Part shown: piece by piece, positions 1 to 64,000 of the stretch
How the letters are laid out: every line of letters begins with the position of its first letter
Numbering within the stretch: the first letter of the stretch is position 1
DNA from: a virus
Lineage: Duplodnaviria; Heunggongvirae; Uroviricota; Caudoviricetes
IMG/VR virus record: IMGVR_UViG_3300045988_007243
DNA: 64,000 nucleotides
Strand: one strand, 5' to 3'
Notes under the pieces: model-generated
Database searches by the model: none
What the model was told of the DNA's origin: nothing
The model's input: the letters and a program-made list of their open reading frames with translations, nothing else
Made by a program: the position numbers and the translations under genes

Positions 1-2938
<2,938 letters not shown>

Positions 2939-2939
<1 letters not shown>

Positions 2940-3178
2940 TACATTTTTCCTGCTCTTCTAAGTTCGTTGTAAGCAATTTCCTCTTTATACGACCTCTGAA
3001 TCTCAAGAAATTGTCTCAATGATAATAAATCAGAGAATGTCATAGCAAAGAGTTGGTCAAGTGTTTCTTTACACCCTTCCATACCATAAATAGCAAGCAC
3101 AAATTTCATCTCGTCTGCTTCTTCATAGGTTGCCTCTACAGCAGCATCAGTTAGTGGTGTCTGTAGAGTGTTACCCAT
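2939..3178 (-). CDS. tail assembly chaperone-like protein (second of pair)
   Basis: 79 aa acidic ORF between chaperone ORF and tape measure; conserved position. Confidence 0.4.
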
Positions 3179-3180
3179 GT

Positions 3181-3579
3181 TTACTGAGAAGTTAGGCTTT
3201 TGAAAATGCTTGCTTCGAAAAAACTTCCGAAGTTTGCCTCCAGCGCAAATGCTAAGTAATCAATAAACTCACCGTAGTTTGCTTGGAAGTACGTATCAAT
3301 ATTAAGTGGGAAGTCGTCAACAGTTGCCCCTTGAAATAATAAGGTAGCCATCTCTTCAAGGTTAATTTCTTCAATTCTGTCAAAACAAGCTTCAACAAGT
3401 TCTTTAAATGGAACCATTGGAGCTTCTTTCTTACCCTTGTCAGTCAGACTTGATAGCATCTGTGCAAAAGTTGGAACAACAATTTTACCCAACTTCATAG
3501 ACATCTTAATACCATCTCTTGCCCCAAGCAGAATGATATTCACTTTCTTACCGTTAATTACTCTAGATTCTGTTTTCAT
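3181..3579 (-). CDS. tail assembly chaperone-like protein
   Basis: 132 aa ORF between tube and tape measure genes; positional inference. Confidence 0.45.
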   Translation of the reverse strand: MKTESRVINGKKVNIILLGARDGIKMSMKLGKIVVPTFAQMLSSLTDKGKKEAPMVPFKELVEACFDRIEEINLEEMATLLFQGATVDDFPLNIDTYFQANYGEFIDYLAFALEANFGSFFEASIFKSLTSQ

Positions 3580-3603
3580 TGTGATTCCTTAATACTTTTA
3601 AAA

Positions 3604-3645
3604 GAAACAAAAAAGGGGAAGACCTTTTAAAGTCTCCCCCTTATA
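3604..3645 (-). terminator. intrinsic terminator after tail tube gene
   Basis: Minus-strand RNA forms GGGGGAGAC/GGTCTTCCCC hairpin followed by TTTTTTGTTTCTTTT. Confidence 0.55.
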
Positions 3646-3652
3646 GGATTTA

Positions 3653-4099
3653 TTAAACACTTGACGCTGGAATTGTAGAAGTGTAGTCTAACTTCTCACA
3701 ACCAAAAATCCAAGTTTTAGAGTTCTGGTCACGACCAAGTTCAATCTGCGGTAATTCCTGCAACCAAGCATTAATACCAGTTGCCAGAACAGAGCCTGAT
3801 GGGTCGTAGATTACGAAGTTAGAAGAGATATCTTCTTCAAGTTCCATATTGTCTTGTTTAGCTTGAATTGCAGAAAGCATCTGGTTAGAGAGAGAAGTCT
3901 GCATTAACTCAATCTCAATAGTACCTGTCTTGTCTGCATTTCTTGTCAGAGCAACTTGACCACCTGCACCAACAACTGGTGTCACAAGCGGTGATGTTCT
4001 CTGTAGACGCAAGAATGAATCTGGGGCAAAGCCTTCAATGGCAATACCATTCCAGCTACATACAACGTCTTTAGGGGAATATTGCTGATACATAGCCAT
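3653..4099 (-). CDS. tail tube protein
   Basis: 148 aa ORF directly downstream of sheath-sized gene and followed by a strong terminator; positional/size inference. Confidence 0.5.
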   Translation of the reverse strand: MAMYQQYSPKDVVCSWNGIAIEGFAPDSFLRLQRTSPLVTPVVGAGGQVALTRNADKTGTIEIELMQTSLSNQMLSAIQAKQDNMELEEDISSNFVIYDPSGSVLATGINAWLQELPQIELGRDQNSKTWIFGCEKLDYTSTIPASSV

Positions 4100-4114
4100 T
4101 CCAATTTACCTCTA

Positions 4115-5467
4115 TTATTCGTAAGCCACTGTACCTTTCAAGTCAACATCCAAGATAGCCCCTGCTAAGATACCTGCGAAGGTAATATCTTTCAGGATAC
4201 GAGCTTTCTTGTCTGCCAAAGCAACTTGAGAGGCTTTAGGAACATTAACTGTGTAAGATGACAGGAAGTTTCTGTTGACTGCTCTTTGCAGAGAGGTTTC
4301 AATGACTTGACGAATACGAGTAATACCAGTATCATCATAAGTAATCTTACCACCCTTCTGGTTAATTAGCAAGTCTCTCAGAGCAGTTTTCAGGTCTGAT
4401 TCTAACCAGTCAACACCACGGACGATATCAATCCATTCCCCACCAGAAGTAATCCCTCTACGAACCACTGGAACACCACCATCAAGGTCAATAAAGTTAC
4501 AGTGACGTGCATCTAAAGCAGATTTCTGAATACTTGTTAGTGGTCTCTTATTAGTTGGTTGTAGAGAAGCAGCTACACCAGTGAGCTGTGCATTACCCCA
4601 AGCAATTGACCCTGCATCATATGGAGCACCATAAGCAATGTATGCCATTTCTGGATAGTCTTCTGCTGCTGTGTGATGCCACAAACAAACTGTACGAGTG
4701 TACATGCTCTTAGCAAGCTGTGCTGGAACATCATTTGCACTAGCCAATTCTGTGCCCTGTAGTGCTGTTACATCTGAGTTAGCTGTAAAGAAGATTTTCT
4801 TACGAGCTTGAATCTCAGAAGCCATTGCTAAGACAAACTGTTGAGTTCTATCTTCTGCTGCAATGAAATACCAGTCAGTAGAATAAGCTTCAATGGCTGC
4901 CAGAGCGGTTGCTGCGGTATCGGCAGTTGTACTTGCAATATATACAGTCTGTGCTGTGGTTGTTGCTTTCACAAAGTCATTATCACCAGATTTGGTAATA
5001 ATCATTGTAGCAGAACCAGCACTACCAGTTACGTTCACAGAAACCTTATCTTTGATTGTTGGGTCAGCTTCAATCTGTGTTTTAAACTGTTGCAAAACTA
5101 CCTCAGCAGTATCTGAGCTTTGTGCTGTATACTGGAGTGGTTGAGAGATTCCACCACCAACAGCTACAGTAATTGAGTAGTCTGTGCTTTCAGTAACGGC
5201 ATCAGGAATTGATACAGTGTACTGCATAGCACGTCTACCAATATAAAGCTGAGTTACTTTAGGAGTCTGACTCCAAAGTTGTTTAGCAGCCTTATATGCA
5301 GCAGACCTCTCATCGAAATCTTCAGCAACTTCAGTTAAGGAAGTGTAGCCACGTACTCTTTCTTCAAAGTTATCTGTTGAAGCTAAGAATAGTGGCAAAC
5401 CAAAACCTTCTCTTGTAGTTCCTGCGGTGTTCAATGTAATATCTACATTAACAATTGGATTCCACAT
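4115..5467 (-). CDS. tail sheath protein
   Basis: 450 aa, position upstream of tube/chaperones/tape measure; composition typical of sheath-like proteins. Confidence 0.5.
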   Translation of the reverse strand: MWNPIVNVDITLNTAGTTREGFGLPLFLASTDNFEERVRGYTSLTEVAEDFDERSAAYKAAKQLWSQTPKVTQLYIGRRAMQYTVSIPDAVTESTDYSITVAVGGGISQPLQYTAQSSDTAEVVLQQFKTQIEADPTIKDKVSVNVTGSAGSATMIITKSGDNDFVKATTTAQTVYIASTTADTAATALAAIEAYSTDWYFIAAEDRTQQFVLAMASEIQARKKIFFTANSDVTALQGTELASANDVPAQLAKSMYTRTVCLWHHTAAEDYPEMAYIAYGAPYDAGSIAWGNAQLTGVAASLQPTNKRPLTSIQKSALDARHCNFIDLDGGVPVVRRGITSGGEWIDIVRGVDWLESDLKTALRDLLINQKGGKITYDDTGITRIRQVIETSLQRAVNRNFLSSYTVNVPKASQVALADKKARILKDITFAGILAGAILDVDLKGTVAYE

Positions 5468-6067
5468 TTATTTTACCCCTTTGGAGTCTACATCTAGATG
5501 GATAGTATATTCTGGTGGCTCTTGTCCTTCTTCGTAAACTAACTCACCATCAGCAATGACACGCTCAATAATACTTCCACGTTCATCTTTCAGGACTGAA
5601 TTTTTTACAAGAGTTACAACAAGAGGTGCAGAATTTTCGAAATCTGTATTGAGATAAGTATAGTCATTCGGGATTGCTCCAGTATCTAGTACTGTGGCCC
5701 CCGTTTCTTCAAGGATTAAATCTCTGACTGAACTCATCTCTAATCGTTGTTTAAGCTCAAGCATGATACTGTGAGCACCCTTACCATTTACCGTAATCAA
5801 TACAGGAATCTGAAAAGCAATTCTGTAGCAAACTACATCATCCTCAACAAACTTATCAAGAACCCAACCATAAGGTGTTGCAGCATCTTGACAGTATACG
5901 GTAATAAATGGCTGGTCAGGTTTTAAACCTTTGTCATTTGAGTTATCAGAAGGGTAAGCTCTAATTACATTCGGTCTATTATTTTTATCACGAGCTAGTC
6001 TGTGACCAATAACATCCACTAAGGTTCTAACTAGACCTTTTTCAAGTTCTGCTGTTTCTAACTGCAT
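5468..6067 (-). CDS. neck/tail completion protein (hypothetical)
   Basis: 199 aa ORF between head and tail modules. Confidence 0.3.
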   Translation of the reverse strand: MQLETAELEKGLVRTLVDVIGHRLARDKNNRPNVIRAYPSDNSNDKGLKPDQPFITVYCQDAATPYGWVLDKFVEDDVVCYRIAFQIPVLITVNGKGAHSIMLELKQRLEMSSVRDLILEETGATVLDTGAIPNDYTYLNTDFENSAPLVVTLVKNSVLKDERGSIIERVIADGELVYEEGQEPPEYTIHLDVDSKGVK

Positions 6068-6443
6068 TCATTTTATCCCTTCTAATAATGATATATTCAT
6101 AATGGGACGTATGGGCTAATTGCTGTGACCAATCCATAGTCATAAATACTTCATACTCATGACCATCAATCATAACAATGTCAGACTCATTCCACTCTAC
6201 ATCGTCTGAAGTTCTAAGTTTATATGTGGTATACAGGATTCTTGTATCGGTAAGTCTAATACCCTCCGGTAAAGCAATCTGTGTACCATTCTTTACAGAA
6301 CCTTTGATATATGGCTGGATATTACCTTTACAGTTAACCTCAACAATATCTTGTGAAGCTACCCAATCACCATCATCATTATAATAACCGTCTTCAGAGA
6401 CTTTACGCTTTACTACAAAGCTGTGTCTGTTTAAGAGTCTCAT
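6042..6443 (-). CDS. neck protein (hypothetical)
   Basis: 133 aa ORF in head-tail joining region. Confidence 0.3.
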   Translation of the reverse strand: MRLLNRHSFVVKRKVSEDGYYNDDGDWVASQDIVEVNCKGNIQPYIKGSVKNGTQIALPEGIRLTDTRILYTTYKLRTSDDVEWNESDIVMIDGHEYEVFMTMDWSQQLAHTSHYEYIIIRRDKMNAVRNSRT

Positions 6444-6922
6444 TTCTTAATACCCTTCTTAGTAGAAATTTTATAAGCAAGGTTATCCCTTAAGTCACCT
6501 GTCTCAACAAGAGGTGCGTTAAAGCCTTTTTTCTTGACTGTGGAAGGTGCATTAGGAGGGAGGATAGCAGAATTACCAAAACCCCTTTTAATTGCCTTTT
6601 GAGCATTCTTTGCAAATGCTTCTAAGGTATCTGAAGGGTCTGTGTTGAGACTGCTAAGTTGCTTATATAGATTCTTCTTAGTCTGCTCTAACAAGGCCTG
6701 TTTGTTTAGCATCATAGTGATTTCAAACAACCTACGATATACTTTACCAGAAGCTGAAGGAACCCCAATAACTTCTTGTAAATACATTAAAGCAGGATAA
6801 GAAAAACCAGAGCTATGTTGACCTTGTTCTTGAAAATACCCAACTTGAGCATTAGCCGTTTGCAAGTTCTTCATAGCCCCGACTAATTTTGCTCTAGCGG
6901 GGTGAATAACCCTTTTAACCAT
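6440..6922 (-). CDS. head-tail adaptor-like protein (hypothetical)
   Basis: 160 aa ORF, position after capsid gene. Confidence 0.3.
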   Translation of the reverse strand: MVKRVIHPARAKLVGAMKNLQTANAQVGYFQEQGQHSSGFSYPALMYLQEVIGVPSASGKVYRRLFEITMMLNKQALLEQTKKNLYKQLSSLNTDPSDTLEAFAKNAQKAIKRGFGNSAILPPNAPSTVKKKGFNAPLVETGDLRDNLAYKISTKKGIKK

Positions 6923-7371
6923 TATTCATCTCGCTCGATAATAAATACGCCATTAACACGGTTGCAGTAATCTCTGCCTTCGTATCTGGCAGCATCACCA
7001 TATTCTGTGTATTTCTTGACAGAGCAAGGATTCTGACGACGCATGTCAATATCACACTGATTAATACCACCTGCATAGGGTAGTCCTGAAACAGAGCTTT
7101 TAACAAGGTCATCATAAACAGCTTTCAGAGATTTGAATCTGGAAGAGTTACGCAAGTAAACACCACCAACCTTCTCATCTCCCATCTTGGCTACTTGAAA
7201 GAGTAAATATTTAAGAGCTTTGATGGCTGCTTTCTTTTCATCCTTTCCAGATTCTAGATAGAACCACTCTAGCACAGACTGCTCAATAAGAATCTCATCA
7301 TTATTGGTGTCTGTGCAGAGGATTCTTACTCTATCAAGAGGGTTATTGGCTGGGTCGCCTGTATAACACAT
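6922..7371 (-). CDS. head completion/connector-like protein (hypothetical)
   Basis: 149 aa ORF immediately downstream of major capsid gene. Confidence 0.3.
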   Translation of the reverse strand: MCYTGDPANNPLDRVRILCTDTNNDEILIEQSVLEWFYLESGKDEKKAAIKALKYLLFQVAKMGDEKVGGVYLRNSSRFKSLKAVYDDLVKSSVSGLPYAGGINQCDIDMRRQNPCSVKKYTEYGDAARYEGRDYCNRVNGVFIIERDE

Positions 7372-7391
7372 TCATAACCCTCCTAAGTTTA

Positions 7392-8498
7392 TCAGCCACC
7401 TTTAGCGTCAGAACGAACATCTACCAGCAACTGAGGACGTGTGCAGTATGGCAGCATGTAAGAGTGAGCTTCAAAGTCAATACCTTCGTCACGGTCTTTT
7501 TCGTATTCGAATACGTACAGTTCCTGACCAAGTGTATTTGCATAACCCATCTTAGGACATGGACCATATGCCACTTCGAAGATGTTGTTTGCTTCACCCA
7601 GCATAGAAACGTTAGGGAAAGCATGACCTACACCAACAGTTGCTGCTACACCATCAATGCTCACCAGAGTGTGAACCTTACCACGCTTGTCTTTGAACTT
7701 ACCGTTGTACTGGACAAACTTAACACCACCGTAGTAGAAAGTGTTCATATGAGCCTGAACGCCGTCAGTACCACCAGTTCTCAGAGAACCAGTAATCTGC
7801 TGCCAAGCCAGTGGAGTCTGCTGTGCAAGATAAGCGTCACGAATCTTAGGATGCTTAACAAGTTTGCTGAAGAATACACGGTCAACGACTACGTGAATTT
7901 CTTCACCGTTGATTACAGTGCCAGTCTTAGCTTCGTCTTCCATGTGCATACGCAGTTCTTCAATAGCAGCGTCAATGTCAGCATTAGGATTGTCAAGGTC
8001 GAAGTGAATAGTCTTCTTCTCGACGTCGAACTGCTTGTACAGGTCAGCGTACAGAGTACCACGAGCATCAACAACTTTACCCTTCAGAGCTTGCATAAAC
8101 AGGAACTCACGAGTAATATCGAACTTGGTACGAATCTTCATCAGCTTCTTAGCACGTACTACAGCTTCGGTAGTCAGTTCGTTTGCAGTGCCTGGCTGAC
8201 GTACACCCTGAATTTCATCAGGAGTGATGCTTTCAACTTCTTTGAAGTACATCATTGGGAAGCTGATTTGACGAACACGCTCAGGTGCGCTAGTCTCTGC
8301 TTTACGGCTATCACGGTCTACCGCATCAAGCAAGCTAACATCCCAATCAGTCAAGTCCATAAGGAAAGTAGTTTGGGTGATTGGTGCTGAACGGAACAGA
8401 CCTAAGTTGGAAATATACCCATAAGTATTTGGGATAGACTGGACTTCACCAGTCAGGTCAGCAAGGAAAAATCTGCTTTTTTCAGAATTAGTCAACAT
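7392..8498 (-). CDS. major capsid protein (lambda gpE-like family)
   Basis: 368 aa; size, sequence character and position after protease/scaffold and decoration-like gene match lambda E-type capsid proteins. Confidence 0.75.
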   Translation of the reverse strand: MLTNSEKSRFFLADLTGEVQSIPNTYGYISNLGLFRSAPITQTTFLMDLTDWDVSLLDAVDRDSRKAETSAPERVRQISFPMMYFKEVESITPDEIQGVRQPGTANELTTEAVVRAKKLMKIRTKFDITREFLFMQALKGKVVDARGTLYADLYKQFDVEKKTIHFDLDNPNADIDAAIEELRMHMEDEAKTGTVINGEEIHVVVDRVFFSKLVKHPKIRDAYLAQQTPLAWQQITGSLRTGGTDGVQAHMNTFYYGGVKFVQYNGKFKDKRGKVHTLVSIDGVAATVGVGHAFPNVSMLGEANNIFEVAYGPCPKMGYANTLGQELYVFEYEKDRDEGIDFEAHSYMLPYCTRPQLLVDVRSDAKGG

Positions 8499-8531
8499 TG
8501 TAAAATTCTCCAGAATGTCTTATTATTGTTA

Positions 8532-8909
8532 TTACAGGCCAGTTGGTACGAAATCAATACCTTTAGCAGCCAGAGCTGTCTTGACTGCATCAGCATCAAC
8601 ACCTGATTCAAGAGTAAGCAGGTCTTTTAGTTCTGCGTCACGGTAAATACCAACCACTTTCAACTGACCGTGGTAAGACAGTTGCAGGTCTGCATAAAAG
8701 TTAACGATACATACTGAATCAGCCTGAGCTTCTTGCCCTGCTGTAACCTTAGTACCATCTGCTTTCAGAACTTCACCTACACGGTATTCTGTTGAAGCAA
8801 CCGGAGTGTACTCTTTGCGAGAGTGGCCTGTTGGGGTAATCTGTTCCCAAAGAATGATATCATTCAGAGGTTCTCTGTTACCTAACTTAGTAAAACCTTG
8901 ATATGCCAT
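8532..8909 (-). CDS. head decoration-like protein
   Basis: 125 aa ORF between protease/scaffold and major capsid, as lambda gpD is. Confidence 0.45.
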   Translation of the reverse strand: MAYQGFTKLGNREPLNDIILWEQITPTGHSRKEYTPVASTEYRVGEVLKADGTKVTAGQEAQADSVCIVNFYADLQLSYHGQLKVVGIYRDAELKDLLTLESGVDADAVKTALAAKGIDFVPTGL

Positions 8910-8920
8910 TATTGTGTTCC

Positions 8921-10267
8921 TTATTTGATAAGAGATTTTAGAGCATTCTGGAGAGCCAGTTTGCGTTGTTCAGCGGTGTCTTCGGAAGCATTTTTAGCTG
9001 GTTCTTTTTCTTCTTCAACCAAATCAGCTTCGCCGTCATTACCCACTTCTTCCATAGCGTTGGAATGTTCAAGAACAGCACCAGCAGTTTCTTTCAACTT
9101 GGTAATTTCTGATTCTTTTTCTTCCATTGCAGAAGCATGGGACGCGATAGTTTCATTAAGTTTCTGGTTAGCACCTTCCATAGCATTCATAAACAGAACA
9201 CTCAGAGGGTTATCAAGACCAGCACCTAAAATAGTCGTTGCAGCTTCTTTTGCATCAAATCCAAAAGCTTCAGCAGAAGCAGAAATCTTGTTAGTCAAAT
9301 CTGACAAAGCAGCTTCCTGTTCTTTAGCTTTCATTTGAGCAACCTGAAGACGCAAAGCTTCTAGTTCTTGCTTTTCTTGTTCAGTCATTTCTTCACCTGA
9401 ATTGTTAACGTTTAAACTTACAGGAGCCTCTTCAGAACCTTGTAAGTAATTTAAGAAATCATCTTGAGACATGATTGAGTTAATTAAACCAAGTTCAAGA
9501 GCTTCCTGAGCAGAATAAACATTCGCCTCAGTATTCTTTACAGCTTCTTCAGAGAGATTACGAGATTCGGCTACAAAACCTGTAAAGGTTGCGTAGGTAT
9601 CATTAATTCTCTTTTGAAGTCTTTCTTTGCTTTCTTCTGAGAGTGCTTGGAATGGTGAACCCATGCCTTTAAACTCACCAGCTTTGATGACGTTAATTGT
9701 TACGCCATTCTTTTCAAATGCCTTAGTTAATTCCTGATGAACCATAATTACACCAATAGAACCAACATCTGCATCTGGTGATGCAATAATTTCTTCAGCA
9801 GAAGATGCAAGAGCATATGCAGCGGAACAAGCGAACTCATCTACATAGGCAATAATTTTCTTTTGGCCTCTTGAAGCCATAATGTGACGTGCTAATTCAA
9901 AGCAACCTGAAGCTTCACCACCACCAGAATCAATGTGCAGAACAATAGTCTTAATTGACTCATCTGCTAAAGCTTCGTCAAAGCCTCTACGCAAACCTTC
10001 ATAAGAGCTTAGTCCACCTGTACACATTGCATCAATGAATGTCATACGATGGGTTAAACCACCCATAATAGGGATAATAGCAATGTCATCTTTTACTTTT
10101 AAAAGACTTCTTGCTTCACCTTTGGGTTTATCAAAGTTTACTGCTGCTTGGACATCACCCAGCAATCTGTTATTCACATAAGTTGCTGCTGAGTGAGCTA
10201 ATGATTCAGTGGCTAGTAAAGGTTGGTTGAATAATCTATCAGCAAGTCTGAAGATATTCGAACTCAT
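8921..10267 (-). CDS. prohead protease (S49/SppA-ClpP-like) with C-terminal scaffold-like acidic coiled-coil
   Basis: N-terminal half carries S49-type motifs (IMGGLTH..., IDSGGGEASG); C-terminal ~180 aa is Glu/Ala/Lys-rich helical. Confidence 0.75.
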   Translation of the reverse strand: MSSNIFRLADRLFNQPLLATESLAHSAATYVNNRLLGDVQAAVNFDKPKGEARSLLKVKDDIAIIPIMGGLTHRMTFIDAMCTGGLSSYEGLRRGFDEALADESIKTIVLHIDSGGGEASGCFELARHIMASRGQKKIIAYVDEFACSAAYALASSAEEIIASPDADVGSIGVIMVHQELTKAFEKNGVTINVIKAGEFKGMGSPFQALSEESKERLQKRINDTYATFTGFVAESRNLSEEAVKNTEANVYSAQEALELGLINSIMSQDDFLNYLQGSEEAPVSLNVNNSGEEMTEQEKQELEALRLQVAQMKAKEQEAALSDLTNKISASAEAFGFDAKEAATTILGAGLDNPLSVLFMNAMEGANQKLNETIASHASAMEEKESEITKLKETAGAVLEHSNAMEEVGNDGEADLVEEEKEPAKNASEDTAEQRKLALQNALKSLIK

Positions 10268-10278
10268 TTTTACTCACC

Positions 10279-10611
10279 CTATTTGTTTAAATCTACAGAG
10301 ACTGAAGAGATAACATAGATACCTTCTTCAGCGAAGAATTGAGGTTTGCTAAGAGCACCAGTTGCCACGCATTTATCGTTAGCATCCCACAAGCTATAGT
10401 GTGAGACCGTTGCAGAAGCTGGAACAGTAATGTTAACTGTGTCTTCTGAGGCAATTAAGCCATTATCCGGTTCAGAAAAATAAATAGCCACTGGCTGAGT
10501 AACCTTATTTGCTGTAGGGTCTGCCGTTGGGTCTACATTGTGTAAAATAATAGTCGTTGGGGTTAGCGTGGCGAGGATTTTATTCTTACCATCAATAGTT
10601 AATGTTCCCAT
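10279..10611 (-). CDS. hypothetical protein
   Basis: 110 aa ORF between portal and protease genes. Confidence 0.3.
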   Translation of the reverse strand: MGTLTIDGKNKILATLTPTTIILHNVDPTADPTANKVTQPVAIYFSEPDNGLIASEDTVNITVPASATVSHYSLWDANDKCVATGALSKPQFFAEEGIYVISSVSVDLNK

Positions 10612-11111
10612 TAATTAAACCTTACTTTTTGTTTAAGGACTGTTGAATGGTTACCAGATTCATCTACCACATTTACAATCATATCATCTACTTTACCTTT
10701 GACAAGTACTTTGTAATCATTTTGTGAAAAAATGTATTCAAGTCTGTTTGTTTCTTTATTAACTGTCATTGGAGATTGAAATGCAGTGTCGAGGGTAATG
10801 AAAGCGGCTTCAATGCTTTTAACATTGATACGTTTATTCTCGCAGTTATATAACTTTACACCCAAAAGGCATGAACTGTCAAATGGAATTTTAACAATTT
10901 CACTACAATTTCCTGAAATAAACGGTTTTCCACTCATTGGAGCATCAAGTAACCTACAAATAGTGAAAACGTCAGAGGTTCCACCGTCACTTACGTAACC
11001 TGAAAGGCTGACCCTTGAGCCAGCCTCTACAGATAATTTGTCAGTGATAATAAGAACACCTCTATACGAATGCACTCGTGTAGCATTTGAAATAGAGATA
11101 ACTTCAGCCAT
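10611..11111 (-). CDS. hypothetical protein
   Basis: 166 aa ORF between portal and protease genes. Confidence 0.3.
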   Translation of the reverse strand: MAEVISISNATRVHSYRGVLIITDKLSVEAGSRVSLSGYVSDGGTSDVFTICRLLDAPMSGKPFISGNCSEIVKIPFDSSCLLGVKLYNCENKRINVKSIEAAFITLDTAFQSPMTVNKETNRLEYIFSQNDYKVLVKGKVDDMIVNVVDESGNHSTVLKQKVRFN

Positions 11112-12586
11112 TATTTATTTGCCTTATTTGCTGTGCTTGGGTCTTTCGCTGAAGGTGTCTTTGCAGTACCTTCTCCAGCGGTCTTATAACCATCTCCTGA
11201 ACGGCTTTGGCTATTTGGAGAAAGCTTTTCAGATACTGGCTGAGACTCATCAGCAGGAGGAAGACCAATATGCTCTCTAAGCTTGTTAGATAGCTCTTTG
11301 TCAACTTCCAAAGCACCTACTGCAACAGTCTTCTGAATATAAGAACCAATTGCTTCAAGGTCTGGAGTTTCGATATCATCATATGTGATTTGTACATGTT
11401 CTTCATCGTCCCACATATTAAGAGCATAAGTCTGTGCAACTAAATCACGGTTAATTACGTTCTTAATTTGCTTCAGCAGAATATCTACTGACATTGCTAG
11501 TAAGCTTGTCTTAGAATCTGCAAGAGAGAATGAACCGTATTTTGACTGACCCATAGCAAGAACATCTGACATAAATGCCATCATAATCTGCTTGGAATAT
11601 CTGTCAATAATAGAACCTGTATCGTATGCTTTAGCACCCTGTCTAGAAACTAATGAGAACTCAAAAATATCCTCTTTAGTATCTGGGTCGATATATCTAG
11701 GCCAGATTAAACCTGCTCTGTCATTAGCAATCATATCGTTAACAACAGTTTTGCAGTATTGTACGAAAGCTTTCTTTTCAGGTTCTGCATTTTCATCCAG
11801 ATAATCTGGTGGTAAACCAATCTTTGGCATACCTACCAAGTCTCTTGAAACACCAACAGCTTCATACTCTTCAATCTGAACTTTATACTTCCACGGTACA
11901 TAAGCATTAAGTAATGGTGAACGACCTTCTGGATTTCCATATTCATCGTCATACTTAAACAGCATGAATTTAGCTCGTGGAAGTTTTCTTGTCAGTGGTC
12001 TTTCTCCGAGATTAATTGCTCCAGCAATATGTGAAACATTTCTAAGATTCTGTCTAACACCAGTAACTTTTCTAAAGTCTTCGTCAAAATACCACTTATC
12101 AAGTGTTGATTGGTTTCTGATTGGTAATTTAGCCCATCCAATTAGACCATCATCAAATTTTGACTGGTACTTTCCTTTTTTACCCTGTCGCTTCTTATAA
12201 ACTTTCTCGTTAACACAGAACCCATAAGTGCAGAATGACATTACAGAATTAATAAAATCTGCCCAATCATGCTCCATGTCATCCATTAAAGAATTAAAGA
12301 AGTCTGCTCTTTCAAGCATTTTAGGGTCTTGCTCTTTTCCCTTTGGAGGTACGAATCTCCAGTTGACTTTTCTGACAAACATCTTAATAATATTTACAGA
12401 TGCTGCTACAGCAGGGTCACGCATCATTAATTGGAAAGTTTTAATACTTTCAGGGAACCTTAGTGCCTGACGAGGTTCTTCATAGATTCTTCCATTCTTA
12501 ACCTTCAGACCCAAAGAACCTACTTCACCCATTCTAAATGGTGGTAAGCTTTCTTGTGTTTCTGTAATATCTGCCATTCTTCTCAC
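11111..12586 (-). CDS. portal protein
   Basis: 491 aa ORF immediately downstream of large terminase, upstream of protease. Confidence 0.7.
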   Translation of the reverse strand: MRRMADITETQESLPPFRMGEVGSLGLKVKNGRIYEEPRQALRFPESIKTFQLMMRDPAVAASVNIIKMFVRKVNWRFVPPKGKEQDPKMLERADFFNSLMDDMEHDWADFINSVMSFCTYGFCVNEKVYKKRQGKKGKYQSKFDDGLIGWAKLPIRNQSTLDKWYFDEDFRKVTGVRQNLRNVSHIAGAINLGERPLTRKLPRAKFMLFKYDDEYGNPEGRSPLLNAYVPWKYKVQIEEYEAVGVSRDLVGMPKIGLPPDYLDENAEPEKKAFVQYCKTVVNDMIANDRAGLIWPRYIDPDTKEDIFEFSLVSRQGAKAYDTGSIIDRYSKQIMMAFMSDVLAMGQSKYGSFSLADSKTSLLAMSVDILLKQIKNVINRDLVAQTYALNMWDDEEHVQITYDDIETPDLEAIGSYIQKTVAVGALEVDKELSNKLREHIGLPPADESQPVSEKLSPNSQSRSGDGYKTAGEGTAKTPSAKDPSTANKANK

Positions 12587-12593
12587 CTAGCTA

Positions 12594-14210
12594 TCAACGT
12601 CTAAGCCCCTCATATGGGTTTCCTCTCACTAAGTCTGTGTGAGCACCCATTGATGGTGGCTTGAATAATTTAACTTCGTTAAGACTGTTGAAAGCATCAC
12701 TGGTAGCATCCACTTGGTCATCTTTAGTTTTGCCATCACCACAAAAGCCTTCAAGCTCTTGAAAGTAAGCTTCATTCCAACTACCTCTCAAGACTTTTAC
12801 AAGTCCAGCTTCAGAAGCAGCAGAAAATCCCGCAAAGCGGGTAACTTTATCTTTATTTGTTGGTTTAGCTCTTGCTCGATAGCCTTTCTCGGCAAGTTTC
12901 CTGATGAGGGATGTTGCGTAGGATTTACCAGCAGCGCCTGGGTCTTGAGGGATAAAAATACCAGTTCGCTTACCGTCACTTTCAGCAGTCAAATTAATTT
13001 GTGTTTCGACTCCAGAGGGTCTATCTCTAAATCTTACTACATCAATGATATAATAGCAACCGTCTTTTTTAGATTTACCCATCTTAACACCTGCTGTCCA
13101 GTCTGGATTAGGGTTAACCTCAGATGGTAAAGTTGCTGCTAAGTCCCATGCTCTAACATCAAATACATCTTCTGGGAGTGAATCAACAATTTCACACCAT
13201 TGTCTTTGCCAATAGTTTGAACCTTCTGCACGAGCCTTCCAGTTACCGAAACGAAGTCTTGCAACGTTTACAGAAGTGTTGTTTTCAAGCTTACCGCGAT
13301 ACTTTGGTTCTAAGAAGTCAAGAATTGGGTTATCATCAATCGTACCAGAGATGAAGGTGTATGTTTGAGGAATCTCAAGAGGGAACATTTCAAGAATCTT
13401 GTCTCTCTCCCAATCAGAAACCATCACACCATCGTTCATTACATACCAACGAATACGACCACACTTTTCAGGGTCTGGATAACCTTCTTCATCTAAGAAT
13501 GGTTCTACCCAATCATAAATAAAATGGTCTCTGTCTGGGTTCATGGAAATCTTCATGTATGAATCACCTTCAGCACCAGAACGTAGACGGGTTTGTAGGT
13601 ATGAAATCTGTGAAGCAGAGAAGTGTGTACCTTCGTCAAAGTAAATAGCTGAGTATTCAATACCCTGATGACCTTCAGCGTGCTTTTCAAGTTCTAAGTA
13701 GGTGAACTTAATAGTTGCCCCAGAAGGGAATGTGATAGTCATCTTCTGCTCGTGAGGAACCCCACCAAACTTACCAAATAGTTTCTTTGCAGCAGGCCAC
13801 AAACCACCTTGTAACTGTGTTGTATTTCGACGGAAATATACAGCATTATAGTTAGGGTCTTCAATAAACCTTAAAGAGTCCATTAACAATGCGGCAGTTT
13901 TACCAGCACCAGCAGCACCACCATAGAGAACCAAGTCAGCATTAGTATTTAAAAAGACCTCTTGAGAACCCGGTTGAGGGGCTACATAGTTCTTATCAGT
14001 CATCAATTTAAAGATAAGGCGAACTTGGTCTGGTGTGTATCTTAATAAAGTCAGAATTTGAGTTGGAAGGAATTTAGAGGGGTCTTTACCGAATGATTTG
14101 ATAATTTCTTTTACTTCATCAGAAAGCCCCAACTCTCCAGCTAGGACTTTCCTAACATCTTCCACTCGCTTCTGCTTAACAGCATTTAAGTCCATTAAGC
14201 GCCTCCGCAA
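12594..14210 (-). CDS. terminase large subunit
   Basis: 538 aa; Walker A (LYGGAAGAGKT) and Walker B (AIYFDEG) motifs, C-terminal nuclease-like region. Confidence 0.85.
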   Translation of the reverse strand: MRRRLMDLNAVKQKRVEDVRKVLAGELGLSDEVKEIIKSFGKDPSKFLPTQILTLLRYTPDQVRLIFKLMTDKNYVAPQPGSQEVFLNTNADLVLYGGAAGAGKTAALLMDSLRFIEDPNYNAVYFRRNTTQLQGGLWPAAKKLFGKFGGVPHEQKMTITFPSGATIKFTYLELEKHAEGHQGIEYSAIYFDEGTHFSASQISYLQTRLRSGAEGDSYMKISMNPDRDHFIYDWVEPFLDEEGYPDPEKCGRIRWYVMNDGVMVSDWERDKILEMFPLEIPQTYTFISGTIDDNPILDFLEPKYRGKLENNTSVNVARLRFGNWKARAEGSNYWQRQWCEIVDSLPEDVFDVRAWDLAATLPSEVNPNPDWTAGVKMGKSKKDGCYYIIDVVRFRDRPSGVETQINLTAESDGKRTGIFIPQDPGAAGKSYATSLIRKLAEKGYRARAKPTNKDKVTRFAGFSAASEAGLVKVLRGSWNEAYFQELEGFCGDGKTKDDQVDATSDAFNSLNEVKLFKPPSMGAHTDLVRGNPYEGLRR

Positions 14211-14216
14211 ATAGAA

Positions 14217-14417
14217 TTATTCAGAGTCTGTAGCAGTCTCTTCTTTCTTAACTTCGAACTTTGCATCAACAGCATCAAGAAGTGCATCCATAGATGCTTC
14301 TTTAATATCAATACCTGTTGCTACAGATAATCTATCTGCAATTGCCATGATAGTATTCTGCATAAACTCTAACTTCTTGTTAGCTTCATAAAGTTCTTTA
14401 TAAACGTTCTCGCTCAT
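14217..14417 (-). CDS. small protein upstream of terminase (possible small terminase subunit or hypothetical)
   Basis: 66 aa ORF with GGAGAAAAC RBS before ATG, directly upstream of large terminase. Confidence 0.3.
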   Translation of the reverse strand: MSENVYKELYEANKKLEFMQNTIMAIADRLSVATGIDIKEASMDALLDAVDAKFEVKKEETATDSE

Positions 14418-14452
14418 TATGTTTTCTCCAAATAATTAATCTTGTTTCCCCT

Positions 14453-14480
14453 TAAAAAAGACGGCACAGAGACCGTCAAG
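14453..14480 (-). terminator. intrinsic terminator separating tRNA array from late operon
   Basis: Minus-strand RNA: GACGGTCTCTGTGCCGTC hairpin followed by TTTTTTAAGGGG. Confidence 0.5.
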
Positions 14481-14638
14481 GAGAAACCACAATGTACGTC
14501 AGAGACATACTGTATAAGTCTTCCTATAAAGTATAACTCTGTAAAAAAGCCCTGTCTAAAAATACTCTTCGGTAGCGAAAGGAAGAATACTTATAGCAGG
14601 GCATTATTATTATTTTAATTGAGAGAGAGTAAAATAAC

Positions 14639-14714
14639 TTGGAGAATCCGAAGGGACTCGAACCCTTATAAACCTGTTTTGCAGACAGGCACATAGCCAT
14701 TTCTGTCACGGATT
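14639..14714 (-). tRNA. tRNA-Cys (GCA)
   Basis: Hand-folded cloverleaf: CCA encoded, 7-bp acceptor, T-loop ACTCGAA(rc), anticodon loop gives GCA. Confidence 0.7.
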
Positions 14715-14718
14715 CAAA

Positions 14719-14811
14719 TTGGAGGAAGATACCAGACTTGAACTGGTACACCGATTTCTCAGCTACTGGCAGTTTAGCAAACTGCTCCCTTACCTTTTAG
14801 GGTTAATCTTC
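14719..14811 (-). tRNA. tRNA-Ser (GCU), long variable arm
   Basis: Perfect acceptor pairing (ggaagat/atcttcc), canonical T-arm, 21-nt variable arm, anticodon loop gives GCU. Confidence 0.7.
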
Positions 14812-14813
14812 CA

Positions 14814-15548
14814 TTATTTCTGTAATGCGTTCTTCATTTCTGGTGTTGCAATAGCATCAATTACACCAGTTTTACAAGCATCATCAAACCAGTCTGGTAA
14901 GATACCTGCTAAGAACCCATTGATATTCGTTTTAAGGTACTCTGCAATAAGGGCAGCTTCTTCTTCAATCATCTGCACAACTTCATCTGCATAAGCTGTA
15001 ATCTTCGAGATACCTTCATTAATCTTACTAACAGCTTGGTTAGCTAAATCAGAAATAGTATCAAGACCTTTGTCAATAGCGTCTTGTAAATCACTTAATA
15101 CATCATTAACACCGTCTAGTGCACTGTTAATCGTATCAATAGCTTTTTGACCATACTCTGTAGCAACACCCATAATACCACTAAATGGTGTACAGCCAAC
15201 TTGTTCACCTGCTGCACCCATAACATTAGAATAACCTTTTGCTACCTGCATACGTGATGAAAACTCATCAATGGACTTTTGACCGTAATCTGTCAGTGTT
15301 TTGGTAGTTGATGTAGTGCTTGTCAGACTCGTGGTAAAGCTGTTAAGCAGAACTGTTGTAAGTCCAGCAGCAACAAGCTTATCTTTTACTGTAGGGTCTG
15401 ATACAGAACTAATAGAGCTTACAAGTGATGTAGAGGCAGCTACGGTTCCACCGAGAACTGCTGCACCAGTAATAAGGGGGTTAGAAAACCCTTTACCAGT
15501 TTTTAAGAGATTAAAAATCTCCTTACCTTGTTCTGTCATCTCTTTCAT
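14814..15548 (-). CDS. hypothetical protein embedded in tRNA array
   Basis: ORF-track start at 15611 overlaps a tRNA; start moved to internal ATG (MKEMTEQ...) with AAAGG RBS. Confidence 0.4.
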   Translation of the reverse strand: MKEMTEQGKEIFNLLKTGKGFSNPLITGAAVLGGTVAASTSLVSSISSVSDPTVKDKLVAAGLTTVLLNSFTTSLTSTTSTTKTLTDYGQKSIDEFSSRMQVAKGYSNVMGAAGEQVGCTPFSGIMGVATEYGQKAIDTINSALDGVNDVLSDLQDAIDKGLDTISDLANQAVSKINEGISKITAYADEVVQMIEEEAALIAEYLKTNINGFLAGILPDWFDDACKTGVIDAIATPEMKNALQK

Positions 15549-15566
15549 TAAGCACCTTTGAAATTG

Positions 15567-15641
15567 GTAGTCCAGTGGGATTTGAACCCTCTTCTCATGT
15601 TTTTCAGACACGCGCTTTAACCATATAAGCTACTTGGACTA
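15567..15641 (-). tRNA. tRNA-Phe (GAA), tentative
   Basis: Acceptor tagtcca/tggacta pairs perfectly, T-loop ATTTGAA(rc), anticodon loop gives GAA; T-stem and D-arm imperfect. Confidence 0.45.
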
Positions 15642-15646
15642 TAAAT

Positions 15647-15722
15647 TGGGGTGACCTACGGGATTTGAACCCGTATAGACCATGTTCACAGCATGGGTCA
15701 TTACCATTTATGATAAGGCCAC
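15647..15722 (-). tRNA. tRNA-His (GUG)
   Basis: Perfect T-stem and anticodon stem, loop gives GUG, discriminator C73 as expected for His. Confidence 0.65.
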
Positions 15723-15753
15723 ATTTAAGGACTCTCGTAAGAATCCTTAGAAG

Positions 15754-15829
15754 TGGCAGCGGCATAAGGATTTGAACCTTAATAAGACAGCTTCAGAGAC
15801 TGCTGCATTGCCAGTTATGCTATACCGCT
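15754..15829 (-). tRNA. tRNA-Gln (CUG)
   Basis: CCA encoded, canonical T-arm, anticodon stem with two G-U pairs, loop gives CUG. Confidence 0.55.
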
Positions 15830-15834
15830 AAATT

Positions 15835-15913
15835 TGGTACTCCATATCGGATTCGAACCGATACATAACACAGATTTTAAGTCTGGCCTCTCTGCCAATT
15901 GGAGTAATGGAGC
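15835..15913 (-). tRNA. tRNA with Leu anticodon UAA, short variable arm
   Basis: CCA encoded, A73, canonical T-arm, anticodon loop CUUAAAA; only 6-7 nt between T and anticodon arms. Confidence 0.5.
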
Positions 15914-15915
15914 AT

Positions 15916-15991
15916 TGGCGGGGGATGTTGGAATTGAACCAACTTCTTCGATTTCAAAGACCGAGGTTTTAACCTTGTAAACTAATCCCCT
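15916..15991 (-). tRNA. tRNA-Gln (UUG)
   Basis: CCA encoded, perfect T-stem and D-stem, anticodon loop gives UUG; position 1-72 unpaired. Confidence 0.55.
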
Positions 15992-15999
15992 TTAAATCT

Positions 16000-16557
16000 T
16001 TACTTTCTCAGTGGATGAATAAAGAATGCCAACATAACTCTTTCCCTTGAGAATGCTCTTTCTTCTGGGACAACACTTTTTAGTTTCCATCCAATATAAA
16101 TTCTCCAGTAAAATTGTTTACCAAAGATTTTAATTGATGGGATAAAAGCGAATAACCCCCAAGCATTACTGTTCCACATTAGGAGATAACCAGTCTGATT
16201 ATCTTCAGGGTCAGAACTTACGTTGATATTACCTTTCCACTTAGTAACATCTTTTACATCTCTTCCTAATACATGGTAAGAGAAGTTATAAGCTTTGTTT
16301 CTCCAGAGCCATCCGACTCTCTGCATATAGACACCAAGCTTACCAATCTTTCTAATCTTAGCCCATCGTTTGATATGACCTGCATCACCATCAATTGGGT
16401 TGTCATAAGTCTCCATCCATCTGAACCCGAAAGGCAAGTGTCCTTTCTTCTCACTGTAGAATGGAACTACAAAAGGTGCTAAGATAACTGCTAAGATTGC
16501 TGCAAATGGCTCTAACAAAGCTAAGAAAATCCATGAAGCATACTTTAAGTATCTCAT
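16000..16557 (-). CDS. membrane protein (hypothetical)
   Basis: 185 aa, hydrophobic N-terminal segment; lies between tRNA sub-clusters. Confidence 0.4.
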   Translation of the reverse strand: MRYLKYASWIFLALLEPFAAILAVILAPFVVPFYSEKKGHLPFGFRWMETYDNPIDGDAGHIKRWAKIRKIGKLGVYMQRVGWLWRNKAYNFSYHVLGRDVKDVTKWKGNINVSSDPEDNQTGYLLMWNSNAWGLFAFIPSIKIFGKQFYWRIYIGWKLKSVVPEERAFSRERVMLAFFIHPLRK

Positions 16558-16796
16558 TGTCTAATCCTCGTAAGGAGGTAAATGTTATTATTCGTTTCTA
16601 AACCTTCTGGTAAAACTGTCTCAAAAATAACACTCTTCAGATGTCTACCACCAAAACAATCACGTATAAATCTTTCTACTCTAGCGGGGTCACATAAGTA
16701 TCCCACTTTTAAGAAAATGTGGTGTTCAACACCAATGACCCTGACAAACTCAATACTCTCACAGTTTTCATGTTCAACTACTGTTAATGTTTGCAT
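16554..16796 (-). CDS. hypothetical protein
   Basis: 80 aa ORF between tRNA sub-clusters. Confidence 0.35.
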   Translation of the reverse strand: MQTLTVVEHENCESIEFVRVIGVEHHIFLKVGYLCDPARVERFIRDCFGGRHLKSVIFETVLPEGLETNNNIYLLTRIRQ

Positions 16797-16814
16797 AGTA
16801 TCACCTTTTTATCT

Positions 16815-16890
16815 GGCGCAGGATAAGGGATTCGAACCCCTATTAACAGCTTCGTAGACTGTTGCTCTTTCCATTTGAACTAATCCTGCA
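16815..16890 (-). tRNA. tRNA-Arg (ACG)
   Basis: CCA encoded, perfect acceptor pairing gcaggat/atcctgc, anticodon loop gives ACG. Confidence 0.65.
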
Positions 16891-16895
16891 AAATT

Positions 16896-16973
16896 GGTGT
16901 TCCAAGACGGATTCGAACCGTCACTAATACAAGGTTTGAGCTTGCATCCTCTGCCAATTGGGATACTGGAACA
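16896..16973 (-). tRNA. tRNA with Leu anticodon CAA, short variable arm
   Basis: CCA encoded, A73, perfect T-arm, anticodon loop CUCAAAC; scaffold paralogous to 15835-15913 and 17476-17552. Confidence 0.5.
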
Positions 16974-16974
16974 T

Positions 16975-17049
16975 GGTACTCACTAAAGGACTTGAACCTT
17001 TTTCTTCATCTTGTAAGGGTGATGTTTTACCATATAAACTAAGCGAGTA
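16975..17049 (-). tRNA. tRNA-Val (UAC)
   Basis: CCA encoded, perfect T-stem and D-stem, anticodon loop gives UAC (one stem mismatch). Confidence 0.55.
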
Positions 17050-17054
17050 TGAAA

Positions 17055-17141
17055 GAGGTCTGAAGTTGTGCCGCTAACTCAACTCCGTGGAATTTGTTAC
17101 GGTCTTCAGTTGACTCAAAGCGGTCTTTCACTTGACCTCTG
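17055..17141 (-). other. tRNA-sized structured element without canonical T-loop
   Basis: 87-nt interval in a tRNA-sized gap with perfectly paired 7-nt termini (agaggtc/gacctct) and internal ctgaag/cttcag repeat, but no GTTCRANY T-loop. Confidence 0.3.
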
Positions 17142-17145
17142 AATT

Positions 17146-17222
17146 GGTGCTGCTCACAGGACTTGAACCCGCATCTCCATCCTTACAAGGGATGTGTAAT
17201 AGCCAATTATACGAAAGCAGCA
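17146..17222 (-). tRNA. tRNA-Thr (UGU)
   Basis: CCA encoded, perfect anticodon stem catcc/ggatg, loop gives UGU. Confidence 0.6.
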
Positions 17223-17229
17223 TTAATTT

Positions 17230-17304
17230 GGAGCATCCAGAGGGAATCGAACCCTCAACCTCAGTTTGGAAGACTGTAATTTTCCCGTTTAAACTATGGA
17301 TGCA
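17230..17304 (-). tRNA. tRNA-Gly (UCC)
   Basis: Perfect acceptor gcatcca/tggatgc, perfect T-stem, U73, anticodon loop gives UCC. Confidence 0.65.
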
Positions 17305-17310
17305 CTAATT

Positions 17311-17386
17311 GGTGGAGAAGCAGGGAATTGAACCCTGTACTTAAGTTTGCAAAACTTATGTTTTAACCATGTAAACTACATCCCCA
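17311..17386 (-). tRNA. tRNA-Ala (UGC)
   Basis: Perfect T-, anticodon- and D-stems; anticodon UGC; G3-U70 wobble and A73 (Ala identity elements) present. Confidence 0.7.
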
Positions 17387-17392
17387 ATGTTT

Positions 17393-17468
17393 GGTACAGG
17401 TGGAGGGAATTGAACCCATCATCTTACTGATTAAGAGTCAGCCGCATAACCATTTTGCTACACCTGCA
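17393..17468 (-). tRNA. tRNA-Lys (CUU)
   Basis: CCA encoded, anticodon hairpin actga/tcagc with loop giving CUU; scaffold paralogous to 19090-19165. Confidence 0.55.
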
Positions 17469-17475
17469 TTAATTT

Positions 17476-17552
17476 GGTACACCTAGAGAGATTCGAACTC
17501 ACACTGAGCAGATTCTAAGTCTGCTGCCTCTACCAGTTGGGCTATAGGTGCA
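17476..17552 (-). tRNA. tRNA with Leu anticodon UAG, short variable arm
   Basis: CCA encoded, A73, perfect anticodon stem gcaga/tctgc, loop gives UAG; 5-nt variable region. Confidence 0.5.
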
Positions 17553-18005
17553 TTAAATCAAATGTCTTGAGAATTGACTGTGGCAATTTGGACACAAGAA
17601 CCGAAGATTCTCTTTTCTATCATCTAACCAGTTCTCGTTAATGTGGTCAACATCAAGAGTTAGAGGGTTATCCAACCAATACGGTAACTGACCACATTTA
17701 GAGCATTTGTATTCGACACCAGAGGCTATTAAAGCTCTTCTTAGTTGTGAAGACCTAGCTCTTTCACCAGATTCACGTAGAATTAGTATTTCTTCAGGCT
17801 TTCTTTTTGGTACAGTTTTAATCTTACCAGCCTTTTGTCCGAGGAAATGAGAAGTGTCTATTTCAAACTTCTCTATAACACGCTTTAGATGTGACTGAGA
17901 ACCACCTGCTGGTTTTCTCCCAAGCTTAATAAGTACTTCTCTGAATGATACTGAATCCTTTACTAAAGGCTCAAGAATATCTTTAGTCAAACTGCTACGT
18001 GCCAT
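17553..18005 (-). CDS. HNH homing endonuclease
   Basis: 150 aa; C-terminal HNH motif (LDVDHINENWLDDRKENLRFLCPNCH); free-standing inside tRNA array. Confidence 0.75.
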   Translation of the reverse strand: MARSSLTKDILEPLVKDSVSFREVLIKLGRKPAGGSQSHLKRVIEKFEIDTSHFLGQKAGKIKTVPKRKPEEILILRESGERARSSQLRRALIASGVEYKCSKCGQLPYWLDNPLTLDVDHINENWLDDRKENLRFLCPNCHSQFSRHLI

Positions 18006-18097
18006 GTGTCAATCTCCCATTAAACCTTTTTAGAGAACTTCTAAGAACCTAAGCAACAAGGTTCCACAACAAGCTGTAATAACCTTAGAAGCCCTCT

Positions 18098-18122
18098 AAA
18101 AAGACCTAAAAAGGTCTTTGCA
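18098..18122 (-). terminator. possible intrinsic terminator/hairpin
   Basis: AGACC-N5-GGTCT hairpin followed by a short U-tract on the minus strand. Confidence 0.3.
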
Positions 18123-18274
18123 TAGTCTTGTTTAATCTGGTGACTAGAACCTTTGGAGAGCTTGATATTATCTCTTCTCCGTGACACCTACTAGGTGCTT
18201 TATCAGTGTGTACGACAACACGAGGGATAAACCGAAAATGCGAGCAAGCATGGACGGTGTAAAATCTTATTAGG

Positions 18275-18362
18275 CGGTAAGTAAAGGAGTCGAACCCTCA
18301 CCGTATCTCTACAGTGGCAACAGTTTTCAAGACTGTTTGGCTGCCATTAGCCGCTACCTACC
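18275..18362 (-). tRNA. tRNA-Ser (UGA), long variable arm
   Basis: Perfect anticodon stem acagt/actgt, loop gives UGA, 20-nt variable arm; CCA not encoded. Confidence 0.6.
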
Positions 18363-18375
18363 CCTAATAAGACTT

Positions 18376-18458
18376 TGGCATGGGACGGAGGAGTTGAACC
18401 CCTTTGAAACGGTTTTGGAGGCCGTTGCTCATGCCTTAGAGTCTTAACATCGTCCCAT
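18376..18458 (-). tRNA. tRNA, identity unresolved (possibly Trp CCA)
   Basis: CCA encoded, perfect acceptor atgggac/gtcccat, canonical T-loop; internal fold ambiguous, about 7 nt longer than class I. Confidence 0.4.
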
Positions 18459-18601
18459 ACTATAATTCGAAGCTCACCGTATTATCTCAACACTGTAAAG
18501 CCCCTTCTCAGATTATTTACATGTTCTGGAAAACATGAGATACAGACCACCTCCCTACAGGAAGACCCGCTTAGGTCGTCTAAGTAATCTGCTAACTAAA
18601 T

Positions 18602-18683
18602 TGGTCGAGGCGGCAGGACTCGAACCCGCATACTCCACTTACTCGGTTAACGGCGGTTTAGAAGACCGCTGAGATACGCCCCG
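18602..18683 (-). tRNA. atypical tRNA-like gene (anticodon hairpin reads UCU, Arg)
   Basis: CCA encoded, acceptor and T-arm canonical, perfect 5-bp hairpin with loop UCU, but no room for a normal D-arm. Confidence 0.35.
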
Positions 18684-18931
18684 TAATTATCTTTAAAGAC
18701 TCTCTTAGAAAGCCCTTAAAGATGCCCACCTTATTAATCATACCGTGGGCGAGTACGCCAAATTCTTTGATGAGGGATTGGAAGACCTCACTGGTGTTTA
18801 GCCTATCAAGCTACTGCCAGAAAAACATTGTCGTTTGCATTTATTTTAAATTTGCAAAATAGACGCTACGCAACGAAAACTAAGGTTAGTATAAAGTAGT
18901 CACATCTCAATGTCAACAACTTTATTGAAAT

Positions 18932-19007
18932 TGGTACTGGTAGGTGGAATCGAACCACCGATGTTCCCTTATCAGGGGAGTGTTATAACCTTCTTAACTA
19001 TACCAGC
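18932..19007 (-). tRNA. tRNA-Ile (GAU)
   Basis: Perfect T-stem ggtgg/ccacc, perfect D-stem, anticodon loop gives GAU. Confidence 0.6.
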
Positions 19008-19008
19008 T

Positions 19009-19085
19009 TGGAGGTTCAGATGGGAATCGAACCCACATTCATAGGGCTTATGAGACCCTTGCATTACCTTATCTGCGACTGAACC
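19009..19085 (-). tRNA. tRNA-Met (CAU) (or lysidine Ile)
   Basis: Perfect acceptor ggttcag/ctgaacc, anticodon stem with GGG/CCC, loop gives CAU. Confidence 0.6.
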
Positions 19086-19089
19086 ATAT

Positions 19090-19165
19090 TGGTAGAAGTG
19101 GAGGGATTCGAACCCATCGCCTGTCAGATTAAAAGTCTGCCGCATCACCATTCTGCTACACTTCC
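19090..19165 (-). tRNA. tRNA-Lys (UUU)
   Basis: CCA encoded, anticodon loop TTAAAAG(rc) gives UUU. Confidence 0.55.
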
Positions 19166-19170
19166 ATTAA

Positions 19171-19312
19171 ATTATCTTTGTAGATAAGCTACCCAGACTT
19201 GCTTAAGGTCTGTAGCGATGTGCCTTTTTGGGTTTAAATCTAGAATTTACCCTTTCACCCTTTGTGGTCGCATACTCACAGGTAAGCTTAATAACTTATC
19301 TACAAAGATAAT
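19171..19312. repeat. 18-bp perfect inverted repeat pair flanking a 106-bp spacer
   Basis: attatctttgtagataag at 19171-19188 is the exact reverse complement of cttatctacaaagataat at 19295-19312. Confidence 0.6.
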
Positions 19313-19365
19313 TACCAGACCGTTGTTTATCATCTTAAGTGCTACCATTACACCAACTCGACATC

Positions 19366-19390
19366 TGCCGAGTGAAGGAATCGAACCTTC
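19366..19390 (-). pseudogene. tRNA 3' fragment (acceptor + T-arm only)
   Basis: gccgagt + gaagg-AATCGAA-ccttc matches a tRNA 3' half but no matching 5' half follows. Confidence 0.35.
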
Positions 19391-19424
19391 GCCTTTTCTT
19401 TACCGAGAAATAGATTGTTTAAGT

Positions 19425-19452
19425 TTTGCTGTAAACGGTCTTCTGTAAATTT
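19425..19452. repeat. 28-bp repeat tttgctgtaaacggtcttctgtaaattt, copy 1
   Basis: Identical 28-mer at 19993-20020; diverged copies at 19512-19536 and 20161-20187. Confidence 0.6.
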
Positions 19453-19619
19453 GTTGAGCCAGACCAAGTTTTAAATTTTTCAAAATTAAATTGGCTTGAA
19501 ATTTTAAGTAACTTGCTGAATTTGGTCTTCTGCTCCTTTAAAGAATACTCGTAAGAACCCTTTAAGGGAGGGGCTAAATAGCCCTCTCAAAACATCATTT
19601 TGAAATACTTATTATAAGT

Positions 19620-19696
19620 TGGCGGCTACGATGAGACTTGAACTCACATCATCTCCCGTGACAGGGGAGTATTTTCTCCAGTTAAACTACATAGCC
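19620..19696 (-). tRNA. tRNA-Asp (GUC)
   Basis: CCA encoded, perfect anticodon stem ctccc/gggag, loop gives GUC. Confidence 0.65.
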
Positions 19697-19701
19697 TTTA
19701 T

Positions 19702-19789
19702 TGGTGTGCCGTGTAGGAGTCGAACCTACCGAGTCTCAATGACAAGGGATTTACAGTCCCCACCGCTACCATCTACGGGATAACGACAC
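19702..19789 (-). tRNA. tRNA-Tyr (GUA), long variable arm
   Basis: Perfect T-stem, anticodon loop gives GUA, about 15-nt variable arm. Confidence 0.6.
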
Positions 19790-19801
19790 ATTTTAATTTA
19801 T

Positions 19802-19857
19802 ATTCAGGATAAGGACTTGCACCTTACAAATCGGTGAGCAATCGCTTCTCTCCTAAA
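19802..19857 (-). pseudogene. truncated tRNA-like element (56 nt)
   Basis: Acceptor-like ends pair, perfect T-stem taagg/cctta around a mutated T-loop ACTTGCA; too short for a tRNA. Confidence 0.3.
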
Positions 19858-19859
19858 TT

Positions 19860-19936
19860 TGGCGGTTAGTCAGGGATTCGAACCCTGTGCCATTCGCTTA
19901 ACAGGCGACCGCACATACCTTATGTGCTTCCTAACC
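19860..19936 (-). tRNA. tRNA-Asn (GUU)
   Basis: Perfect T-stem caggg/ccctg, D-stem gcac/gtgc, anticodon loop gives GUU. Confidence 0.55.
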
Positions 19937-19992
19937 ATGTTTAGTATTACCAGACCGTATCTTTCAATTTTTTCCGCTAAAAATTTCATTAA

Positions 19993-20020
19993 ATTTGCTG
20001 TAAACGGTCTTCTGTAAATT
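19993..20020. repeat. 28-bp repeat tttgctgtaaacggtcttctgtaaattt, copy 2
   Basis: Identical to 19425-19452; abuts the 3' end of the tRNA at 20020-20096. Confidence 0.6.
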
Positions 20021-20096
20021 TGGAGGCGGGTGAAGGAGTCGAACCTGCCGATACCATGCTAATGAGACATGTGAGACGCCCTTTCTCTATACCCGC
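20020..20096 (-). tRNA. tRNA-Met/Ile2 (CAU), second CAU species
   Basis: CCA encoded, anticodon stem catgc/acatg, loop gives CAU; position 1-72 unpaired. Confidence 0.5.
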
Positions 20097-20188
20097 AATT
20101 CTTAATGACCAGACCAAATCTCTTCTTTGTCCGATTTACCTTCAGATGAATAAGATTAAGTTTGCTGTAATTGGTCTTCTGTCAAAAC

Positions 20189-20266
20189 TGGCGTTCCAGA
20201 AGGGATTTGAACCCTCAAATATCCACTTTGAAAGAGTGGTGACTATACCATTTTGTCTACTGGAAC
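20189..20266 (-). tRNA. tRNA-Glu (UUC)
   Basis: Perfect acceptor gttccag/ctggaac, perfect anticodon stem ccact/agtgg, loop gives UUC. Confidence 0.65.
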
Positions 20267-20273
20267 ATTAATT

Positions 20274-20350
20274 TGGTCTCTGTTGGAGGACTTGAACCTC
20301 CGGCCTTACCGCCCCAAACGGAACGCTCTACCAAGCTGAGCTAAACAGAG
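20274..20350 (-). tRNA. tRNA-Pro (UGG)
   Basis: Perfect acceptor ctctgtt/aacagag, perfect T- and D-stems, anticodon loop gives UGG. Confidence 0.6.
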
Positions 20351-20467
20351 ATAAACTTTTCAAACTCTATGTAACCACTTTAACATTATTTTTTAGTGAT
20401 TGTCAAGAACTTTTTAAAATATTTTTCAGTATCTTAGAAAAGCTCTCATTTCGTTTCTATGTAGAAC

Positions 20468-20496
20468 ATATTAAAGGGTATTAAACACATTGTCAA
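20468..20496 (-). promoter_or_regulatory. sigma70-like promoter driving the tRNA array
   Basis: Minus strand reads TTGACA-17 bp-TAATAT about 120 bp upstream of the first tRNA. Confidence 0.55.
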
Positions 20497-20514
20497 TACC
20501 CTTTTTAAAACTTT

Positions 20515-21930
20515 TTACCAGATATAACGGTCAATCATTACTGCTTTGAGCATTACGCTGATTGGGTCAAACTTCTCACCACCAAGCAGAGCTTTTAAAG
20601 TGGCTGGAGAGAAACCAGATACCATTGCTACACCGTTATCCTTAACAGACACTTCGCAAGTACCATTACGGTTTGCTAAGTACCAGAATACCAGTTGTGG
20701 CATTTCGTATCCAGCTTTTTTGTACTTACTCTGAATTGCTTCAAAGTTTGTACGACCGTTAGCTCCATCAACCTGATTGAACTCCATATCGGAGAAGATG
20801 ATAAGCTTACTTGGCATATCTTTCTGAGTCAAGTTGTTTCTTTTACCTGTCTCAAGAATACGGTCAAAAGCAGCTTGTAAGTTAGTTGAGCCATATTCAA
20901 CGTGTCGCATCACCTGACGATGACGGTTTCGTAAATCACCACTCAGTTCGATGAAGTGAGGGTTTGTTGAATAAACCATCAACTCATTCTTAAAGCAACC
21001 TGTATTGCGTTCTGCTACATACAAGGCAAGTGATACACCAATATCCAGAGCAGTAATGGAGCCAAAATTCACCCAATACATTGAACTTGACACATCAGAC
21101 ATACATAGAATGTTTTCACCCTCTGCCATCCAGTTTGGTAGTGCTTTCCACTGCTCATTAGCAACATCTGCATTACCATACTTAACAGATTTAATCACAT
21201 CGTATGGGTAAACAGCACCAGCATTAATCTTAGTCTCACCCTTTGATAAGGACTCGATGTAAGCTTTGTAGCGTTCTCCATCTTTGCGGTTAAACAGTTT
21301 TTGGTAACGTGCAGCAGCAAGTGAAGGAATCTTACTGTAGTCAATCTTACCAAACTCATTAGCAGAGATTTTTTGCTCGACTGTATCAGATAGTGCAGAC
21401 AACAGTGTGCGGTACTCTTTCTCACTCAAGTTGGCAAACTTGCAGAAACGTTTTACAAACTGCTTATGACGTGGTTTGACTCGTGGTAACCACTTAGCTG
21501 CCAAACCTGCTGTTGCAGGGTCTAGTAATGCTGCTTCTAAATGTTTGAAGGCATCTGTCTCGAAACGAGTACCTACGAAGATTTTGAAGTCATCAAAACG
21601 ACCAAGTTCTGCAATCTTATCCATAATGCGAAGAACCTGTGTAGGCTCTAAAACTTTATCTTCAATCGCTTGAAGCAAAACAGTTCTGAAGGCTTTACGC
21701 TCACCCATACCTTCTCGTACATCTCGCATATGCAGTAAAATACGAACTGCAACATCAACATCCTCACGCAAAGCTTTGTAGAACAGGTCTGGTAAGATTT
21801 CTACATTGCTACGGCTTGAACCAGCAGCTTTGTAAAAGTCTACAAGAGCAGACATTGATGAAGTATGGTTTACAGCACCATTTTCAGTTCGACCTGCATG
21901 AAGGTGCGCATGTTTAAATAATTCGCTCAT
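20515..21930 (-). CDS. vWA (MIDAS) domain protein, possibly Ro/TROVE-like
   Basis: 471 aa; DxSxS MIDAS motif (MSDVSSSM) within a vWA-like fold; about 280 aa N-terminal domain of unknown type. Confidence 0.5.
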   Translation of the reverse strand: MSELFKHAHLHAGRTENGAVNHTSSMSALVDFYKAAGSSRSNVEILPDLFYKALREDVDVAVRILLHMRDVREGMGERKAFRTVLLQAIEDKVLEPTQVLRIMDKIAELGRFDDFKIFVGTRFETDAFKHLEAALLDPATAGLAAKWLPRVKPRHKQFVKRFCKFANLSEKEYRTLLSALSDTVEQKISANEFGKIDYSKIPSLAAARYQKLFNRKDGERYKAYIESLSKGETKINAGAVYPYDVIKSVKYGNADVANEQWKALPNWMAEGENILCMSDVSSSMYWVNFGSITALDIGVSLALYVAERNTGCFKNELMVYSTNPHFIELSGDLRNRHRQVMRHVEYGSTNLQAAFDRILETGKRNNLTQKDMPSKLIIFSDMEFNQVDGANGRTNFEAIQSKYKKAGYEMPQLVFWYLANRNGTCEVSVKDNGVAMVSGFSPATLKALLGGEKFDPISVMLKAVMIDRYIW

Positions 21931-22012
21931 ATTTTTCTCTCTTCTCTCATTTTGTTTGTTGATGTGACAGACTTTAGAGTAACTTTATAGAGTCTGTCAA
22001 CATCTTTTAAAA

Positions 22013-22384
22013 TTATTTTTTGAGGGTTGCAACAGCAGAGAACGTTGGTTTGTTATCTGTCTGAGACTGACCACCGTTATCAGGAGTCTTCTTAGTGTCT
22101 GCTGCAATGGCTTTCATCTCACCTGCTGAGTGAGTCATGATAGTTTTACCGACCTCAATCATACTCTTGATGGTTACATCGTCTGTGTTTAACCCGAACT
22201 CTGCAAGCTTAGCAGCGTCCCTTGTAACAATCGCCTCAAACAACTTTGCAGCAAACTCAGCAGAATTATCAATGGTCAGTTGAGCTTTTACAAGTGAGCT
22301 TTTGTTACGAGAGCCTTTTGGTCTTCCAGATGGGTTTCCAGATTGGCCTTTTTTAAACTGGCCTTTGTTTGTTCTGTTTTTCAT
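22013..22384 (-). CDS. hypothetical protein (GNPxGRPKG motif)
   Basis: 123 aa, basic N-terminus with GQSGNPSGRPKGS motif. Confidence 0.4.
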   Translation of the reverse strand: MKNRTNKGQFKKGQSGNPSGRPKGSRNKSSLVKAQLTIDNSAEFAAKLFEAIVTRDAAKLAEFGLNTDDVTIKSMIEVGKTIMTHSAGEMKAIAADTKKTPDNGGQSQTDNKPTFSAVATLKK

Positions 22385-22633
22385 TGGTATGCCTCTTATA
22401 AGACCTCTTAAAAGGCTTTTAAGATAAAAGATAGATATCCAGAAAGATATCTGTTTAAATAGCCTTTTTAGAGGAACCTTTTAAGTTATCTTCTAAGTAT
22501 TTATAAGCCTACACCTTGTCAAGTACTTTGTCAACAACTTTTTTAACTTGCAATAGTTCTTGACTTGTTGTATGGATTACTGTACCATCTTACTTAAAGC
22601 TGTAGGTCTGCCTTGTTCTACAAAGGAGACTTA

Positions 22634-22795
22634 ATGAGAAAATCAAATAAACCGAAGAAAGGTAAGAATACCAATCACTGTAAGGAATCAAAAAGGGTAG
22701 AGTTAATCTACTATTCATCCTCTGAAATTGGTCTGTACCTGTTCTTTCAAAATTACAGAAGACAAGAGGATTATCTATGTGTAGTTCCCAATTAG
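22634..22795 (+). CDS. small hypothetical protein
   Basis: Start moved to internal ATG preceded by AAAGGAGA RBS; basic 53 aa product. Confidence 0.3.
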   Translation: MRKSNKPKKGKNTNHCKESKRVELIYYSSSEIGLYLFFQNYRRQEDYLCVVPN

Positions 22796-23010
22796 AAATC
22801 GCAGATATTATAGATTTATATCAAACTGCAAAGAGTCATGGCTATATAACCTCAATTGGAAAGAATAGTCACTATGATGCTTTGACTGGAATGTATTTCA
22901 GGGCAATGGCTCAATCTAGTGAACAACACTTAATGGTTTCTTCCAGTGAGTTTACTTCGTTTCTCTATTGCAGCAAAATTATAAATCGCAGGAGAACTGA
23001 AAAATGTTAA
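22777..23010 (+). CDS. hypothetical protein
   Basis: 77 aa ORF, first of plus-strand block. Confidence 0.3.
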   Translation: MCSSQLEIADIIDLYQTAKSHGYITSIGKNSHYDALTGMYFRAMAQSSEQHLMVSSSEFTSFLYCSKIINRRRTEKC

Positions 23011-23594
23011 CAGTAAGTTTTAATTACAATAGTGATGGCTCTGTATCAATTAATTCACCATATGCAAATGACCTACTTAAAGAGCTAGTCAATCAGTGTG
23101 ATAGAGGTCTTCACTATGTTCAAAATTCTTTTAAACAGAAGACTATTGCTAATAACTTGATGCGTGTGACGGTTACAACATCAAATCCAAACTATGACAT
23201 TGATAGTGAGAGTCCTTACTCTTTAGTGGCTCTTGGAGAATGCAGTCAATTCAAACTTGTATGCCACGACTCAGAAACATTTCTTAAGGTATTTTCAAAC
23301 CTTATTCATAATAATAAGTATGGGTATGTTGATGGGAGTGTTAACTTCTATCCAGCGAACTATACCTGTCTGTTGATTGATAATATGAGAAGTAGCAAGC
23401 AAGAGCCTACAGAGATTTCATTTGATGTGAACTCTAGTCCAGACGCAGAAACAAGTAATAACTTTGATATGAGTTACGCACTATCACTTAGTAAGAAATC
23501 CGAGTTCATTGATTATGTCAATGGATTTGGTTTTAAGTTTGACGAGAGCATGAATCTCAAAAAACTTAAGAACCTACTTAAGACCAAAGCTTAA
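23004..23594 (+). CDS. hypothetical protein
   Basis: 196 aa ORF; hairpin with T-rich tail follows. Confidence 0.4.
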   Translation: MLTVSFNYNSDGSVSINSPYANDLLKELVNQCDRGLHYVQNSFKQKTIANNLMRVTVTTSNPNYDIDSESPYSLVALGECSQFKLVCHDSETFLKVFSNLIHNNKYGYVDGSVNFYPANYTCLLIDNMRSSKQEPTEISFDVNSSPDAETSNNFDMSYALSLSKKSEFIDYVNGFGFKFDESMNLKKLKNLLKTKA

Positions 23595-23641
23595 GTATAA
23601 ACAGGGGCTAATGCCCCTTTATCTATTTATAAGGATATTTA

Positions 23642-24013
23642 ATGAAGGCTAAGAGTGCAAAAGACTTTTATTGCTTCCTACAATCCTATATTAATTCCGT
23701 GGAGAAAGGTGAGAGATATAATCTTAACGATGTTATTGCATCACCTTTAACATGGGGACTTAGCAAATGGCCTGAAGAAGATATTACACCAACTGCCGAA
23801 CAACCTACCTATAAACCAGAAATTAAACTCCCAGATTCAGATAAGTTACTATACCCAATGTTCCACATTGTTGGGCTTGGTACGTTTCTTATGGATATCC
23901 AGTATGTAATTGGTAAGGGCTATAAAGTTGAAGGTATTGTTGTTAGTGATGTGTCTCCACAACATAAAGGCTATTTTAGATTAAACGCACGTTTAGAGGC
24001 TAAAAAGAAATGA
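23642..24013 (+). CDS. hypothetical protein, paralog of N-terminal domain of next gene
   Basis: 123 aa; shares DFY, W-P-E-DI, YKP, F-MD-QY-I-GK pattern with residues 1-120 of the 24010-25143 product. Confidence 0.45.
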   Translation: MKAKSAKDFYCFLQSYINSVEKGERYNLNDVIASPLTWGLSKWPEEDITPTAEQPTYKPEIKLPDSDKLLYPMFHIVGLGTFLMDIQYVIGKGYKVEGIVVSDVSPQHKGYFRLNARLEAKKK

Positions 24014-25143
24014 TTAAAGCAAAGACTTACCCAGACTTCAAAGAATTTGTAAAAGGTTTCGTTGCAAATGTAAAGGCTGGTAAGAGATATGATTTTAGAA
24101 CATATCAAGAAGCTATTTTACCGCTAACCTATAGCTCATATTGGCCTGAAGCTGATATTGCAGAGGTTGCGAAGTTTGACTACAAACCAGACTACAAAGT
24201 TCCTTTTAGTGATGAACTCCTTTACAGTGTTGGTGCACAGATGAGGACTGCTGATTTCTTCATGGATTTACAGTATGCAATCATCAATGGTAAAGACGTT
24301 GACACAGTGTATTGTGAATGGTTGGCAAGAGTTAAGCCGTTCTCAATGTTGAATGCTAAGTTGAAGGATGCTATTAAGCCACCAGCAATTACTCAGCAAC
24401 CAACAGGTCAAACAGTCAATGAGGGTGGCACACTTACTCTAAGCATTCTAGCAACTAACGCCACTGGATATCAGTGGAAGAAGGATGGTGAGGATATCCC
24501 TAGTGCCAATTCTGCAACTTACACAAAACAGTCAGTAGCACCTTCTGACGCTGGTTCATACACTTGTGTTGTATCTGGAGAGGGTGGAACAAGTGTTACC
24601 TCAGATGCAGCAACAGTTACTGTGAACGCACTACCTGTGATTACCAAGCAACCTTCTAATCAGACTATTAATGAAGGTGGAAACATCAACTTAGCAGTTA
24701 CTGCAACAGGTGCGACAGGTTACCAGTGGAAGAAAGATGGCTCTGACATTCCTTCAGCGACAAACGCTACCTATAGCAAGTCTGGTGCTCTGCCAGCAGA
24801 TGCAGGTTCATACACTTGCGTTGTAACAGGTGCAGGTGGTTCTGTTACTTCTAGCCCTGCAACAGTTACTGTGAATGCACTTCCGGTAATCACTCAGCAA
24901 CCAACCAATCAAGAAATCACTGAAGGTGAGACCTTAACACTGAATGTTGTGGCAACAGGTGCGACAGGTTATCAGTGGAAGAAAGGTGAGGAAGTCATCC
25001 CAGATGCAACTGCTGCAACTTACACCAAAGAAGGTGCAACCGCTGCTGATGCAGGAAGCTACACCTGTGTAGTGACTGGCGCAGGTGGCTCTGTAACATC
25101 TAATGCAGCAACAGTTACAGTTAACCCAGCAGGGGAGGCGTAA
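24010..25143 (+). CDS. Ig-like domain protein (three tandem Ig-like repeats)
   Basis: 377 aa; three ~83-aa repeats each with YQWKKDG...DAGSYTCVV...ATVTVN (Ig-like signature). Confidence 0.6.
   Translation: MIKAKTYPDFKEFVKGFVANVKAGKRYDFRTYQEAILPLTYSSYWPEADIAEVAKFDYKPDYKVPFSDELLYSVGAQMRTADFFMDLQYAIINGKDVDTVYCEWLARVKPFSMLNAKLKDAIKPPAITQQPTGQTVNEGGTLTLSILATNATGYQWKKDGEDIPSANSATYTKQSVAPSDAGSYTCVVSGEGGTSVTSDAATVTVNALPVITKQPSNQTINEGGNINLAVTATGATGYQWKKDGSDIPSATNATYSKSGALPADAGSYTCVVTGAGGSVTSSPATVTVNALPVITQQPTNQEITEGETLTLNVVATGATGYQWKKGEEVIPDATAATYTKEGATAADAGSYTCVVTGAGGSVTSNAATVTVNPAGEA
24391..25140 (+). repeat. three tandem ~249-bp coding repeats (Ig-like domains)
   Basis: Units at about 24391-24639, 24640-24885, 24886-25140 with strongly conserved motif blocks. 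Confidence 0.6.
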
Positions 25144-25607
25144 TGCAACTCTCAAGAAAAGGTTTAGATGCTATTAAGTTCTTCGAAGGTCTGAAGTTAG
25201 AGGCTTACGAAGACTCTGCCGGAATCCCAACAATCGGGTATGGGACAATCCGTATTGACGGGAAACCTGTTAAGATGGGTATGAAAATCACGGCTGAACA
25301 AGCTGAACAGTATCTTCTCGCAGATGTTGAAAAGTTTGTTGCAGCAGTGAACAAAGCTATCAAGGTTCCAACTTCTCAGAATGAGTTCGATGCACTTGTA
25401 AGTGAAACATACAACATCGGTATCACAGCTATGCAGGATTCTACATTTATCAAGCGCCACAATGCTGGTAATAAGGTAGGTTGTGCAGAAGCTATGCAGT
25501 GGTGGAACAAGATTACAGTCAAAGGTAAGAAGGTCACTTCAAACGGCTTGAAAAACAGACGTAGAATGGAAGCTGACATTTATCTTGACAGTGTATATCC
25601 AAAGTAA
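25143..25607 (+). CDS. endolysin, GH24 (T4/lambda-type lysozyme)
   Basis: 154 aa; catalytic E-8aa-D-5aa-T pattern (EGLKLEAYEDSAGIPTIGYG). Confidence 0.75.
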   Translation: MQLSRKGLDAIKFFEGLKLEAYEDSAGIPTIGYGTIRIDGKPVKMGMKITAEQAEQYLLADVEKFVAAVNKAIKVPTSQNEFDALVSETYNIGITAMQDSTFIKRHNAGNKVGCAEAMQWWNKITVKGKKVTSNGLKNRRRMEADIYLDSVYPK

Positions 25608-25614
25608 TATCTTC

Positions 25615-25644
25615 ATAGGCTCCTTCGGGAGCCTTTTTTATTTT
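25615..25644 (+). terminator. intrinsic terminator after endolysin
   Basis: aggctccttcgggagcct hairpin followed by TTTTTTATTTT. Confidence 0.65.
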
Positions 25645-25658
25645 CTAAGGAGAAAACT

Positions 25659-26057
25659 ATGAAACTTTGGGCTAGTGATTTTGGGACTTTTAAATACACT
25701 CGTAATGGTTCGCTTGTACGCATCATTGGAAACAATGTAGTTTCAAGAGGCGACAAGGTGTATACACGGTTTACTGTAGAGCTTGTTGAACTGTCACCTA
25801 TTGAGTCTGTGAACAATGGTATGTTCAAGTTTGAGACTTACAATGTCAATGAGCATGGACAATTCAATCCTCTTGGTGAAAGTGGACTTGATATTATTTC
25901 AGAGCACCCATTGACAAAAGAGCAACTTGCAGGTTACTATAAAACTGTTCTTGAAAGGCAGTTAGCAACACATGAACAAGAAGCTAACTACCATTTACAG
26001 CATTGCGAAACTTTAAGAGCAAAAATCGAACAAGCAGAGAGAGGTTTTTATGAATAA
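25659..26057 (+). CDS. hypothetical protein
   Basis: 132 aa ORF with AAGGAGAAA RBS. Confidence 0.4.
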   Translation: MKLWASDFGTFKYTRNGSLVRIIGNNVVSRGDKVYTRFTVELVELSPIESVNNGMFKFETYNVNEHGQFNPLGESGLDIISEHPLTKEQLAGYYKTVLERQLATHEQEANYHLQHCETLRAKIEQAERGFYE

Positions 26058-26445
26058 TAACAGTCATATCCACGTTAAAGTTGATGTCAGTCGTTACAGC
26101 GAAAATGAGGAACTAGACCTGCGAGATGCTCTTCTATTTGAGAAGAATGGCAATCTTCATTTGCATTTTGAAGGTACAAATACGTACCTCCACAGATGCC
26201 GAGATGATGCAGACGGTTGTCCTGTTTTTGCTTGGTATAATTTAGAGTTTCCTCTTTATGCCATCCACTATCCAGATGGTGGAGAAGACTGGACTACCCA
26301 ATCAATCTTTGATGAGCTTAACGGTATTCCAGTTGAGCAAGAAGAGCAAGAACCTGTTGAACTCACCTTTACTTTCATCAAAGAAGAGAAAGTTGGTGAT
26401 TTGTCTGTAACTGAAGCAATTCAAGTTTCACAGGTTATTCGTTAA
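26050..26445 (+). CDS. hypothetical protein
   Basis: 131 aa ORF, overlapping start/stop with neighbours. Confidence 0.4.
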   Translation: MNNNSHIHVKVDVSRYSENEELDLRDALLFEKNGNLHLHFEGTNTYLHRCRDDADGCPVFAWYNLEFPLYAIHYPDGGEDWTTQSIFDELNGIPVEQEEQEPVELTFTFIKEEKVGDLSVTEAIQVSQVIR

Positions 26446-26738
26446 TGAGCAAAGTACAGGTTATCTTCCCTATTTGTGACTTCTCACTAGAGCGTGAACT
26501 TGACCTGTACGAAGAAATTACTGACGAAATCATCTGGTCTGTTGTAGAAGAGGCTATCAAGAAGCTGTATGGTGGCCTCTTAAACCCATCAAGTAAAAAG
26601 CTCAATACTAAACAAGTAGCTGATACGTACACTTCATACGATGCCTACAACAAACCTTTTGAGAATACCTGCTTTGACCTTATGGTAGGTAATAATAAAG
26701 TCAACTATTTCTTCGTCAGAGAGTTTAACGATGAGTAA
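26445..26738 (+). CDS. hypothetical protein
   Basis: 97 aa ORF. Confidence 0.35.
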   Translation: MSKVQVIFPICDFSLERELDLYEEITDEIIWSVVEEAIKKLYGGLLNPSSKKLNTKQVADTYTSYDAYNKPFENTCFDLMVGNNKVNYFFVREFNDE

Positions 26739-27075
26739 GCTCCATGTCACAGTGTACAAAAACTTCTCAGATATTAAAGAGTCTTTAACCAATAAGCTTG
26801 ACATGCAACGGAAAAGACTCTTTTTAATGTATGACATTGATAACTACAACCACCCTAGAGAGTTTAACTACAAGGATGGTACAAAGGTTGTTGAATTTGA
26901 AGATTCTGTAACAGTGTATGTCAAACATGACTTACCAGCAAAGTACATAGGGATGTTAGAGTATTACATATTTAAACATACAGGTATGCGTGGTGAGTCT
27001 GTCAAGATATCTTCTATAGAAGTTTTTGAGAAACCTAACACACAACTTAAAAAGTATTTAATGAGGAAACTATAA
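26731..27075 (+). CDS. hypothetical protein
   Basis: 114 aa ORF. Confidence 0.35.
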   Translation: MSKLHVTVYKNFSDIKESLTNKLDMQRKRLFLMYDIDNYNHPREFNYKDGTKVVEFEDSVTVYVKHDLPAKYIGMLEYYIFKHTGMRGESVKISSIEVFEKPNTQLKKYLMRKL

Positions 27076-27656
27076 TGTCAGAAGAACATGAGCACATCCA
27101 ACCAGAAGTTACATTAGTCAAACATTTCGGGAATGTAGAAGGCTGTGTAGCACTTTTTCAGACCAACATTAACTCTCCAGTCAAACTGTGCAAATTGACG
27201 ATAAACACCAACAACATCAGTGTATGTGTGAATGAAGAAGTTCAATACTTCAAATTCAATGACAAAGAGGTCGATGCTGCACTATTGAAATATAGAGCAA
27301 ATCTTGAAAAAGATATTGACCATAAAGAGGTGGTGAGTCTCTTTGCAGACCTTCATAAGCTTCTTGATAAGGTTGAAAAAAGAACATACTACATGAATAA
27401 TGGTTCTATCATTACCACTATGATTTCACCATGTATCTCTGAGCCAATCTTCACAGATGACGGTGCTTACTACATTGTAGCTTCAGCGGTATCTGATTGG
27501 TGGTTAAAGAACAACGCCCTGAAAACAGTGATTGATGCTATCAGAGAGCACATCCCTACATTCAGCCCGTGGAAAGGGAAAGGTGATGAGTTTATCGCAC
27601 TATTGAGTGAAGAGAGCAACAAGCGCAGTGCATTACTGCCTAAAAAATACTCTTGA
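27075..27656 (+). CDS. hypothetical protein
   Basis: 193 aa ORF. Confidence 0.4.
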   Translation: MSEEHEHIQPEVTLVKHFGNVEGCVALFQTNINSPVKLCKLTINTNNISVCVNEEVQYFKFNDKEVDAALLKYRANLEKDIDHKEVVSLFADLHKLLDKVEKRTYYMNNGSIITTMISPCISEPIFTDDGAYYIVASAVSDWWLKNNALKTVIDAIREHIPTFSPWKGKGDEFIALLSEESNKRSALLPKKYS

Positions 27657-27739
27657 CCGAATATACAACATTAACTATGATGGGAGCTATCGAGAGGTAG
27701 TTCCCTTTTTAGTTTCTTGAGAAGATACGTGGTGAAAGA

Positions 27740-27958
27740 ATGAAAAAACTAACTACAGTTGAAGATTACTACAAACTGTCCCTGTTAGAACAGTATCGCA
27801 GAAGCCAGAATATCAGAAAATGCTATGGTAAACACGCCGAAGGTGATTTTTACCATTGCTATGATGCAGATTTAAAAGGCGTAACACCTAGAGGGAAAGT
27901 TCTGCAAAGATTTGTTGACCTTGAATGGAACAAACGATTGAGAGGGGTTGGAAAATGA
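27740..27958 (+). CDS. hypothetical protein
   Basis: 72 aa ORF. Confidence 0.3.
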   Translation: MKKLTTVEDYYKLSLLEQYRRSQNIRKCYGKHAEGDFYHCYDADLKGVTPRGKVLQRFVDLEWNKRLRGVGK

Positions 27959-28458
27959 TTTACGAAGAGAGATACAAGATAGATTATCAGGATACTCGAC
28001 ATCACACTTCTTTAAGAGTGACAAAACCAAATGGAGATACTGGTATCATAGCACATTTTGGTGGTGATTATTGGTACGGTACGGGTTGCTTTGAAGGCTA
28101 CAGTCAAGAATACTTGAAAGCTTTCTACAGAGACTTTACAAACGACTACAACAGGGTTGTTGATGAAAAGAATAAGTGCATTAAGCATGAACACCATGCC
28201 AGAGGTTGTCTAAGTATTGTTATGGTACTTGCGTTCTTCTTAGCAATGTTACTGGCAGTATCAGCAATTAGCTGCATAGCTCAAGATTTGACAATTACAC
28301 AGATTACTGCAAAGCTACATGATGTTTGGTACTTGTATGCTGTTCCTTTAGCTGGTATTATCATCTCACTAATGAGGTTCAGAGTTCATAAGAAACGACT
28401 TAAGGACTCTGAGGGTAAACTTGAAGAGGTAAGTAAAGAATGCAACCTACAATTATAG
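27925..28458 (+). CDS. membrane protein (hypothetical)
   Basis: 177 aa with two hydrophobic helices in C-terminal half. Confidence 0.4.
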   Translation: MEQTIERGWKMIYEERYKIDYQDTRHHTSLRVTKPNGDTGIIAHFGGDYWYGTGCFEGYSQEYLKAFYRDFTNDYNRVVDEKNKCIKHEHHARGCLSIVMVLAFFLAMLLAVSAISCIAQDLTITQITAKLHDVWYLYAVPLAGIIISLMRFRVHKKRLKDSEGKLEEVSKECNLQL

Positions 28459-28534
28459 CTGTATGTATTCGTTTTGCAATCGCTGAAATGATTAACAAGG
28501 CAATCTTGAAAGATGCCTATGGAGAGACTAAGTA

Positions 28535-28759
28535 ATGATTAAGACACCTGTACCAATTTTTGGATTTCCTTCTATAGAAGAGTTTAAAGTTTATCTTGAC
28601 AAAAACTTCTACAATGAGCAGCCTGTTACTTTACTGAAGAGTGACTTATCAGAGCTTCTTGATATGGTTATCAAGGCAACTTCTGAGAAGGAACCTGAGC
28701 AGAAAGCTGAGAAGAAGACTAGTAAGAAATCCGATAAGAAGACTGAAAAGTCTGAGTAA
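28535..28759 (+). CDS. hypothetical protein (Lys/Glu-rich tail)
   Basis: 74 aa ORF. Confidence 0.3.
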   Translation: MIKTPVPIFGFPSIEEFKVYLDKNFYNEQPVTLLKSDLSELLDMVIKATSEKEPEQKAEKKTSKKSDKKTEKSE

Positions 28760-28811
28760 TAACTTAGGGGTTACTTGATAGCCCCTTTGTAGAAACTTAG
28801 AAGGTAGCGAA

Positions 28812-29234
28812 ATGAAAGAGCTTATTGGTAAAAGATTGACAGTTTATTGCTCTAAAACAAAGAAACCACTCACTTCTGTGAAGGTCTTTGATGTTGACGA
28901 CACTGGTGTAGAGTATCCAATCCAATGCACAATAATTACTCCATTCAATGCAGATGATATGGATTTTAAAGAGTGCGAAGTGATATCTTTTAATGCTGAT
29001 GGGTATTGGAGAGGTAAGTTAAACAAGCAATCGAAAGATTTTGATATGCAAATCCTCATCAATGAAGGCTATATCGGTGTAAAAGATATCCTTGTAGAAG
29101 CCTATGAAGAAGGTATAATAGATGTTGTGCATGATGTTGAAGAAGCTTTAAAGCTCATTATGCCACATTTAGAATCTGGAAAGCTGACTTTAGAGATGCT
29201 TAATAGGGTTATTCGGAGAGCTTATGAAAATTAA
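28812..29234 (+). CDS. hypothetical protein
   Basis: 140 aa ORF. Confidence 0.4.
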   Translation: MKELIGKRLTVYCSKTKKPLTSVKVFDVDDTGVEYPIQCTIITPFNADDMDFKECEVISFNADGYWRGKLNKQSKDFDMQILINEGYIGVKDILVEAYEEGIIDVVHDVEEALKLIMPHLESGKLTLEMLNRVIRRAYEN

Positions 29235-29688
29235 AGAAGTCGTTCAAAAAGCCATGCTTAACAATTCAACTAAACATGAAATGTACATAGAGATTTGTGA
29301 TAAGTTGAACTGCTCAAGACATGCTGCTAAGGTTCTTGTACATTGTTTTATCTGGGAATGCTCAGAGGCTTATATGCAATATGTAGCGTTTGAGAGTTCT
29401 CACTTACTAGGTGATGTAGAAGCTGGTGAGAAGCTAAAAGAACCTGAAGTGAAAACAGTCCCTAAAGTTGGTAATACATACCCTCTTAAAGACTTCAAGA
29501 CTGGAAAGGTTGTTGCAAAAGGTGTAGTAGAATCTGTTTATCACGATGGTAAATACTTACTTAAAATATTTGAGTATGATAGCCACCACACACACTTATG
29601 TGGGATTACATTCTTAGTAACAGAAGAAGACCTCATTAAGAACAACGGCAACAAGTTCGCAGTTCCAGCTTACCAAGTTTTACGATAA
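29224..29688 (+). CDS. hypothetical protein
   Basis: 154 aa ORF. Confidence 0.4.
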   Translation: MKIKEVVQKAMLNNSTKHEMYIEICDKLNCSRHAAKVLVHCFIWECSEAYMQYVAFESSHLLGDVEAGEKLKEPEVKTVPKVGNTYPLKDFKTGKVVAKGVVESVYHDGKYLLKIFEYDSHHTHLCGITFLVTEEDLIKNNGNKFAVPAYQVLR

Positions 29689-29692
29689 TGGT

Positions 29693-30250
29693 GTGATAGA
29701 TATGGAAAAAGATAACTTAAAAGAAGTTGAAGGTAACTACTTAGTACTTGACTGGAATGATATTCGTGGAGCACTCTACGAAGAAAGCCTTAATAGGTTA
29801 GAACAAATTATCTTTGCAGTACGGGGTTACAGAGAGGTTCAAAATGGTAAAGAGCCACTTGAAGGAATCTTTGTAGAGAAGTCTTATCCGTTCTATGAAG
29901 ACACTTTACAGAAAGTTAAAATGTACTTTAGACAGAAGAACCGTAAAGTGGTCACTATGGTATCTCTTGGTGGACAGAATATGTCTGTGATGGAAGATAT
30001 TAATCCTAAGAGACCGAGTAAAGGTATCTGTATAAAAATCACAGGACATGAAGAGTATATCTCAGTGGATGATTTTAGTTCATTCTGTAATGGCTCTTGT
30101 GTCTTTAATGGTTTTCACTATGATATCCGAGTGTACCCAATCAAGGGAGATGATATCATGATGCAGGTATTTGATAACAACAACGGCTTTACTCATTTTT
30201 ATCAGACAACCAAGTCATCACTAAAAACAGTTCTGGAAACACTGATTTAA
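29693..30250 (+). CDS. hypothetical protein
   Basis: 185 aa ORF, last of plus-strand block. Confidence 0.4.
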   Translation: MIDMEKDNLKEVEGNYLVLDWNDIRGALYEESLNRLEQIIFAVRGYREVQNGKEPLEGIFVEKSYPFYEDTLQKVKMYFRQKNRKVVTMVSLGGQNMSVMEDINPKRPSKGICIKITGHEEYISVDDFSSFCNGSCVFNGFHYDIRVYPIKGDDIMMQVFDNNNGFTHFYQTTKSSLKTVLETLI

Positions 30251-30260
30251 AATATCTTAA

Positions 30261-30293
30261 GAGCCTCCTTAATTGGGGGCTTTTTTAATTTTT
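30261..30293 (+). terminator. intrinsic terminator ending plus-strand block
   Basis: gagcctcc-ttaatt-gggggc hairpin followed by TTTTTTAATTTTT. Confidence 0.55.
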
Positions 30294-31960
30294 ATAAAAT
30301 TTTATCGGTTGTCCCAACCTCTGGGTCACCATCATATGTGAATAAAATATCTATCCTTCTTAGCAACCTTCTTAATCTTACTCTCTATATAGTTATATAG
30401 TACTATATAGTATCTTAGTAACTATCTAGTGGTCTTAATAGCCCTCTGTATAACCCTTCTAACAAGCCCTCTAACAAACCTTCTTAACAACCTATACAAT
30501 CACCTTAACCATCTCTCTACACCTTCTTAGAAGCCCCTATACACCTCTTAATCTCTATGTCAGCTATGATACCCTCTATAGGTGTTCACTAGGAAATACT
30601 AAGCCTCTATATAGACTGTTTTAACAAACTTAACAGGAATATCTTTACAGACCTTATCTCACAAGGTCTAACACGGTACTAACAAGGTATCTTATAAGCC
30701 TGTTTATGCCTGTATTTTTAAAAGACTGTATAGGTAATTATTCAGAATTTTAAAATTTTTATAAAATAGGACTATCAAGTCATTTTTTAGGGTCTTTGAA
30801 GGGACTCAAAAATATCTGATTAGGGTGTATATCTGCTTGGTAGCCCTTAACAGCTCCCTTACAAGTACTTTGCAAAATTTTAAAATATCCTTAACAATCT
30901 CTTAACAGTTCTCACATCTTCTTAACAACTCTTCAAAGGTCTTAACAGATTCTTAACAGAACTAACAAGGCTGTAACAGTTTCTTAACAGTTGATACATA
31001 GGCTTTACAGAATCTTAACAGATGACTAATAAGAGCTAACAGGGATTGGTAGATGATTCGGATGAAGCATCCTCATAACAATACCAATTAGTTAATTTTA
31101 AAGAGTTATTTTGTTAAGATAATTAACAAGTTTCTAACAAGTATTTAATCTTTTTAACAAGCTATTAACATGGTCACTACTCTTTTCTTATCGTTCCCTC
31201 TCCCTCTTAGTGATTCTCTAAACATACCTCTTAAAAGCTCTCTATAGCTCTTTATAAGCCCTTTTAAGCCTCTTCCTAGTAATTACACCCCAACTGTACA
31301 GACACCTTTTTATAGAGCTTTACAGGAGCTTTTAAGGCTATGTCAAAGACTCTTACAAGGCTTTTACGTGGTTTTAACAGAGATTTAACAAGGGGCTAAC
31401 AAGTTGCTAACAAGTGCCTTAAAAGCATAACTATGTAGGGATTGTTAAGAATTTGTTAAGAAAATGTTAAGGGGGCTAGCATTTACGTAACTTTATAGCT
31501 TCTTTTACGTAACTTTGAAGCAACTTTATAGCCCCTATAACATACTTTTAAGACACTAACAATAGGATTCGATAGATTCCTATCTCATAGCCCTTTTTAG
31601 TAGTTCACAAGAATACTAACGAGATAATAAAGCTTATAACCTTATAAGATTCTTTTAAGCCTCTATAAAGCCCTGTAAAGAGCTTTTTAGGGTGAGTTAA
31701 TGCAATCCCTTAAGTTATATTGATAAGGCTGTTATAGAGCTTTATAGAGCGTTTTAGTGGTTGCCCTTCCCTTTCGGGTTATGGGCTTATATTTAAGTTG
31801 ATTTGATAAGAGGTTATAGAGTAAACTATAGAGTTATTGCTTTTAAGGTATGGGATAGATTCTGGAAAGGAAAGGGAAAGGATTGTATAGGGATTCGATA
31901 AGACGTAAAAAAGCCCCTATGAGAAGGAGCTTTGAAGGTATCTGGGGCTATTTAGCCCCG
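30290..31960. repeat. ORF-free region dense in TTAACA(A/G) iteron-like motifs
   Basis: No ORF of 60 aa or more on either strand over about 1.7 kb; dozens of TTAACA(A/G) in both orientations, including phased arrays. Confidence 0.6.
31375..31475. promoter_or_regulatory. convergent 11-bp-phased iteron arrays (candidate origin/operator)
   Basis: Four direct (T/C)TAACA units at exact 11-bp spacing (31375-31418), then three inverted TGTTAAG units at 11-bp spacing (31443-31475). Confidence 0.45.
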
Positions 31961-31969
31961 TTGCGTCGA

Positions 31970-32218
31970 TTAGTTGTAACCTTGTTTATTGTAGTACAGT
32001 GAGATAATCAAGTCACCCCAGTAATGATAGTGATGCTCGTCGTTTAATGCCTCTTTTACAGCGTCTTTCCAGAAGTCATCAGTAGGGTTATAATCTGGGA
32101 TAACTTGCTTGATAACTGTCTTCACTAATGAAAAACACTCATCAGTTCCACCAATATCAAATTTAACGTCCAGAGTATAACAGCCATAAGCATTGACAGT
32201 TGCGCGGATAGTTGCCAT
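31970..32218 (-). CDS. small hypothetical protein (cassette gene 1)
   Basis: 82 aa; start preceded by conserved TAAACTAGGAGATTCAAAA leader. Confidence 0.5.
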   Translation of the reverse strand: MATIRATVNAYGCYTLDVKFDIGGTDECFSLVKTVIKQVIPDYNPTDDFWKDAVKEALNDEHHYHYWGDLIISLYYNKQGYN

Positions 32219-32221
32219 TTT

Positions 32222-32290
32222 TGAATCTCCTAGTTTAAGGACTTTACTTAGTGGGGAAGGCCATTCCCTCCCCGTTGATGAGTAATTTAC
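32222..32290 (-). promoter_or_regulatory. repeated leader element, family A (GC hairpin + RBS)
   Basis: ggggaaggccattccctcccc hairpin plus conserved aaggactttacttagtgg and RBS; copy 1 of 5. Confidence 0.5.
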
Positions 32291-32550
32291 TGCATGTTGG
32301 CGTATGTTGCAAGCCTTTTTTCGTTGTATTTTGTAAGAATCTCACAAGATAAAACATCGTAATTTGTAATAGCGTTGCCTTTGTCGAGGTCAAAGAATCC
32401 AAACGCTTTACCGTCTTTGAATCCTACAACTTCATAAGACTCTTTGATGATTTCACCATTGAACAAATCGCTTTCAATGCGGTGTAATAATGCTACGTTT
32501 TCTTTGTCGGTTGCGATTTGTAAAAGTGTGGTCAATTCTACGTTTTCCAT
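32287..32550 (-). CDS. small hypothetical protein (cassette gene 2)
   Basis: 87 aa. Confidence 0.45.
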   Translation of the reverse strand: MENVELTTLLQIATDKENVALLHRIESDLFNGEIIKESYEVVGFKDGKAFGFFDLDKGNAITNYDVLSCEILTKYNEKRLATYANMQ

Positions 32551-32560
32551 CTTGATAACT

Positions 32561-32620
32561 CCTAGTTTAAGGACTTTACTTAGTAGGGAGGTTATCCCTC
32601 CCGTTGATTAGTAATTTACT
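32561..32620 (-). promoter_or_regulatory. repeated leader element, family A variant
   Basis: gggaggttatccctccc hairpin with conserved flanks. Confidence 0.45.
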
Positions 32621-32770
32621 TGTTTTGATATCTGATTGCAAGCAATTTTTTAAGTTTATCTATAAAGAATCTTTTAAGTTAATCCCTTTTAGATAAACCC
32701 CCTCGAACAAAGTTACCAATGTCAAGGGGCATTGTCAACACTTTTTTAAAAGTTTTTTGTAAGTTATTGA

Positions 32771-33112
32771 TTAACTGATGAATATTTTTTCAGGTTTTAC
32801 ATAGCTGATACGCTGACTTTTTAGCAAGTCATCCCAGATTATTGCCGCAATATGAGAATAACCAGACTCACGCAAGAGCTTCATTGCTTTACATCTCGTT
32901 TCAAATCTGGTTGCGTAGTACTCACTATTCAAAACAGTTTTCTTCCCTTCGTTATCTGTATGGATAATCTGCATTACTTGAAAGGGGCTGACATCCTCGC
33001 CTTTGTTCCATTGCTCAAAGTATTTTAGGCACTGCATAGGTGACATCTTATCGCTTACTTGAGTTGACCAAGATGCGCCAGCTTTATCGGTAATTACGGT
33101 TACATAAGCCAT
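32771..33112 (-). CDS. small hypothetical protein (cassette gene 3)
   Basis: 113 aa; conserved leader upstream. Confidence 0.45.
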   Translation of the reverse strand: MAYVTVITDKAGASWSTQVSDKMSPMQCLKYFEQWNKGEDVSPFQVMQIIHTDNEGKKTVLNSEYYATRFETRCKAMKLLRESGYSHIAAIIWDDLLKSQRISYVKPEKIFIS

Positions 33113-33184
33113 TTTTGAATCTCCAGTTTAGGATTTTATTTAGTGGGGAAGGTCATCCCCTCCCCGTTGATTGACAATTTACAG
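33113..33184 (-). promoter_or_regulatory. repeated leader element, family A
   Basis: ggggaaggtcatcccctcccc hairpin with conserved flanks. Confidence 0.5.
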
Positions 33185-33201
33185 ATTTTTATCAGGCTTG
33201 T

Positions 33202-33435
33202 CTAGTCTTTTTCAATGATAATTTCATATTGACCGTCAACACTGTCGAAATAGATTCCGTCGTCATCTTCTGTCTTAAAGTAACATTGTATATCATCACT
33301 GGCGGGATAGTCTTGCCTTGCTATCTGGCAAACTTGAATAGCATTTTCTTTACTTCCTGTAAACTCTTCAAGCCCTTTAAAGTCACATGAATGGCCATTA
33401 CAAATTGAGAGGATGAGATAAACGGTTGTAAGCAT
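33202..33435 (-). CDS. small secreted/membrane-anchored protein (hypothetical)
   Basis: 77 aa with hydrophobic N-terminus. Confidence 0.4.
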   Translation of the reverse strand: MLTTVYLILSICNGHSCDFKGLEEFTGSKENAIQVCQIARQDYPASDDIQCYFKTEDDDGIYFDSVDGQYEIIIEKD

Positions 33436-33444
33436 GATTTAAGC

Positions 33445-33475
33445 CCTCTAAAAGCCCCTACAAGGGGCTGATTAG
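33445..33475 (-). terminator. possible intrinsic terminator
   Basis: agcccc-ttgta-ggggct hairpin followed by TTTTAG on minus strand. Confidence 0.35.
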
Positions 33476-33501
33476 TGTTTATAAGGTGATTGCATAGGTT
33501 T

Positions 33502-34044
33502 TTAGAAAAAGCTCTTTAAATCCTCTTCTGCAATGTTTCCTGTCAGTGTGTCCATGATGTCACAAAAAACCTGAATACTGTCGGACTGTTGAACACTTTT
33601 AGCAAGAAGTTCCAGAGACTTATCAAGATAGTTTAAATTTGGGTTATCCAGTGAAGGAAGACAAAAAGGCGAAAACATAGCATTAAATTCAGTGATGTAA
33701 ACCTTTTTAATCCAATTTAAATCGAAATATTCTGTAAAACTTGCCACACTCGACATATTATCACAAGAATAATCATCATTTAACTCATCTTCTGGAATAT
33801 CAAGTTCCAAGATGACAATGTTTTGAGTTTTCATCTGAAAAGCTGCGGTGATAGTGGCATTGCCCAGAGCTTGTTGTATACCTTCAGATGCTATCTCTTC
33901 CGCATCGTCGCCATAGATTTTATTTTCTGGATAAACGTAAAAATTGCCGTCCATATCCGAACAATTCCATGCACCTGATGGCTTATCACCGTTATTAATC
34001 AGGTTGAGGAAATTTTCTTGAGTAGTTCCGTGATAACATTTCAT
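33502..34044 (-). CDS. hypothetical protein
   Basis: 180 aa, acidic; conserved leader upstream. Confidence 0.45.
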   Translation of the reverse strand: MKCYHGTTQENFLNLINNGDKPSGAWNCSDMDGNFYVYPENKIYGDDAEEIASEGIQQALGNATITAAFQMKTQNIVILELDIPEDELNDDYSCDNMSSVASFTEYFDLNWIKKVYITEFNAMFSPFCLPSLDNPNLNYLDKSLELLAKSVQQSDSIQVFCDIMDTLTGNIAEEDLKSFF

Positions 34045-34140
34045 TTTTAGAATCTCCAGTTTAGGATTTAGTGGTAAAGCTCTTTATCTGAGGCTTAAGT
34101 TATCAACTTTTAAGCCCCTTGTAAAGTACTTTATTTGTTA
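34045..34140 (-). promoter_or_regulatory. repeated leader element, family B (ggcttaa...ttaagcc hairpin)
   Basis: Conserved ggatttagtggtaaagctctttatctg + hairpin + ccttgtaaagtactttatttgtta. Confidence 0.5.
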
Positions 34141-34334
34141 TTTTTGACAACTTTTAAAACTGCAAGATAGCCTAAGCAATAAGAATCACCGAAGAGAGTC
34201 CTACCCATGAAAGAATCCTCTTTGATATCCTTTGCAGTGACAGTTTTTTCTACGCCGTGGGAAAGGACTATATCACCAACTTTGATATCTTTGATGTGTG
34301 TAGTTTCAATGGTTAAACCATTAATAATAGCCAT
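34131..34334 (-). CDS. small hypothetical protein
   Basis: 67 aa; conserved leader upstream. Confidence 0.4.
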   Translation of the reverse strand: MAIINGLTIETTHIKDIKVGDIVLSHGVEKTVTAKDIKEDSFMGRTLFGDSYCLGYLAVLKVVKNNK

Positions 34335-34433
34335 TTTCAGAATCTCCAGTTTAGGACTTTATTTAGTGGGGAAGGTCATTCCCTCCCCGTTGATGTGTAA
34401 TTTAGACTATCTAAAAATCAGTGTCAACAAAAA
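34335..34433 (-). promoter_or_regulatory. promoter + leader cassette, family A (TTGACA-17-TAAATT, GC hairpin, RBS)
   Basis: Minus strand: -35 TTGACA (34422-34427), 17-bp spacer, -10 TAAATT (34399-34404), then hairpin and RBS. Confidence 0.55.
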
Positions 34434-34437
34434 TTTT

Positions 34438-34842
34438 TTATAGTTCTGCATAAATTGCATCGCAGATATTACGGAAATCGTGATTTGCCAAATTACGCTG
34501 CAACCAAGTGGCGAAAAAGTCAGCGATTGCAAAGTTAGCATCATACTCGACAGATAACCACACTTTAACAGCAAATCGGAACATTTTCAAATCTAACTCT
34601 TTATTCATTACCTTAGATTTGCCTAACATGTCGGCCATTTCATGTTGTGCACCGTCTAGCGTGATACCTGCTGCAACGTCAGTCAATGAGTTTTTTACGC
34701 TTTCAACGTCTAAGATAACACTTTGAATCTTCCCAATAATGTTTTGCAGTGTTTTATCTGGTGCTGATGACGTGATAACATTAATCCGGTTAACGGTCAA
34801 ACGTGCTTTTAAAATTGATAATTCACGGTTATTAATAGCCAT
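34438..34842 (-). CDS. hypothetical protein
   Basis: Start moved to ATG at 34842 (MAINNRELS) directly after the conserved RBS; ORF-track start 34857 lies within the repeated leader. Confidence 0.45.
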   Translation of the reverse strand: MAINNRELSILKARLTVNRINVITSSAPDKTLQNIIGKIQSVILDVESVKNSLTDVAAGITLDGAQHEMADMLGKSKVMNKELDLKMFRFAVKVWLSVEYDANFAIADFFATWLQRNLANHDFRNICDAIYAEL

Positions 34843-34935
34843 TTTTAAGTTCTCCAATTTAGGATTTAGTGGTAAAGCTCTTTATCTGGGGCTTACTTTA
34901 TCGAACTATAAGCCCCTTGTAAAGTACTTTACATT
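34843..34935 (-). promoter_or_regulatory. repeated leader element, family B (near-identical to 36483-36580)
   Basis: Perfect 8-bp hairpin ggggctta...taagcccc; about 95 bp near-identical to the copy at 36483-36580. Confidence 0.55.
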
Positions 34936-35201
34936 AAATGCAGTTTTTTGCCTTTTACTATAATGTAACTCGATGCGCTATTGCTTTGCACATCTTGATA
35001 AATTCTGCGTAAACGTCCTTCGTAGTATACTTTCCAACTGGTTGGAATCTTTTTCCCGTATCCTGTAGCAGTTTTTTGGAGTCCTGCAACTTGCCAATTT
35101 AAGATGTGTTGCTCAGCTTGTAAATCATCAAAGTGCATCACACCATTCACATAGTGACGCAGGGTTACGTTTAAAGTGCGACCGTTGTTAGTAGTATACA
35201 T
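34929..35201 (-). CDS. small hypothetical protein
   Basis: 90 aa; conserved leader upstream. Confidence 0.4.
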   Translation of the reverse strand: MYTTNNGRTLNVTLRHYVNGVMHFDDLQAEQHILNWQVAGLQKTATGYGKKIPTSWKVYYEGRLRRIYQDVQSNSASSYIIVKGKKLHLM

Positions 35202-35227
35202 TTTCAGAATCTCCTAGTTTAAGGATT

Positions 35228-35386
35228 TTATTTTGACAGTTCACTAATTAAGACATCAAAGATTATATCATTATCTGCTACAGTTGCAACACCAGTGATA
35301 TAATCAATTTCTAAGATAACAACAACTTTCGTACATAAACCGTCATCTATATCATTCCAGACAACTTTATCACCTGCACAAAACAT
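35228..35386 (-). CDS. small hypothetical protein (about 52 aa, below ORF-track cut-off)
   Basis: ATG at 35386 directly preceded by the conserved leader; hand translation MFCAGDKVVWNDIDDGLCTKVVVILEIDY... Confidence 0.35.
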   Translation of the reverse strand: MFCAGDKVVWNDIDDGLCTKVVVILEIDYITGVATVADNDIIFDVLISELSK

Positions 35387-35484
35387 TTTTGAATCTCCTA
35401 GTTTAAGGACTTTATTTAGTGGGGAAGGTCATTCCCTCCCCGTTGATGTGTAATTTAATCTATCTAAAAACCAGTGTCAACAGT
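35387..35484 (-). promoter_or_regulatory. promoter + leader cassette, family A (TTGACA-17-TAAATT, GC hairpin, RBS)
   Basis: -35 TTGACA (35475-35480), 17-bp spacer, -10 TAAATT (35452-35457); near-identical to 34335-34433. Confidence 0.55.
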
Positions 35485-35809
35485 TTTGTTTTCGTTTGCT
35501 CAATTCTTGAACAATTACAGCGTAGTAGTCTTTTAAGTCACTGACATTTAAAGCATTTATCAGAGAATTATAATCATCAACTAACTGAAAATTATCTTTG
35601 AAGATGTCACTTATCTGATAGGTTTTCGCTTTATATCTGAAGCTCATCTCTAGCCGCTTTATTTGCTCATCACTGAGGCGCCCTAGAAAGCTTTCTACAA
35701 GGTTATTACTAACCTGCTGCGTAATTGCCTTACTTGCTAGATTATAGGCTTTATATGCCTTATATAGCGCGAAAATGGCAATGATTGCAGTGATACCAGT
35801 CATTAACAT
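35477..35809 (-). CDS. membrane protein (hypothetical)
   Basis: 110 aa with N-terminal transmembrane helix; GAGGAAACACC RBS. Confidence 0.45.
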   Translation of the reverse strand: MLMTGITAIIAIFALYKAYKAYNLASKAITQQVSNNLVESFLGRLSDEQIKRLEMSFRYKAKTYQISDIFKDNFQLVDDYNSLINALNVSDLKDYYAVIVQELSKRKQNC

Positions 35810-36099
35810 GGTGTTTCCTCTTTACGTGATACTTTGCCATTTACAGTTATCTCATAGGATTCTAATAAATCGCTTTTAGACTTTACAGGACTTTTAAAAG
35901 TATTATCGTATATATTAACTTGTAATACAGGTTTTTTATACTCCCTGCAACTGTTCCATAAGCAAATCACTACACGACGACCTTTTATTTTGCCGTGTAA
36001 CCATTCCATAACATCATGCCTATTCCTTGATGTCTCGATAAAATCAATTTTGTTGAGTAATTTGCTCAAATTTTCACGCACTTGATTTGATAATTTCAT
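35803..36099 (-). CDS. small hypothetical protein
   Basis: 98 aa; conserved leader upstream. Confidence 0.4.
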   Translation of the reverse strand: MKLSNQVRENLSKLLNKIDFIETSRNRHDVMEWLHGKIKGRRVVICLWNSCREYKKPVLQVNIYDNTFKSPVKSKSDLLESYEITVNGKVSRKEETPC

Positions 36100-36200
36100 T
36101 TTAGAATCTCCTAGTTTAAGGTCTTTATTTGATAAAGCTCTTTATCTGGGGCTTAAGGTATCAGCTTTTAAGCCCCCTGTAAAGTACTTTATTTGTTAAT
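36100..36200 (-). promoter_or_regulatory. repeated leader element, family B
   Basis: ggggcttaa-N11-ttaagcccc hairpin with conserved flanks. Confidence 0.5.
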
Positions 36201-36482
36201 TTTCAGCTTTGCATAACTTCTCATTGTACGAATGGGGGATGTTAATGCTACGCGTCTAATGTATGCCTTTTTCGTGTATACATTTGTCTTCCCGATAGTG
36301 TTTACACATGTAAAAAGGTTTATCGGTGAATTTTTTAACTTCAACTGTTTATCAACCTTCACGCCCCACCTTACAGCAGATTGTTTTCCGTTGTCAACCA
36401 CTTTCCCGCATAACTTTTTAGCCATAACGCGAGCGTCATCACGAGTCTTTGCAGTAATTACAACGTTTTTGATAATAGCCAT
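36189..36482 (-). CDS. hypothetical protein
   Basis: Start moved to ATG at 36482 (MAIIKNVV) after the conserved RBS. Confidence 0.45.
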   Translation of the reverse strand: MAIIKNVVITAKTRDDARVMAKKLCGKVVDNGKQSAVRWGVKVDKQLKLKNSPINLFTCVNTIGKTNVYTKKAYIRRVALTSPIRTMRSYAKLKINK

Positions 36483-36580
36483 TTTTAAGTTCTCCAATTT
36501 AGGATTGAGTGGTAAAGCTCTTTATCTGGGGCTTACTTTATCGAACTATAAGCCCCTTGTAAAGTACTTTATTTGTTAAT
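36483..36580 (-). promoter_or_regulatory. repeated leader element, family B (near-identical to 34843-34935)
   Basis: About 95 bp near-identical to 34843-34935 including perfect hairpin. Confidence 0.55.
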
Positions 36581-36953
36581 TTTGAAGATAGTTACATAAC
36601 CATCGCTGCCGATGATTTGTGATGCTCCAGCTTTTTCTACTTGATAGCCCATATTTTCAAGATGGTAAACAGCATCATCATAACCATATGCACCGCCCTG
36701 ATAACGTCTCTTATCACATCTTACTAATACCTTTCCACGTCCTGCCAGTGCATTTAGTACGGCTTTTTCACTTGAAAGTGTACCATCTAACATGGTTGCC
36801 GTGTAATGGTTGATTCTATTCCCGTTTACATCATACTTAAAATTGAATGCGTGAACAACGATAATGTTACCTTTAAAATTTTCATCAAGTGACTTCTCCA
36901 GTGCGTTGCGAAAGTTGTCTTTGTTGATGAATTTAGGTGCACGATATGCCATT
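36569..36953 (-). CDS. hypothetical protein
   Basis: Start moved to ATG at 36953 (MAYRAPKF) after the conserved leader; 128 aa. Confidence 0.45.
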
Positions 36954-37199
36954 TTTGAATCTCCTAGTTTAAGGTTGTTGAGCTTGTCGCCCCGTCTGAT
37001 GCAAATATTAGATAACACAGTTCAAAGAGTCAAGAAAATTTTTAAAAATATTTTTTGCAAAATTGTAATGAAACGGGTGCGCGCGACTACCACAAAACAG
37101 AACTACAATCAAGAATTATTTTTCAATCCGCTACAAATTTTTCTGTTGACTTTTATTTTCAGATGTGGTAGCCTTGTGAGAAATGGCGACAGTCCCACC

Positions 37200-37400
37200 T
37201 ACCCCCACCTACCTGCACAATTCTAAAATGATTTTTCTTGCCCGACCTGATTTTTCTCTGCACGTTTTGAAAATGAAAAAACCCTTTGGAGATTACCTGC
37301 ACAGTTTGAAAATGAATTTTCTCTTTGGAGTTCAAAATTTTCTCTATAGATTCCTCTACAGAACTCTACCTGCACAAATCTGAAATGAAAAAGCCCTCCT
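37200..37400. repeat. direct repeats TACCTGCACA...GAAAATGA in non-coding region
   Basis: TACCTGCACA occurs at least three times (about 37211, 37294, 37366), each followed by (T/C)TGAAAATGA within about 15 bp. Confidence 0.5.
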
Positions 37401-37461
37401 TACCTGAAAAATTTACCAGATAAGAAAGGCTTAGTCTATTGTGAATATACTACGAAGTTTC

Positions 37462-38247
37462 TTAGTTCTTTGCGTCTAAGAAGGTAAGTTCTGGTGAAGA
37501 GAAGATTAACTCAATATCCTCATCAGTTCTTGCATAGATATAAGCATCTGCATCACTGCCAAATGTTACTGCAATTCTGTGATTGCTCTTCGACAGGTGG
37601 GTAACTAGAGCGTTACTCAGAGACATCTTCTCAACCGGAGGGTTACTTTGATGTATCTTACCTTTTCTTCGTCTGAAGAGGGTAACTGCATCATTAGTGA
37701 ACACTACTACACCTGCAAAGTATTCTGGTTCACAGTAGTTCTTCCAACCTGAGAGTAACTTGTGGTACATCTCTCCTTCATAGACATATAGATAAACATC
37801 TACACTCTTCATCACCTGATTGATGATAACTGTGACGGCTTGAGGGTCAAGTCCACCGATACCTGCACCAATCATAGGTAAACCAACTTTCTTCAACTGG
37901 TTAACTTCACAGTATCTGTTAAGCTGTTTCAAAGATGACTCTAAAGCACTGTATCGGGCATCTTTACCAGTATGAAGTTGGGTGTAAAGGTTAGCTATAC
38001 GGCCTTGTTTTAAACGTGCTACAGAGAAATTACCTAGTAAATTTTCACAGGGTTTGTGACGAATGCCACCTGCAAACAGGTAAACTTCTGTGTCAGTATC
38101 ATACACTTTTGGATAACGCTTAGAAATAGTTGCTGCAATACCTGCACCCATGAAATTCATACAGTTGCAACCATGACCAATGATATCAAATTTGCCTTTA
38201 TCAAATGCGTCAAAGATATCACCTTTGATGATTTTTACAATACCCAT
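37462..38247 (-). CDS. macro domain protein (ADP-ribose binding/hydrolase-like) with unknown C-terminal domain
   Basis: 261 aa; N-terminal IIKGDIFDA...DIIGHGCNCMNFMGAGIAATI matches macro-domain signature. Confidence 0.6.
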   Translation of the reverse strand: MGIVKIIKGDIFDAFDKGKFDIIGHGCNCMNFMGAGIAATISKRYPKVYDTDTEVYLFAGGIRHKPCENLLGNFSVARLKQGRIANLYTQLHTGKDARYSALESSLKQLNRYCEVNQLKKVGLPMIGAGIGGLDPQAVTVIINQVMKSVDVYLYVYEGEMYHKLLSGWKNYCEPEYFAGVVVFTNDAVTLFRRRKGKIHQSNPPVEKMSLSNALVTHLSKSNHRIAVTFGSDADAYIYARTDEDIELIFSSPELTFLDAKN

Positions 38248-38448
38248 TTAACATCTCTCCCAAGATTCTTTATCTTCTGAAGGTTTTACACGTTGCCCTT
38301 CGTGGTCTACCCAGATACACCCACAACCTTCACAGATTACTGGCATTGCATAACCAGCTTTAAAGTCATCTTCAGTGATAAGACCTTTTAAGTCACCTGT
38401 ATCACGTCCGAACATTTCGATAGAACAGTCTTTACAGAAGTCAGCCAT
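38248..38448 (-). CDS. small Cys-rich (zinc-ribbon-like) protein
   Basis: 66 aa with CxxC...CxxC spacing. Confidence 0.4.
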   Translation of the reverse strand: MADFCKDCSIEMFGRDTGDLKGLITEDDFKAGYAMPVICEGCGCIWVDHEGQRVKPSEDKESWERC

Positions 38449-38460
38449 ATAATATATACC

Positions 38461-38688
38461 TTATAGTTCAGTTTCTCGTAATTCTTTACCTTCATCATAG
38501 AAGCATTTATAGAATGTGTCTATAGAGATTCTGGCAAAGGTGAGGTCTTCAAAGTATTCCTCTGGAGTTGTCCCTGTAAAACTAAAACTGTCGAGGCTGT
38601 AAAATGGTATCACTGTGTCGTGACTCACGAAAACACATGCTGACGTGACTTCTCCAGTATCTTTGTCAATTACCTCTAGAGCTTTCAT
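38461..38688 (-). CDS. hypothetical protein
   Basis: 75 aa ORF. Confidence 0.35.
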   Translation of the reverse strand: MKALEVIDKDTGEVTSACVFVSHDTVIPFYSLDSFSFTGTTPEEYFEDLTFARISIDTFYKCFYDEGKELRETEL

Positions 38689-38989
38689 AGCTTACCTTTT
38701 CGGTTAGTTCATATAAATCAACATGCTCAATACTGTCGATGTTGATATCAATCTTTTTGAAACGTTCTATCACTTCGTTGTCAGTCATCCATATCAGACA
38801 CCAATGATTCTGGATGGATTCTTCAAGAAGGTCAACACAATCTTTAAAAGTTTTTGTATCACTTCTTGTTCCTACCACTGCGATTGTTCCATATAACCAC
38901 TTACCGTTGCCATAGGTCACTTGTGCTACACCAACCTCTTTATCTTTCTCATAGTAAACGGCTACAAAATCTCTTCCATTAATCTGCAT
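38666..38989 (-). CDS. hypothetical protein
   Basis: 107 aa ORF. Confidence 0.35.
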   Translation of the reverse strand: MQINGRDFVAVYYEKDKEVGVAQVTYGNGKWLYGTIAVVGTRSDTKTFKDCVDLLEESIQNHWCLIWMTDNEVIERFKKIDINIDSIEHVDLYELTEKVSYESSRGN

Positions 38990-38991
38990 AG

Positions 38992-39261
38992 TTACTTCCT
39001 CGTTTTAAGAACTGCTAAGATTTCTTTAGAGTCTGGTAAGAACCATGTGTAGTGATTCTCTTTGATTTCTGGATGAGTGTCAACCTTTATTTTGCACTCT
39101 TTACCAACATGCTTAAGTTGTGCTGTGACACCTTGCATAAAGATATGGCACATCACATTATCCATAATGGTTGGTGAGAAATCAACCCGCATATAAGTTT
39201 CTTTTGGTCGTGGTAGCAGTAAGTACCCTTCTACATAGAAAGTATCTTCGTTCTCTGTCAT
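38992..39261 (-). CDS. hypothetical protein
   Basis: 89 aa ORF. Confidence 0.35.
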   Translation of the reverse strand: MTENEDTFYVEGYLLLPRPKETYMRVDFSPTIMDNVMCHIFMQGVTAQLKHVGKECKIKVDTHPEIKENHYTWFLPDSKEILAVLKTRK

Positions 39262-39527
39262 TGCTGCTTATTCCCTAATAAAATCATGTCAATAAGGTTA
39301 TTAGCTTTGATTGTACACTGGTAAAATCCGTCACGGTAGAACTCAAGTGCTGCTGCTACATCACTACCTGTGTTGCCTTTGATAATATACCGTGATTCTT
39401 CTTGTGTGTACTTATCACTCTCACTTACTTGGGAGTTTTTGAATGTACTGCTCACTTTGTTCGTTGAACACCCTGACATAGTTATCAGTAACACAAACAT
39501 TATAAAACTCTGGCTTAGTTTTTTCAT
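39258..39527 (-). CDS. o-spanin-like lipoprotein (embedded/overlapping)
   Basis: 89 aa; signal peptide with lipobox (LITMSGC); start lies inside the preceding ORF in another frame. Confidence 0.5.
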   Translation of the reverse strand: MKKLSQSFIMFVLLITMSGCSTNKVSSTFKNSQVSESDKYTQEESRYIIKGNTGSDVAAALEFYRDGFYQCTIKANNLIDMILLGNKQQ

Positions 39528-39768
39528 ATGTTAGTACCTCTTTTGTATGCTTATTCTTAGCAAGCACATCTTTCAAATCATTTTTGTAATTGGTGCTGAG
39601 TGTGGCTAAACCTTCCTGATAAGCATCTTTAGCAACACTTATTAGTTTCTCATTATTTAGCTCAGTTTCAGCAACTTGATAGTCTCTGTAAGAGTATCCT
39701 CCCCAGACACCTGCACCAACTAAGAAAACAATTATGAAAGTAGCTTGACAGAACTCTTTAAATGTCAT
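39421..39768 (-). CDS. i-spanin-like protein
   Basis: 115 aa; N-terminal transmembrane helix then helical periplasmic domain; overlaps lipoprotein gene. Confidence 0.5.
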   Translation of the reverse strand: MTFKEFCQATFIIVFLVGAGVWGGYSYRDYQVAETELNNEKLISVAKDAYQEGLATLSTNYKNDLKDVLAKNKHTKEVLTYEKTKPEFYNVCVTDNYVRVFNEQSEQYIQKLPSK

Positions 39769-39792
39769 TTAACAATCTCCTAAAATGAAAAA

Positions 39793-39815
39793 GGCTCCCG
39801 AAGGAGCCTGTATCT
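39793..39815 (-). terminator. intrinsic terminator
   Basis: Minus RNA: aggctccttcgggagcct hairpin followed by TTTTTCATTTT. Confidence 0.55.
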
Positions 39816-39820
39816 TAACC

Positions 39821-40285
39821 TTAACCGAGGACTTTAGCAAGGATATTCGCAGCCATCGAAGAAGCTTTTGCAGCAGCAGCTACCCCAGCTTTGATAGCGT
39901 TATCCTTGATAGCAGATACCGTTGCAGCATCAGTAAAGAGATAAGTAGTTGTTTTAGAACCACTTGTAAAGGAAAGCATAAGAGCAGTTTCCAGATTGAA
40001 AGAGCGATACGGAGCACCTTCTTTAACGATACCTTCAGCACCTAATTCTGAGGCCATCCCCATATCATAGATAGTCATCAGGTTTTCTTTGTGTGCAGTC
40101 GTTGAACCAGAACCTTTGACGTGTTTCTTAACATTCAAAAGAGCACGATACTCTCGGATGTTGCCGTCTGCTTTTACATTGACAGCACGGAAGATTTTAC
40201 CCTCAAAGTTGTTCTTGATAATGTTACGAACTACTTCAGATTTGTTTGCCGTAACGTCCAGTGCTACCGTAATGATATTGTTCAT
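39821..40285 (-). CDS. hypothetical protein
   Basis: 154 aa, Ala-rich C-terminus. Confidence 0.4.
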   Translation of the reverse strand: MNNIITVALDVTANKSEVVRNIIKNNFEGKIFRAVNVKADGNIREYRALLNVKKHVKGSGSTTAHKENLMTIYDMGMASELGAEGIVKEGAPYRSFNLETALMLSFTSGSKTTTYLFTDAATVSAIKDNAIKAGVAAAAKASSMAANILAKVLG

Positions 40286-40409
40286 AAGTTTTCTCTCAAT
40301 GTTTAACTAACATGGTTTTGATGTGTGGAAGGATTCTGTTCACCTTCTGCACATTCTTCTCTGTATCTTCTATAAAACATACTATATTAAAGTAAGGAAG
40401 AATGCAAGA

Positions 40410-40991
40410 CTAAATCATCCTCACTTTCAAACTTTCTGCACTTATAGAGTTAGTTCCAAAACCACGCATAAAAAGCAAGTAATCATGCTCTATATTGTGC
40501 CTTAAAAACATCTCAGTAGGTATTCTCTGAGATTCACCTCTCGCTGTCAAGAGTCCAATTGCAGCATGGTTAGCAATTGCATCAATAATATTGAAAACAT
40601 ACGTTGGTTTTGCTCTTACAGAGTCAAGCAAATTAGTGTACTGTGAAAATGACCCATCAATCAATTCTGTTGAGCAATCTTCGTGATTAAAATTTGTAAG
40701 AACACCATCAATATCTGCTAAGATGAGGTTACCTTTTTCTACAAGGTCTTTATTGACTATGACTAAGCTGTCACGCCTTACACCTATAGTTTGTCCAGTC
40801 TCTTTATCTACAACATTCACAATTGTCTCTGATGTGTGGAACTCTTCGAGTGAACATACAACTTCTCTTGCGGTGTCTTCAAAATCCCTACACTGTTCTG
40901 GAGTCCATACACAGGAATCAAGACCTAACTCATGAGGGTGCAAGTCGTAAGCATGGCACAGTACTTCATCAGACTTTCTTAATTTTTTCAT
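40410..40991 (-). CDS. HAD-superfamily hydrolase-like protein
   Basis: 193 aa; motif I-like LILADIDGVLTN. Confidence 0.4.
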   Translation of the reverse strand: MKKLRKSDEVLCHAYDLHPHELGLDSCVWTPEQCRDFEDTAREVVCSLEEFHTSETIVNVVDKETGQTIGVRRDSLVIVNKDLVEKGNLILADIDGVLTNFNHEDCSTELIDGSFSQYTNLLDSVRAKPTYVFNIIDAIANHAAIGLLTARGESQRIPTEMFLRHNIEHDYLLFMRGFGTNSISAESLKVRMI

Positions 40992-41517
40992 GGTTTACCT
41001 TAGAAATGTTTGTTGCAAATTCACATTGAGCAATCACTTTCATATTGTTATAGACATCTTGAGAATATTTCTTAGCTTTAGGAATTTTGTATGAATACCC
41101 AGCATTATAAGATGCTAAAACTTTTTGTAAAGTCTTCTTTGACTTTGGTTGACCATGTACCTTCGTCCAAAACTCAAGCTCTTTGTGAGTTTCCTTAGCA
41201 GCATAATCAAAGTCTTTTAAGAGTTTCTTTTTAGCCACATTAGGACTAATTTTGTTACGCTTTACAACAGTCTTCAAGTGATTCTGGAAAATACCATAGT
41301 CATGGGTCTTTTTATTCTCTACCTTCAGACCTAACTCTGACTCTTGTAAGGCTATAGCAGCTAGAGTGATACCCCAACCTTTACCCATATTATTCTCACC
41401 ATACTGGTAAGCTTTTAACATGTTTACTTTTTGGCTAATTGATAGCTCTGGGCAGTCAACTGCATAAGATAAGTGTGCTGTAAACATTAAGCACAAACCT
41501 AGAATCAATTTCTTCAT
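40969..41517 (-). CDS. secreted lytic transglycosylase (SLT domain)
   Basis: 182 aa; N-terminal signal peptide; SLT motifs (ALQESELG, YGIFQ, SYNAG). Confidence 0.55.
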   Translation of the reverse strand: MKKLILGLCLMFTAHLSYAVDCPELSISQKVNMLKAYQYGENNMGKGWGITLAAIALQESELGLKVENKKTHDYGIFQNHLKTVVKRNKISPNVAKKKLLKDFDYAAKETHKELEFWTKVHGQPKSKKTLQKVLASYNAGYSYKIPKAKKYSQDVYNNMKVIAQCEFATNISKVNHEKIKKV

Positions 41518-41577
41518 TGGTTCCCCTGTTTAGTTTATCGTGACATCAATTATACAGCACTCTGCACAAAATACAAA

Positions 41578-41608
41578 TAAAAAAGGCCGCCGAAGCAGCC
41601 TTTTAAGA
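41578..41608 (-). terminator. possible intrinsic terminator
   Basis: aaggc-N10-gcctt hairpin followed by T-rich run on the minus strand. Confidence 0.35.
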
Positions 41609-41617
41609 AATTACTTA

Positions 41618-42727
41618 TTAGATTTCACGTTTACGTTGAGAGATGAGTTCACCAGCAGTGCCAACGATGACATGCAAAGCTTCAGTCTTACCGTCCCATG
41701 CTTCCAGCACTTTACGTTGATTATCAACGATTGCTGCAACTTCATAACGAGAGGAACGCATCTTCATATCGTTGTAATCAGTTGGAACAGATACAACATC
41801 TCGTGGATGGACACGAACCTTCAGGATTGTATCACCTGAGAAGCAACGAACATAATCCCAAGCACCAACATGAAGACCTTGAGAGCAAGTTACGTTACGG
41901 TTATTATCAACCATCCAACGTGGCATTTCTACAATGTTACCCAAATCATTAGGCACTTTGTAGGTGTGAGAGTCAACCAGCTTGCCTTCACGAGTAGAGA
42001 CTTTCTTCCAACCAATGATGTAGCCTTCTTCATCAATTTCAACATCAAGGTGAGATACAAATCCCCAAAGTTGTTCTACAGAATCTTTAGATGGGTTTTC
42101 CATCAGTTTTTCGAAGAACATCACAAGGCGTTCGAAACCTTTATCTCCAGTCTTCATCATGTGAAGAATACGGTCAACCAGAGTAGAACGCATCTCAACA
42201 GCACCGTAGAATAACTTGTCACCTTTGATTGTGATAGCTCCCTGCGTGAAGTTTTCGATAGACTTACGAATGTTCATCAGTTCAAAGGCTTTCTTGAACT
42301 CACCTTTCACAACATGAACTACAATCTCTTGATAGTTCGGATGAGTAGACTCAACAATTTCAGATTCTGAACCGTAAGTCATAATTACAGAGTCGCCAGT
42401 AATCATGTACTCAATCTTGTCATCTTTCTGCATAGCTTCGTGCAGTTTATTTACTGGAGCTTTCTGTACAGAATCTTTAACAACCTTTTTAACTGGCTTG
42501 TCAGCTTTCTTTTTAAAGGTCTTAGCAACTTGCTTCAAAGTCTTCGTAGCTGGTGTAGAAGTCGCCTTTTTATTCCCTTTTAAGGTTGCTTCATGACGCT
42601 CTACAGCACGACCGACTGAACGGGTTGAGGTATTAAATTTCTGTGCAATAGCTGTTTTAGTCAGCTTGCCCTCTTTAACCAGTTTGTAAATTTCTGCGTC
42701 AATCTGTGCTTTAGTTTTGGTAGTCAT
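41618..42727 (-). CDS. rIIB: rIIB-like protein
   Basis: 369 aa with N-terminal HTH-like segment, immediately downstream of rIIA-like gene. Confidence 0.45.
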   Translation of the reverse strand: MTTKTKAQIDAEIYKLVKEGKLTKTAIAQKFNTSTRSVGRAVERHEATLKGNKKATSTPATKTLKQVAKTFKKKADKPVKKVVKDSVQKAPVNKLHEAMQKDDKIEYMITGDSVIMTYGSESEIVESTHPNYQEIVVHVVKGEFKKAFELMNIRKSIENFTQGAITIKGDKLFYGAVEMRSTLVDRILHMMKTGDKGFERLVMFFEKLMENPSKDSVEQLWGFVSHLDVEIDEEGYIIGWKKVSTREGKLVDSHTYKVPNDLGNIVEMPRWMVDNNRNVTCSQGLHVGAWDYVRCFSGDTILKVRVHPRDVVSVPTDYNDMKMRSSRYEVAAIVDNQRKVLEAWDGKTEALHVIVGTAGELISQRKREI

Positions 42728-42806
42728 CTTATTACTCTCTCTTGTTAGTTAATAAATCATTTTGTGATGCTATTCTAAGGGGCTTTGAAGCCCCTTGTCA
42801 AACACT

Positions 42807-45173
42807 TTAATCGTAAATTGTAGTCCCTTCTGGAACACACTTCACATCAAAGCCTAAGAACTTACCCACTTCGATAGGTGACACTTTATTCCAATCTAAA
42901 TGAGAAAGCAAGAAGTTTTCTTGTTTTCTTTTTGAAAGGTAGTTTGTCACCTTAATGACCATGCGGTCACCAGCTTTCTTAATTTTCTTGTAAAGCTTTG
43001 TATCATTGTCAAGGCATTCTTTCAAAGTTTGCAATCTACTAACAGTGTAAGTGTATGCAAACGGTGCAGCAACGTATTGGATTTTACCGAACATTGCCTC
43101 TACAGCCTCTTCATTACCTTCTAGGAAGATAGTTTTGTTTGTATCCAGTGAATAGCAATAACCACGAGAAATCTTCCTATTATTGAATGTAAAGTTTCTG
43201 GCAATAATCCAGCTACTTGTAAGGTCAAGAACACCATCCATGTAGATGCGTGTCATATACCTGTTATGATTAATCCAATGAACATCAGTTAAGCTGTCAT
43301 TCAAGAGCTTCTCATCTACTTCAATCCAGTCTTCTGGTATCTTTTTCCAATTTGCTTTTCGGAAAACATAGACTGTCTTTCCAATAACATTAGCAACTGA
43401 CTTAGCTACATCTTCTGGGGATGAGCAAAAACATCTACCATCAACTGTGTCGCCTACTGCCTTGATATAAAGCTGAGACTCTTCAATTGTGTCTAAGTCC
43501 TCTGACACCTCTTTGTAGGAGGCTACACCTTCTGCTGGAACAGCTTTCCAGAGTTTTACAACACCTCTTACAGCTTCTTTACGCTGGTAATGGTGTTCCT
43601 TATCAGACATTTTCACAATCTTTAACAAGCTTTTATCAAGTTTGTGCAGATTGATTAAGTCATCTAACTCTTTTTCAGTCGAGAATACAAAGACAATACC
43701 ATTGTATCTGTGAAACAGACTAGACTCACTTGCATAGTCTCGACATGCACCACGCAAGATTTGGTTACGCCCAACAGTCTTCTCAGTGCCATTTTTATTT
43801 CGACGGTCATTAATCACGAACAAAAACTGTCCAATCTGGCTTTTGCGCATTGCACCAAAGATGTTGAACATGCTCGCCTCTTGAGTGTAGGATAGTGCTG
43901 TTGCACGAATCTTACTCTCTAAAGAGTTAAACTTGACATAAGCAACTGGGTCATAAAGATAATCTACTTTAGGGATATTGTTCCCGTTCCTATCAACCTT
44001 AATATTACCTTTACCGTCACGTTCGTAAATGACTGAGCCGTCTTCTGCGTAGATAATTCCACGACGAATGTTTAGCAATTCTTCTTCCAGAGAATCAAGC
44101 TTAACACCTCCCCACTCTAGCTTTGGACACACAGCATTAAACATCTCTCGTGAGTTCAAACGTAACTCAGCATAAGCCTGTGCAGCATCCATGAGTGTAG
44201 GTTGACTATTAACTTTCTTGATAACATCCTTTGTAATCGCTTCAGTTATCTTTTTAGTAGCCTCAATGATAACATTTTTTGTCGTATCATTCATCTGCAA
44301 TGCTTCACGAGAAGCTGCAATAGCAACTGAACCAATAGGCATGTAGATGTTTACAAGGTCTACGCTCCTACGGAAAAACTCTGGCAAGACTTTGAAGAAA
44401 TCATCACCAAGTAATGCTTCCATGTTCACTGGATAGGCAATATTACCCATCACCACATTAAACTCTGTCCTGTTACCACTAGAACGCCAGCTTTGCTTAT
44501 GAATCATGGCATCATAAACACCTTCTTCACGGGCAATGACGTTCATATCTGCTAATACATCGTCGTACTCAATATTACTTTCTGGTTTTACAGTGAAGTA
44601 TGAGTACACATTTCCAGCTTCTTCAAAGAACTTTGAGATACGGTGGTCAGCAACTGCCACACGTACAGCTAAACCATTAGGTTCTTTTGTTGGGTTAGTT
44701 GTCAGCTTAGTTACTTGAGGGATACCATTCTCAAGATAAACAGAGTACTTATTAACAACACCGTCAACATAGCTAGATACTGTGAATGACTGAGCAATTG
44801 CAAATGGTGACTTTGAGCCGATACCCATTGCACCAATGTAGTCATTAGAGTCATTCTTCGTAGAAGCTCCATAGTTTAGGTACAAACTCATAACTTTATC
44901 ATGAGTCAATCCAGTTCCAAAATCACGAACTTCAAAGTAAGGCTCAAAACGAGTAGGTAAATGCACATGGAACGGGATGTTCTCTTTTCCAGCTTCTTTC
45001 TGAGCATCTACTGCGTTACATGACAGTTCACGAATCACTGCCCTTTCTTTAAAGGTATACACACCAGAACTCAAAAGGCTGAACATCTCAGGTGTCATTG
45101 TAATCTGTGCTTGAGACGTCTCTAAAGAAGTTGAACTCTTAATCACTTCTGCGTGGTCATTTACCATGCGCAT
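42807..45173 (-). CDS. rIIA: rIIA-like protein (N-terminal GHKL/HATPase_c-type domain)
   Basis: 788 aa; N-terminal ATPase-like motifs (ELSCNAVDA, RDFGTGL, GAMGIGSKS); size and rIIB-like neighbour. Confidence 0.55.
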   Translation of the reverse strand: MRMVNDHAEVIKSSTSLETSQAQITMTPEMFSLLSSGVYTFKERAVIRELSCNAVDAQKEAGKENIPFHVHLPTRFEPYFEVRDFGTGLTHDKVMSLYLNYGASTKNDSNDYIGAMGIGSKSPFAIAQSFTVSSYVDGVVNKYSVYLENGIPQVTKLTTNPTKEPNGLAVRVAVADHRISKFFEEAGNVYSYFTVKPESNIEYDDVLADMNVIAREEGVYDAMIHKQSWRSSGNRTEFNVVMGNIAYPVNMEALLGDDFFKVLPEFFRRSVDLVNIYMPIGSVAIAASREALQMNDTTKNVIIEATKKITEAITKDVIKKVNSQPTLMDAAQAYAELRLNSREMFNAVCPKLEWGGVKLDSLEEELLNIRRGIIYAEDGSVIYERDGKGNIKVDRNGNNIPKVDYLYDPVAYVKFNSLESKIRATALSYTQEASMFNIFGAMRKSQIGQFLFVINDRRNKNGTEKTVGRNQILRGACRDYASESSLFHRYNGIVFVFSTEKELDDLINLHKLDKSLLKIVKMSDKEHHYQRKEAVRGVVKLWKAVPAEGVASYKEVSEDLDTIEESQLYIKAVGDTVDGRCFCSSPEDVAKSVANVIGKTVYVFRKANWKKIPEDWIEVDEKLLNDSLTDVHWINHNRYMTRIYMDGVLDLTSSWIIARNFTFNNRKISRGYCYSLDTNKTIFLEGNEEAVEAMFGKIQYVAAPFAYTYTVSRLQTLKECLDNDTKLYKKIKKAGDRMVIKVTNYLSKRKQENFLLSHLDWNKVSPIEVGKFLGFDVKCVPEGTTIYD

Positions 45174-45359
45174 AATACTTTCCTCTTAGTTTACTGTTAA
45201 ATTACTTATTAAACATTTTACCAGAACCACCACACATAGGGCAACAACCTGCTCTTGTATAACCTTCTCCGTTACAGTAGTCACACTTCTTGTGTTCTGC
45301 AAAGTACTTACAAAGAAGATAAACAAGGACTGCTACACTACCAAGTGACAGTAAAATTT

Positions 45360-45695
45360 CTACCCAATATGCTTGCATGACTCACCTCTCATGTTTTTGT
45401 AAAGGATAAAGCTTCTGTCATGGACGATACTTGTAGATACTGCAAAGTTACTTTCAAGCATCTGTTTGTTTGGATTGTAGAAGCTTTTTTTAAACTCGTC
45501 AAGCGCAAATTGGTGATGGTCTGGAAGACCTTTTACACAAACCTTTATTGTGATTGCTGCTGCAATCTTGCCAGTCAGTTCTTCTTTAGCTGCTACTAAA
45601 ATTTTGTTAAGGAACTTTTTACCATCTTCAGGTTTCTTAATGTTCTCCCAACGTTCTTCTAAGACAATGTTGATGTTCATCTCTTTGATTTTCAT
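45360..45695 (-). CDS. hypothetical protein
   Basis: 111 aa ORF. Confidence 0.35.
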   Translation of the reverse strand: MKIKEMNINIVLEERWENIKKPEDGKKFLNKILVAAKEELTGKIAAAITIKVCVKGLPDHHQFALDEFKKSFYNPNKQMLESNFAVSTSIVHDRSFILYKNMRGESCKHIG

Positions 45696-45713
45696 AATCT
45701 TCTCCAGAAATTA

Positions 45714-45738
45714 AAAAGGCTCCCGTAGGAGCCTCTTA
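45714..45738 (-). terminator. intrinsic terminator after NAMPT-like gene
   Basis: Minus RNA: aggctcctacgggagcct hairpin followed by TTTTTAATTT. Confidence 0.55.
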
Positions 45739-45748
45739 TCATATACTT

Positions 45749-47530
45749 TTAAAGCTGCTTGTCAATATTATTTCGAATATCACCAAGAGTTGTGTAACCG
45801 AACTGCTCAGAGTCACTAAAGACTAAACGTAAAGCACAAGCTGGGTGGTCAAGTACATCTGCAAAACTCTGGAATCCATAGCCATCTACAGCTTTCAGCT
45901 TATCACCATCCCACATAGGTGCTACACCACCAAAGGCAGATTTCTTAACACCACTATCTGTTTTAGGGTCTTTTGCAAGCATAATCTCTTTACCACCAAT
46001 GCTTGCCAGAGTTGCTTTGACAGCAAATGCAAAGGTGTCACGAGTCATGTACTGGTAAGTGTAAGAACCTACACCAAACACTACGTTAGAGCTTGCAAAA
46101 CCCATTTCATACAAACGCTTCAGTATTTCGTTTGCACGTTCCAACGTGATAGAGTCGCCATAAATAAGCCCGATATGCTCATCCAGTACTTTAAAACCTT
46201 TAGAGTTGATAGTTCCCCCAAAGATGTTATACAGTGTCTTGATAGCTCCATCAATCTCCGCTACAGGACGTGTTACAACGTTTGCAGAACCAACCATATA
46301 AGCATTTTTCAACAGCACTGTATCAGCAACTTCAAAGTCTTCTCTGTCAACAACCATTTCGTAGCCTTCTGACAGTAGCCATCCAGCAATACCATAGTTG
46401 ATGTTTTCAAGCTTCATGTTCAGAACAGCATTCAACATTGTGTCGCTGGCTTCCAGCTTGCTTAAGTGTTCGTAATAAGCCTTTTTAGCACACTCTAAAT
46501 GGATTGCTTTGTATCCTGTGACAATATGTACAGGGTCTCCAGAGTCAGGGCGAATTACCAGTTTACCATCACGTTCCATAATTTCTTTACGGAGTGCTGG
46601 TAAGATTTCTGACACAGTTCTCCAGAAGTTATAAGTATCTGAAACAATACTTGCAATACCAGTTGGGTAAGTTTCTGTTAAGAAACGACGGAAGGTTTGT
46701 AACTCACCTTTAAAGCGTCTTTCTTCTTCAATCAACTCATTACCACCTTCCCAAGCAATGTTTGCACACATTACAGAGTGCTCAGTGGCTGGTACAGAAC
46801 TACCAATATCAGAGATTAGGTAAGACTGACCATAGATTCGTTTAGCCGTGTATACAGCAGGGAAACTATCAGTTCCTTTAAAGCTGGTTAAGTGACCTAC
46901 AGCATTAAATGCGTCATCAGTAAAGCCGGACATACCACGCATAGCAAAGTCATGGCACTGATAAGGCAAATGTAAGTCGTTGTCACAAGTAAGGTCAGAC
47001 CACTTCTTACAGATACGTTTGTAGTGCAATGCAATAGTTGCAATGGTACAAGCCTTCCAAATCTCAGCAGAGAAAGCATCTTCCAGATATCCCGCTACCC
47101 AATGGAAACCTGAAACAGTGTTCTGGAAGACAATCATTGGTACACGCATAGGAACAACTGTGCCTTCTTCTACAGCGTAGACTTCAACTGGTAGATAACC
47201 TAAGTCGTGGAGTGCTTCCCAATGTTCTCGACCAATAGCATCTTTGCCCAGAACACCGTTCATGATTTCTAAGATTTCGTCAATTGCTTCTTTTTTGTCA
47301 CGTTCAAAGAAAGTGGCGTTCCAGTGGTCTATCAAGTAATCTTTAACGAAACGTTGAATACCAAAAGCTACTACACCATCAATTGCTAAAGGGCTGTTAA
47401 ACCATTTATCGCTACGTGGTGTCAGGTTCAGCATAAGGTACTGTGTGGCATCTGGATACTGATATATATGTGATGCCTTGTAAGCATCTGCGTTTAAACC
47501 TGCTGGTACTGCATAAAGTGATTTAGTCAT
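45749..47530 (-). CDS. nicotinamide phosphoribosyltransferase family protein (NAMPT/NadV or Namat-like)
   Basis: 593 aa; NAMPT-family signature incl. HDFAMRGMSGF...GHLTSFKGTDS. Confidence 0.75.
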   Translation of the reverse strand: MTKSLYAVPAGLNADAYKASHIYQYPDATQYLMLNLTPRSDKWFNSPLAIDGVVAFGIQRFVKDYLIDHWNATFFERDKKEAIDEILEIMNGVLGKDAIGREHWEALHDLGYLPVEVYAVEEGTVVPMRVPMIVFQNTVSGFHWVAGYLEDAFSAEIWKACTIATIALHYKRICKKWSDLTCDNDLHLPYQCHDFAMRGMSGFTDDAFNAVGHLTSFKGTDSFPAVYTAKRIYGQSYLISDIGSSVPATEHSVMCANIAWEGGNELIEEERRFKGELQTFRRFLTETYPTGIASIVSDTYNFWRTVSEILPALRKEIMERDGKLVIRPDSGDPVHIVTGYKAIHLECAKKAYYEHLSKLEASDTMLNAVLNMKLENINYGIAGWLLSEGYEMVVDREDFEVADTVLLKNAYMVGSANVVTRPVAEIDGAIKTLYNIFGGTINSKGFKVLDEHIGLIYGDSITLERANEILKRLYEMGFASSNVVFGVGSYTYQYMTRDTFAFAVKATLASIGGKEIMLAKDPKTDSGVKKSAFGGVAPMWDGDKLKAVDGYGFQSFADVLDHPACALRLVFSDSEQFGYTTLGDIRNNIDKQL

Positions 47531-47575
47531 CTTTTAATATCTCTCAAAATGGGGCTTTTAAGCCCCTATAAACTT

Positions 47576-48472
47576 TCAATCAAGGTTTGCTACAGTAACT
47601 TGGCCGTAATGTGTTAAGCCACGGTCTTTAGCTTCACCTAAAGAGTTTGTAGTGTAAATATGGTCGATACCATTGTCAAGAAGGTTTTCAACATCTTTAG
47701 AGAAGATACCATGTGTTACATAAAGCTCCACACGTTTTGCACCTGCTTCACGTAGGTGTTTAGCTGCCTCTATGAAGGTTCGACCACCATCACAGATATC
47801 ATCCAGAATCATGACGGTTTTATCTGCCAAATCAACATCATCAAGGATTCGCATACCAGTAATTTCACCAGTCTTAAGGTTACGTACTTTAGACATTGTG
47901 ATGTATGGTTTATCCACCTCTTTAGCAGTCTCTGCAATCTTCTTAGAAGCACCTGCATCTGGGGCTACTAAATAATCAATCAAAGGGTCATTCGCATAGT
48001 GGACTGCAATTTCCTTTTGAGGAATACTTTGGAAGCAGTTAAACAGGTTATCTGGAACGTAACTGTGAGGGTCAACTGCACAGACTGCACCAAATCCCAT
48101 TGCATTTACCTGTTTAGCAAAAACCTTTAAAGCTGCTGCGTCGCCTTTAAACATGTGACGGTCATAACGTGCATTTGGTAAGTAGTAAAAGATGACAGTC
48201 TTTAAAGCATAATCATGAGGAATTAAATCATCAATTGCTTCTTTAGCAAGTGCCACAGCAAACAATGTATCCTTATCATAACCTTTTACAATCATAATCA
48301 CATTGTTGATGGATGATGCTGCATAAGCAGTGAAATCAACAAACTCTGGCGAAAAGTGTCCACCAATCTCACCAGAAGGAAATTGGATGATGTTAAACTC
48401 TTCTTCATGAGTCCCTTTAGTTGGTGAATGAACTGTAACACGGATAGATGTTTTCATAGTTTTCTCTCTCAA
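47576..48472 (-). CDS. ribose-phosphate pyrophosphokinase family protein (PRPP synthetase-like / possible ADPR-PP synthetase)
   Basis: 298 aa; type-I PRTase/Prs C-terminal motif (VMILDDICDGGRTF); N-terminus diverges from housekeeping Prs. Confidence 0.65.
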   Translation of the reverse strand: MREKTMKTSIRVTVHSPTKGTHEEEFNIIQFPSGEIGGHFSPEFVDFTAYAASSINNVIMIVKGYDKDTLFAVALAKEAIDDLIPHDYALKTVIFYYLPNARYDRHMFKGDAAALKVFAKQVNAMGFGAVCAVDPHSYVPDNLFNCFQSIPQKEIAVHYANDPLIDYLVAPDAGASKKIAETAKEVDKPYITMSKVRNLKTGEITGMRILDDVDLADKTVMILDDICDGGRTFIEAAKHLREAGAKRVELYVTHGIFSKDVENLLDNGIDHIYTTNSLGEAKDRGLTHYGQVTVANLD

Positions 48473-48747
48473 TCAAAGGTTATGTTTGTTACTGCCATTG
48501 CAGATTTGCATTTTGCAGGGTCTACAACGTGATAAAGTACACTACAGTTACCTGTGCTGTCTGGTACAGGTTTGACCCATTGATGCTTTATAGTTGGCTC
48601 TCCTAAATCTTTGTAAGAGCCATCTGTAAAATTGTTTACCATCTCAAGTGCAATTGGTTCTGGGACATGACCACGTATCATGTACATCTCACAGCCGTTA
48701 CCACCTTCACTCACTAATGGTAGAATCTCCCACTTTTCTTTAGCCAT
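48469..48747 (-). CDS. hypothetical protein
   Basis: 92 aa ORF. Confidence 0.35.
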   Translation of the reverse strand: MAKEKWEILPLVSEGGNGCEMYMIRGHVPEPIALEMVNNFTDGSYKDLGEPTIKHQWVKPVPDSTGNCSVLYHVVDPAKCKSAMAVTNITFD

Positions 48748-49255
48748 TATAAGTTGCCCTATAAACTGTCTCGAACTTCAACAGGAGAGATATTGCCAAA
48801 TCTGTATAGTTGTTGTCAAGCACATCTGGCATATTATTTTTGATATATTTCTCTTGCTCTTCATAGGTCATCTTGGGGATACTTAGGAGGCTATCTCCTT
48901 GCTTCTGGTTATCAGTTTTAGTTTGGATAAACCAGTTTGCACAGTGATGTTCACCACCTTTTGTAACAGGTTTGTGATGACCTAATGTAAATGTTTGCTT
49001 ACCCGTATACCTGCAAAGATTGTTCAGTGTTGCAATGGTGTTCTTCACAACACACCATTCATACAGGTTATCTATTGTGTAGTGTGGGTAATAACGGACA
49101 AGTGCTCTTTCACGGAAGTTATCACGATTCCAAAGAACCATGTGATTAGAATTTGAAGGGTCATATTTGTGGGAGTCTATAAACTCTTGACGCTCATCAA
49201 AGCTGAGTCTTAGAACTGACATTGCAGCAGAACGTTTTAGGTTTGACAGATACAT
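48740..49255 (-). CDS. HNH endonuclease-like protein
   Basis: 171 aa; His-Me finger-like LGHHKPVTKGGEHHCANW. Confidence 0.45.
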   Translation of the reverse strand: MYLSNLKRSAAMSVLRLSFDERQEFIDSHKYDPSNSNHMVLWNRDNFRERALVRYYPHYTIDNLYEWCVVKNTIATLNNLCRYTGKQTFTLGHHKPVTKGGEHHCANWFIQTKTDNQKQGDSLLSIPKMTYEEQEKYIKNNMPDVLDNNYTDLAISLLLKFETVYRATYNG

Positions 49256-49305
49256 ATCATCTCCAAAATAAAAGGGAACCTTTACAGTCCCCTTATAGTA
49301 TCTGC

Positions 49306-49626
49306 TTACTGAGCTACTTTCAAGATTCTTGTGAATGGAATTTCACTTTCTTCCATTAACTCTTTAGTTTCTTTGGTAACTTTCACAAAGTTATCTAGGC
49401 AGATAATCTTCTTATCTTTCTTACTATAGGTTAATTTAACCTTTTCAATATCTTTCTCAGAGCTTTTCTCTTCATTGAAGAGTTTTACAGCCTCTTTGAA
49501 TGGGATATATGAGCCATCATTATCACTAATGAATCCTGTACCACAATAGTAGGAGTTATGCTCTATAGCCATAAACTGGCACAGTAAGAAAATCTGTAAT
49601 TTACGAGTGTTATAAACTTTGCTCAT
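49306..49626 (-). CDS. hypothetical protein
   Basis: 106 aa ORF. Confidence 0.35.
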   Translation of the reverse strand: MSKVYNTRKLQIFLLCQFMAIEHNSYYCGTGFISDNDGSYIPFKEAVKLFNEEKSSEKDIEKVKLTYSKKDKKIICLDNFVKVTKETKELMEESEIPFTRILKVAQ

Positions 49627-49628
49627 GA

Positions 49629-49913
49629 TTATTTAGCCTTCTTATTACGTTTACGGTTACGAGCTTTCTTAGCTGCTCGTTTAATAGCTGCTGCACCAGA
49701 CTGACGGTGGGCTTGTTTCTTACCACCTTTGCCACGGCCTACATAGATGTAAGGCTGCTGTTCAATTTGGCTTGTAAGAACCTGTGCAACCGCTGAAGCA
49801 TCTACACCGACCTGCTTTCCAGTCATAGAAACAATTGCTGCTGCTTTTGCCAGTGCCTTCAAGAATCCAGCTTTCATATTACCTAAAATTCCCATTTTTA
49901 GTCTCTCTCTCAT
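49629..49913 (-). CDS. small basic protein (hypothetical)
   Basis: 94 aa, Lys/Arg/Ala-rich C-terminus. Confidence 0.35.
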   Translation of the reverse strand: MRERLKMGILGNMKAGFLKALAKAAAIVSMTGKQVGVDASAVAQVLTSQIEQQPYIYVGRGKGGKKQAHRQSGAAAIKRAAKKARNRKRNKKAK

Positions 49914-49993
49914 TAAAGTTTAATACAGAACTTATGAAGTTCTTCTTCAGTGATACCAATTGGAGTTATACCTTAGTCCATTTGCCAGAATAA

Positions 49994-50479
49994 TCATTCT
50001 GCTCGCCATTGGCAATCGCCTTGCCACCCATACTCTTTTCTCCAGAGGTTTTGGTTATCAGAACCACGATATGGTTTAACTGTTGGTTTAGATGAATCAT
50101 ACTTACCATCAATCACCACGTCAACATATTTCATCACATCAAGGTGAATTTTTTCATGTAACTGAAAACCTGTCCAGAGCCAGATAGATTTTTCTGGGTA
50201 AACGGTTTTAATACGTTTGCATATGTTGGTAACCTCTTGAATGTTTCTATCATCCAGAGGTTCTCCACCAAGTATTGACAGCCCACTGATGGCATTATCA
50301 TCCATTAACTTAATGATGCCATAAAGGTTTGCATAAGTGAACTCTTTACCAGCATTAAACTTCCAAGACTCCCTGTTAAAGCAGCCTTCACAGTGATGTT
50401 TACAGCCAGCTACGAAGAGGCTTACACGAACCCCTTCACCATTAGCTGTGTCAAATGGTCGAATCTCCATGTAATTCAT
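49994..50479 (-). CDS. nrdG: anaerobic ribonucleotide reductase activating protein (radical SAM)
   Basis: 161 aa; CxxxCxxC cluster motif (GCKHHCEGC); close to nrdD. Confidence 0.75.
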   Translation of the reverse strand: MNYMEIRPFDTANGEGVRVSLFVAGCKHHCEGCFNRESWKFNAGKEFTYANLYGIIKLMDDNAISGLSILGGEPLDDRNIQEVTNICKRIKTVYPEKSIWLWTGFQLHEKIHLDVMKYVDVVIDGKYDSSKPTVKPYRGSDNQNLWRKEYGWQGDCQWRAE

Positions 50480-50514
50480 CTAGTTACCTCACCAATATTA
50501 TTTAATTGTTTTAC

Positions 50515-50910
50515 TCATTCAAACACCACCTGACAAGGAACCTGTTTAGTAATAAATTCTTCACAGTGCTCTTTAATGAAGTTTTGTAATGGTACACAAT
50601 CTTGTGCGCAAGTCATTAGCATAATGTACTCTGGATTCATAATATTTTCAAGACTGTAGAAGACAACATCGTTAGATAGTTCATGACCGTCTTCTTCAGA
50701 CCAAGTTCCAGTGACTACAGCTAATTTGTCAAGCAATTCATTAGGCAATGCTACACCATCTTCTACAGAATCACTTAGAACGTTGTCGCTGATGTACAAT
50801 GTGAAGGTCGTATGGAATGTTGAATATCTTACGTGATTCTTTTCGCAAGAGCCACACTCTGAGGCGTAGTCTTTAATCCACTCTAACTGTTTTTGGTTCA
50901 ACTTAATCAT
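50515..50910 (-). CDS. hypothetical protein
   Basis: 131 aa, Cys-containing. Confidence 0.35.
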   Translation of the reverse strand: MIKLNQKQLEWIKDYASECGSCEKNHVRYSTFHTTFTLYISDNVLSDSVEDGVALPNELLDKLAVVTGTWSEEDGHELSNDVVFYSLENIMNPEYIMLMTCAQDCVPLQNFIKEHCEEFITKQVPCQVVFE

Positions 50911-51107
50911 AATTTCACCCTAGTTGGTAATGCACTGAATGCTATAGCTAACCCTAAAAATGGTTTGAAGCATGACCATAAATCCATTTGTCCATGATAT
51001 GATAAACTCCATTGTGGGTCTGAAAAACCCCATACCATAACACTAACCCCAAAGAAGAAGATTAGAATGTGGAGTATGTATATCAACGTTTTTGATATTT
51101 TAAACAT
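50907..51107 (-). CDS. small membrane protein (hypothetical)
   Basis: 66 aa, two hydrophobic helices. Confidence 0.35.
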   Translation of the reverse strand: MFKISKTLIYILHILIFFFGVSVMVWGFSDPQWSLSYHGQMDLWSCFKPFLGLAIAFSALPTRVKL

Positions 51108-51271
51108 TTTAACTTATCTCTCAATTCACAATAAGAAAGTCCTAAAAAGAACCCTAGTAAGACAGAACCTATGAATAGGCCAATGATGTTCTCTGCCATA
51201 TCTAACATCCAATAAAAAAGGTGATGTAAGCCTATCAAGACCCACACCACCTTGTCAAGTTTTACATAAGG

Positions 51272-51829
51272 TTATTTTTTCTTACAATTGTCAAAATGAT
51301 ATCGAGTCATGTTACCAGCACCACCAGTCATACCACAATGAGGGCAAGTTTTCTTTTTCTTTGGCTTTTTTCCGGCTTCTGACATCTTCTTCCTTGTTTC
51401 TATAGACCTTTTACAACCTTTTGATTTTGTATTGCCTATTTGAGATTCTCCTAATCGTCTTCGATGTTCTTCAGTGAAAACCCTACCTTTATTCACAATA
51501 GATAAAGCTTTCGAGTTCAAAGCTCTTACCTTTTCATAGTCTCTGGATGATATTTTCCTATCTAGGCCATCATGAGCTAACCTGTTCCATGCAAACCATA
51601 ACTTATGATTGTTTGGATACATCTTAACCAGTAATTTATGAGCTATATAATGCTCTCTAGGTGTAAGCAAAGCAATATTATCTCCACTAATTTTATCTCC
51701 ACCTAGACATACTGGTATGATATGGTGTCTTTCATAACCCTTACCTTGACATTTGTAGTATGTAAGAGGCACACCCCTTTCAGAATGTGCCTTCTTAATA
51801 ATTGCATTATATATTAGTTCGTAATTCAT
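51272..51829 (-). mobile_element. free-standing HNH homing endonuclease gene downstream of nrdD
   Basis: HNH motif (ERHHIIPVCLGGDKISGDNIALLTPREHYIAH) plus Cys-rich C-terminus; start set at internal ATG because ORF-track start overlaps nrdD. Confidence 0.6.
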
Positions 51830-51836
51830 TTGTATG

Positions 51837-52784
51837 CTACATAGAAACCCTATCCTTAATTTCTGCCATCTTAGCGTCATTCATTCGAGACTGACCTTTA
51901 ATTTTTGTGAATGACAAGTACCCGCACACCCTGTTAATCACAGAGATATCATGTGAATGGCAAACCTCACATTCTTCAACATCAGCCTTTGGTCTGTTAC
52001 CACAATGTTCACAGATTGCTAAGTCAAAGTTAAGCCCTTGATAAAAACCTTTCAACATCCCTCTTGTAATACAACTTTTAAGTGCTGGTAAGTTTTCTGG
52101 GTTAGCTACCCTTACATACTGGATTCTGCCACCTCTACAGATATGGAAGAATGGCTCTTCTAATTCCTGCTTCTCAAATGGTGAGATGTTTGCTGCAACA
52201 TTCATATGGAAACTGTTTGTAAAGTATTCCTTGTCAGAAACGCCTTTAATAACACCAAACATATCTCTGAACTGTTTTAGCTGAGTTCCACACAATGACT
52301 CTGCTGGAGTGCCATATACTGCATACAGGAAGCCATCTTCATTCTTAAACTCTTCAGTTTTCATGTTAATGTATGCCAGAACATCGTATGCAAAACTGGA
52401 ACTTCCAACTTCATGAAGTCGTTTACCTTCAGCAAGAACAGATAACTCATCAAGAGCAGTAACCCCAAAAGAAGCTGTGAAGGACTTCACAATATCCCAA
52501 CCAACCTTGTCAGTAGGCTTCTTAGTCCCTTTATACAGACCACCTTGTGTGAATGCAAGAGGGTTAGAACTTGCTGGCATATTGGCAATCATTTCGTAAC
52601 GTTTCTTATGGAAGCTGCGAATCATTTCTAGGTACTTATCAAGCTCTTTCCAGAAATCTAAACCATTCTCTTTAGAATACTGGTAAATCATTGGTAAGTT
52701 CAAAGATACAGCACCAATGTTAGCACGACCTACATAAAACTCTTCACCATATTCGTTATGGTATGGTGATAAAAATGCTCTACA
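51837..52784 (-). CDS. nrdD: anaerobic ribonucleoside-triphosphate reductase, exon 2
   Basis: Frame stays open upstream of ORF-track start (TTG at 52703) and encodes CRAFLSPYHNEYGEEFYVGRANIGAVSLNLPMIY, continuing from exon 1 ...VISPMG; glycyl-radical motif RVCGYL near C-terminus. Confidence 0.7.
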   Translation of the reverse strand, partial: CRAFLSPYHNEYGEEFYVGRANIGAVSLNLPMIYQYSKENGLDFWKELDKYLEMIRSFHKKRYEMIANMPASSNPLAFTQGGLYKGTKKPTDKVGWDIVKSFTASFGVTALDELSVLAEGKRLHEVGSSSFAYDVLAYINMKTEEFKNEDGFLYAVYGTPAESLCGTQLKQFRDMFGVIKGVSDKEYFTNSFHMNVAANISPFEKQELEEPFFHICRGGRIQYVRVANPENLPALKSCITRGMLKGFYQGLNFDLAICEHCGNRPKADVEECEVCHSHDISVINRVCGYLSFTKIKGQSRMNDAKMAEIKDRVSM

Positions 52785-53526
52785 CTTGTTGTTCAGGTAA
52801 GTTCGCTAAGCTTACCCCGCTTTATTCAAGCTGCTTACTGTCGCCAGTAAGTCCAGACTATATCTTCTACTTATTTCTAAGTAGCGTACCATTTCGAGTC
52901 GCTTGACCCTACACCGCTACATTCATCACGGTTAGTCGTTCGGCATTTAGATGTATTCAAACTCATATTCGAAGTTATTATGCTCTTTTACACCCTTCAA
53001 TATTGAAGAGATGGTCTTGCGATTGTGTCCAAGTATATTGGATAACTCTCGTATTGACTTAGTAACAATAACTTCCTTTGTCACTTTGTGTGTGGCTTTC
53101 ACGGCATATGAACGCTTGTGGAACTTGTAGCACCCGTTCTCATAACCTTCTTTAGCATTCTCAGAATGAGTACCCCATTCTAAGTTGGATGCGTGGTTAT
53201 TTAGTTTGTTATCGTCCTTATGTTTTACAATTGGAAGATTATTTGGGTTAGGTACATATTTCTCAGCAACTAACCTGTGGACATACATGTCACGATTCTT
53301 CTTACCGTAAAACCTCACTTTCATATACCCAGTGTTGGATTTCCACTGCGTAAGCTCTACACCATTTTCCCTAAAGACTTTTCCATCTTCAGTGACGTGA
53401 TAGTTTGGCATGTAAGACTCCTATGTTGTATAGTTTCTTACATCGTACATCATTTAGCACAGGATTGTCTACATCTGTAGAGTTTCCCTGTTTAGGCACG
53501 TTTTAGATGAGCTATAGAGCCTGTTA
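52785..53526 (-). mobile_element. probable group I intron in nrdD carrying an HNH homing endonuclease ORF
   Basis: 742-nt insert between exon 1 (ends ...GGU) and exon 2 (starts UGU...); in-frame stop right after exon 1; insert ends in G; contains HNH ORF. Confidence 0.6.
52947..53411 (-). CDS. intron-encoded HNH homing endonuclease
   Basis: 154 aa; HNH motif (VHRLVAEKYVPNPNNLPIVKHKDDNKLNNHASNLEWGTHSEN) with C-terminal NUMOD-like region. Confidence 0.7.
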   Translation of the reverse strand: MPNYHVTEDGKVFRENGVELTQWKSNTGYMKVRFYGKKNRDMYVHRLVAEKYVPNPNNLPIVKHKDDNKLNNHASNLEWGTHSENAKEGYENGCYKFHKRSYAVKATHKVTKEVIVTKSIRELSNILGHNRKTISSILKGVKEHNNFEYEFEYI

Positions 53527-54723
53527 ACCCATCGGCGAAATAACCTTGCCAGAACGCTCAAAAGCCTCTGCTACAGCACCATGACCAGATACACTTAAGA
53601 AATCTGGATACATAGCTTTAGAGCAACACTCAATAGCTTTACTGTACAGGTGACCTTGACAGATATTTTCATCATGTCTCTTCTGGTCATAAATATAAAC
53701 CAGTTTAGGGAATACAACAGGCTTCTTACTCTTACCTTGTCCATTCATGCGAACATCAAGAATGGTGTTTGCAATCATGTATTGCAGTCGGTTGTCTTCA
53801 TTAGACATATCTGAGTCGAGCAACCCAAATGTTAAAGTTGTGAATGCGAAATCACCACGGCTGCAAGGTACAGTGTTCAGTTTCATTTCAAGTGACTGAA
53901 AACCTTGAGTTAATTCAATCTGTAGCTGCTCCATGACATAATTATGGTAATGTTCTTTAGGAATACCATAAGATGCTGCTTTCTCAGCATGATAGCGTAG
54001 AGACTTCTTAGCATACGGTACAAGCACCTTATCAATCTCTGCTAAAGTAAATCCACCAAATTGCTGTGCAGTTGCTGAAAGAACTACATCACCAATAACC
54101 TGTAAGGCTGACAGCACAGACTTCGGTTCACAGTATTCGATGCCAGACATCTCAAAGCCACCTTTCAGTACTTTACCAATGTCAAACAAGCAACAGTTAA
54201 TGCCGCCAAAAATCAGGTCTCTTAAATCGTGGATATAGATAAACCCTTTTTCAATGGCTTCAAGTTCCTCTGGTGTTAAATGGTACTGCTTAAAGATTTC
54301 TTTAGTCAGGTAACCACGAATAATTGAACCTTTTGTAGAAATTAAACTGCTGTCAAAGTTAGCGTTTTCACGGTCACCTAAGAAGAGCGTGTCTCTAGTC
54401 TTTTGGTAAAGCTCATCCCAATTTTGAGCAACCTCTTTCCGGTAATTTCTGTATGTTGAGTAAGACTCATAAATCTCGTGATTGACTTCTGCCAAAGCAC
54501 CCTCAACAATGCTGTGAATATCATTGACTGAGATGAGTAAATTATTCTGCTTAGTGGACTTTACCAGAATCCTCATAAATGCTGACTCAAGAGCTTGGGT
54601 AACATCTGGTGGGAGTTCTTTATATCCAACCCTGTTAGCTGACTTAGTTACTGCTGCTAAAACTTTTTTGATATCAGGTTCTTCAAGTGAGCCATTCTTT
54701 TTAATAATCTGTACTTTGTTCAT
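53527..54723 (-). CDS. nrdD: anaerobic ribonucleoside-triphosphate reductase, exon 1
   Basis: 398 aa N-terminal part of class III RNR, ending ...YPDFLSVSGHGAVAEAFERSGKVISPMG. Confidence 0.7.
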
Positions 54724-54771
54724 TATTGCCCCTTTACATGCTAAAAAGGTCTCCGAAGAGACCCTTTCATT

Positions 54772-54978
54772 TTAAATCTTTTTAGAAAACTTTGAAACGA
54801 GTTTTCTTAGTTTTTCAGTGATGCCTAGCTGTATCTCTAATATTTCGAAGATAACCCATAGTAACATGGCTCCAAACAATGAACCTTGTTCAAAGTCAGT
54901 AAATAGGTTAACAATCAGCATACCAATCACAATAGCTGGTGCATCAACAACCAAACCTTCCCAAATGCGTTTAAGCAT
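54772..54978 (-). CDS. small membrane protein (hypothetical)
   Basis: 68 aa, hydrophobic. Confidence 0.35.
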   Translation of the reverse strand: MLKRIWEGLVVDAPAIVIGMLIVNLFTDFEQGSLFGAMLLWVIFEILEIQLGITEKLRKLVSKFSKKI

Positions 54979-55213
54979 TATTCACCTCTGCCATAAAATT
55001 CTGTAGCGTCCCAACAGGTTTTAGGTTTTGACCGTCAGTTTTCATGATGAATGGCATCTGACGAACTGGCATCTGTGCAATATCCATCAGGTCTGACAGT
55101 TCATAATCCTGCCCTAACATTCTCACAACATGGTCAATACCACGAGCTTTTGCAAAATTCTTTGCAGTCTCACACTGAGGGCATCCAGTTTTGGAGTAAA
55201 TCACATAAGTCAT
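54971..55213 (-). CDS. glutaredoxin-like protein (NrdH/Grx family)
   Basis: 80 aa with CPQC redox motif, adjacent to nrdB. Confidence 0.6.
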   Translation of the reverse strand: MTYVIYSKTGCPQCETAKNFAKARGIDHVVRMLGQDYELSDLMDIAQMPVRQMPFIMKTDGQNLKPVGTLQNFMAEVNNA

Positions 55214-56286
55214 TAAGGAACCTCTAAAAATCCACTATTCAAATCATCTACAACAGTATTCAATAGGTACGCACCGTTCTGTTGCTCCTGATTAGCATTC
55301 TGCTCTTTATCAATTTCCATCTTCTTAATCATGTACTTCAAAGGTGGTTCTTTAGGAGCTACAAAATCTCTGGGAATGCCAAACATATCATACAGTGGGG
55401 CAGCATTATAGTAAACCCACTCATGAAGAAGCTTTGTATTTAAGCCAACTACAGCACGTCCTTCGGAGAAGATATAATACGACCATTTCTCTTCACTTTC
55501 AACTACTTCATCTAAGATTACTTTAATCTCTGGAAGAATTTGTTGAAAAGCTTTCTGCCACTCATCATCTCTTAAAGTTTCTTTTAAAACTTCAATATCA
55601 ATTTTAGTGTGAAGGATTTCGTCAAGCATAATTTTCTGGACAGCTTGAGCAATACCCTGAAATTTATCTTGAGCATCAAGTGCAAAAGTACATGCAAAGG
55701 ATGCCATAAAAGATATACCTTCAAGTGCAGTCACTGCAAACAGCCCTTTCAGAATCACTTTATGGAAGTGTAAAGGGTCTTTGTCCAGAAGTGAGTCGCG
55801 CACATAACTCAGACGATAGTTTATACCTTCATCCAGTAATTCTTCAAGAACACGATTCACAGTTTTTAATCGGTCTTGTACAGCAACATTCTGGTTAATC
55901 TCATCTAAGATTGTTTCAGGGTTTTTAATACATTGCCTTACAATCTCTGAGTAAGTAAGAGCATGTAGGTTTTCAATCTCAGACTGCTTCATAATTGCAG
56001 TTGCATAGATGTCATCAGAGATAAATGGTGCAAAGGCAAATGCCAAACTCTTAGCAACTTGAGTATCTGCTTCCCACTGCCACTTAAGAATCTCAAGCAT
56101 TACACCTGACATTGATGCTGGTACACTCTCAAAATCAAGACGTGATTGTTCAAAAGGGAACTCATCTTCTGACCAATCTTGTGCTTTTTGTTGTTTATAA
56201 AGCTCAAAGATTTTTGGGTAGTGTTTATTAAGTGAGTCAAAAGTTTTTCTCTCACCACCTAAAAAGATTGGGTGCTGGTTAATCAT
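55213..56286 (-). CDS. nrdB: ribonucleotide reductase class I beta subunit
   Basis: R2-like helices/ligands; start set at ATG 56286 forming ATGA overlap with upstream stop rather than ORF-track start 56346. Confidence 0.7.
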   Translation of the reverse strand: MINQHPIFLGGERKTFDSLNKHYPKIFELYKQQKAQDWSEDEFPFEQSRLDFESVPASMSGVMLEILKWQWEADTQVAKSLAFAFAPFISDDIYATAIMKQSEIENLHALTYSEIVRQCIKNPETILDEINQNVAVQDRLKTVNRVLEELLDEGINYRLSYVRDSLLDKDPLHFHKVILKGLFAVTALEGISFMASFACTFALDAQDKFQGIAQAVQKIMLDEILHTKIDIEVLKETLRDDEWQKAFQQILPEIKVILDEVVESEEKWSYYIFSEGRAVVGLNTKLLHEWVYYNAAPLYDMFGIPRDFVAPKEPPLKYMIKKMEIDKEQNANQEQQNGAYLLNTVVDDLNSGFLEVP

Positions 56287-56540
56287 AGCGTGATTTCTCC
56301 TTTCTTTATCATTTCTAAGGCTTGTTTTCTGTCTAAAACTTCCCAATTTTCTTTGTTGAACATCTCATAAGGTCTTGCGTAGATTTTACCATCTGCTGTA
56401 GAGATGTAAGAGATACCAGCAACCCATGAGTCATCCTTTTGTTTTATCATCATGTCTGTGCTACTCACATAGTACATCGTTTTCCGAGGCTTGTGGAGCA
56501 AGTATATAGGTCGCTCATGTTTTTCTATTAAATCTTTCAT
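56283..56540 (-). CDS. small hypothetical protein between nrdA and nrdB
   Basis: 85 aa; start at ATG 56540 with TGGAGAGACC RBS; stop overlaps nrdB start (ATGA). Confidence 0.4.
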   Translation of the reverse strand: MKDLIEKHERPIYLLHKPRKTMYYVSSTDMMIKQKDDSWVAGISYISTADGKIYARPYEMFNKENWEVLDRKQALEMIKKGEITL

Positions 56541-56595
56541 GGTCTCTCCAAAGTTATTTTTAGAGGGTCTTTTACGACCCTCATAGTTGTTAAAA

Positions 56596-58830
56596 CTAAA
56601 CACCACAACCCTCGCAATAAGCATCTTGCAGTGCAGATTTACCTACACCAATGCGACTGTTAAGGTAGTACATGGTTTTCATACCTACCGAGTTGGCATA
56701 AATCATGTACTTCAAAGCTTGAGCCAATGATACCTTCTTAGACTTTGCATAGTCAACATAGAAATCTGAAGAGATAGCTTGACCAGTGAACTTTTGAACA
56801 ATTGCATAACAATCAATCAGGTCAAAGGTGTCAATACCCCAAGCAATTTCATATACATACTTCAACTCTTCATAATCTGGAACAATAAACAGTACGTTAC
56901 CAGTTGCAGACTTTTTAGTTAAAATAAAGTCACGAATTGGGTACAAGCCGTTTGTCGTATTAGTTGCTAGTGAAGAACTCTCATTAGGCATGTAAGCTTC
57001 TAATACAGAGTTTCGGATTCCACCATTCTCTTTGATACGTTGTGCTAAGTCATCCCAATCATATCGTAGTTTCGCATCATGCTTTTCATCAATCTTCTTG
57101 TTAGCTGTCTTTGGAGGAACCCACCCTTCAGGATACTTAGTGAACTGCATATACTCAGGTACACCACGTTCTTTAGCAAGTCTCAAAGAAGCTTCGTGTA
57201 AGTAGTAAGAGTGCATTTCAGCAAGCTCATGAAGCTTCGTCTTACCTGCTCTTGAAGAATAGTTCACGTAGTTCTTCGCAAGGTAATGAGCCACATTTGT
57301 AAGGCCAATCCCAACAGAACGACGCTTCTGAACATGGTTACGCATCGACGGATACGGATAATCCATAAGGTCAATAACGGAGTCAACCATTGCAAGAGCA
57401 TAATAAGCAACGTCAGCGTATTCATCTTCTGAAATTCTCCCTGCAACCAAACTAGCTAGGAAGCAAAGAGCTACCTCACCATCCTCTTTCACAGCATCAT
57501 CTCTGTAAAGGTCTGTCTCTTTCTCAAAGCCGTACACTGGCAACACAATTTCCATACAAAGATTTGACATCTTCAAAGGCTCTTTAAATGGTGTATGTGT
57601 GTTTGCATTATTCGTGAAGAATGGGTACACACGACCTGTAGCATAACGCTGTTGAATAAACAGCTTAGCAATTTCACGAGCCTTTACCCGTCTGTGCTTA
57701 ACACCTGAATGTACTGCGTGACCAACTGCCATAGCAAACTCATCAGCAGATGCTGTGTAGAACATGTCATAGAGTTTTGGTGCATCTTTGTAAGAGAATA
57801 GCAACCAGTCTGTATCATATTGAACACACTGCCAGAAATAATCATTTGTACCGAATGAGTAGTCCATCTCGTTAATACGTTTAGAAGGAACCGTTGTAGG
57901 GTGCTTCAAACGCAGTAAATCTTCAATCTGCGGGTCTAGAGCAGTGTAGAAGTTATTAGCTGAACCACCACGACTCTTCTGTTTGTTTGCCTCTACAGAT
58001 GAGCGTACAAGCTTGTAATAAGGTAGTTTACCCATGTGCTCAATAGTATTTTGACGGATACCATCACCAATGGTGCGAGTTTCCATCAGCATCCCAATAC
58101 CAGCTTGCTTTGTAGTCATATCATAAGCAACCTTTGCAGCAATACCGAGAGACTCAGCAGTATCATTTGCCTTAATCAAACAGCATGACGCATAACCTGA
58201 TTTAGTTGCTCTTAACCCGTTTAAATATGGCGTAGGGGCGTTAATCTTCAGGTCAGATAGGTAAGTGTACAGCTTGATAACATCTTGCAGTCTACGGTGC
58301 TTTGGTTGCTTCTCAAAGGCTTTCATAGCCATACCCATGAACATAAATTGTGGTGACTCAAAAAGTCTTCCCGTTTTAATATCACGGATACCATACTTGT
58401 CTCTGAACTGTTTCAAGACTGCATAACCGTAAGAGATATCTTTTGAGTGCACAATGTAACCTTGCAGGTATTCAAGCTCTTCCTGTGAGTAGTCCATCTT
58501 CTCCCAAAGTCCTGCTCTCTCCATATTTTTAACGAAGGTAACCAGCGTAGGAACCTTAGTAAAGCCTCCAAAGGCTTCTTTGTAGATAATCCCCAGAAGT
58601 AGCCGTCCAGCCATATCTGAGTACTCTTGAGTTTGTTTATCAACACAAACATCAATCATGGCTTGGTGCATCTCTTTTGTAGTGCAACCCTCATAGACAC
58701 GTTTCATAGCTTCCATAGTGACTTCTGACCAGATAATTCCACGTTTATCTGCCCATGATGCCCACTTATTCAGTCTTTCTGGGTCAAAGCTTACTACTGT
58801 ACCATTTGATTTTTTAATTGTCTTAATCAT
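56596..58830 (-). CDS. nrdA: ribonucleotide reductase class I alpha subunit
   Basis: 744 aa; N-terminal ATP-cone-like segment, R1-sized catalytic body, C-terminal Cys pair. Confidence 0.75.
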   Translation of the reverse strand: MIKTIKKSNGTVVSFDPERLNKWASWADKRGIIWSEVTMEAMKRVYEGCTTKEMHQAMIDVCVDKQTQEYSDMAGRLLLGIIYKEAFGGFTKVPTLVTFVKNMERAGLWEKMDYSQEELEYLQGYIVHSKDISYGYAVLKQFRDKYGIRDIKTGRLFESPQFMFMGMAMKAFEKQPKHRRLQDVIKLYTYLSDLKINAPTPYLNGLRATKSGYASCCLIKANDTAESLGIAAKVAYDMTTKQAGIGMLMETRTIGDGIRQNTIEHMGKLPYYKLVRSSVEANKQKSRGGSANNFYTALDPQIEDLLRLKHPTTVPSKRINEMDYSFGTNDYFWQCVQYDTDWLLFSYKDAPKLYDMFYTASADEFAMAVGHAVHSGVKHRRVKAREIAKLFIQQRYATGRVYPFFTNNANTHTPFKEPLKMSNLCMEIVLPVYGFEKETDLYRDDAVKEDGEVALCFLASLVAGRISEDEYADVAYYALAMVDSVIDLMDYPYPSMRNHVQKRRSVGIGLTNVAHYLAKNYVNYSSRAGKTKLHELAEMHSYYLHEASLRLAKERGVPEYMQFTKYPEGWVPPKTANKKIDEKHDAKLRYDWDDLAQRIKENGGIRNSVLEAYMPNESSSLATNTTNGLYPIRDFILTKKSATGNVLFIVPDYEELKYVYEIAWGIDTFDLIDCYAIVQKFTGQAISSDFYVDYAKSKKVSLAQALKYMIYANSVGMKTMYYLNSRIGVGKSALQDAYCEGCGV

Positions 58831-58847
58831 TTTCGAATCCTACAGAT

Positions 58848-58872
58848 GAAAAGAGCCTCCGAAGAGGCTCCC
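58848..58872 (-). terminator. intrinsic terminator upstream of nrdA
   Basis: Minus RNA: gagcctcttcggaggctc hairpin followed by TTTTCATCTG. Confidence 0.5.
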
Positions 58873-58876
58873 TAGT

Positions 58877-59215
58877 TTAAATCTTGAAAATTTGCTCATT
58901 CTGCCACATATCGTAAAACTTATCACTTACTTTTGTGACTGAAGAAGTGTGCATACAATTCAGGGAGAACCATGATGATGTATTATCATCCATAAGTGTT
59001 TCAAGTTTTTGTGTAACGTTCACATCCATGTCTGCAACAACGTAATTGCCTCGCATCTTGCAAACAATTCTTCCAAACAAGATTGCACTTCTACCTCTTC
59101 GGTCATCACAGTACATAACTGTGTCCCCGTGCTTAACATCTTGTCCGAGGCTGTCAACGCCTAACTTAGCACCTGAGACAATATCATCATAAGATAGCTT
59201 TTTTGCTTTAGACAC
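58877..59215 (-). CDS. hypothetical protein
   Basis: 112 aa ORF. Confidence 0.35.
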   Translation of the reverse strand: MSKAKKLSYDDIVSGAKLGVDSLGQDVKHGDTVMYCDDRRGRSAILFGRIVCKMRGNYVVADMDVNVTQKLETLMDDNTSSWFSLNCMHTSSVTKVSDKFYDMWQNEQIFKI

Positions 59216-59540
59216 GGTATTTCTCCAAGTTTCTTTTTAGATACAACCAACCATAGTCAGTCCTTTCTACACCCATAAAGAGTGGAGCCATCACAACTTT
59301 ACCGAAAGTATTCCTGTGTTGGCAGATTTCAAAGGAATATTCTTTCTCAATATCAATCCCGTATTTGTATAGGACTGCTTTTAAAACTTGTTCATTGTCC
59401 AGAAGTGTATCTGGAGTCTCACCATATTTTTCTAGTAACGGGTCATTCATAAACACCGTCATAGAAATATTGTAGTTTGAGAAGTGGCTCTTTTGAGCCA
59501 CACCCTCTTTATTAATGTTCTGTGAATCCATTATAACCAA
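59208..59540 (-). CDS. hypothetical protein
   Basis: 110 aa ORF. Confidence 0.35.
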   Translation of the reverse strand: MVIMDSQNINKEGVAQKSHFSNYNISMTVFMNDPLLEKYGETPDTLLDNEQVLKAVLYKYGIDIEKEYSFEICQHRNTFGKVVMAPLFMGVERTDYGWLYLKRNLEKYRV

Positions 59541-60267
59541 CCCCTTTTAACCAGCACTTCAGGTTATTAGCATCATAATTCAGTTTCGGGTATGAGGTTA
59601 CATGGAACTGCTCACCATCATAGTAGACAATATCTGCAATCCATAGTCCATTCTCTTTACAGAAATCTTTATCTGCTTTAGAGGTAATTGGATTAACTTC
59701 TACAAAACCATCTACACCCAAATCCTTTAAGCTACATACAATACCTTTGCAGATAACGCATGTATCAGATACTACCACAAAAAGTTCTTGGCTTTCAAGC
59801 TCTACAATGTATTCACCAAGCTGTACTTTAGGGAGATTTGATTGCTTCATAATCTTCCCATCGGCTGCACGGACAATCGCATACCACTCTTTACCATCAA
59901 CCACTGACATTCTGATGATACACTCTTGACCAGTACGCTTCTCAATATCTGCAAGACGTTTTAAAGCTTCTTCATAGTCATCTGTGTACTTCAGGTCATT
60001 ATTATGGCAAACAGCTTTCATAGCACCGTTATGGTCATGTTGTGACAGATAAATCAGACCATCAAGAACATATTGCAAATCTGCCTGAGCATCCAGTGTC
60101 TCAATGGGGTCTTTTTCTTCAATTGCTTTTACAAGCTCTTTTGCTTCTTCAAGCATACACAGAGACTGGGATTTTAAAGATTCCCAATACTCATCACTGT
60201 AAGGTTGCTTTTGAGTGTTTCCACAACGAAGGTTCCAGTTTTTTACTGATTCTCTTGAGTTAAACAT
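59512..60267 (-). CDS. MazG-like nucleotide pyrophosphohydrolase domain protein (tentative)
   Basis: 251 aa; N-terminal EEAKELVKAIEE...LDAQADLQYVLDGL resembles MazG EExxE/D helices. Confidence 0.35.
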   Translation of the reverse strand: MFNSRESVKNWNLRCGNTQKQPYSDEYWESLKSQSLCMLEEAKELVKAIEEKDPIETLDAQADLQYVLDGLIYLSQHDHNGAMKAVCHNNDLKYTDDYEEALKRLADIEKRTGQECIIRMSVVDGKEWYAIVRAADGKIMKQSNLPKVQLGEYIVELESQELFVVVSDTCVICKGIVCSLKDLGVDGFVEVNPITSKADKDFCKENGLWIADIVYYDGEQFHVTSYPKLNYDANNLKCWLKGVGYNGFTEH

Positions 60268-60506
60268 TCGGACTCCTTAAAATATCTGTTAACTTTTAGC
60301 TCTCGTGTTTCAATATATTCTAGATGCTCACGTAGCTCTTGACGTTTAAGCATTAGGTGCTGCATTTGAGACTCAACAGCTTCAACTTCTTTAATTATTG
60401 ACTCTCTGGCATTTGCAAGAATGCGCTCAAGTTCTTCAATCTTGCTGTCAACCTTTGCTACATGACTCACAGCTTTACTTTTGTTAAACATTTTATTCTC
60501 TCTCAA
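60243..60506 (-). CDS. small coiled-coil protein (hypothetical)
   Basis: 87 aa, heptad-like Glu/Leu/Arg pattern. Confidence 0.35.
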   Translation of the reverse strand: MRENKMFNKSKAVSHVAKVDSKIEELERILANARESIIKEVEAVESQMQHLMLKRQELREHLEYIETRELKVNRYFKESECLTQENQ

Positions 60507-60512
60507 TAGTTA

Positions 60513-61010
60513 TCAAGTACAGTTTGCTTTCATTACCTTATGGATTCTTTTTTCAGCATCTTCATAAGTTTCTTTAGTGATAAACTTAATTGCTGCAATA
60601 TTGGCATTGTAGAAGAGTCTGAGCTTAGAGTCAATCCTTTTTGTCATTACATCGAATTTATGTTGGAGGTTTGCTTCACCATAAACTAGACCACCTTTCG
60701 TGTAGTAGGTTTGGATAATGTAAAAGTCAAAAAATTCTTTTCCAAAGCTCTCAATATCTTTTTTAATATACTCAGAAGAAGTCTCATAAGTCATCCAATC
60801 ACTCTCCTTAGTGACTACCTTCTTCCGAGTCTTGCCAGCAACTTTTCTTTTGGTCACACTATTAAGCTGTTTCTTTCCAATATAATATTGTCCGGTCTTC
60901 TTACAGTGTACTAAATAGACAAAACCAAAATGTTTAGTGGGGTCAACTTCCCCACATAAAGATATCCAATGACCATAGGTAGGACAATTGCCAAATCCTT
61001 TAATCTTCAT
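60513..61010 (-). mobile_element. GIY-YIG family endonuclease gene
   Basis: 165 aa; GFVYLVH...QYYIGKK matches GIY-N10-YIG motif. Confidence 0.5.
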
Positions 61011-62040
61011 TCATACACGGCTCCCAATTATATTTCTTGAAAGAGAAATTGTCTTTTGGATTTCTCTCTTGATATGCTATCCAGAAATGCTGTTCCATTA
61101 ACTCTAACGGTGTCTTTGTAACAGTCTGTCCATCCCATGACACATAGGTATAAGAGTCTTTTTTAGCATAGAGTTCATAGATAGCATCAAGACACTCTTT
61201 GTAGGTCTCTTTACCATCTAAAGCATTCATCACAGCTACTTTACCAGCACCTTTAAGTCCGAAGTAGTTGTCTGCATTATCTCCAGCAACAGCCTGATAA
61301 CACAAGAATTTAAAACCTACACCAACTGTTTTTGCAGCTTTTGGTTTTGATTTGATAGGGCAATCCCAGATATCACCAACATTGTTGTCAGCAATAAAAA
61401 TTAGTGGTGACTTTTCATAAGTCATATCAATACAATAAGTCCCTTCAGCTTGTCGAAGGTCTTTGTCAATACTCATAAGAGCAGCTTTCTTACCCATCTT
61501 TTCAGCTTTAGCAATTACGATTGAATCGGCTTCGAAGCCACCCCTTAAGAGTTTGAACTCTGGTCTTGACAGAAGATATTCACGACAAGCAACTAAGTGT
61601 GTTGGTGTGACAGCATCTTTACGGTTACCTTGATATTGGTGCTCAAGACCTTTAATGTCTTTATGCTTATGCACACCTTTCTCTGTTAAATAACCCACCC
61701 AAGTTCTTTCTTTACCAACAACCTTAAGCCATTCCTGAAGCACCTGTTGAGTCGCCATGATAGCTTCTTTCTCACTCTTAGCTTCTTTCCAAGTCTGTCT
61801 TTCCCATTCATCTTCATCAAATGTCAGGCCAAGCTCTTCCACAAGGATTCTCTGGTCTGCTAACCATCTTGCAGCATCTTTTGCATTATCAAACGAATCA
61901 GATTCCTCTGCTGTGAGTTTATTGACATATTTATATTTTGCTTTCTCAACTACACAAGCACCTTTATAGGCAATACTGTCAGAGTCAATAAAAACATGTG
62001 TAACTGAATCGGGAAGTTTTGTTAATGTGTACTTCTCCAT
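61000..62040 (-). CDS. 5'-3' exonuclease / flap endonuclease (RNase H-like)
   Basis: 346 aa; N-terminal VFIDSDSIAYKG resembles FEN/5'-exo motif. Confidence 0.55.
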   Translation of the reverse strand: MEKYTLTKLPDSVTHVFIDSDSIAYKGACVVEKAKYKYVNKLTAEESDSFDNAKDAARWLADQRILVEELGLTFDEDEWERQTWKEAKSEKEAIMATQQVLQEWLKVVGKERTWVGYLTEKGVHKHKDIKGLEHQYQGNRKDAVTPTHLVACREYLLSRPEFKLLRGGFEADSIVIAKAEKMGKKAALMSIDKDLRQAEGTYCIDMTYEKSPLIFIADNNVGDIWDCPIKSKPKAAKTVGVGFKFLCYQAVAGDNADNYFGLKGAGKVAVMNALDGKETYKECLDAIYELYAKKDSYTYVSWDGQTVTKTPLELMEQHFWIAYQERNPKDNFSFKKYNWEPCMNED

Positions 62041-62056
62041 TATGGCTCTCCATATG

Positions 62057-62092
62057 AAAAAGCCCCATACTAAGTACAGGGCTTTAAAGTAA
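62057..62092 (-). terminator. intrinsic terminator
   Basis: Minus RNA: aaagccc-N13-gggcttt hairpin followed by TTTTTCATATGG. Confidence 0.45.
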
Positions 62093-62103
62093 CTTTTTAG
62101 AGA

Positions 62104-62961
62104 TTAGTCTTCTGTATCGAAGTCTTCATCTTCTTCGTCATCTGGGTCTGGCAAGTCTTCATCGTCACCATCATCAGAATTATTCGAAGGTTTGTGGTCT
62201 GTTGCGTCTTCTTCAGTGATTTCACCGTTATCTTCAACACCGTCAAGGCCAAGCATAGCCAGTTCATCTTCATCCAGTTCAGGTTCACCATTAGCACCGT
62301 TACCACCAGTGTAAGGTACAAGAGTATCAATGATAAACTGTTCCTGAATAGGTTTTGTCAGAACATTGTTCTCAAAAGTGTAGAAGTGAGTAGAGAGAAT
62401 CACACTACCGAAAGAACCGTTACCAACTGCAATATCTGGATGAATTACATCATAGTTCTTGTCATCTTCATGTTTATCAGATGCTTGAGCTTTGATTTTC
62501 TTCATCGGCTGTTTAACAGCTACACGCTTACCATTTACTTCTTCAATCAGCATTACAGGGAATGACTGTTTAGCTGTCCATACAGCACCATCTTTATAAG
62601 CTGCTGCACGACTTACTTTCAAGATGTAGTAAGTGTCTGCTTCAAAAGGTGGTTTACAACCAAACTTCTCTTCGAAGTCATCTGCATCAACTGCTTCAGT
62701 AGTAACTTTATCCCAACCTTCTGGGTTCTTCTTAGACTTAGTAAACTCTTTAAAGAGTTTGTTACCGTCTTCTGCCAGAATTGATACGCTGTAGTTACAA
62801 TCTTTTCCTGGGAATTTCTTGTCAATAGATTTACCTTTACCCGGACGTGGTGAAGTGTTCAGGTAATAAAACCATACATCTTTCAGCAGGTAACGCAGAG
62901 TTTGACGTTCAGTACCGTTGTACTTCTCTACCGGAGCTTTCATTTTAACAACTTTAGACAT
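62104..62961 (-). CDS. ssDNA-binding protein-like (acidic C-terminal tail)
   Basis: 285 aa; last ~35 residues almost entirely Asp/Glu; located among replication genes. Confidence 0.35.
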   Translation of the reverse strand: MSKVVKMKAPVEKYNGTERQTLRYLLKDVWFYYLNTSPRPGKGKSIDKKFPGKDCNYSVSILAEDGNKLFKEFTKSKKNPEGWDKVTTEAVDADDFEEKFGCKPPFEADTYYILKVSRAAAYKDGAVWTAKQSFPVMLIEEVNGKRVAVKQPMKKIKAQASDKHEDDKNYDVIHPDIAVGNGSFGSVILSTHFYTFENNVLTKPIQEQFIIDTLVPYTGGNGANGEPELDEDELAMLGLDGVEDNGEITEEDATDHKPSNNSDDGDDEDLPDPDDEEDEDFDTED

Positions 62962-63179
62962 TATTTAAACCTCTATCTCAATTTATGAAGAGTACCAATT
63001 CTAATTTGTTGATACTCTATTGTCAAATACTAATTACTGGAAGTTGTGCTTATCTTTAGAAGCTGCTTTACGTGCAGTTTTTCCAGTTCTTACACGTTTT
63101 TCTTCATAGTATTTTGCTGGTTTTCCAGCAGTGGCTTTTAAGGAATCCCCAAAAACTTTTTCAAATGCTTTAGAGTGTT

Positions 63180-63473
63180 TCATGATATTCTCCGATATAC
63201 TTGATATTCAAACACATTTTCTTTCATTATAAACAGCCAACCAATATTATGTTCAGGTATAGTAATAGTGACTGTGATAATACTGTGATGGAACTTTTCT
63301 TCTACCTCAACACCTCCATCACATTTCATGTAGAGCATTCTATAGAACCTATCAATCTTTGTCAAACACTCTTCCTGAAATTTATTTAAACTTTTTTCTT
63401 CAAAGAAGGGTGTGAACCCCTCTCTTTTATAACTATCACTCAGTTTCGAATGGGCAGTCATCTGCATCCTCAC
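63180..63473 (-). CDS. hypothetical protein
   Basis: 97 aa ORF. Confidence 0.35.
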   Translation of the reverse strand: MRMQMTAHSKLSDSYKREGFTPFFEEKSLNKFQEECLTKIDRFYRMLYMKCDGGVEVEEKFHHSIITVTITIPEHNIGWLFIMKENVFEYQVYRRIS

Positions 63474-63972
63474 TTAATACAGGTGGAATCGTTGAGCTTT
63501 GACGCTGCTCTTCAGTATAGACTTCACCAGTCTCACGGTCAAACACTTCATCCTCATAATGTGGCAAAGAGTCATCATAATGGTCTTCAGCTTCACCAAT
63601 ACCAAACTGTTGGCGAATATTTTCTGCTGCGCCATCAATGTCAACTCCACAACCAGATGCTTTAATGAGACGTCCTGTATCTGGATTGTACCAAGTATGA
63701 CCAGCAATACCAGTTGACTTACCATGACGACGACATTTAGTTAACTTGATTTTTGTCAAGTTTTTCTTAACAGGGTCTGGGTCAACCTTGTTACGCATTA
63801 ACAGAATGTTGTTCATAGAAATCTGGAAATACGCACCAGAGCCTTTAATATCCTCTTCAGAGATATCTCCACCTTCGGAGTTAGCCTTCTGACCACCTGC
63901 ACTTTTACGAACGTGACAGACGTTAACCTGTGCATACTGGTAGCGTTTGCAACGGCGCAATAGCTCAGACAA
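63436..63972 (-). CDS. hypothetical protein
   Basis: 178 aa ORF, acidic C-terminus. Confidence 0.4.
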   Translation of the reverse strand: MSELLRRCKRYQYAQVNVCHVRKSAGGQKANSEGGDISEEDIKGSGAYFQISMNNILLMRNKVDPDPVKKNLTKIKLTKCRRHGKSTGIAGHTWYNPDTGRLIKASGCGVDIDGAAENIRQQFGIGEAEDHYDDSLPHYEDEVFDRETGEVYTEEQRQSSTIPPVLSEDADDCPFETE

Positions 63973-64000
63973 AACTTCCTCTTCATCCGTATCTGAACGT

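Follow-up and report, generated by a model that had tools for sequence, protein, structure and literature searches.

An inverted repeat in a Felixounavirus tRNA array closes a conserved structured RNA, a candidate partner of a Ro60-like protein

The window analysed here, a stretch of 64,000 nt, belongs to a Felixounavirus (Felix O1-like), a kind of phage used in typing and therapy. Inside its array of 25 tRNA genes, which share the minus strand, lies an element bracketed by long inverted repeats, raising the question of what such a repeat does between tRNA genes. A sequence-only reading had described perfect 18-bp arms, an internal hairpin cagac-N9-gtctg and adjacency to tRNA-Lys, and had left the choice between a miniature inverted-repeat element, a recombination site and the base of a long structured RNA. 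The description holds throughout: both arms are in place as exact reverse complements, the hairpin is present at 19194-19212 (cagac 19194-19198, N9, gtctg 19208-19212), and 4 nt separate the repeat from tRNA-Lys(ttt) at 19090-19165 on the minus strand.

The inverted repeat and the RNA that it closes

The window holds exactly two copies of the 18-mer ATTATCTTTGTAGATAAG, one on the plus strand at 19171-19188 and one on the minus strand at 19295-19312. Shuffled sequences yielded a mean of 0.12 matches to it even with 3 mismatches permitted, and by a rough estimate ~1e-4 perfect 18-bp inverted repeats within 150 nt are expected per 64 kb; the repeat is not due to chance. Extension of the arms leads to 19170-19191 and 19292-19313 (22 nt, 95% identity). 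In the fold of the minus-strand RNA the repeat forms a 24-bp helix, because the single DNA mismatch and the inner end become G.U pairs. Folding, which the sequence-only reading had proposed as a check, favoured the RNA: none of 200 shuffles matched its minimum free energy of -47.8 kcal/mol (z = -6.2). The parts of the element (IR element; its product, IR RNA) and the adjoining tRNA are:

19170..19313, minus strand: whole IR element, 144 nt, consisting of the closing stem P1, a multi-hairpin interior and a 3' hairpin
19290..19313, minus strand: P1 5' strand, AAUUAUCUUUGUAGAUAAGUUAUU, pairing with the P1 3' strand over 24 pairs
19283..19289, minus strand: junction AAGCUUA, immediately following the P1 5' strand and complementary to the loop of the 3' hairpin
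19263..19280, minus strand: hairpin UGUG-AGUAUGCGAC-CACA (helix 2), in the L034/L102 version GGGG-AGUAUGCGGC-CCCC
19230..19252, minus strand: central hairpin GGGUAAAU-UCUAG-AUUUAAACCC with a conserved UCUAG loop
19194..19212, minus strand: 3' hairpin CAGAC-CUUAAGCAA-GUCUG, directly stacked on P1, with a conserved 9-nt loop
19170..19193, minus strand: P1 3' strand, GGUAGCUUAUCUACAAAGAUAAUU, terminating 4 nt ahead of the tRNA-Lys 5' end
19090..19165, minus strand: tRNA-Lys(UUU), whose linkage to the element is kept in all lineages

Covariation among relatives identifies the active strand. P1 has changed on both sides in 8 of its 24 pairs, with 97.3% of cells paired across three lineages, and the 3' hairpin is 100% paired, two of its five pairs being compensatory. 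Taken together, the pairs of the element are 94.8% paired vs at most 47% in slid controls, and an RNAalifold consensus independently recovered P1 and the 3' hairpin, with 11 compensatory pairs. The pairing fits the tRNA-sense strand only, because the G.U pairs are valid there (31 strand-specific cells valid on minus only vs 3 on plus only); a covariance model scored the window element at 161 bits on the minus strand vs 46 bits on the plus strand.

Within the interior, compensatory change preserves the central hairpin as well; Felix-type and Moogle-type groups share its UCUAG loop unaltered and differ in the sequence of its stem. The hairpin at 19263..19280 has no counterpart in the Moogle-type group. 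The loop of the 3' hairpin reads CUUAAGCAA, CUUUAGCAA or CCUUAGCAA across seven lineages. Its complementarity to the junction takes the form GCUUA/UAAGC in the window, GCUAAA/UUUAGC in L017 (a compensatory change) and UUGCUUA/UAAGCAA in L034, which suggests a candidate pseudoknot between AAGCUUA and this loop at 19199-19207, weak in each lineage taken singly (p 0.02-0.4). Alternatively, the junction could be a degenerate motif of the UUACAGCAA type. No intrinsic terminator was called on the minus strand at the element, and we rejected a terminator reading: instead of a G+C-rich hairpin with a U tract there is an A+U-rich stem, after which come UAAU and the tRNA.

In 237 phage records, and also in diverged lineages with differing arm sequences, the element occupies one and the same syntenic position. 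Relatives at 52-63% protein identity carry a stem of 20-30 bp, unrelated in sequence, abutting tRNA-Lys(UUU); this tRNA was abutted by the element in every relative examined, with a gap of 0-10 nt from the stem end in 10 lineages. A search with model R1 found the copy in L035 (E = 0.022), the sole distant IR-equivalent recovered, and also matched the stem bracketing tRNA-Ser in L033. For the most distant long-stem elements, in L104, L105, L033 and L106, homology is therefore judged by position and architecture. In one natural genome, L013, the element and tRNA-Lys are both missing, so the element is dispensable for plaque formation; this loss reflects recombination between T-arms, not co-function.

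Thus, the inverted repeat closes a conserved structured RNA that is encoded by an unannotated gene. Since there is a single copy, no target-site duplication and RNA covariation, the element represents the last of the three options and neither a MITE nor a recombination site. The sequence-only reading had expected that a single copy lacking a duplication would leave a structural role only, which is roughly what we see, but the structure belongs to a conserved RNA gene.

No Rfam family matches the IR element, RF01414 (Dicty_Class_I_RNA) included, and the Y_RNA and YrlA models gave no match, whether over 19150-19625 (E <= 10) or over 14000-21500 (E <= 1). Rfam matches to miRNA, snoRNA, Plastid-ycf2 and similar families were discarded as chance or antisense-tRNA artefacts. 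There is no CGAA within 19170-19313, and the element lacks the Ro60-ligand motifs GGUCCGA, GNCGAAN0-1G or CGAA near its 5' end.

The Ro60-like gene and the neighbouring RNA modules

The IR element lies 1.2 kb downstream of a same-strand gene for a 471-aa protein and shares the operon with four smaller RNA modules:

20515..21930, minus strand: gene for the 471-aa protein (DUF2828 + DUF7788), just upstream of the array
20377..20496, minus strand: two sigma-70-like promoter matches upstream of tRNA-Pro (consensus matches only)
20106..20184, minus strand: module A, bulged stem and UUACAGCAA, between tRNA-Glu and tRNA-Met
19947..20017, minus strand: module B, bulged stem and UUACAGCAA, between tRNA-Met and tRNA-Asn
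19456..19535, minus strand: module C, bulged stem and AUUCAGCAA
19312..19448, minus strand: module D, YrlA-type tRNA mimic adjoining the IR element on its 5' side, with closing stem AGACCGUU/AACGGUCU followed by UUACAGCAA
19374-19390, minus strand: T-arm of module D
19356-19373, minus strand: closed 7-bp acceptor-like hairpin of module D, covarying in three forms
19338-19354, minus strand: D-arm of module D

Pfam assigns DUF2828 and DUF7788 to the 471-aa protein, not TROVE. An AlphaFold2 model (pLDDT 88, pTM 0.88) was compared with the PDB using Foldseek, and all top 12 matches were Ro60/TROVE structures over the full length (E 2e-8 to 1e-6, TM 0.5-0.67). Ro60 itself combines a HEAT-repeat ring with a vWA domain. 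Searches of PDB sequences with the single sequence and with a profile found nothing, so the likeness to Ro60 is a matter of fold comparison only; the protein is predicted to have a Ro60-like fold. The DUF2828/DUF7788 family occurs in 710 phage records. The same gene in another Felixounavirus, Bas63 gp130, was termed Ro60-like by its authors, who also speculated that Y RNAs are found among the Bas63 tRNA genes (PMC11482910). This protein of Felix O1-like phages was recently shown to counter the Ppl defence, and gp130 does so alone, plasmid-expressed or transferred into T7 (PMC11482910); therefore the anti-Ppl activity, at least, is independent of phage RNA. RNA partners have so far been guesses. 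In a Listeria phage with a homologous gene, highly abundant non-coding RNAs were reported at most 2 kb upstream of it (PMC12282133).

Modules A-D have in common an outer helix, an AGA/G bulge, an inner helix and UUACAGCAA, which directly follows the 5' stem strand in all four; the helices covary among both paralogs and orthologs. Module D presents its T-arm, closed acceptor-like hairpin and D-arm in the YrlA order. Its GGCGAAGG is not conserved and reads GGAGAAGG in several genomes. Module C gives a weak match to the Rfam Dicty_Class_I_RNA family (14.9 bits). Judged by their consensus, the promoter matches at 20377..20496 are candidate start points for a transcript of 9 tRNAs and 5 non-tRNA RNAs.

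The operon contains three helices of ~20 bp or more. Besides P1, these are an inverted repeat of 14 bp around tRNA-Ser(UGA) that reaches ~21 bp together with the acceptor stem on which it stacks, and a further stem of 20 bp, IR2, which abuts tRNA-Leu(UAG) in relatives; both covary. As a counterpoint to a Y-RNA-like reading, these two other helices would fit a generic long-stem processing role. We dropped a possible loop-loop contact of the IR element with IR2, its extension not covarying in L017.

Distant modules were sought by a structure-driven scan accompanied by shuffles. A stem followed by UUACAGCAA is also found beside homologous Ro60-like genes at 29-44% identity: the scan returned 33 matches on the gene strand vs 8.2 expected from shuffles, and 26 of the 33 lie within 2.5 kb of the gene. 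In the MAFFT alignment of these modules (A3) the 3' strands were out of register, which is why the scan was driven by structure. The Rfam YrlA model scored modules of L058 and L062 at 39.1, 29.6 and 25.5 bits, below its gathering score of 69 (best E = 5e-5), and RF01414 scored modules of four lineages at 14.9, 23.1, 23.6 and 30.1 bits (gathering score 41.5 bits) and found nothing in five other loci. The signature recurs beside homologous genes of Listeria, Vibrio-type and uncultured jumbo phages.

Several features point to a link between the IR element and this family. The IR-equivalent of L035 itself scores as a member, and the motif after the 5' stem strand reads UUUCAGCA in L035, UUUACAGCC in L103 and AUUAGCAA in L106. 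The window has AAGCUUA after the P1 5' strand and CUUAAGCAA in the loop of the 3' hairpin; this hairpin (ACAGACC-UUA-AGCAA-GUCUGG) is the module stem in miniature. Because the motif after P1 is only AAGCUUA, membership of the window element in the CAGCAA family draws on the 3' hairpin and on the other lineages. In L071, at 30% identity, a long-stem CAGCAA module stands 29 nt upstream of tRNA-Lys(UUU).

Possible functions of the 144-nt RNA

The best explanation, in which we have moderate confidence, is that P1 closes a Y-RNA-like non-coding RNA of ~144 nt in the tRNA operon downstream of the Ro60-fold gene. The IR RNA is probably a partner RNA of the Ro60-like protein, and its long stem may also serve as a processing stalk. 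It would be co-transcribed with the tRNAs from promoters near 20400-20500; RNase P, cutting at the tRNA-Lys 5' end 4 nt past P1, would set its 3' end, and the 5' side would be released either by a cut that separates module D from P1 or through the action of host RNase III on the helix of at least 20 bp. The product would be a compact RNA with paired ends resistant to exonucleases. It may be a diverged, enlarged member of the surrounding small-RNA family (a bulged 5'/3' stem, then UUACAGCAA), which appears to include the YrlA-type tRNA mimic and to accompany the Ro60-like protein family in distant phages. As with Y RNAs, the Ro60-like ring could bind the IR RNA through the stem/AGCAA element, and the bound RNA might gate the ring or tether it to further factors acting on tRNA or RNA during infection.

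Alternatively, the stem could be a mere RNase III processing stalk that helps to cut the tRNA precursor, with the enclosed 100 nt a functionless spacer. RNase III helps to process the tRNA cluster of T4 and cleaves T4 species 1 RNA. Stalks in rRNA operons and T7 early transcripts likewise place a flanking helix of at least 20 bp inside a polycistronic precursor, and P1, 24 bp long in the window and 20-30 bp across all lineages, has the ~20 bp of near-continuous dsRNA that this takes and far exceeds the length needed to close a fold. The covarying tRNA-Ser(UGA) repeat and IR2 point the same way, as does the dispensability of the element in L013. However, the stalks known so far surround rRNAs or mRNAs and no conserved multi-hairpin domain of 100 nt, and cleavage here is putative. 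If the stem were just a stalk, there would be no need to maintain ~100 nt of structure, and the interior is conserved too: the 3' hairpin loop is nearly invariant in the seven lineages, the UCUAG hairpin and the AGUAUGCGAC loop are kept, and the loop-junction complementarity includes one compensatory change. We therefore consider this explanation rather unlikely as a full account, while for the stem itself it is compatible with the Y-RNA-like reading.

A less probable idea, and one that we rate low, is a cis-acting leader that controls the maturation, stability or dosage of tRNA-Lys(UUU). Host anticodon nucleases, PrrC and PARIS, target this tRNA, and copies of tRNA-Lys carried by phages are capable of rescue. 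In keeping with a leader, the element stays 0-10 nt from tRNA-Lys(UUU) while its upstream neighbour varies (Asp, Ala, module D present or absent), the two were lost jointly in L013, and a long-stem module precedes the same tRNA in the distant L071. The element nevertheless shows no complementarity to the tRNA itself, IR2 is a similar long stem before another tRNA, Leu(UAG), and recombination between T-arms accounts for the L013 deletion.

Functions at the DNA level are very improbable. Perfect 18-bp arms would covary as DNA as well, whether they served as the binding site of a dimeric protein, as an origin or cruciform, or as the recombination site that the sequence-only reading had offered; a DNA palindrome leaves the one-strand wobble pairs unexplained, however, since the G.U pairs of the minus-strand RNA, which include the inner 6 pairs and those at several variant positions, are A.C mismatches otherwise. 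Moreover, the 100 nt that separate the arms are structured and conserved, distant stems have bulges and internal loops typical of RNA, neither iterons nor an integrase were seen, and the phage type is virulent. The chance of a MITE or MITE scar is slighter still: terminal inverted repeats of 18-22 nt do enclose a short non-coding segment, but the search for further copies found none in the window or in 5,426 complete E. coli genomes, the flanks ...CATTAA and TACCAGACC... share no direct repeat, and the position is fixed in the 237 records and in diverged lineages with unlike arms. Equally negligible is a coding region, the plus-strand ORF 19218-19448 (76 aa; a hypothetical protein in some related genomes), which has an ATG start and annotated counterparts in Alf5 and Bas63 but no conserved frame (C-terminus at 76, 85 or 107 aa through frameshifts), no N-terminus in L011, L014 and L015, no ORF in Moogle-type genomes and no Pfam match, and which runs antisense through the T-arm and D-arm.

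Relation to known RNAs

The Y-RNA-like reading draws on YrlA/YrlB of Salmonella and Mycobacterium and Yrl1/Yrl2 of the Thermus phage phiLo, which like the IR RNA are ~100-145 nt long with a long stem joining the 5' and 3' ends. As with these, the IR RNA gene neighbours a same-strand gene for a protein predicted to have the ring-shaped Ro60 fold, and it belongs to a tandem cluster with a tRNA-mimic sibling, module D, whose arms follow the YrlA order. In contrast, the phage protein is of the DUF2828 + DUF7788 type and has no sequence-level match to TROVE or the PDB, the family motif is UUACAGCAA in place of CGAA or GNCGAAN0-1G, the IR stem is an unbulged 24 bp, the window RNAs sit within a tRNA array and are probably freed by tRNA-processing enzymes, and the window has no Rfam Y_RNA or YrlA match.

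T4 species 1 and 2 RNAs (rnaC, rnaD) are stable non-tRNA species of 119-139 nt that likewise lie within a phage tRNA cluster on the tRNA strand. With its 3' T-arm, rnaC folds in a tRNA-like manner, and it has no long terminal stem or AGCAA motif; an architecture common to the IR RNA and to rnaC and rnaD was rejected on folding. T4 is not known to carry a Ro60-like gene.

With the 144-nt long-stem RNA and the four small RNAs, the Ro60-like protein now has concrete candidate partners with a defined recognition signature, and ~600 nt that are now spurious ORFs or blank can be re-annotated in hundreds of phage genomes.

A further resemblance is that of the neighbouring modules and their distant-phage counterparts to the dictyostelid Class I RNAs (RF01414). 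Both have a covarying stem joining the ends, (C)(C)UUACAGCAA immediately behind the 5' strand of that stem, a middle part that varies, an (A)AG-like start, a CUG(G/U)U-like end and clustered genes. The IR element differs from Class I RNAs in its 144 nt vs ~60 nt, its 24-bp stem and its mere remnants of an AGCAA-type motif. Class I RNAs have been described as restricted to Dictyostelia and as ligands of the RRM protein CIBP (PMC7919456). Tentatively, and as a possibility that we do not favour, the IR RNA and modules A-D may be the missing partners of the very large group of DUF2828/DUF7788 Ro60-fold phage proteins, recognized through the bulged stem and UUACAGCAA and not through CGAA, and may represent the same type of RNA as those of Class I, which would then pair with a DUF2828-type Ro-like protein. 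If the likeness reflects a common protein partner, it would offer a testable handle on the 20-year-old question of Class I function. [quoted passage not shown]

The inverted repeat and its fold

The window derives from a Felixounavirus about 96% identical to the Escherichia phages SP22 and Alf5 and carries 25 tRNA genes, every one of them encoded on the minus strand, in an array at 14640-20350. The sequence-only reading had described an 18-mer, ATTATCTTTGTAGATAAG, at 19171-19188 (+) with its exact reverse complement at 19295-19312, an internal cagac-N9-gtctg hairpin and a neighboring tRNA-Lys gene; all were confirmed, the hairpin at 19194-19212 and the tRNA, tRNA-Lys(ttt), at 19090-19165 (minus strand), 4 nt from the repeat. 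A repeat finder extended the arms to 19170-19191 and 19292-19313 (22 nt at 95%). No further match to the 18-mer exists in the window beyond the two arms, even with three mismatches, and shuffled sequences gave a mean of 0.12 matches with up to three mismatches allowed; the inverted repeat is real and not due to chance.

RNAs around the repeat (modules A-D: non-tRNA RNAs interleaved with tRNAs, without prior annotation)
19170-19313, minus strand: IR element, the inverted-repeat RNA of 144 nt, between tRNA-Asp and tRNA-Lys(UUU) in the array
19312-19448, minus strand: module D
19456-19535, minus strand: module C
19947-20017, minus strand: module B
20106-20184, minus strand: module A

Read as minus-strand RNA, 19313-19170 folds into a 24-bp closing helix (P1) that encloses three or four hairpins, with a minimum free energy of -47.8 kcal/mol (z = -6.2; none of 200 shuffles folded as well). 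Sequences at least 95% identical to the IR element occur in 190 phage records, and the structure was tested on three sufficiently diverged groups of fetched loci (L-numbers): the Felix type, the Moogle type (L017-L022) and L034/L102. In a MAFFT alignment of 11 sequences, 97.3% of the cells in P1 and 100% of those in the 3′ hairpin, which stacks on P1, were paired; 8 of the 24 P1 pairs had changes on both sides and 2 of the 5 hairpin pairs were compensatory. Control pairings, with partners slid by 1-3 columns, reached at most 47% paired cells and at most 3 double changes, and RNAalifold counted 11 compensatory pairs in P1 and the 3′ hairpin. G·U pairs filled 31 cells on the minus-strand reading vs 3 cells pairing only on the plus strand, a bias that favors a tRNA-strand RNA helix over a palindrome in the DNA. 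Being conserved, strand-specific and supported by compensatory changes, the element bears out the third guess of the sequence-only reading, the base of a structured RNA: the repeat is very probably the closing stem of such a conserved molecule, and the IR element is a conserved ncRNA lacking prior annotation. The junction AAGCUUA after P1 is complementary to the loop of the 3′ hairpin (GCUUA/UAAGC in the window, GCUAAA/UUUAGC in L017, UUGCUUA/UAAGCAA in L034; each case is weak alone), which, with one clear compensatory change, suggests a candidate pseudoknot.

The guess of a miniature inverted-repeat element failed, as the IR element is present in a single copy in the window, was absent from the 5,426 complete E. 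coli genomes searched and shows no target-site duplication flanking the repeat. A terminator was rejected because the signature is absent at the IR element, and no Rfam model matched it. On the opposite strand, the ORF 19218-19448 (+) was rejected as a coding gene, being frameshifted, truncated or absent in close relatives. In public genomes, hypothetical-protein ORFs have been annotated antisense to the IR element and to module D (bas63_0137 and bas63_0138 in Bas63, ORF044c in Alf5); like the window ORF these are not conserved and are probably spurious.

Deeper relatives, in which the Ro60-like protein encoded upstream of the array is 52-63% identical, comprise L033 (Yersinia phage P778), L034, L035 and L102-L106. 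All of them possess an element of 134-166 nt with a closing stem of 20-30 bp that ends 0-10 nt before tRNA-Lys(UUU). Stem sequences are unrelated between these lineages; the stacked 3′ hairpin recurs, with the loop CUUAAGCAA in the window, L034, L102, L035 and L103, CUUUAGCAA in the Moogle type and CCUUAGCAA in L033. The upstream neighbor is variable (Asp, Ala, with or without module D), the link to tRNA-Lys(UUU) constant. A covariance model built on the three closer groups scored 161 bits on the minus vs 46 bits on the plus strand of the window and recovered the L035 copy (E = 0.022). In L013 (8307-8542), module D and tRNA-Lys(UUU) are joined at their T-arms by a natural deletion in which the IR element, most of the tRNA and the remainder of module D have been lost; the event looks like a recombination between the T-arm sequences. 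As L013 lacks the IR element, the element is dispensable for growth.

A Ro60-like protein and the RNAs of its operon

Just before the array, in the direction of transcription, lies an ORF of 471 aa (20515-21930, minus strand), which matches Pfam DUF2828 and DUF7788 as well as PHROG 850, “RNA-binding protein”. The protein found no sequence match in the PDB, either as a single sequence or as a profile. With a confident AlphaFold2 model from 44 homologues (pLDDT 88.4, pTM 0.88), the 12 best Foldseek matches in the PDB were all Ro60/TROVE proteins over the full length (E 2e-8 to 1e-6, TM 0.5-0.67), among them Xenopus Ro60, Deinococcus Rsr and the Ro60 of Thermus phage phiLo. In a preprint on Felixounavirus Bas63, the orthologue gp130 was likewise assigned a Ro60-like structure and shown to counter the Ppl defence; the authors speculated that some downstream “tRNA genes” might be Y RNAs, naming none (PMC11482910). 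Homologues occur in 710 phage records; DUF2828 also has plant members. A DUF5681 gene (22013-22384, minus strand) directly precedes the Ro60-like gene in the window; among the relatives of 52-63% identity with Pfam data, this two-gene synteny is conserved in most (L034, L035 and L102-L105), not in L106.

The operon is headed by the gene of a Ro60-fold protein and has Y-like RNAs within; in it, the IR RNA is fused to tRNA-Lys(UUU), on the 5′ side of the tRNA. Sigma-70-like promoter matches at 20377-20406 and 20468-20496 probably mark the start of the transcription unit holding the IR element and modules A-D.

These modules share an order of parts: a 4-bp outer helix, a bulge (AGA on the 5′, G on the 3′ side), an inner helix AGACCNN/NNGGUCU, the motif (U)UACAGCAA and a variable insert; the motif after the inner helix reads UUACAGCAA. 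Both helices covary among paralogs (outer TGAC, TTAC or GAGC; inner AA/UU vs GU/AC), and module helices covary among orthologs, e.g., AGTATC, AGACTCT, AGTGTCT, AGAATC, GGACTGT and GGACTC; the background in shuffled sequence was 0.5-1.5 module-type matches per 6 kb. A 13-nt direct repeat, ATTACCAGACCGT (19311-19323 and 19946-19958), forms the common 3′ end of modules D and B. Module D contains a YrlA-type tRNA mimic (19338-19390, minus strand) with an invariant T-arm (GAAGGUUCGAUUCCUUC), a closed 7-bp acceptor-like hairpin and a D-arm with GG (GUGUAAUGGUAGCAC), in the order of YrlA according to Chen et al. 2014 (PMC4201824). Three covarying forms of the acceptor-like hairpin occur (ACUCGGC/GUCGAGU, ACACG/CGUGU, ACCCUUC/GAAGGGU). 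ARAGORN did not call the mimic, and Rfam picked up its T-arm only (14.9 bits).

Whether the IR element belongs to this CAGCAA module family is about an even bet. In favor, the family scan found its L035 equivalent (TTGCA-aa-GAATCTT-tc-AGCAT...GAGATTC-cc-TGCAA); UUUACAGCC in L103 and AUUAGCAA in L106 follow the 5′ stem strand; the 3′ hairpin in the window, ACAGACC-UUA-AGCAA-GUCUGG, resembles ACAGAAGACC-...-CAGCAA-...-GGUCUGG of the modules; and the distant L071 has a rod-like CAGCAA module 29 nt before tRNA-Lys(UUU). Against it, the junction after P1 in the window lineage is only AAGCUUA, P1 lacks the AGA/G bulge and no Rfam model touches the element.

Further elements were observed in the array. 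A second long-stem element, IR2 (18026-18103, minus strand; 20-nt arms at 90%), has UUACAGC right after its 5′ stem strand, a conserved UUGUUGCU inside and a stem that covaries in relatives; in those without the HNH ORF (17553-18005 in the window) it abuts tRNA-Leu(UAG). A 14-nt inverted repeat (93%; 18261-18274 and 18363-18376) brackets tRNA-Ser(UGA), with covarying flanks in L033 and L105; if stacked on the acceptor stem, it would give a helix some 21 bp long, matching an RNase III substrate in size. The segment 18605-18683 (minus strand), missed by ARAGORN, matches the Rfam tRNA model just above gathering (31.7 bits); it is possibly a degenerate tRNA, as tRNA-Arg(tct) or tRNA-Trp(cca) occupies this interval, from tRNA-Ile to tRNA-Ser, in relatives.

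RNA modules beside distant homologues

We scanned 31 non-redundant loci from uncultured phages with a Ro60-like protein of 30-44% identity (338 kb in total) for CAGCAA with a helix of at least 7 bp starting 1-4 nt upstream and a span of up to 140 nt. This strict scan gave 33 matches on the gene strand and 18 on the opposite strand, with 8.2 expected from shuffles; 26 gene-strand matches lay within 2.5 kb of the gene, and 17 of the 31 loci had at least one of these. Convincing matches show the full architecture, including the bulged outer helix and a CUGU- or CUGGU-like end: L029 has three tandem modules 100-260 nt upstream of the gene, L058 has four convincing ones and Listeria phage List-36 (L109) three directly upstream of the Ro60-like gene. 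Two tRNA-mimic modules in L058 and one in L062 gave below-threshold Rfam YrlA matches (39.1, E = 5e-5; 29.6 and 25.5 bits). In 26 of 44 distant loci, the Ro60-like gene lies within 5 kb of same-strand tRNA genes.

In RNA-seq of a P100-like Listeria phage, the three most highly transcribed regions were all non-coding and located no more than 2 kb upstream of the Ro-like gene; the authors proposed that these are Y RNAs (PMC12282133). The three List-36 modules map to 25,216-25,610 of phage CKA15. A ROOL RNA (RF03087) in List-36 (1926-2477; 91.5 bits, E 2e-18, gathering score 99.1) maps to CKA15 26,236-26,727, reported there as most highly transcribed and left unexplained by the authors. Within about 1.5 kb after the Ro60-like gene, List-36 encodes a metal-dependent phosphohydrolase and a “tRNA splicing ligase” (5575-7521), an order recalling the bacterial rsr-yrlBA-rtcBA RNA-repair operon. 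In the uncultured phage L080, a c-di-GMP-I-GGC riboswitch-like match (6473-6546; 55.9 bits, gathering 59) lies about 100 nt past the end of the Ro60-like gene.

Proposed processing and known RNAs

We propose that the IR RNA is co-transcribed with the tRNAs, that RNase P would set its 3′ end 4 nt beyond P1 and that its 5′ end would arise from a cut beside module D or from RNase III cleavage inside P1. Putative RNase III cleavage of P1 has, in our judgment, an equal chance of being right or wrong; the idea is strengthened by the two other long helices in the operon, IR2 and the tRNA-Ser(UGA) bracket, both of which covary. A second, probable role of the long stem is that of a processing stalk. 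The mature IR RNA could be a stable RNP component held by the Ro60-like ring; a Y-RNA-like partner of this protein is the likeliest reading of the element, to which we give about a half chance. A caveat is that gp130 alone protected T7 against Ppl (PMC11482910); at least the anti-Ppl activity therefore needs no phage RNAs.

Y RNAs resemble the IR element in architecture and context, but two defining tests failed, as it has neither a CGAA-type motif nor an Rfam model match. We class it not among the Y RNAs proper but as a Y-RNA-like variant that goes with another family of Ro60-fold proteins.

Dictyostelid Class I RNAs start with AAG, have a 6-bp covarying terminal stem, CCUUACAGCAA after its 5′ strand and a variable middle, and end with CUGU (PMC7919456). 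Every one of these hallmarks is shared by the small modules, not clearly by the IR element.

Class I-like modules with these hallmarks beside DUF2828 genes
L109 (List-36), 3119-3385
L029, 5679-5897
L058, 3727-4667
L062, 4524-4912
L101, 4679-4734
Window, 19460-19527

The Rfam Class I model (RF01414) matched modules weakly in four lineages (14.9-30.1 bits; gathering 41.5) and gave no match in another five loci. Class I RNAs have been reported as unique to dictyostelids, and we found no link between them and Ro60 in the papers searched. DDB_G0281243, one of four proteins recovered in a pull-down of a Class I RNA, has no assigned function. T4 rnaC and rnaD have their context in common with the IR element but differ from it in architecture.

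What the first reader, a model, noticed from the sequence alone, without database searches (positions are those of the whole stretch)
19425..20187. 28-bp element repeated exactly twice (plus two diverged copies) in tRNA spacers
tttgctgtaaacggtcttctgtaaattt occurs at 19425-19452 and 19993-20020, with variants at 19512-19536 and 20161-20187. One copy abuts a complete tRNA and another abuts a tRNA fragment. Read on the minus strand it contains a tandem TTTACAG-N7-TTTACAG. It may be a processing signal, an internal promoter, or an endonuclease/recombination target.
Basis: seen in the sequence. Interest (0 to 1): 0.45.

Follow-up and report, generated by a model that had tools for sequence, protein, structure and literature searches.

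The report
Y-RNA-like genes beside phage Ro60 homolog
The repeated 28-base element is the front half of four small structured RNA genes lying between tRNA genes next to a Ro60-like protein gene in a FelixO1-type phage; they look like that protein's previously unidentified "Y RNA" partners and belong to an undescribed RNA family found in many phages.

Summary
The 28-mer occurs exactly twice (19425-19452 and 19994-20021) with two diverged copies, and nowhere else in the 64 kb.

It is not a DNA signal. On the minus strand, which is the tRNA strand, each copy is the 5' half of a stem-closed RNA module. The layout is a 4-bp outer helix, an A-N-A bulge, a 7-bp inner helix, a conserved U-N-CAGCAA, a variable insert, the 3' strand of the inner helix, a 1-nt bulge and the outer helix. 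There are four modules, A to D. Module D encloses a permuted tRNA-like domain (V, T, acceptor-like hairpin, D), the architecture of bacterial YrlA Y RNAs. A to C resemble YrlB.

The gene just upstream (20515-21930, Pfam DUF2828+DUF7788) is predicted to have the Ro60 fold.

The helices covary strongly across Ounavirinae. A covariance model trained only on those modules finds 54 matches in 84 distant DUF2828 loci. All are on the gene strand and 46 lie within 500 nt of the gene, including loci with no tRNA nearby.

Rfam has no such family. The literature only speculates that some Bas63 "tRNAs" might be Y RNAs. Binding and expression are inferred, not shown.

The parts
19425..19452 (-). 28-mer copy 1. 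It is the 5' half of module D: outer helix 5' strand, A-G-A bulge, inner helix 5' strand and the UUUACAGCAA motif.
19994..20021 (-). 28-mer copy 2. It is the 5' half of module B. Base 20021 is the last base of tRNA-Met.
20106..20184 (-). Module A, a short YrlB-like RNA of 79 nt: UGAC-AGA-AGACCAA...UUGGUCU-G-GUCA. It lies 4 nt after tRNA-Glu and 8 nt before tRNA-Met.
   Evidence: CM 70.4 bits, E 2e-13
19947..20017 (-). Module B, short, 71 nt: UUAC-AGA-AGACCGU...ACGGUCU-G-GUAA. It lies 3 nt after tRNA-Met and 10 nt before tRNA-Asn.
   Evidence: CM 72.8 bits, E 5e-14
19456..19535 (-). Module C, short, 80 nt: GAGC-AGA-AGACCAA...UUGGUCU-G-GCUC.
   Evidence: CM 68.1 bits, E 6e-13
19312..19448 (-). 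Module D, long, YrlA-like, 137 nt. It has the same closing stem as B and encloses a tRNA-like domain. It starts 7 nt after module C.
   Evidence: CM hit on the 5' part, 24 bits, E 0.0065
19338..19414 (-). Permuted tRNA-like domain of module D. Approximate sub-parts: V hairpin 19392-19414, T arm 19374-19390 (GAAGGUUCGAUUCCUUC), closed acceptor-like hairpin 19356-19373, D arm 19338-19354 (GGUGUAAUGGUAGCACU).
   Evidence: MFE fold; conserved with covariation in five lineages; only the T arm matches the Rfam tRNA model; not called by ARAGORN
20515..21930 (-). Ro60-like protein gene, 471 aa, Pfam DUF2828+DUF7788. It is the ortholog of Bas63 gp130 and the presumed protein partner.
20468..20496 (-). 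Sigma-70-like promoter (TTGACA-17-TAATAT) just after the Ro60-like gene stop. It is a likely start of the tRNA and module transcript.
   Evidence: consensus match only
20377..20406 (-). Second sigma-70-like promoter (TTGACA-18-TAAAGT, with TG) upstream of tRNA-Pro.
   Evidence: consensus match only

Best explanation
The 28-mer is the conserved 5' half of a family of small non-coding RNAs. They are encoded on the minus strand between tRNA genes, directly downstream of a gene for a Ro60-fold protein.

Each RNA is closed by pairing of its 5' and 3' ends into a bulged helix. The layout is a 4-bp outer helix, a 5' bulge A-N-A, a 7-bp inner helix beginning R-G, and a 1-nt 3' bulge. A conserved single-stranded U-N-C-A-G-C-A-A follows the inner helix, and then a variable insert.

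Three RNAs (A, B, C) carry only a small hairpin insert, like YrlB. One (D) carries a permuted tRNA-like domain in the order V arm, T arm, closed acceptor-like hairpin, D arm, like YrlA.

Proposed mechanism:
- The RNAs are transcribed with the tRNAs from the promoters after the Ro60-like gene.
- They are released when RNase P and 3' processing cut out the flanking tRNAs.
- The Ro60-like protein binds them through the bulged helix and the adjacent motif.
- The variable or tRNA-like part tethers the complex to another factor, or acts as a tRNA mimic.

Shown here: the structure, its covariation, and its genomic linkage to the Ro60-like gene. Inferred: transcription, processing, protein binding and biological role.
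For: 1. Four CAGAAGACC alternate with four GGUCUGG on the tRNA strand, and only here.
2. MFE folds give the same closing structure in all four modules and a permuted cloverleaf in D.
3. Covariation was counted in 32 non-redundant Ounavirinae modules. Pairing is 82.7% against 64.5% in shuffles (0/500) and 35-47% when the partner is slid by one column. Pairs the search pattern did not enforce also covary: col 11-38 is AU 26 and GC 6 with none unpaired; col 4-43 is UA 21, GC 6, UG 2, AU 1 with 2 unpaired; col 17-32 shows five pair types.
4. The T arm, D arm and a sequence-variable acceptor-like hairpin are conserved in the long modules of five lineages. This matches the published YrlA order V-T-AS-D.
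5. The neighbouring protein has a confident model (pLDDT 89). Its top 12 PDB matches are all full-length Ro60/Rsr structures. A full MIDAS motif is invariant in the family. Its Bas63 ortholog gp130 was independently called Ro60-like.
6. A covariance model built only from Ounavirinae short modules finds 54 matches at E<=1 in 815 kb of distant DUF2828 loci. All are on the gene strand, 46 lie within 500 nt of the gene, and none lie inside it. In that independent set the inner helix is 99.6% paired, and all 7 of its pairs change on both sides.
7. The motif sits beside the gene even where no tRNA is nearby.
8. Only the four modules match in the whole window.
Against: - No expression, end-mapping or binding data exist for these RNAs.
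- The canonical YrlA/YrlB motif GNCGAA(N)G is absent. The bulge here reads C-A-N-A-R-G.
- No Rfam family matches.
- The protein has no detectable sequence similarity to Ro60. It gives no TROVE Pfam hit and no PDB sequence hit. The Ro60 assignment therefore rests on a predicted fold.
- The short modules are not unusually stable, with z-scores of -1.1 to -1.3.
- 49 of 84 distant loci have no match at E<=1. The KVP40-like Vibrio phage, the Enterococcus phage and mycobacteriophage LeBron show none within 2 kb.
- Loci were chosen because they encode the protein. How often the RNA occurs without the protein was not measured.
- CM E-values are rough, and alignment A5 was fitted to the model.
Confidence: 0.72

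Rival explanations
1. The modules are cis-acting RNA elements of the Ro60-like gene's own transcript. They would be leader or 3'-UTR structures for autoregulation or mRNA stability, not independent trans-acting RNAs.
For: In distant loci most matches lie within 500 nt upstream or downstream of the gene and on the same strand. A protein that binds its own mRNA leader would produce the same linkage.
Against: - In this window two promoter-like sites and two tRNAs separate modules A to D from the gene, and the modules extend 1.2 kb away, interleaved with tRNAs.
- The modules occur either upstream or downstream of the gene, and as tandem arrays of 3-8.
- Some carry a complete tRNA-like domain. That has no obvious cis-regulatory purpose, but it matches the trans-acting YrlA RNA.
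Confidence: 0.12
2. The modules are processing or spacer elements of the polycistronic tRNA precursor. They would be recognition structures for RNase E, RNase III or RNase P that help release tRNAs, with no function after cleavage.
For: In this window each module lies in a tRNA spacer, 3-10 nt from the mature tRNA ends. No promoter or terminator separates them from the tRNAs.
Against: - 8 of 14 distant module-bearing loci have no tRNA within about 5 kb.
- Most tRNA spacers in this same cluster are 1-8 nt long and have no such element.
- The conserved bulge and the CAGCAA motif are maintained across phages of Gram-negative and Gram-positive hosts, whose RNase sets differ.
Confidence: 0.07
3. 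The element acts at the DNA level, as an internal promoter, a homing-endonuclease or recombination target, or a small mobile repeat.
For: - TTTACA resembles a -35 hexamer.
- An HNH endonuclease ORF lies in the tRNA cluster.
- Relatives carry insertions, some annotated as HNH homing endonuclease, within this region (H38 and H39).
- Copies B and D are identical over 28 nt, as after recent duplication or gene conversion.
Against: - No promoter-like site is called at any copy.
- Compensatory changes between each copy and a distant partner point to selection on RNA pairing.
- The copies hold conserved, orthologous positions across genera rather than scattered ones.
- Matches fall on one strand only.
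Confidence: 0.04

Closest known systems
YrlA and YrlB, the bacterial Y RNAs bound by the Ro60 ortholog Rsr (Chen et al. 2014, PMC4201824)
   Same: - They are encoded next to, and on the same strand as, a Ro60-type protein gene.
- The 5' and 3' ends pair into a stem that carries a conserved purine-rich motif near the 5' end.
- One long RNA has a permuted tRNA-like domain in the order V, T, AS, D.
- It is accompanied by shorter RNAs that lack that domain.
- There is more than one RNA per locus.
   Different: - The defining GNCGAA(N)G motif is replaced by C-A-N-A-R-G inside a covarying bulged helix.
- An invariant U-N-CAGCAA follows the helix.
- The partner protein is the DUF2828/DUF7788 family and not a TROVE-annotated Ro60.
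- Up to eight tandem copies occur.
- In Ounavirinae the RNAs are embedded in a tRNA operon.
- Chen et al. searched only genomes annotated with a TROVE protein, so they did not cover these phages.
Yrl1 and Yrl2 of Thermus phage phiLo with phiRo60 (PMC12135203)
   Same: These are phage-encoded Y-RNA-like RNAs next to a phage Ro60 homolog. That protein, PDB 9kop/9l5y, is the best structural match of the window protein.
   Different: The phiLo RNAs were identified by a CGAA motif in a large internal bulge. No sequence or motif correspondence with the modules was found here. The phiLo protein is recognisable as Ro60 by sequence.
Metazoan Y RNAs (Rfam RF00019)
   Same: They are small RNAs whose terminal stem holds a bulged, sequence-conserved helix recognised by Ro60. 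A GGUC/GAC element sits in that helix.
   Different: - There is no Rfam match.
- Here the GGUC strand is the 3' strand and the bulge lies toward the termini, the reverse of the metazoan arrangement as I recall it.
- Metazoan Y RNAs have no tRNA-like domain.
Bas63 gp130 (PhageMaP preprint, PMC11482910)
   Same: It is the ortholog of the window's 20515-21930 gene. It was reported as structurally Ro60-like and as a counter to the Ppl defence system. The authors guessed that Y RNAs might be hidden among the downstream tRNA genes.
   Different: They proposed that some annotated tRNA genes are the Y RNAs and identified none. The candidates found here lie in the spacers between the tRNAs. In Bas63 those spacers are unannotated, or carry small opposite-strand 'hypothetical protein' CDSs.

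Membership tests
YrlA/YrlB-type bacterial Y RNA | Encoded within about 4 kb of, and on the same strand as, a Ro60 ortholog | tested here: met
   The modules lie 0.3-1.2 kb downstream of 20515-21930 on the same strand. The protein's Ro60 status rests on predicted fold only.
YrlA/YrlB-type bacterial Y RNA | GNCGAA(N0-1)G motif near the 5' end | tested here: not met
   The modules read (G/U)NC-ANA-RG. Only A8, A10 and G12 are invariant, and the G of CGAA is absent.
YrlA/YrlB-type bacterial Y RNA | 5' and 3' ends pair into a stem | tested here: met
   An 11-bp bulged closing helix with covariation.
YrlA/YrlB-type bacterial Y RNA | tRNA-like domain with T and D arms, a sequence-variable AS hairpin between them, and a V hairpin before T (YrlA only) | tested here: met
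   Module D and its counterparts in four other lineages show this, in the published order. Modules A to C lack it, as YrlB does.
YrlA/YrlB-type bacterial Y RNA | Bound by Rsr/Ro60 in vivo; carries tRNA modifications; substrate of RNase P | not testable with these tools
   This needs immunoprecipitation, modification mapping and cleavage assays.
YrlA/YrlB-type bacterial Y RNA | Match to the published YrlA covariance model | not tested
   The model is in the paper's supplement, which is not held. Rfam 15 gave no Y-RNA hit.
Ro60 / TROVE protein (neighbouring gene) | HEAT-repeat ring plus C-terminal vWA domain with a MIDAS motif | tested here: met
   AF2 model with pLDDT 89 and pTM 0.89. The top 12 Foldseek PDB hits are full-length Ro60/Rsr, TM 0.43-0.66. 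D279-x-S281-x-S283, T349 and D381 are invariant in 30 homologs.
Ro60 / TROVE protein (neighbouring gene) | Sequence-level membership (Pfam TROVE, or similarity to solved Ro60 chains) | tested here: not met
   Pfam gives only DUF2828 and DUF7788. Neither phmmer nor a 30-sequence profile finds any Ro60 chain in the PDB.
tRNA (RF00005) | Standard 5'-acceptor, D, anticodon, T, acceptor-3' cloverleaf | tested here: not met
   ARAGORN does not call 19312-19448. Rfam matches only the T arm, at 14.9 bits. The order is permuted and there is no anticodon arm.
Sigma-70 promoter | -35 and -10 hexamers at 16-18 nt spacing | tested here: not met
   No site is called at any of the four copies.

The most novel reading that the evidence does not exclude
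DUF2828/DUF7788 proteins, a divergent Ro60 branch found in hundreds of phages of Gram-negative and Gram-positive hosts, each work with their own dedicated, previously unrecognised family of Y-like RNAs. These RNAs are often in tandem arrays and sometimes carry a tRNA mimic. The resulting ribonucleoprotein is a general phage counter-defence or RNA-surveillance device. The Ppl-countering activity of Bas63 gp130 would then actually depend on these RNAs.
Probability: 0.4. Interest if true: 0.8.

Novelty: new variant of a known kind. Interest (0 to 1): 0.62.

Why it matters
Ro60 with its Y RNAs is a conserved RNA-surveillance system, and its bacterial and phage roles are still poorly understood. 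A Ro60-like protein of a FelixO1-type phage was recently shown to counter a bacterial defence system, but its RNA partner was unknown and was only guessed to be hiding among tRNA genes.

This analysis gives concrete candidate RNAs with exact coordinates. It also gives a defined and mutable binding module: the bulge, the R-G pairs and the CAGCAA motif. The covariance model can find the family in other phages.

That makes the question directly testable. It could add a new family to the RNA databases. It would also correct spurious "hypothetical protein" annotations laid over these RNAs in many phage genomes.

Tried and rejected
- Rfam scans at permissive thresholds gave no family for the modules.
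- Sequence searches of the protein against the PDB, with a single sequence and with a profile, found nothing. Only fold comparison worked.
- A relaxed structure descriptor (any 3-5-nt bulge, any 5+4 bp) gave as many hits in shuffled and reverse sequence as in real sequence, so it was discarded.
- An early AGAAG-anchored finder worked only within Felixounavirus.
- Requiring 10 of 11 pairs in distant AT-rich loci did not discriminate: 36% of hits passed against 28% of shuffled controls.
- A per-hit helix-length test was underpowered, with 2 of 64 at p<=0.05. Only the aggregate was significant, at z = 4.4.
- The Y/R closing test was uninformative, because the pairing rule itself forces that pair.
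- The search for related loci with the Yersinia phage protein found no relatives in viral contigs.
- The supplement of Chen et al. is not held, so their phage list and model could not be checked.
- Literature searches for DUF2828, Ro-like plus tRNA, TROVE plus phage, and PhageMaP found no description of the RNA.
- The Felix O1 genome paper mentions twelve direct repeats of 24 bp or more. It neither details nor interprets this one.

Full report
**Context.** The window is a FelixO1-type myovirus (Ounavirinae, Felixounavirus). The region 18800-20600 is 95-97.5% identical to Escherichia phages KEP1, VpaE1, Alf5 and JohannRWettstein (Bas63). ARAGORN finds 25 tRNA genes between 14640 and 20350, all on the minus strand. 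The finding therefore has to be read on that strand.

**Observation.**
- The 28-mer occurs exactly at 19425-19452 and 19994-20021. No shuffle produced a match.
- Diverged copies lie at 20161-20189 and 19513-19534.
- On the minus strand the core CAGAAGACC occurs four times, only here, against 0.5 expected.
- It alternates with four GGUCUGG.
- A profile of the 5' half and a covariance model both hit only these four places in the 64 kb.

**Anatomy.** Each 28-mer-type sequence pairs with a partner 25-100 nt downstream. MFE folding gives the same closure for all four modules. It consists of a 4-bp outer helix, a 3-nt 5' bulge (AGA), a 7-8-bp inner helix (AGACCNN/NNGGUCU), a 1-nt 3' bulge (G), and UUWCAGCAA just inside the inner helix.

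| Module | Window coordinates (minus strand) |
|---|---|
| A | 20106-20184 |
| B | 19947-20017 |
| C | 19456-19535 |
| D | 19312-19448 |

A and B fill tRNA spacers almost completely, lying 3-4 nt after the upstream tRNA and 8-10 nt before the next. D follows C after 7 nt. D encloses a small hairpin, a T arm (GAAGGUUCGAUUCCUUC), a closed acceptor-like hairpin and a D arm (GGUGUAAUGGUAGCACU). This is a permuted cloverleaf that tRNA finders do not call.

**The neighbouring gene.** The ORF 20515-21930 (minus strand, 471 aa) lies directly upstream in the direction of transcription.
- Pfam sees only DUF2828 and DUF7788.
- Sequence and profile searches find no solved relative.
- A model built on 30 homologs is confident, with pLDDT 89 and pTM 0.89.
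- Its 12 best PDB matches are all full-length Ro60/Rsr: Thermus phage phiRo60, Xenopus and human Ro60, and D. radiodurans Rsr. After those the matches drop to isolated vWA domains.
- A complete MIDAS motif is invariant in the family.
- The gene is the ortholog of Bas63 gp130. The PhageMaP preprint calls gp130 Ro60-like and a counter to the Ppl defence. [quoted passage not shown]

**Conservation and covariation in Ounavirinae.**
- All Felixounavirus and Mooglevirus loci examined keep the four modules.
- A 63%-identity relative keeps three. These have the same core but different flanking helices.
- Relatives at about 55% protein identity, including Yersinia phage vB_YenM_P778, carry 3-5 modules. 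The architecture is the same but the cores differ, for example UUGAC-AUA-AGAAUC...GAUUCU-G-GUCAG and AUGC-ACA-GGACUGU...ACAGUCC-A-GCA.
- A specific descriptor gives 94 hits on the gene strand against 5 on the other strand.
- On 32 non-redundant modules, 82.7% of cells pair, against 64.5% in shuffles (0/500) and 35-47% when the partner is slid by one column.
- Pairs the descriptor did not require covary cleanly. Col 11-38 is AU 26 and GC 6 with none unpaired. Col 4-43 is UA 21, GC 6, UG 2 and AU 1 with 2 unpaired. Col 17-32 shows five pair types.
- The long modules of five lineages share the T arm (with a covarying stem), the D arm, and an acceptor-like hairpin of unrelated sequence.

**Comparison with known Y RNAs.** Chen et al. 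2014 define YrlA by four features:
- a 5' motif GNCGAA(N)G;
- a stem formed by the RNA's two ends;
- a tRNA-like domain in the order V, T, AS, D;
- a position next to the Ro60 ortholog on the same strand.

YrlB shares the motif but lacks the tRNA-like domain. The present modules meet every architectural criterion, but they do not have the motif. Their bulge reads C-A-N-A-R-G. They add an invariant U-N-CAGCAA. Chen et al. searched only genomes annotated with a TROVE protein, so they would not have seen these phages. Rfam 15 has no matching family.

**Reach beyond Ounavirinae.**
- In 77 distant DUF2828 loci (40-52% protein identity), the 5'-strand motif alone has a density of 0.77 per kb in the 600 nt downstream of the gene on the gene strand. 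It is 0.23 per kb upstream, 0.045 per kb elsewhere and 0.009 per kb inside the gene. On the opposite strand downstream it is zero.
- A covariance model was built only from 20 Ounavirinae short modules. In 84 distant loci (815 kb, both strands) it finds 54 matches at E<=1.
- All 54 are on the gene strand, 46 lie within 500 nt of the gene, and none lie inside it. 35 loci have at least one match.
- Arrays occur in Aeromonas phage LAh_9 (about eight matches), Staphylococcus phage S-CoN_Ph7 (three, just after the stop codon) and Listeria phage LP-064 (two). Folds show the same bulged closure with unrelated helix sequences.
- In this independent set the inner helix is 99.6% paired, and all seven of its pairs change on both sides. 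Slid controls give 36-47%. The caveat is that the alignment was fitted to the model.
- Eight of 14 module-bearing distant loci have no tRNA within about 5 kb. The RNA therefore follows the Ro60-like gene and not tRNAs.

**Expression logic (inferred).** Two sigma-70-like promoters lie just after the Ro60-like gene stop. No minus-strand terminator lies between them and the modules. The modules are therefore probably made as part of the tRNA precursor and released by the enzymes that trim the flanking tRNAs.

**Limits.**
- Nothing here shows that the RNAs accumulate or bind the protein.
- The protein's Ro60 identity is a fold prediction.
- The short modules are not thermodynamically exceptional.
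- More than half of the distant loci have no match at E<=1, and some named phages show none within 2 kb. This could be divergence, or the partnership may not be universal.
- The loci were sampled through the protein, so the reverse association is untested.
- CM E-values are approximate.

**Verdict.** The 28-mer marks a set of four Y-RNA-like genes, three YrlB-like and one YrlA-like, paired with a divergent Ro60-fold protein. They belong to a structured RNA family that is widespread in phages. I found it neither in Rfam nor in the searchable literature.

Noticed in passing
window 19166-19311 (minus strand), between module D and tRNA-Lys: A very stable stem-loop of about 146 nt (-48 kcal/mol, z = -7.2) has a closing helix of about 24 bp. 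The helix covaries in relatives. A GAGUAKGC stretch and a CCUUAAGCAAG hairpin are conserved. In L083 the homologous RNA is closed by a module-type stem (UUUGC-AAA-GAAUCU-UUCAGCA), so it may be a derived fifth module. No Rfam match.
   Followed up: partly
window 17553-18005 (minus strand): A 150-aa ORF inside the tRNA cluster has a borderline HNH endonuclease match and zinc-ribbon motifs. It is probably a free-standing homing endonuclease. Relatives differ by insertions in the module region, some annotated as HNH homing endonuclease.
   Followed up: no
window 18605-18683 and 18382-18456 (minus strand): Rfam finds a tRNA at 18605-18683 (31.7 bits, above the gathering score) that ARAGORN missed. 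Bas63 annotates a tRNA-Arg (AGA) at the matching place. A weaker tRNA-like hit lies at 18382-18456.
   Followed up: no
L001 (Bas63) 1990-2264; also other GenBank relatives: Small opposite-strand 'hypothetical protein' CDSs (bas63_0137 and bas63_0138) are annotated over the module C/D region. They are probably spurious calls over non-coding RNA genes.
   Followed up: partly
L095 (Listeria phage LP-064) 4813-5458: An RtcB-like tRNA-splicing ligase gene lies 1.3 kb downstream of the DUF2828 gene, with two module matches just upstream of that gene. This echoes the bacterial rsr-yrlBA-rtcBA operon.
   Followed up: no
L090 and L091, 1000-3560: In two relatives at 51-52% identity, the Ro60-like gene is preceded by phosphoribosyl-pyrophosphate synthetase and NAPRTase genes, which suggests NAD salvage or reconstitution. 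Module matches follow the stop codon.
   Followed up: no
L059 4727-4824: The conserved 5' motif (AAUAAAAGGUUAGUUUCAGCAA) is followed 21 nt later by a sequence that ARAGORN calls a complete tRNA-Thr. The insert here may be a whole, non-permuted tRNA.
   Followed up: no
window 19425-19452 versus 19994-20021 and their 3' partners: Modules B and D are identical over the whole 28-nt 5' half and over 13 nt of the 3' strand, whereas A and C differ. In L002, L006 and L082, B has diverged from D with compensatory changes (UUGC/GCAA). This suggests recent duplication or gene conversion between B and D in this lineage.
   Followed up: partly

What the first reader, a model, noticed from the sequence alone, without database searches (positions are those of the whole stretch)
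20515..21930. vWA/MIDAS protein with a large N-terminal domain next to the tRNA array: possible Ro60-like RNA-binding module
The 471-aa product has a clear MIDAS motif (DxSxS) in a vWA-like domain preceded by about 280 aa of unknown fold. That architecture (N-terminal domain plus C-terminal vWA) is the one Ro60/Rsr proteins have, and those bind tRNA-like Y RNAs. The gene sits directly upstream of the tRNA promoter in a region with tRNA-like oddities. This is a hypothesis from architecture and context, not sequence identity.
Basis: inference. Interest (0 to 1): 0.5.

Follow-up and report, generated by a model that had tools for sequence, protein, structure and literature searches.

The report
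Phage Ro60-like protein with Y-like RNAs
This Felix O1-type phage gene encodes a diverged relative of the RNA-binding protein Ro60; that resemblance was already reported for a 98% identical protein that blocks the bacterial Ppl defence, and here its probable partner RNAs turn up as four unannotated structured RNAs hidden in the spacers of the tRNA gene array next door.

Summary
The 471-aa ORF at 20515-21930 (-) is real, has an invariant MIDAS motif in a C-terminal vWA domain, and sits just upstream of a 25-tRNA array in a Felixounavirus genome.

It is not new at the protein level. RefSeq and PHROG 850 call it "RNA-binding protein". A 2024 preprint showed that the 98% identical Bas63 gp130 resembles Ro60 and counters the Ppl defence, and it guessed that Y RNAs hide among the tRNAs.

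I found no prior description of the RNA partner. Four modules (M1-M4, 19311-20184, -) fill spacers of the array. Each has a bulged closing helix followed by CAGCAA. M4 also carries a permuted tRNA-like domain (T arm, capped acceptor stem, D arm), the layout of bacterial YrlA Y RNAs.

Covariance models find such RNAs beside DUF2828 genes in phages of Proteobacteria, Firmicutes and Actinobacteria. All 85 hits lie on the gene's strand, and covariation is strong.

RNA binding is inferred, not shown.

The parts
20515..21930 (-). Gene for the 471-aa Ro60-like protein (Pfam DUF2828 + DUF7788; PHROG 850). It is the ortholog of Felix O1 ORF42 and of Bas63 gp130.
   Evidence: ORF. Pfam and PHROG matches. 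Fold. 98% identity to bas63_0130.
21136..21930 (-). N-terminal alpha-helical part (aa 1-265). It has the TROVE-like HEAT-repeat horseshoe fold, although it does not match the TROVE sequence model.
20566..21123 (-). C-terminal vWA domain (aa 270-455) with the MIDAS residues D279, S281, S283 (nt 21082-21096), T349 and D381.
   Evidence: DUF7788, E 3e-43. MIDAS residues invariant in A1. hhalign to the Ro60 vWA domain, E 2.2e-6.
21971..22000 (-). Promoter-like site (TTGACA-18-TAAAGT) in front of the gene.
   Evidence: This is a consensus match only.
20377..20496 (-). Two promoter-like sites (TTGACA-17-TAATAT and TTGACA-18-TAAAGT) between the gene's stop codon and tRNA-Pro. The first sits inside a 12-bp hairpin.
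   Evidence: These are consensus matches only.
20105..20184 (-). Module M1, a short Y-like RNA. It has an outer stem UGAC/GUCA, an internal loop AGA/G, an inner helix AGACCAA/UUGGUCU, then UUACAGCAA. It fills the spacer between tRNA-Glu and tRNA-Met.
   Evidence: R1 scores 43.6 bits and R2 43.4 bits.
19946..20017 (-). Module M2, a short Y-like RNA with the same closing structure (UUAC/GUAA outer stem). It fills the spacer between tRNA-Met and tRNA-Asn.
   Evidence: R1 scores 52.3 bits and R2 47.4 bits.
19455..19535 (-). Module M3, a short Y-like RNA with a GAGC/GCUC outer stem that covaries with the outer stems of the other modules.
   Evidence: R2 scores 37.0 bits.
19311..19448 (-). Module M4, a YrlA-like RNA. 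It has the same closing helix and ACAGCAA (19432-19426). Inside are a V hairpin (19410-19395), a T arm (19390-19374), a 7-bp acceptor-like stem capped by a tetraloop (19373-19356), U-G, and a D arm (19353-19339).
   Evidence: Covariation. R1 scores 151.9 bits and R2 111.4 bits. The element is conserved and mostly unannotated in 253 phage records.
14640..20350 (-). Array of 25 tRNA genes on the same strand as the gene. It forms the transcription and processing context of M1-M4.

Best explanation
The gene encodes a ring-shaped RNA-binding protein of the Ro60 fold. It belongs to a strongly diverged, mostly viral branch that Pfam files as DUF2828 + DUF7788.

**Proposed mechanism.**
- The protein most likely forms ribonucleoproteins with four small phage RNAs, M1-M4.
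- These RNAs are transcribed with the adjacent tRNA array. They would be released when the flanking tRNAs are processed, because M1 and M2 fill their spacers to within 3-9 nt.
- Each RNA offers the same docking module: a 4-bp outer stem, an AGA/G internal loop, a 7-bp helix, and a single-stranded (A)CAGCAA.
- M4 additionally displays a circularly permuted tRNA mimic, like bacterial YrlA Y RNAs.
- By analogy with Ro60/Rsr, the RNAs would gate the protein or tether it to host RNA enzymes such as PNPase.

**Biological role.** The known role of the 98% identical Bas63 gp130 is to protect the phage from the Ppl defence system.

**Shown here:** the fold, the MIDAS motif, the RNA structures and their covariation, and their linkage to the gene family.

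**Taken from a preprint:** the anti-Ppl phenotype.

**Inferred:** that the protein binds M1-M4, how the RNAs are processed, and what the RNP does.
For: **Fold.**
- The top 13 Foldseek PDB hits are all Ro60/TROVE.
- In BFVD, TROVE and Ro-like phage proteins come right after the protein's own family.
- hhalign to the TROVE family gives E 2.2e-6 over 195 columns.

**RNA in the window.**
- The motif pair AGAAGACC...GGTCTGG occurs on the gene's strand only at M1-M4 within the 64 kb.
- All four modules share one fold, and their outer stems covary.
- Across M4 orthologs the T and D arms are nearly invariant. The stem between them has three unrelated sequences, and 100% of cells pair.

**RNA family-wide.**
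- Model R1, built from Felix-like sequences only, finds full-length matches next to DUF2828 genes in Bacillus, Enterococcus, Mycobacterium, Sinorhizobium and Yersinia phages. The first four score 36-60 bits (E 1e-10 to 3e-5). The Yersinia P778 match scores 31 bits (E 4e-4) and lacks a clear D arm.
- 32 of 32 R1 hits, and then 85 of 85 R2 hits, lie on the gene's strand. 47 of 86 loci have a hit.
- 17 of 38 strong hits lie within 170 nt of the gene.
- Covariation on 30 sequences: 96.6% of cells pair, against 60% in shuffles. 25 of 27 pairs show compensatory changes, and 0 of 500 shuffles reach the observed values.
- A structure-blind pattern test (helix + ACAGCAA) gives 78 hits on the gene's strand against 7 on the other. 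The bare CAGCA motif gives 857 against 836.
- Tandem arrays of 2-5 modules abut the gene in Aeromonas, Listeria, Campylobacter, Staphylococcus and Mycobacterium phages.

**Link to YrlA.**
- The Enterococcus and Sinorhizobium phage modules hit Rfam YrlA at E 1.5e-8, 6.5e-6 and 6e-4.
- R2 finds the canonical YrlA upstream of the TROVE Ro gene of phage Catera.

**Control.** The T5 tRNA region scores at most 20 bits.

**Function.** PMC11482910 reports that gp130 counters Ppl.
Against: - No binding experiment exists for this protein family in the sources I could search.
- In PMC11482910, gp130 alone rescues T7 on a Ppl host, whether expressed from a plasmid or inserted in T7. The anti-Ppl activity therefore does not require Bas63-encoded RNAs.
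- M4 itself gives no Rfam YrlA hit at E<=10. The related modules stay below Rfam's gathering score (34-43 bits against 69).
- The YrlA 5' motif GNCGAA(N)G is absent.
- The TROVE sequence model is not matched, and the N-terminal 240 aa align to Ro60 only by structure.
- 39 of 86 loci gave no covariance-model hit within about 4 kb. The KVP40-like Vibrio phage locus had none.
- The covariation alignment was fitted to the model, which leans towards the structure.
- The MFE z-score of M4 alone is modest (-2.1).
Confidence: 0.7

Rival explanations
1. The protein works purely as a protein-binding inhibitor. Its MIDAS face clamps an acidic residue of the Ppl defence protein or of a host factor. The Ro-like ring is an evolutionary leftover. 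M1-M4 are unrelated spacer structures of the tRNA operon.
For: - gp130 alone is enough to rescue T7 from Ppl.
- The MIDAS residues are invariant.
- vWA/MIDAS domains typically bind protein ligands. Examples among the fold hits are the Rea1-MIDAS/UBL complexes.
Against: This does not explain why RNAs with one conserved docking module sit on the gene's strand next to the gene across three bacterial phyla. It also does not explain why the ring-forming N-terminal half keeps many invariant Arg, Lys and Trp residues.
Confidence: 0.15
2. The modules are bound by the protein, but they act in cis rather than as free Y RNAs. They would be autoregulatory operators in the leader or trailer of the gene's mRNA, or processing and stability signals of the tRNA precursor.
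For: - In many phages the modules lie in the 5' leader within 10-100 nt of the start codon. In Aeromonas the last one ends 14 nt before the ATG and includes the ribosome-binding region.
- Tandem repetition is typical of operator arrays.
Against: - In this window the modules lie 330-1200 nt downstream, behind two promoter-like sites and between tRNAs. They cannot control translation of the gene there.
- M4 and its relatives carry a complete tRNA-like domain that an operator does not need.
Confidence: 0.12
3. M1-M4 are decayed tRNA genes, recombination scars or homing-endonuclease footprints in a fast-evolving tRNA array, with no function of their own.
For: - The array contains an HNH endonuclease ORF (17553-18005).
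- Module content differs between genera: Moogle lacks M1 and Sf15 lacks M2.
- A T arm followed by a D arm also arises at any junction between two tandem tRNAs. Such junctions are the covariance model's false positives at 19-33 bits.
Against: - Compensatory changes keep the capped acceptor stem and the closing helix paired across genera and phyla.
- Short modules with no tRNA-like part share the same helix + CAGCAA signature.
- Many loci have modules but no tRNA genes nearby.
Confidence: 0.03

Closest known systems
Bas63 (Escherichia phage JohannRWettstein, MZ501086) gp130, from the PhageMaP preprint PMC11482910
   Same: It is 98% identical (460/471 aa) and occupies the same position directly upstream of tRNA-Pro. 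The preprint reports structural similarity to Ro60 and identifies it as a counter of the Ppl defence. It speculates that Y RNAs hide among the tRNA genes.
   Different: The protein is the same. The preprint did not identify the RNAs. Here they are located in unannotated spacers, not among the annotated tRNAs. In Bas63, M4 lies under an antisense 'hypothetical protein' CDS.
Ro60 / Rsr with Y RNAs (Xenopus Ro60 1YVP/2I91, human Ro60, Deinococcus Rsr 2NVO; the RYPER complex with PNPase)
   Same: Whole-chain fold: a HEAT-repeat ring closed by a vWA/MIDAS domain. Partner RNAs have a terminal bulged helix and are encoded next to the gene on the same strand (PMC4201824).
   Different: - Sequence identity is only 9-15%.
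- There is no TROVE Pfam match, and the protein is about 60-90 aa shorter than those Ro60/Rsr proteins.
- The RNA docking motif is helix + CAGCAA instead of GGUCCGA / GNCGAA.
- No link to PNPase has been tested.
Thermus phage phiLo phiRo60 with Yrl1/Yrl2 (9KOP, 9L5Y; PMC12135203)
   Different: - phiRo60 is a TROVE-family member.
- Its RNAs carry the CGAA motif and lie upstream of the gene.
- It attenuates host PNPase in vitro, and no defence system is implicated.
YrlA (Rfam RF02553) and the Ro + YrlA loci of cluster C mycobacteriophages (Catera, ET08)
   Same: The order V hairpin, T arm, capped acceptor stem, D arm, enclosed by a terminal stem. Encoded within 4 kb of the Ro-like gene on the same strand. 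Relatives of M4 hit RF02553 at E down to 1.5e-8. My model finds the Catera YrlA.
   Different: - M4 is below detection by RF02553, and its relatives stay below the gathering score.
- The outer stems and the 5' protein-binding motif differ.
- The partner protein is DUF2828-type rather than TROVE-type.
Pfam DUF2828 (PF11443) / DUF7788 (PF25043), PHROG 850 'RNA-binding protein', and the SEA-PHAGES 'Ro-like RNA binding protein' of cluster L mycobacteriophages
   Same: The protein is a clear member: E 3.5e-29 and 3e-43 for Pfam, and 4e-184 for PHROG 850. Rumpelstiltskin gp54 is 33% identical over the full length.
   Different: These are names without published experiments that I could find. No RNA partner is recorded for the family.
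Small stable RNAs of unknown function inside phage tRNA clusters (T5 RNAI, RNAIII and the 'tRNA-like' RNA1/RNA2/RNA3)
   Same: They are non-tRNA structured RNAs embedded between tRNA genes and co-transcribed with them (annotation).
   Different: T5 gave no match to the module model, with a best score of 20 bits.

Membership tests
Ro60 / TROVE family (Pfam PF05731 + PF25045) | Sequence match to the TROVE domain model | tested here: not met
   No PF05731 hit for the window protein at E<=1. None of the 52 family members hits it at E<=10.
Ro60 / TROVE family (Pfam PF05731 + PF25045) | Whole-chain fold: an alpha-helical repeat horseshoe closed by a C-terminal vWA domain | tested here: met
Ro60 / TROVE family (Pfam PF05731 + PF25045) | vWA domain with a complete MIDAS (DxSxS...T...D) | tested here: met
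   D279, S281, S283, T349 and D381 are invariant in A1.
Ro60 / TROVE family (Pfam PF05731 + PF25045) | Profile-level sequence homology to bona fide TROVE proteins | tested here: inconclusive
   hhalign of A1 against A4 gives Prob 89.2% and E 2.2e-6. It covers only columns 242-453, which are the last TROVE helix and the vWA domain. 11 of 52 members weakly hit vWA_Ro60. A profile search against PDB sequences gives E 0.94 to Ro60, in register at the MIDAS.
Ro60 / TROVE family (Pfam PF05731 + PF25045) | Binds Y RNAs or misfolded RNAs | not testable with these tools
   Only comparative evidence is available: conserved, covarying RNAs linked to the gene.
DUF2828 / DUF7788 (PHROG 850) | Matches to both Pfam models above their cut-offs and a full-length PHROG match | tested here: met
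   102.3 bits (cut-off 29) and 148.1 bits (cut-off 27.1) for the Pfam models. phrog_850 at E 4.1e-184 over aa 1-471.
YrlA Y RNA (Rfam RF02553) - applied to M4 | Encoded within about 4 kb of the Ro-like gene on the same strand | tested here: met
   M4 starts 1067 nt downstream of the stop codon on the - strand.
YrlA Y RNA (Rfam RF02553) - applied to M4 | Permuted tRNA-like domain: (V), T arm, capped acceptor-like stem, D arm, enclosed by a terminal stem | tested here: met
   Fold. 27 of 27 pairs are kept in the orthologs, with compensatory changes in the acceptor-like stem. Family-wide covariation.
YrlA Y RNA (Rfam RF02553) - applied to M4 | GNCGAA(N)G motif near the 5' end (the proposed Ro-binding site) | tested here: not met
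   The 5' region reads UUACAGAAGACCGUUUACAGCAA. The conserved element across the family is helix + CAGCAA.
YrlA Y RNA (Rfam RF02553) - applied to M4 | Reaches Rfam's gathering score (69 bits) | tested here: not met
   No YrlA hit at E<=10 in 19280-19560. Homologous modules in other phages reach 34-43 bits.
Anti-Ppl counter-defence protein (Bas63 gp130) | Orthology to the tested protein | tested here: met
   460 of 471 residues identical, with the same neighbours.
Anti-Ppl counter-defence protein (Bas63 gp130) | Restores plaque formation on a Ppl-carrying host | not testable with these tools
   Reported for gp130 in PMC11482910. Not tested for this phage.

The most novel reading that the evidence does not exclude
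DUF2828-type Ro-like proteins and their CAGCAA-type Y RNAs form a widespread phage ribonucleoprotein whose RNA component is part of the counter-defence. One possibility is a capped tRNA mimic that decoys or blocks host factors that sense or cut tRNA-like RNA, or that retargets host PNPase. That would make it the first Y-RNA-based anti-defence system, and a genetically tractable handle on what bacterial and phage Ro/Y RNPs do.
Probability: 0.25. Interest if true: 0.85.

Novelty: new variant of a known kind. Interest (0 to 1): 0.6.

Why it matters
Ro60/Y RNA particles are conserved from bacteria to humans, yet their function in bacteria and phages is still poorly defined.

- **A second branch.** A second, sequence-unrecognisable branch of the family occurs in at least 710 sequenced phages and in thousands of metagenomic proteins. 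It comes with its own class of Y-like RNAs and a different docking motif.
- **Wider reach.** This extends the Ro/Y RNP to phage groups used in typing, biocontrol and therapy. These include Felix O1-like phages and large Listeria, Staphylococcus, Enterococcus and Campylobacter phages.
- **A testable system.** One member already has a clean genetic phenotype, protection from the Ppl defence in Bas63. The RNAs located here turn 'does a Y RNA matter, and for what?' into a direct experiment.
- **Annotation.** About 250 Felix-like genome records leave these RNAs unannotated or cover them with spurious small ORFs.

Tried and rejected
- **Searches that found nothing useful.**
  - A single-sequence search of PDB sequences found only noise (uridine kinase, E 1.3).
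  - NCBIfam gave nothing.
  - Rfam scans of the array and of M3/M4 gave no Y RNA or YrlA hit.
- **TROVE alignment.** I tried to collect sequences with a 75-aa Xenopus Ro60 fragment and got only six short fragments. I used the Catera Ro protein instead.
- **Unavailable resources.** The afdb50 fold library was unavailable. Model coordinates are not exposed, so I could not map conserved basic residues or check ring closure.
- **Motif alone.** ACAGCAA by itself is not enriched in the window: 10 and 5 copies per strand against about 4 expected. Only the structured context is specific.
- **Low-scoring model hits.** Covariance-model hits of 19-33 bits turned out to be junctions between tandem tRNAs (L013 3247-3381, L011 692-821, T5), and I discarded them.
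- **Rejected readings.**
  - A MoxR-type vWA cochaperone: no AAA+ partner is conserved next to the gene.
  - M4 as an ordinary or pseudo tRNA: the order of the arms is permuted and the acceptor end is capped by a loop.
  - The modules as terminators: there is no U tract.
Full report
**What is in the window.** The window is a Felix O1-like phage. The 2.1 kb around the gene is 98% identical to VpaE1, Si3 and Felix O1. The gene corresponds to Felix O1 ORF42 (NP_944857.1), which RefSeq names "RNA-binding protein".

On the same strand, 164 nt after the stop codon, begins an array of 25 tRNA genes at 14640-20350. Sigma-70-like sites with a perfect TTGACA lie in front of the gene (22000-21971) and twice between the gene and tRNA-Pro (20496-20468 and 20406-20377). 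These are consensus matches only and are no more frequent than in shuffles.

**The protein.**
- Pfam gives DUF2828 (E 3.5e-29) for the N-terminal part and DUF7788 (E 3e-43, aa 274-455) for the vWA domain.
- PHROG 850, "RNA-binding protein", matches end to end at E 4e-184.
- The family is large. More than 2,550 protein clusters were found, all with the same two domains. 710 phage records carry it.
- In a 52-sequence alignment at 40-89% identity, the MIDAS residues D279, S281, S283, T349 and D381 are invariant. So are many N-terminal Arg, Gly and Trp positions, such as R69-D70-x-R72-x-G74-x-G76-E77-R78 and K146-W147.

- The AlphaFold2 model built on that alignment is confident: pLDDT 90.6, pTM 0.89. 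It is all-helical up to about residue 265 and alpha/beta afterwards.
- Against solved structures, the 13 best Foldseek matches are all Ro60/TROVE proteins aligned over the full chain. These include 9kop and 9l5y (Thermus phage phiLo), 2i91, 1yvp and 1yvr (Xenopus), human Ro60 cryo-EM entries, and 2nvo (Deinococcus Rsr). E-values run from 1e-8 to 4e-5. Isolated vWA domains follow at E around 1e-3.
- Among predicted viral structures, the closest are DUF2828/DUF7788 proteins of phages and giant viruses. Next come a "TROVE domain-containing protein" and a "Ro-like RNA binding protein".

At the sequence level the link is only partial.
- No family member hits the TROVE Pfam model, and 11 of 52 weakly hit vWA_Ro60.
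- A profile of the family finds Ro60 in PDB sequences at E 0.94, in register at the MIDAS.
- hhalign against an alignment of 29 bona fide TROVE proteins gives 89% probability and E 2.2e-6. It covers 195 columns: the last TROVE helix (VYPYDVI against VHPxNVL) and the whole vWA domain down to SGFS against SGFD.

I therefore file the protein as Ro60-fold and probably homologous. It is a member of DUF2828/DUF7788, not of the TROVE sequence family.

**This was already known.**
- SEA-PHAGES annotators call the cluster L mycobacteriophage members of this family "Ro-like RNA binding protein". One example is Rumpelstiltskin gp54, 33% identical over the full length.
- The PhageMaP preprint (PMC11482910) studied Bas63, a Felixounavirus. 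[quoted passage not shown] - The same preprint shows that gp130 alone, from a plasmid or inserted into T7, restores T7 plaques on a Ppl host.
- bas63_0130 is 460/471 identical to the window protein and has the same neighbours.

**The RNA partner, which I did not find described.** Reading the - strand of the array shows four places where CAGAAGACC is followed 60-130 nt later by GGUCUGG. On that strand of the 64 kb the two motifs co-occur nowhere else. All four fold the same way:
- a 4-bp outer stem that covaries between copies (UGAC/GUCA, UUAC/GUAA, GAGC/GCUC);
- an internal loop with AGA opposite G;
- a 7-bp helix AGACC(R)(W);
- then single-stranded (U/A)U(U/A)CAGCAA.

M1 (20184-20105) and M2 (20017-19946) fill the spacers tRNA-Glu/tRNA-Met and tRNA-Met/tRNA-Asn to within 3-9 nt. 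Ordinary tRNA processing would therefore release them. M3 (19535-19455) and M4 (19448-19311) lie between tRNA-Asp and tRNA-Lys.

M4 contains, in this order:
- a hairpin (V);
- a canonical T arm, GAAGG-UUCGAUU-CCUUC;
- a 7-bp acceptor-like stem closed by a tetraloop;
- U-G;
- a canonical D arm, GUGU-AAUGGUA-GCAC.

This is the permuted tRNA mimic that defines bacterial YrlA Y RNAs: V, T, AS, D, enclosed by the Ro-binding stem, and encoded within 4 kb of the Ro gene on the same strand (PMC4201824).

**Conservation and covariation.** M4 is present in 253 phage records and is mostly unannotated or labelled a pseudo-tRNA. Across Felixounavirus, Suspvirus and Mooglevirus the T and D arms are nearly invariant. 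The stem between them has three unrelated sequences that all pair:
- ACUCGGC/GUCGAGU
- ACACG/CGUGU
- ACCCUUC/GAAGGGU

On six orthologs, 100% of cells pair, with compensatory changes at three pairs.

A covariance model built from these Felix-like sequences alone (R1) finds full-length matches on the gene's strand next to DUF2828 genes in very distant phages:

| Phage | Score (bits) |
|---|---|
| Bacillus FADO | 60 (E 1e-10) |
| Enterococcus EFDG1 | 58, plus a second copy at 34 |
| Mycobacterium Rumpelstiltskin | 40, starting 99 nt after the stop codon |
| Sinorhizobium phiM19 | 36 and 26 |
| Cronobacter S13 | 36 |
| Yersinia P778 | 31 (this match lacks a clear D arm) |

Results in 75 metagenomic viral loci carrying the gene, and in the wider set:
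- All 32 R1 hits are on the gene's strand.
- On 30 model-aligned sequences, 96.6% of cells pair, against 60% after shuffling and about 40-45% with slid partners. 25 of 27 pairs show compensatory changes, and 0 of 500 shuffles reach the observed values. The alignment was fitted to the model, which favours the structure.
- The second model (R2) gives 85 hits at E<=0.1 over 848 kb, all on the gene's strand. 47 of the 86 loci other than the window have a hit. In the window it finds exactly M4, M2, M1 and M3 and nothing else.
- Of the 38 strongest hits, 17 lie within 170 nt of the gene.

A test that ignores tRNA-likeness searched for a 7-bp helix, 1-4 nt, CAGCAA, and the partner strand within 25-190 nt.

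| Pattern | Gene's strand | Opposite strand |
|---|---|---|
| helix + CAGCAA | 134 | 35 |
| helix + ACAGCAA | 78 | 7 |
| bare CAGCA | 857 | 836 |
| loci with at least one CAGCAA module (of 86) | 67 | 26 |

Tandem sets of 2-5 short modules abut the gene in Aeromonas, Listeria, Campylobacter, Staphylococcus and Mycobacterium phages. The T5 tRNA region, which has 25 tRNAs and no such gene, scores at most 20 bits.

**Relation to YrlA.** Rfam contains YrlA (RF02553).
- M4 itself gives no hit at E<=10.
- The two EFDG1 modules hit at 43 and 34 bits (E 1.5e-8 and 6.5e-6). One phiM19 module hits at 35 bits (E 6e-4). All are below the gathering score of 69.
- These matches are carried by the T/AS/D domain, while the outer stems and the 5' GNCGAA motif do not match.
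- Conversely, R2 finds the canonical YrlA upstream of the TROVE-type Ro gene of mycobacteriophage Catera, but only with model positions 34-121, which are V-T-AS-D.

The two RNA classes thus share the tRNA mimic and differ in the docking module. That is what one expects if each has co-evolved with its own protein branch. Gordonia phage Sixama shows that the layout "Ro gene, then tRNA array with an HNH endonuclease" also exists for TROVE-type Ro.

**Context elsewhere.** DUF2828 genes often lie beside tRNA genes. In 21 of 60 metagenomic loci there are tRNAs within 4 kb, all co-oriented with the gene. In some phages the gene lies beside RNA-repair genes:
- Listeria: RtcB-type "tRNA splicing ligase", an RNA ligase, and an HD phosphohydrolase;
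- Aeromonas: Rnl2;
- Cronobacter S13: a CCA-adding enzyme.

This echoes the rsr-yrlBA-rtcBA operon of Salmonella (established knowledge; PMC7790460).

**How it most likely works.**
- Shown: a Ro60-fold protein with an intact MIDAS; four conserved, covarying RNAs with a common docking module, one of them a capped tRNA mimic; tight, strand-specific linkage of such RNAs to this gene family across phyla.
- From the literature: the 98% identical gp130 protects against Ppl.
- Inferred: the protein binds the helix + CAGCAA module; the RNAs are cut out of the tRNA precursor; the RNP gates the protein or tethers it to host RNA enzymes, as Y RNAs do for Ro60/Rsr.

The main caveat is that gp130 alone rescues T7 from Ppl. 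The RNAs are therefore not needed for that activity. They may modulate it, serve another function, or be replaced by host RNAs.

I put 0.97 on the fold, about 0.7 on the RNP, and about 0.85 on anti-Ppl activity in this phage by orthology.

**Verdict.** The added value is the identification of the probable cognate RNAs and of a family-wide DUF2828/Y-like RNA pairing. I could not find this pairing in Rfam 15 or in the searchable literature.

Noticed in passing
window 19166-19312 (-): A very stable structured element lies directly after M4 and directly before tRNA-Lys(ttt). It has a 23-bp closing stem, MFE -47 kcal/mol and z -5.7. Inside is the hairpin CUACAGACC-UUAAGCAA-GUCUGGGUAG, which resembles the module's AGACC helix plus AGCAA. 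It may be a fifth binding site or a separate RNA.
   Followed up: partly
window 18363-18931 (-): A 570-nt gap in the array holds an Rfam tRNA hit at 18605-18683 (31.7 bits, above the gathering score). ARAGORN does not call it, and it ends in an encoded ...GACCA. There is also a weak tRNA-Sec-like hit at 18382-18456, and weak tmRNA and permuted-tmRNA hits at 18685-18990 (E 0.003-0.01). A promoter-like site TTGACA-17-TATACT sits at 18916-18888.
   Followed up: no
window 17553-18005 (-): A 150-aa HNH endonuclease ORF sits inside the tRNA array. Felix O1 has three at different places in the array, so the array is a hotspot for homing endonucleases.
   Followed up: no
window 22013-22384 (-): A 123-aa DUF5681 ORF always precedes the Ro-like gene on the same strand in Ounavirinae (Felix O1, Moogle, SUSP2, Sf15, HP1, Bas63, and probably P778). 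It may be a functional partner.
   Followed up: no
L101 (Bas63 MZ501086) 20749-21023: Two small antisense 'hypothetical protein' CDS (bas63_0137 and bas63_0138) are annotated over the M3/M4 region. They are probably spurious calls on the opposite strand of the RNA genes.
   Followed up: partly
L012 (Cronobacter phage S13) 6895-7137: Two annotated 'tRNAs' of 121 and 113 nt overlap a 78-bit module hit at 6941-7072. The metagenomic locus L042 carries the same 78-bit hit (5941-6072). They look like tRNA/module chimeras or misannotations.
   Followed up: no
L047 8267-8486; L055 6597-6797: In metagenomic phages an unusually long (92-nt) tRNA-Ile(tat) directly abuts a strong module hit with at most 2 nt between them (0 nt in L055, 2 nt in L047).
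   Followed up: no
L100 (phage T5) 8285-11950: The T5 tRNA region carries annotated 'stable RNAs with unknown functions' and 'tRNA-like' RNAs (RNAI, RNAIII, RNA1, RNA2, RNA3). They do not match the module model. They show that non-tRNA RNAs in phage tRNA arrays are a wider, unexplained phenomenon.
   Followed up: partly
L014 (Enterococcus phage EFDG1) 1071-1421; L045 257-707: Phage-encoded tmRNA lies a few kb upstream of the Ro-like gene on the same strand. EFDG1 has a standard tmRNA at 140.6 bits. L045 has a permuted tmRNA at 71.7 bits with tag ANTNFALAA.
   Followed up: no
BFVD hits: The DUF2828/DUF7788 fold also occurs in giant eukaryotic viruses (Pithovirus, Cafeteria roenbergensis virus, Marseillevirus, Mimiviridae), with TM-scores up to 0.87. 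The branch is therefore not restricted to phages.
   Followed up: no
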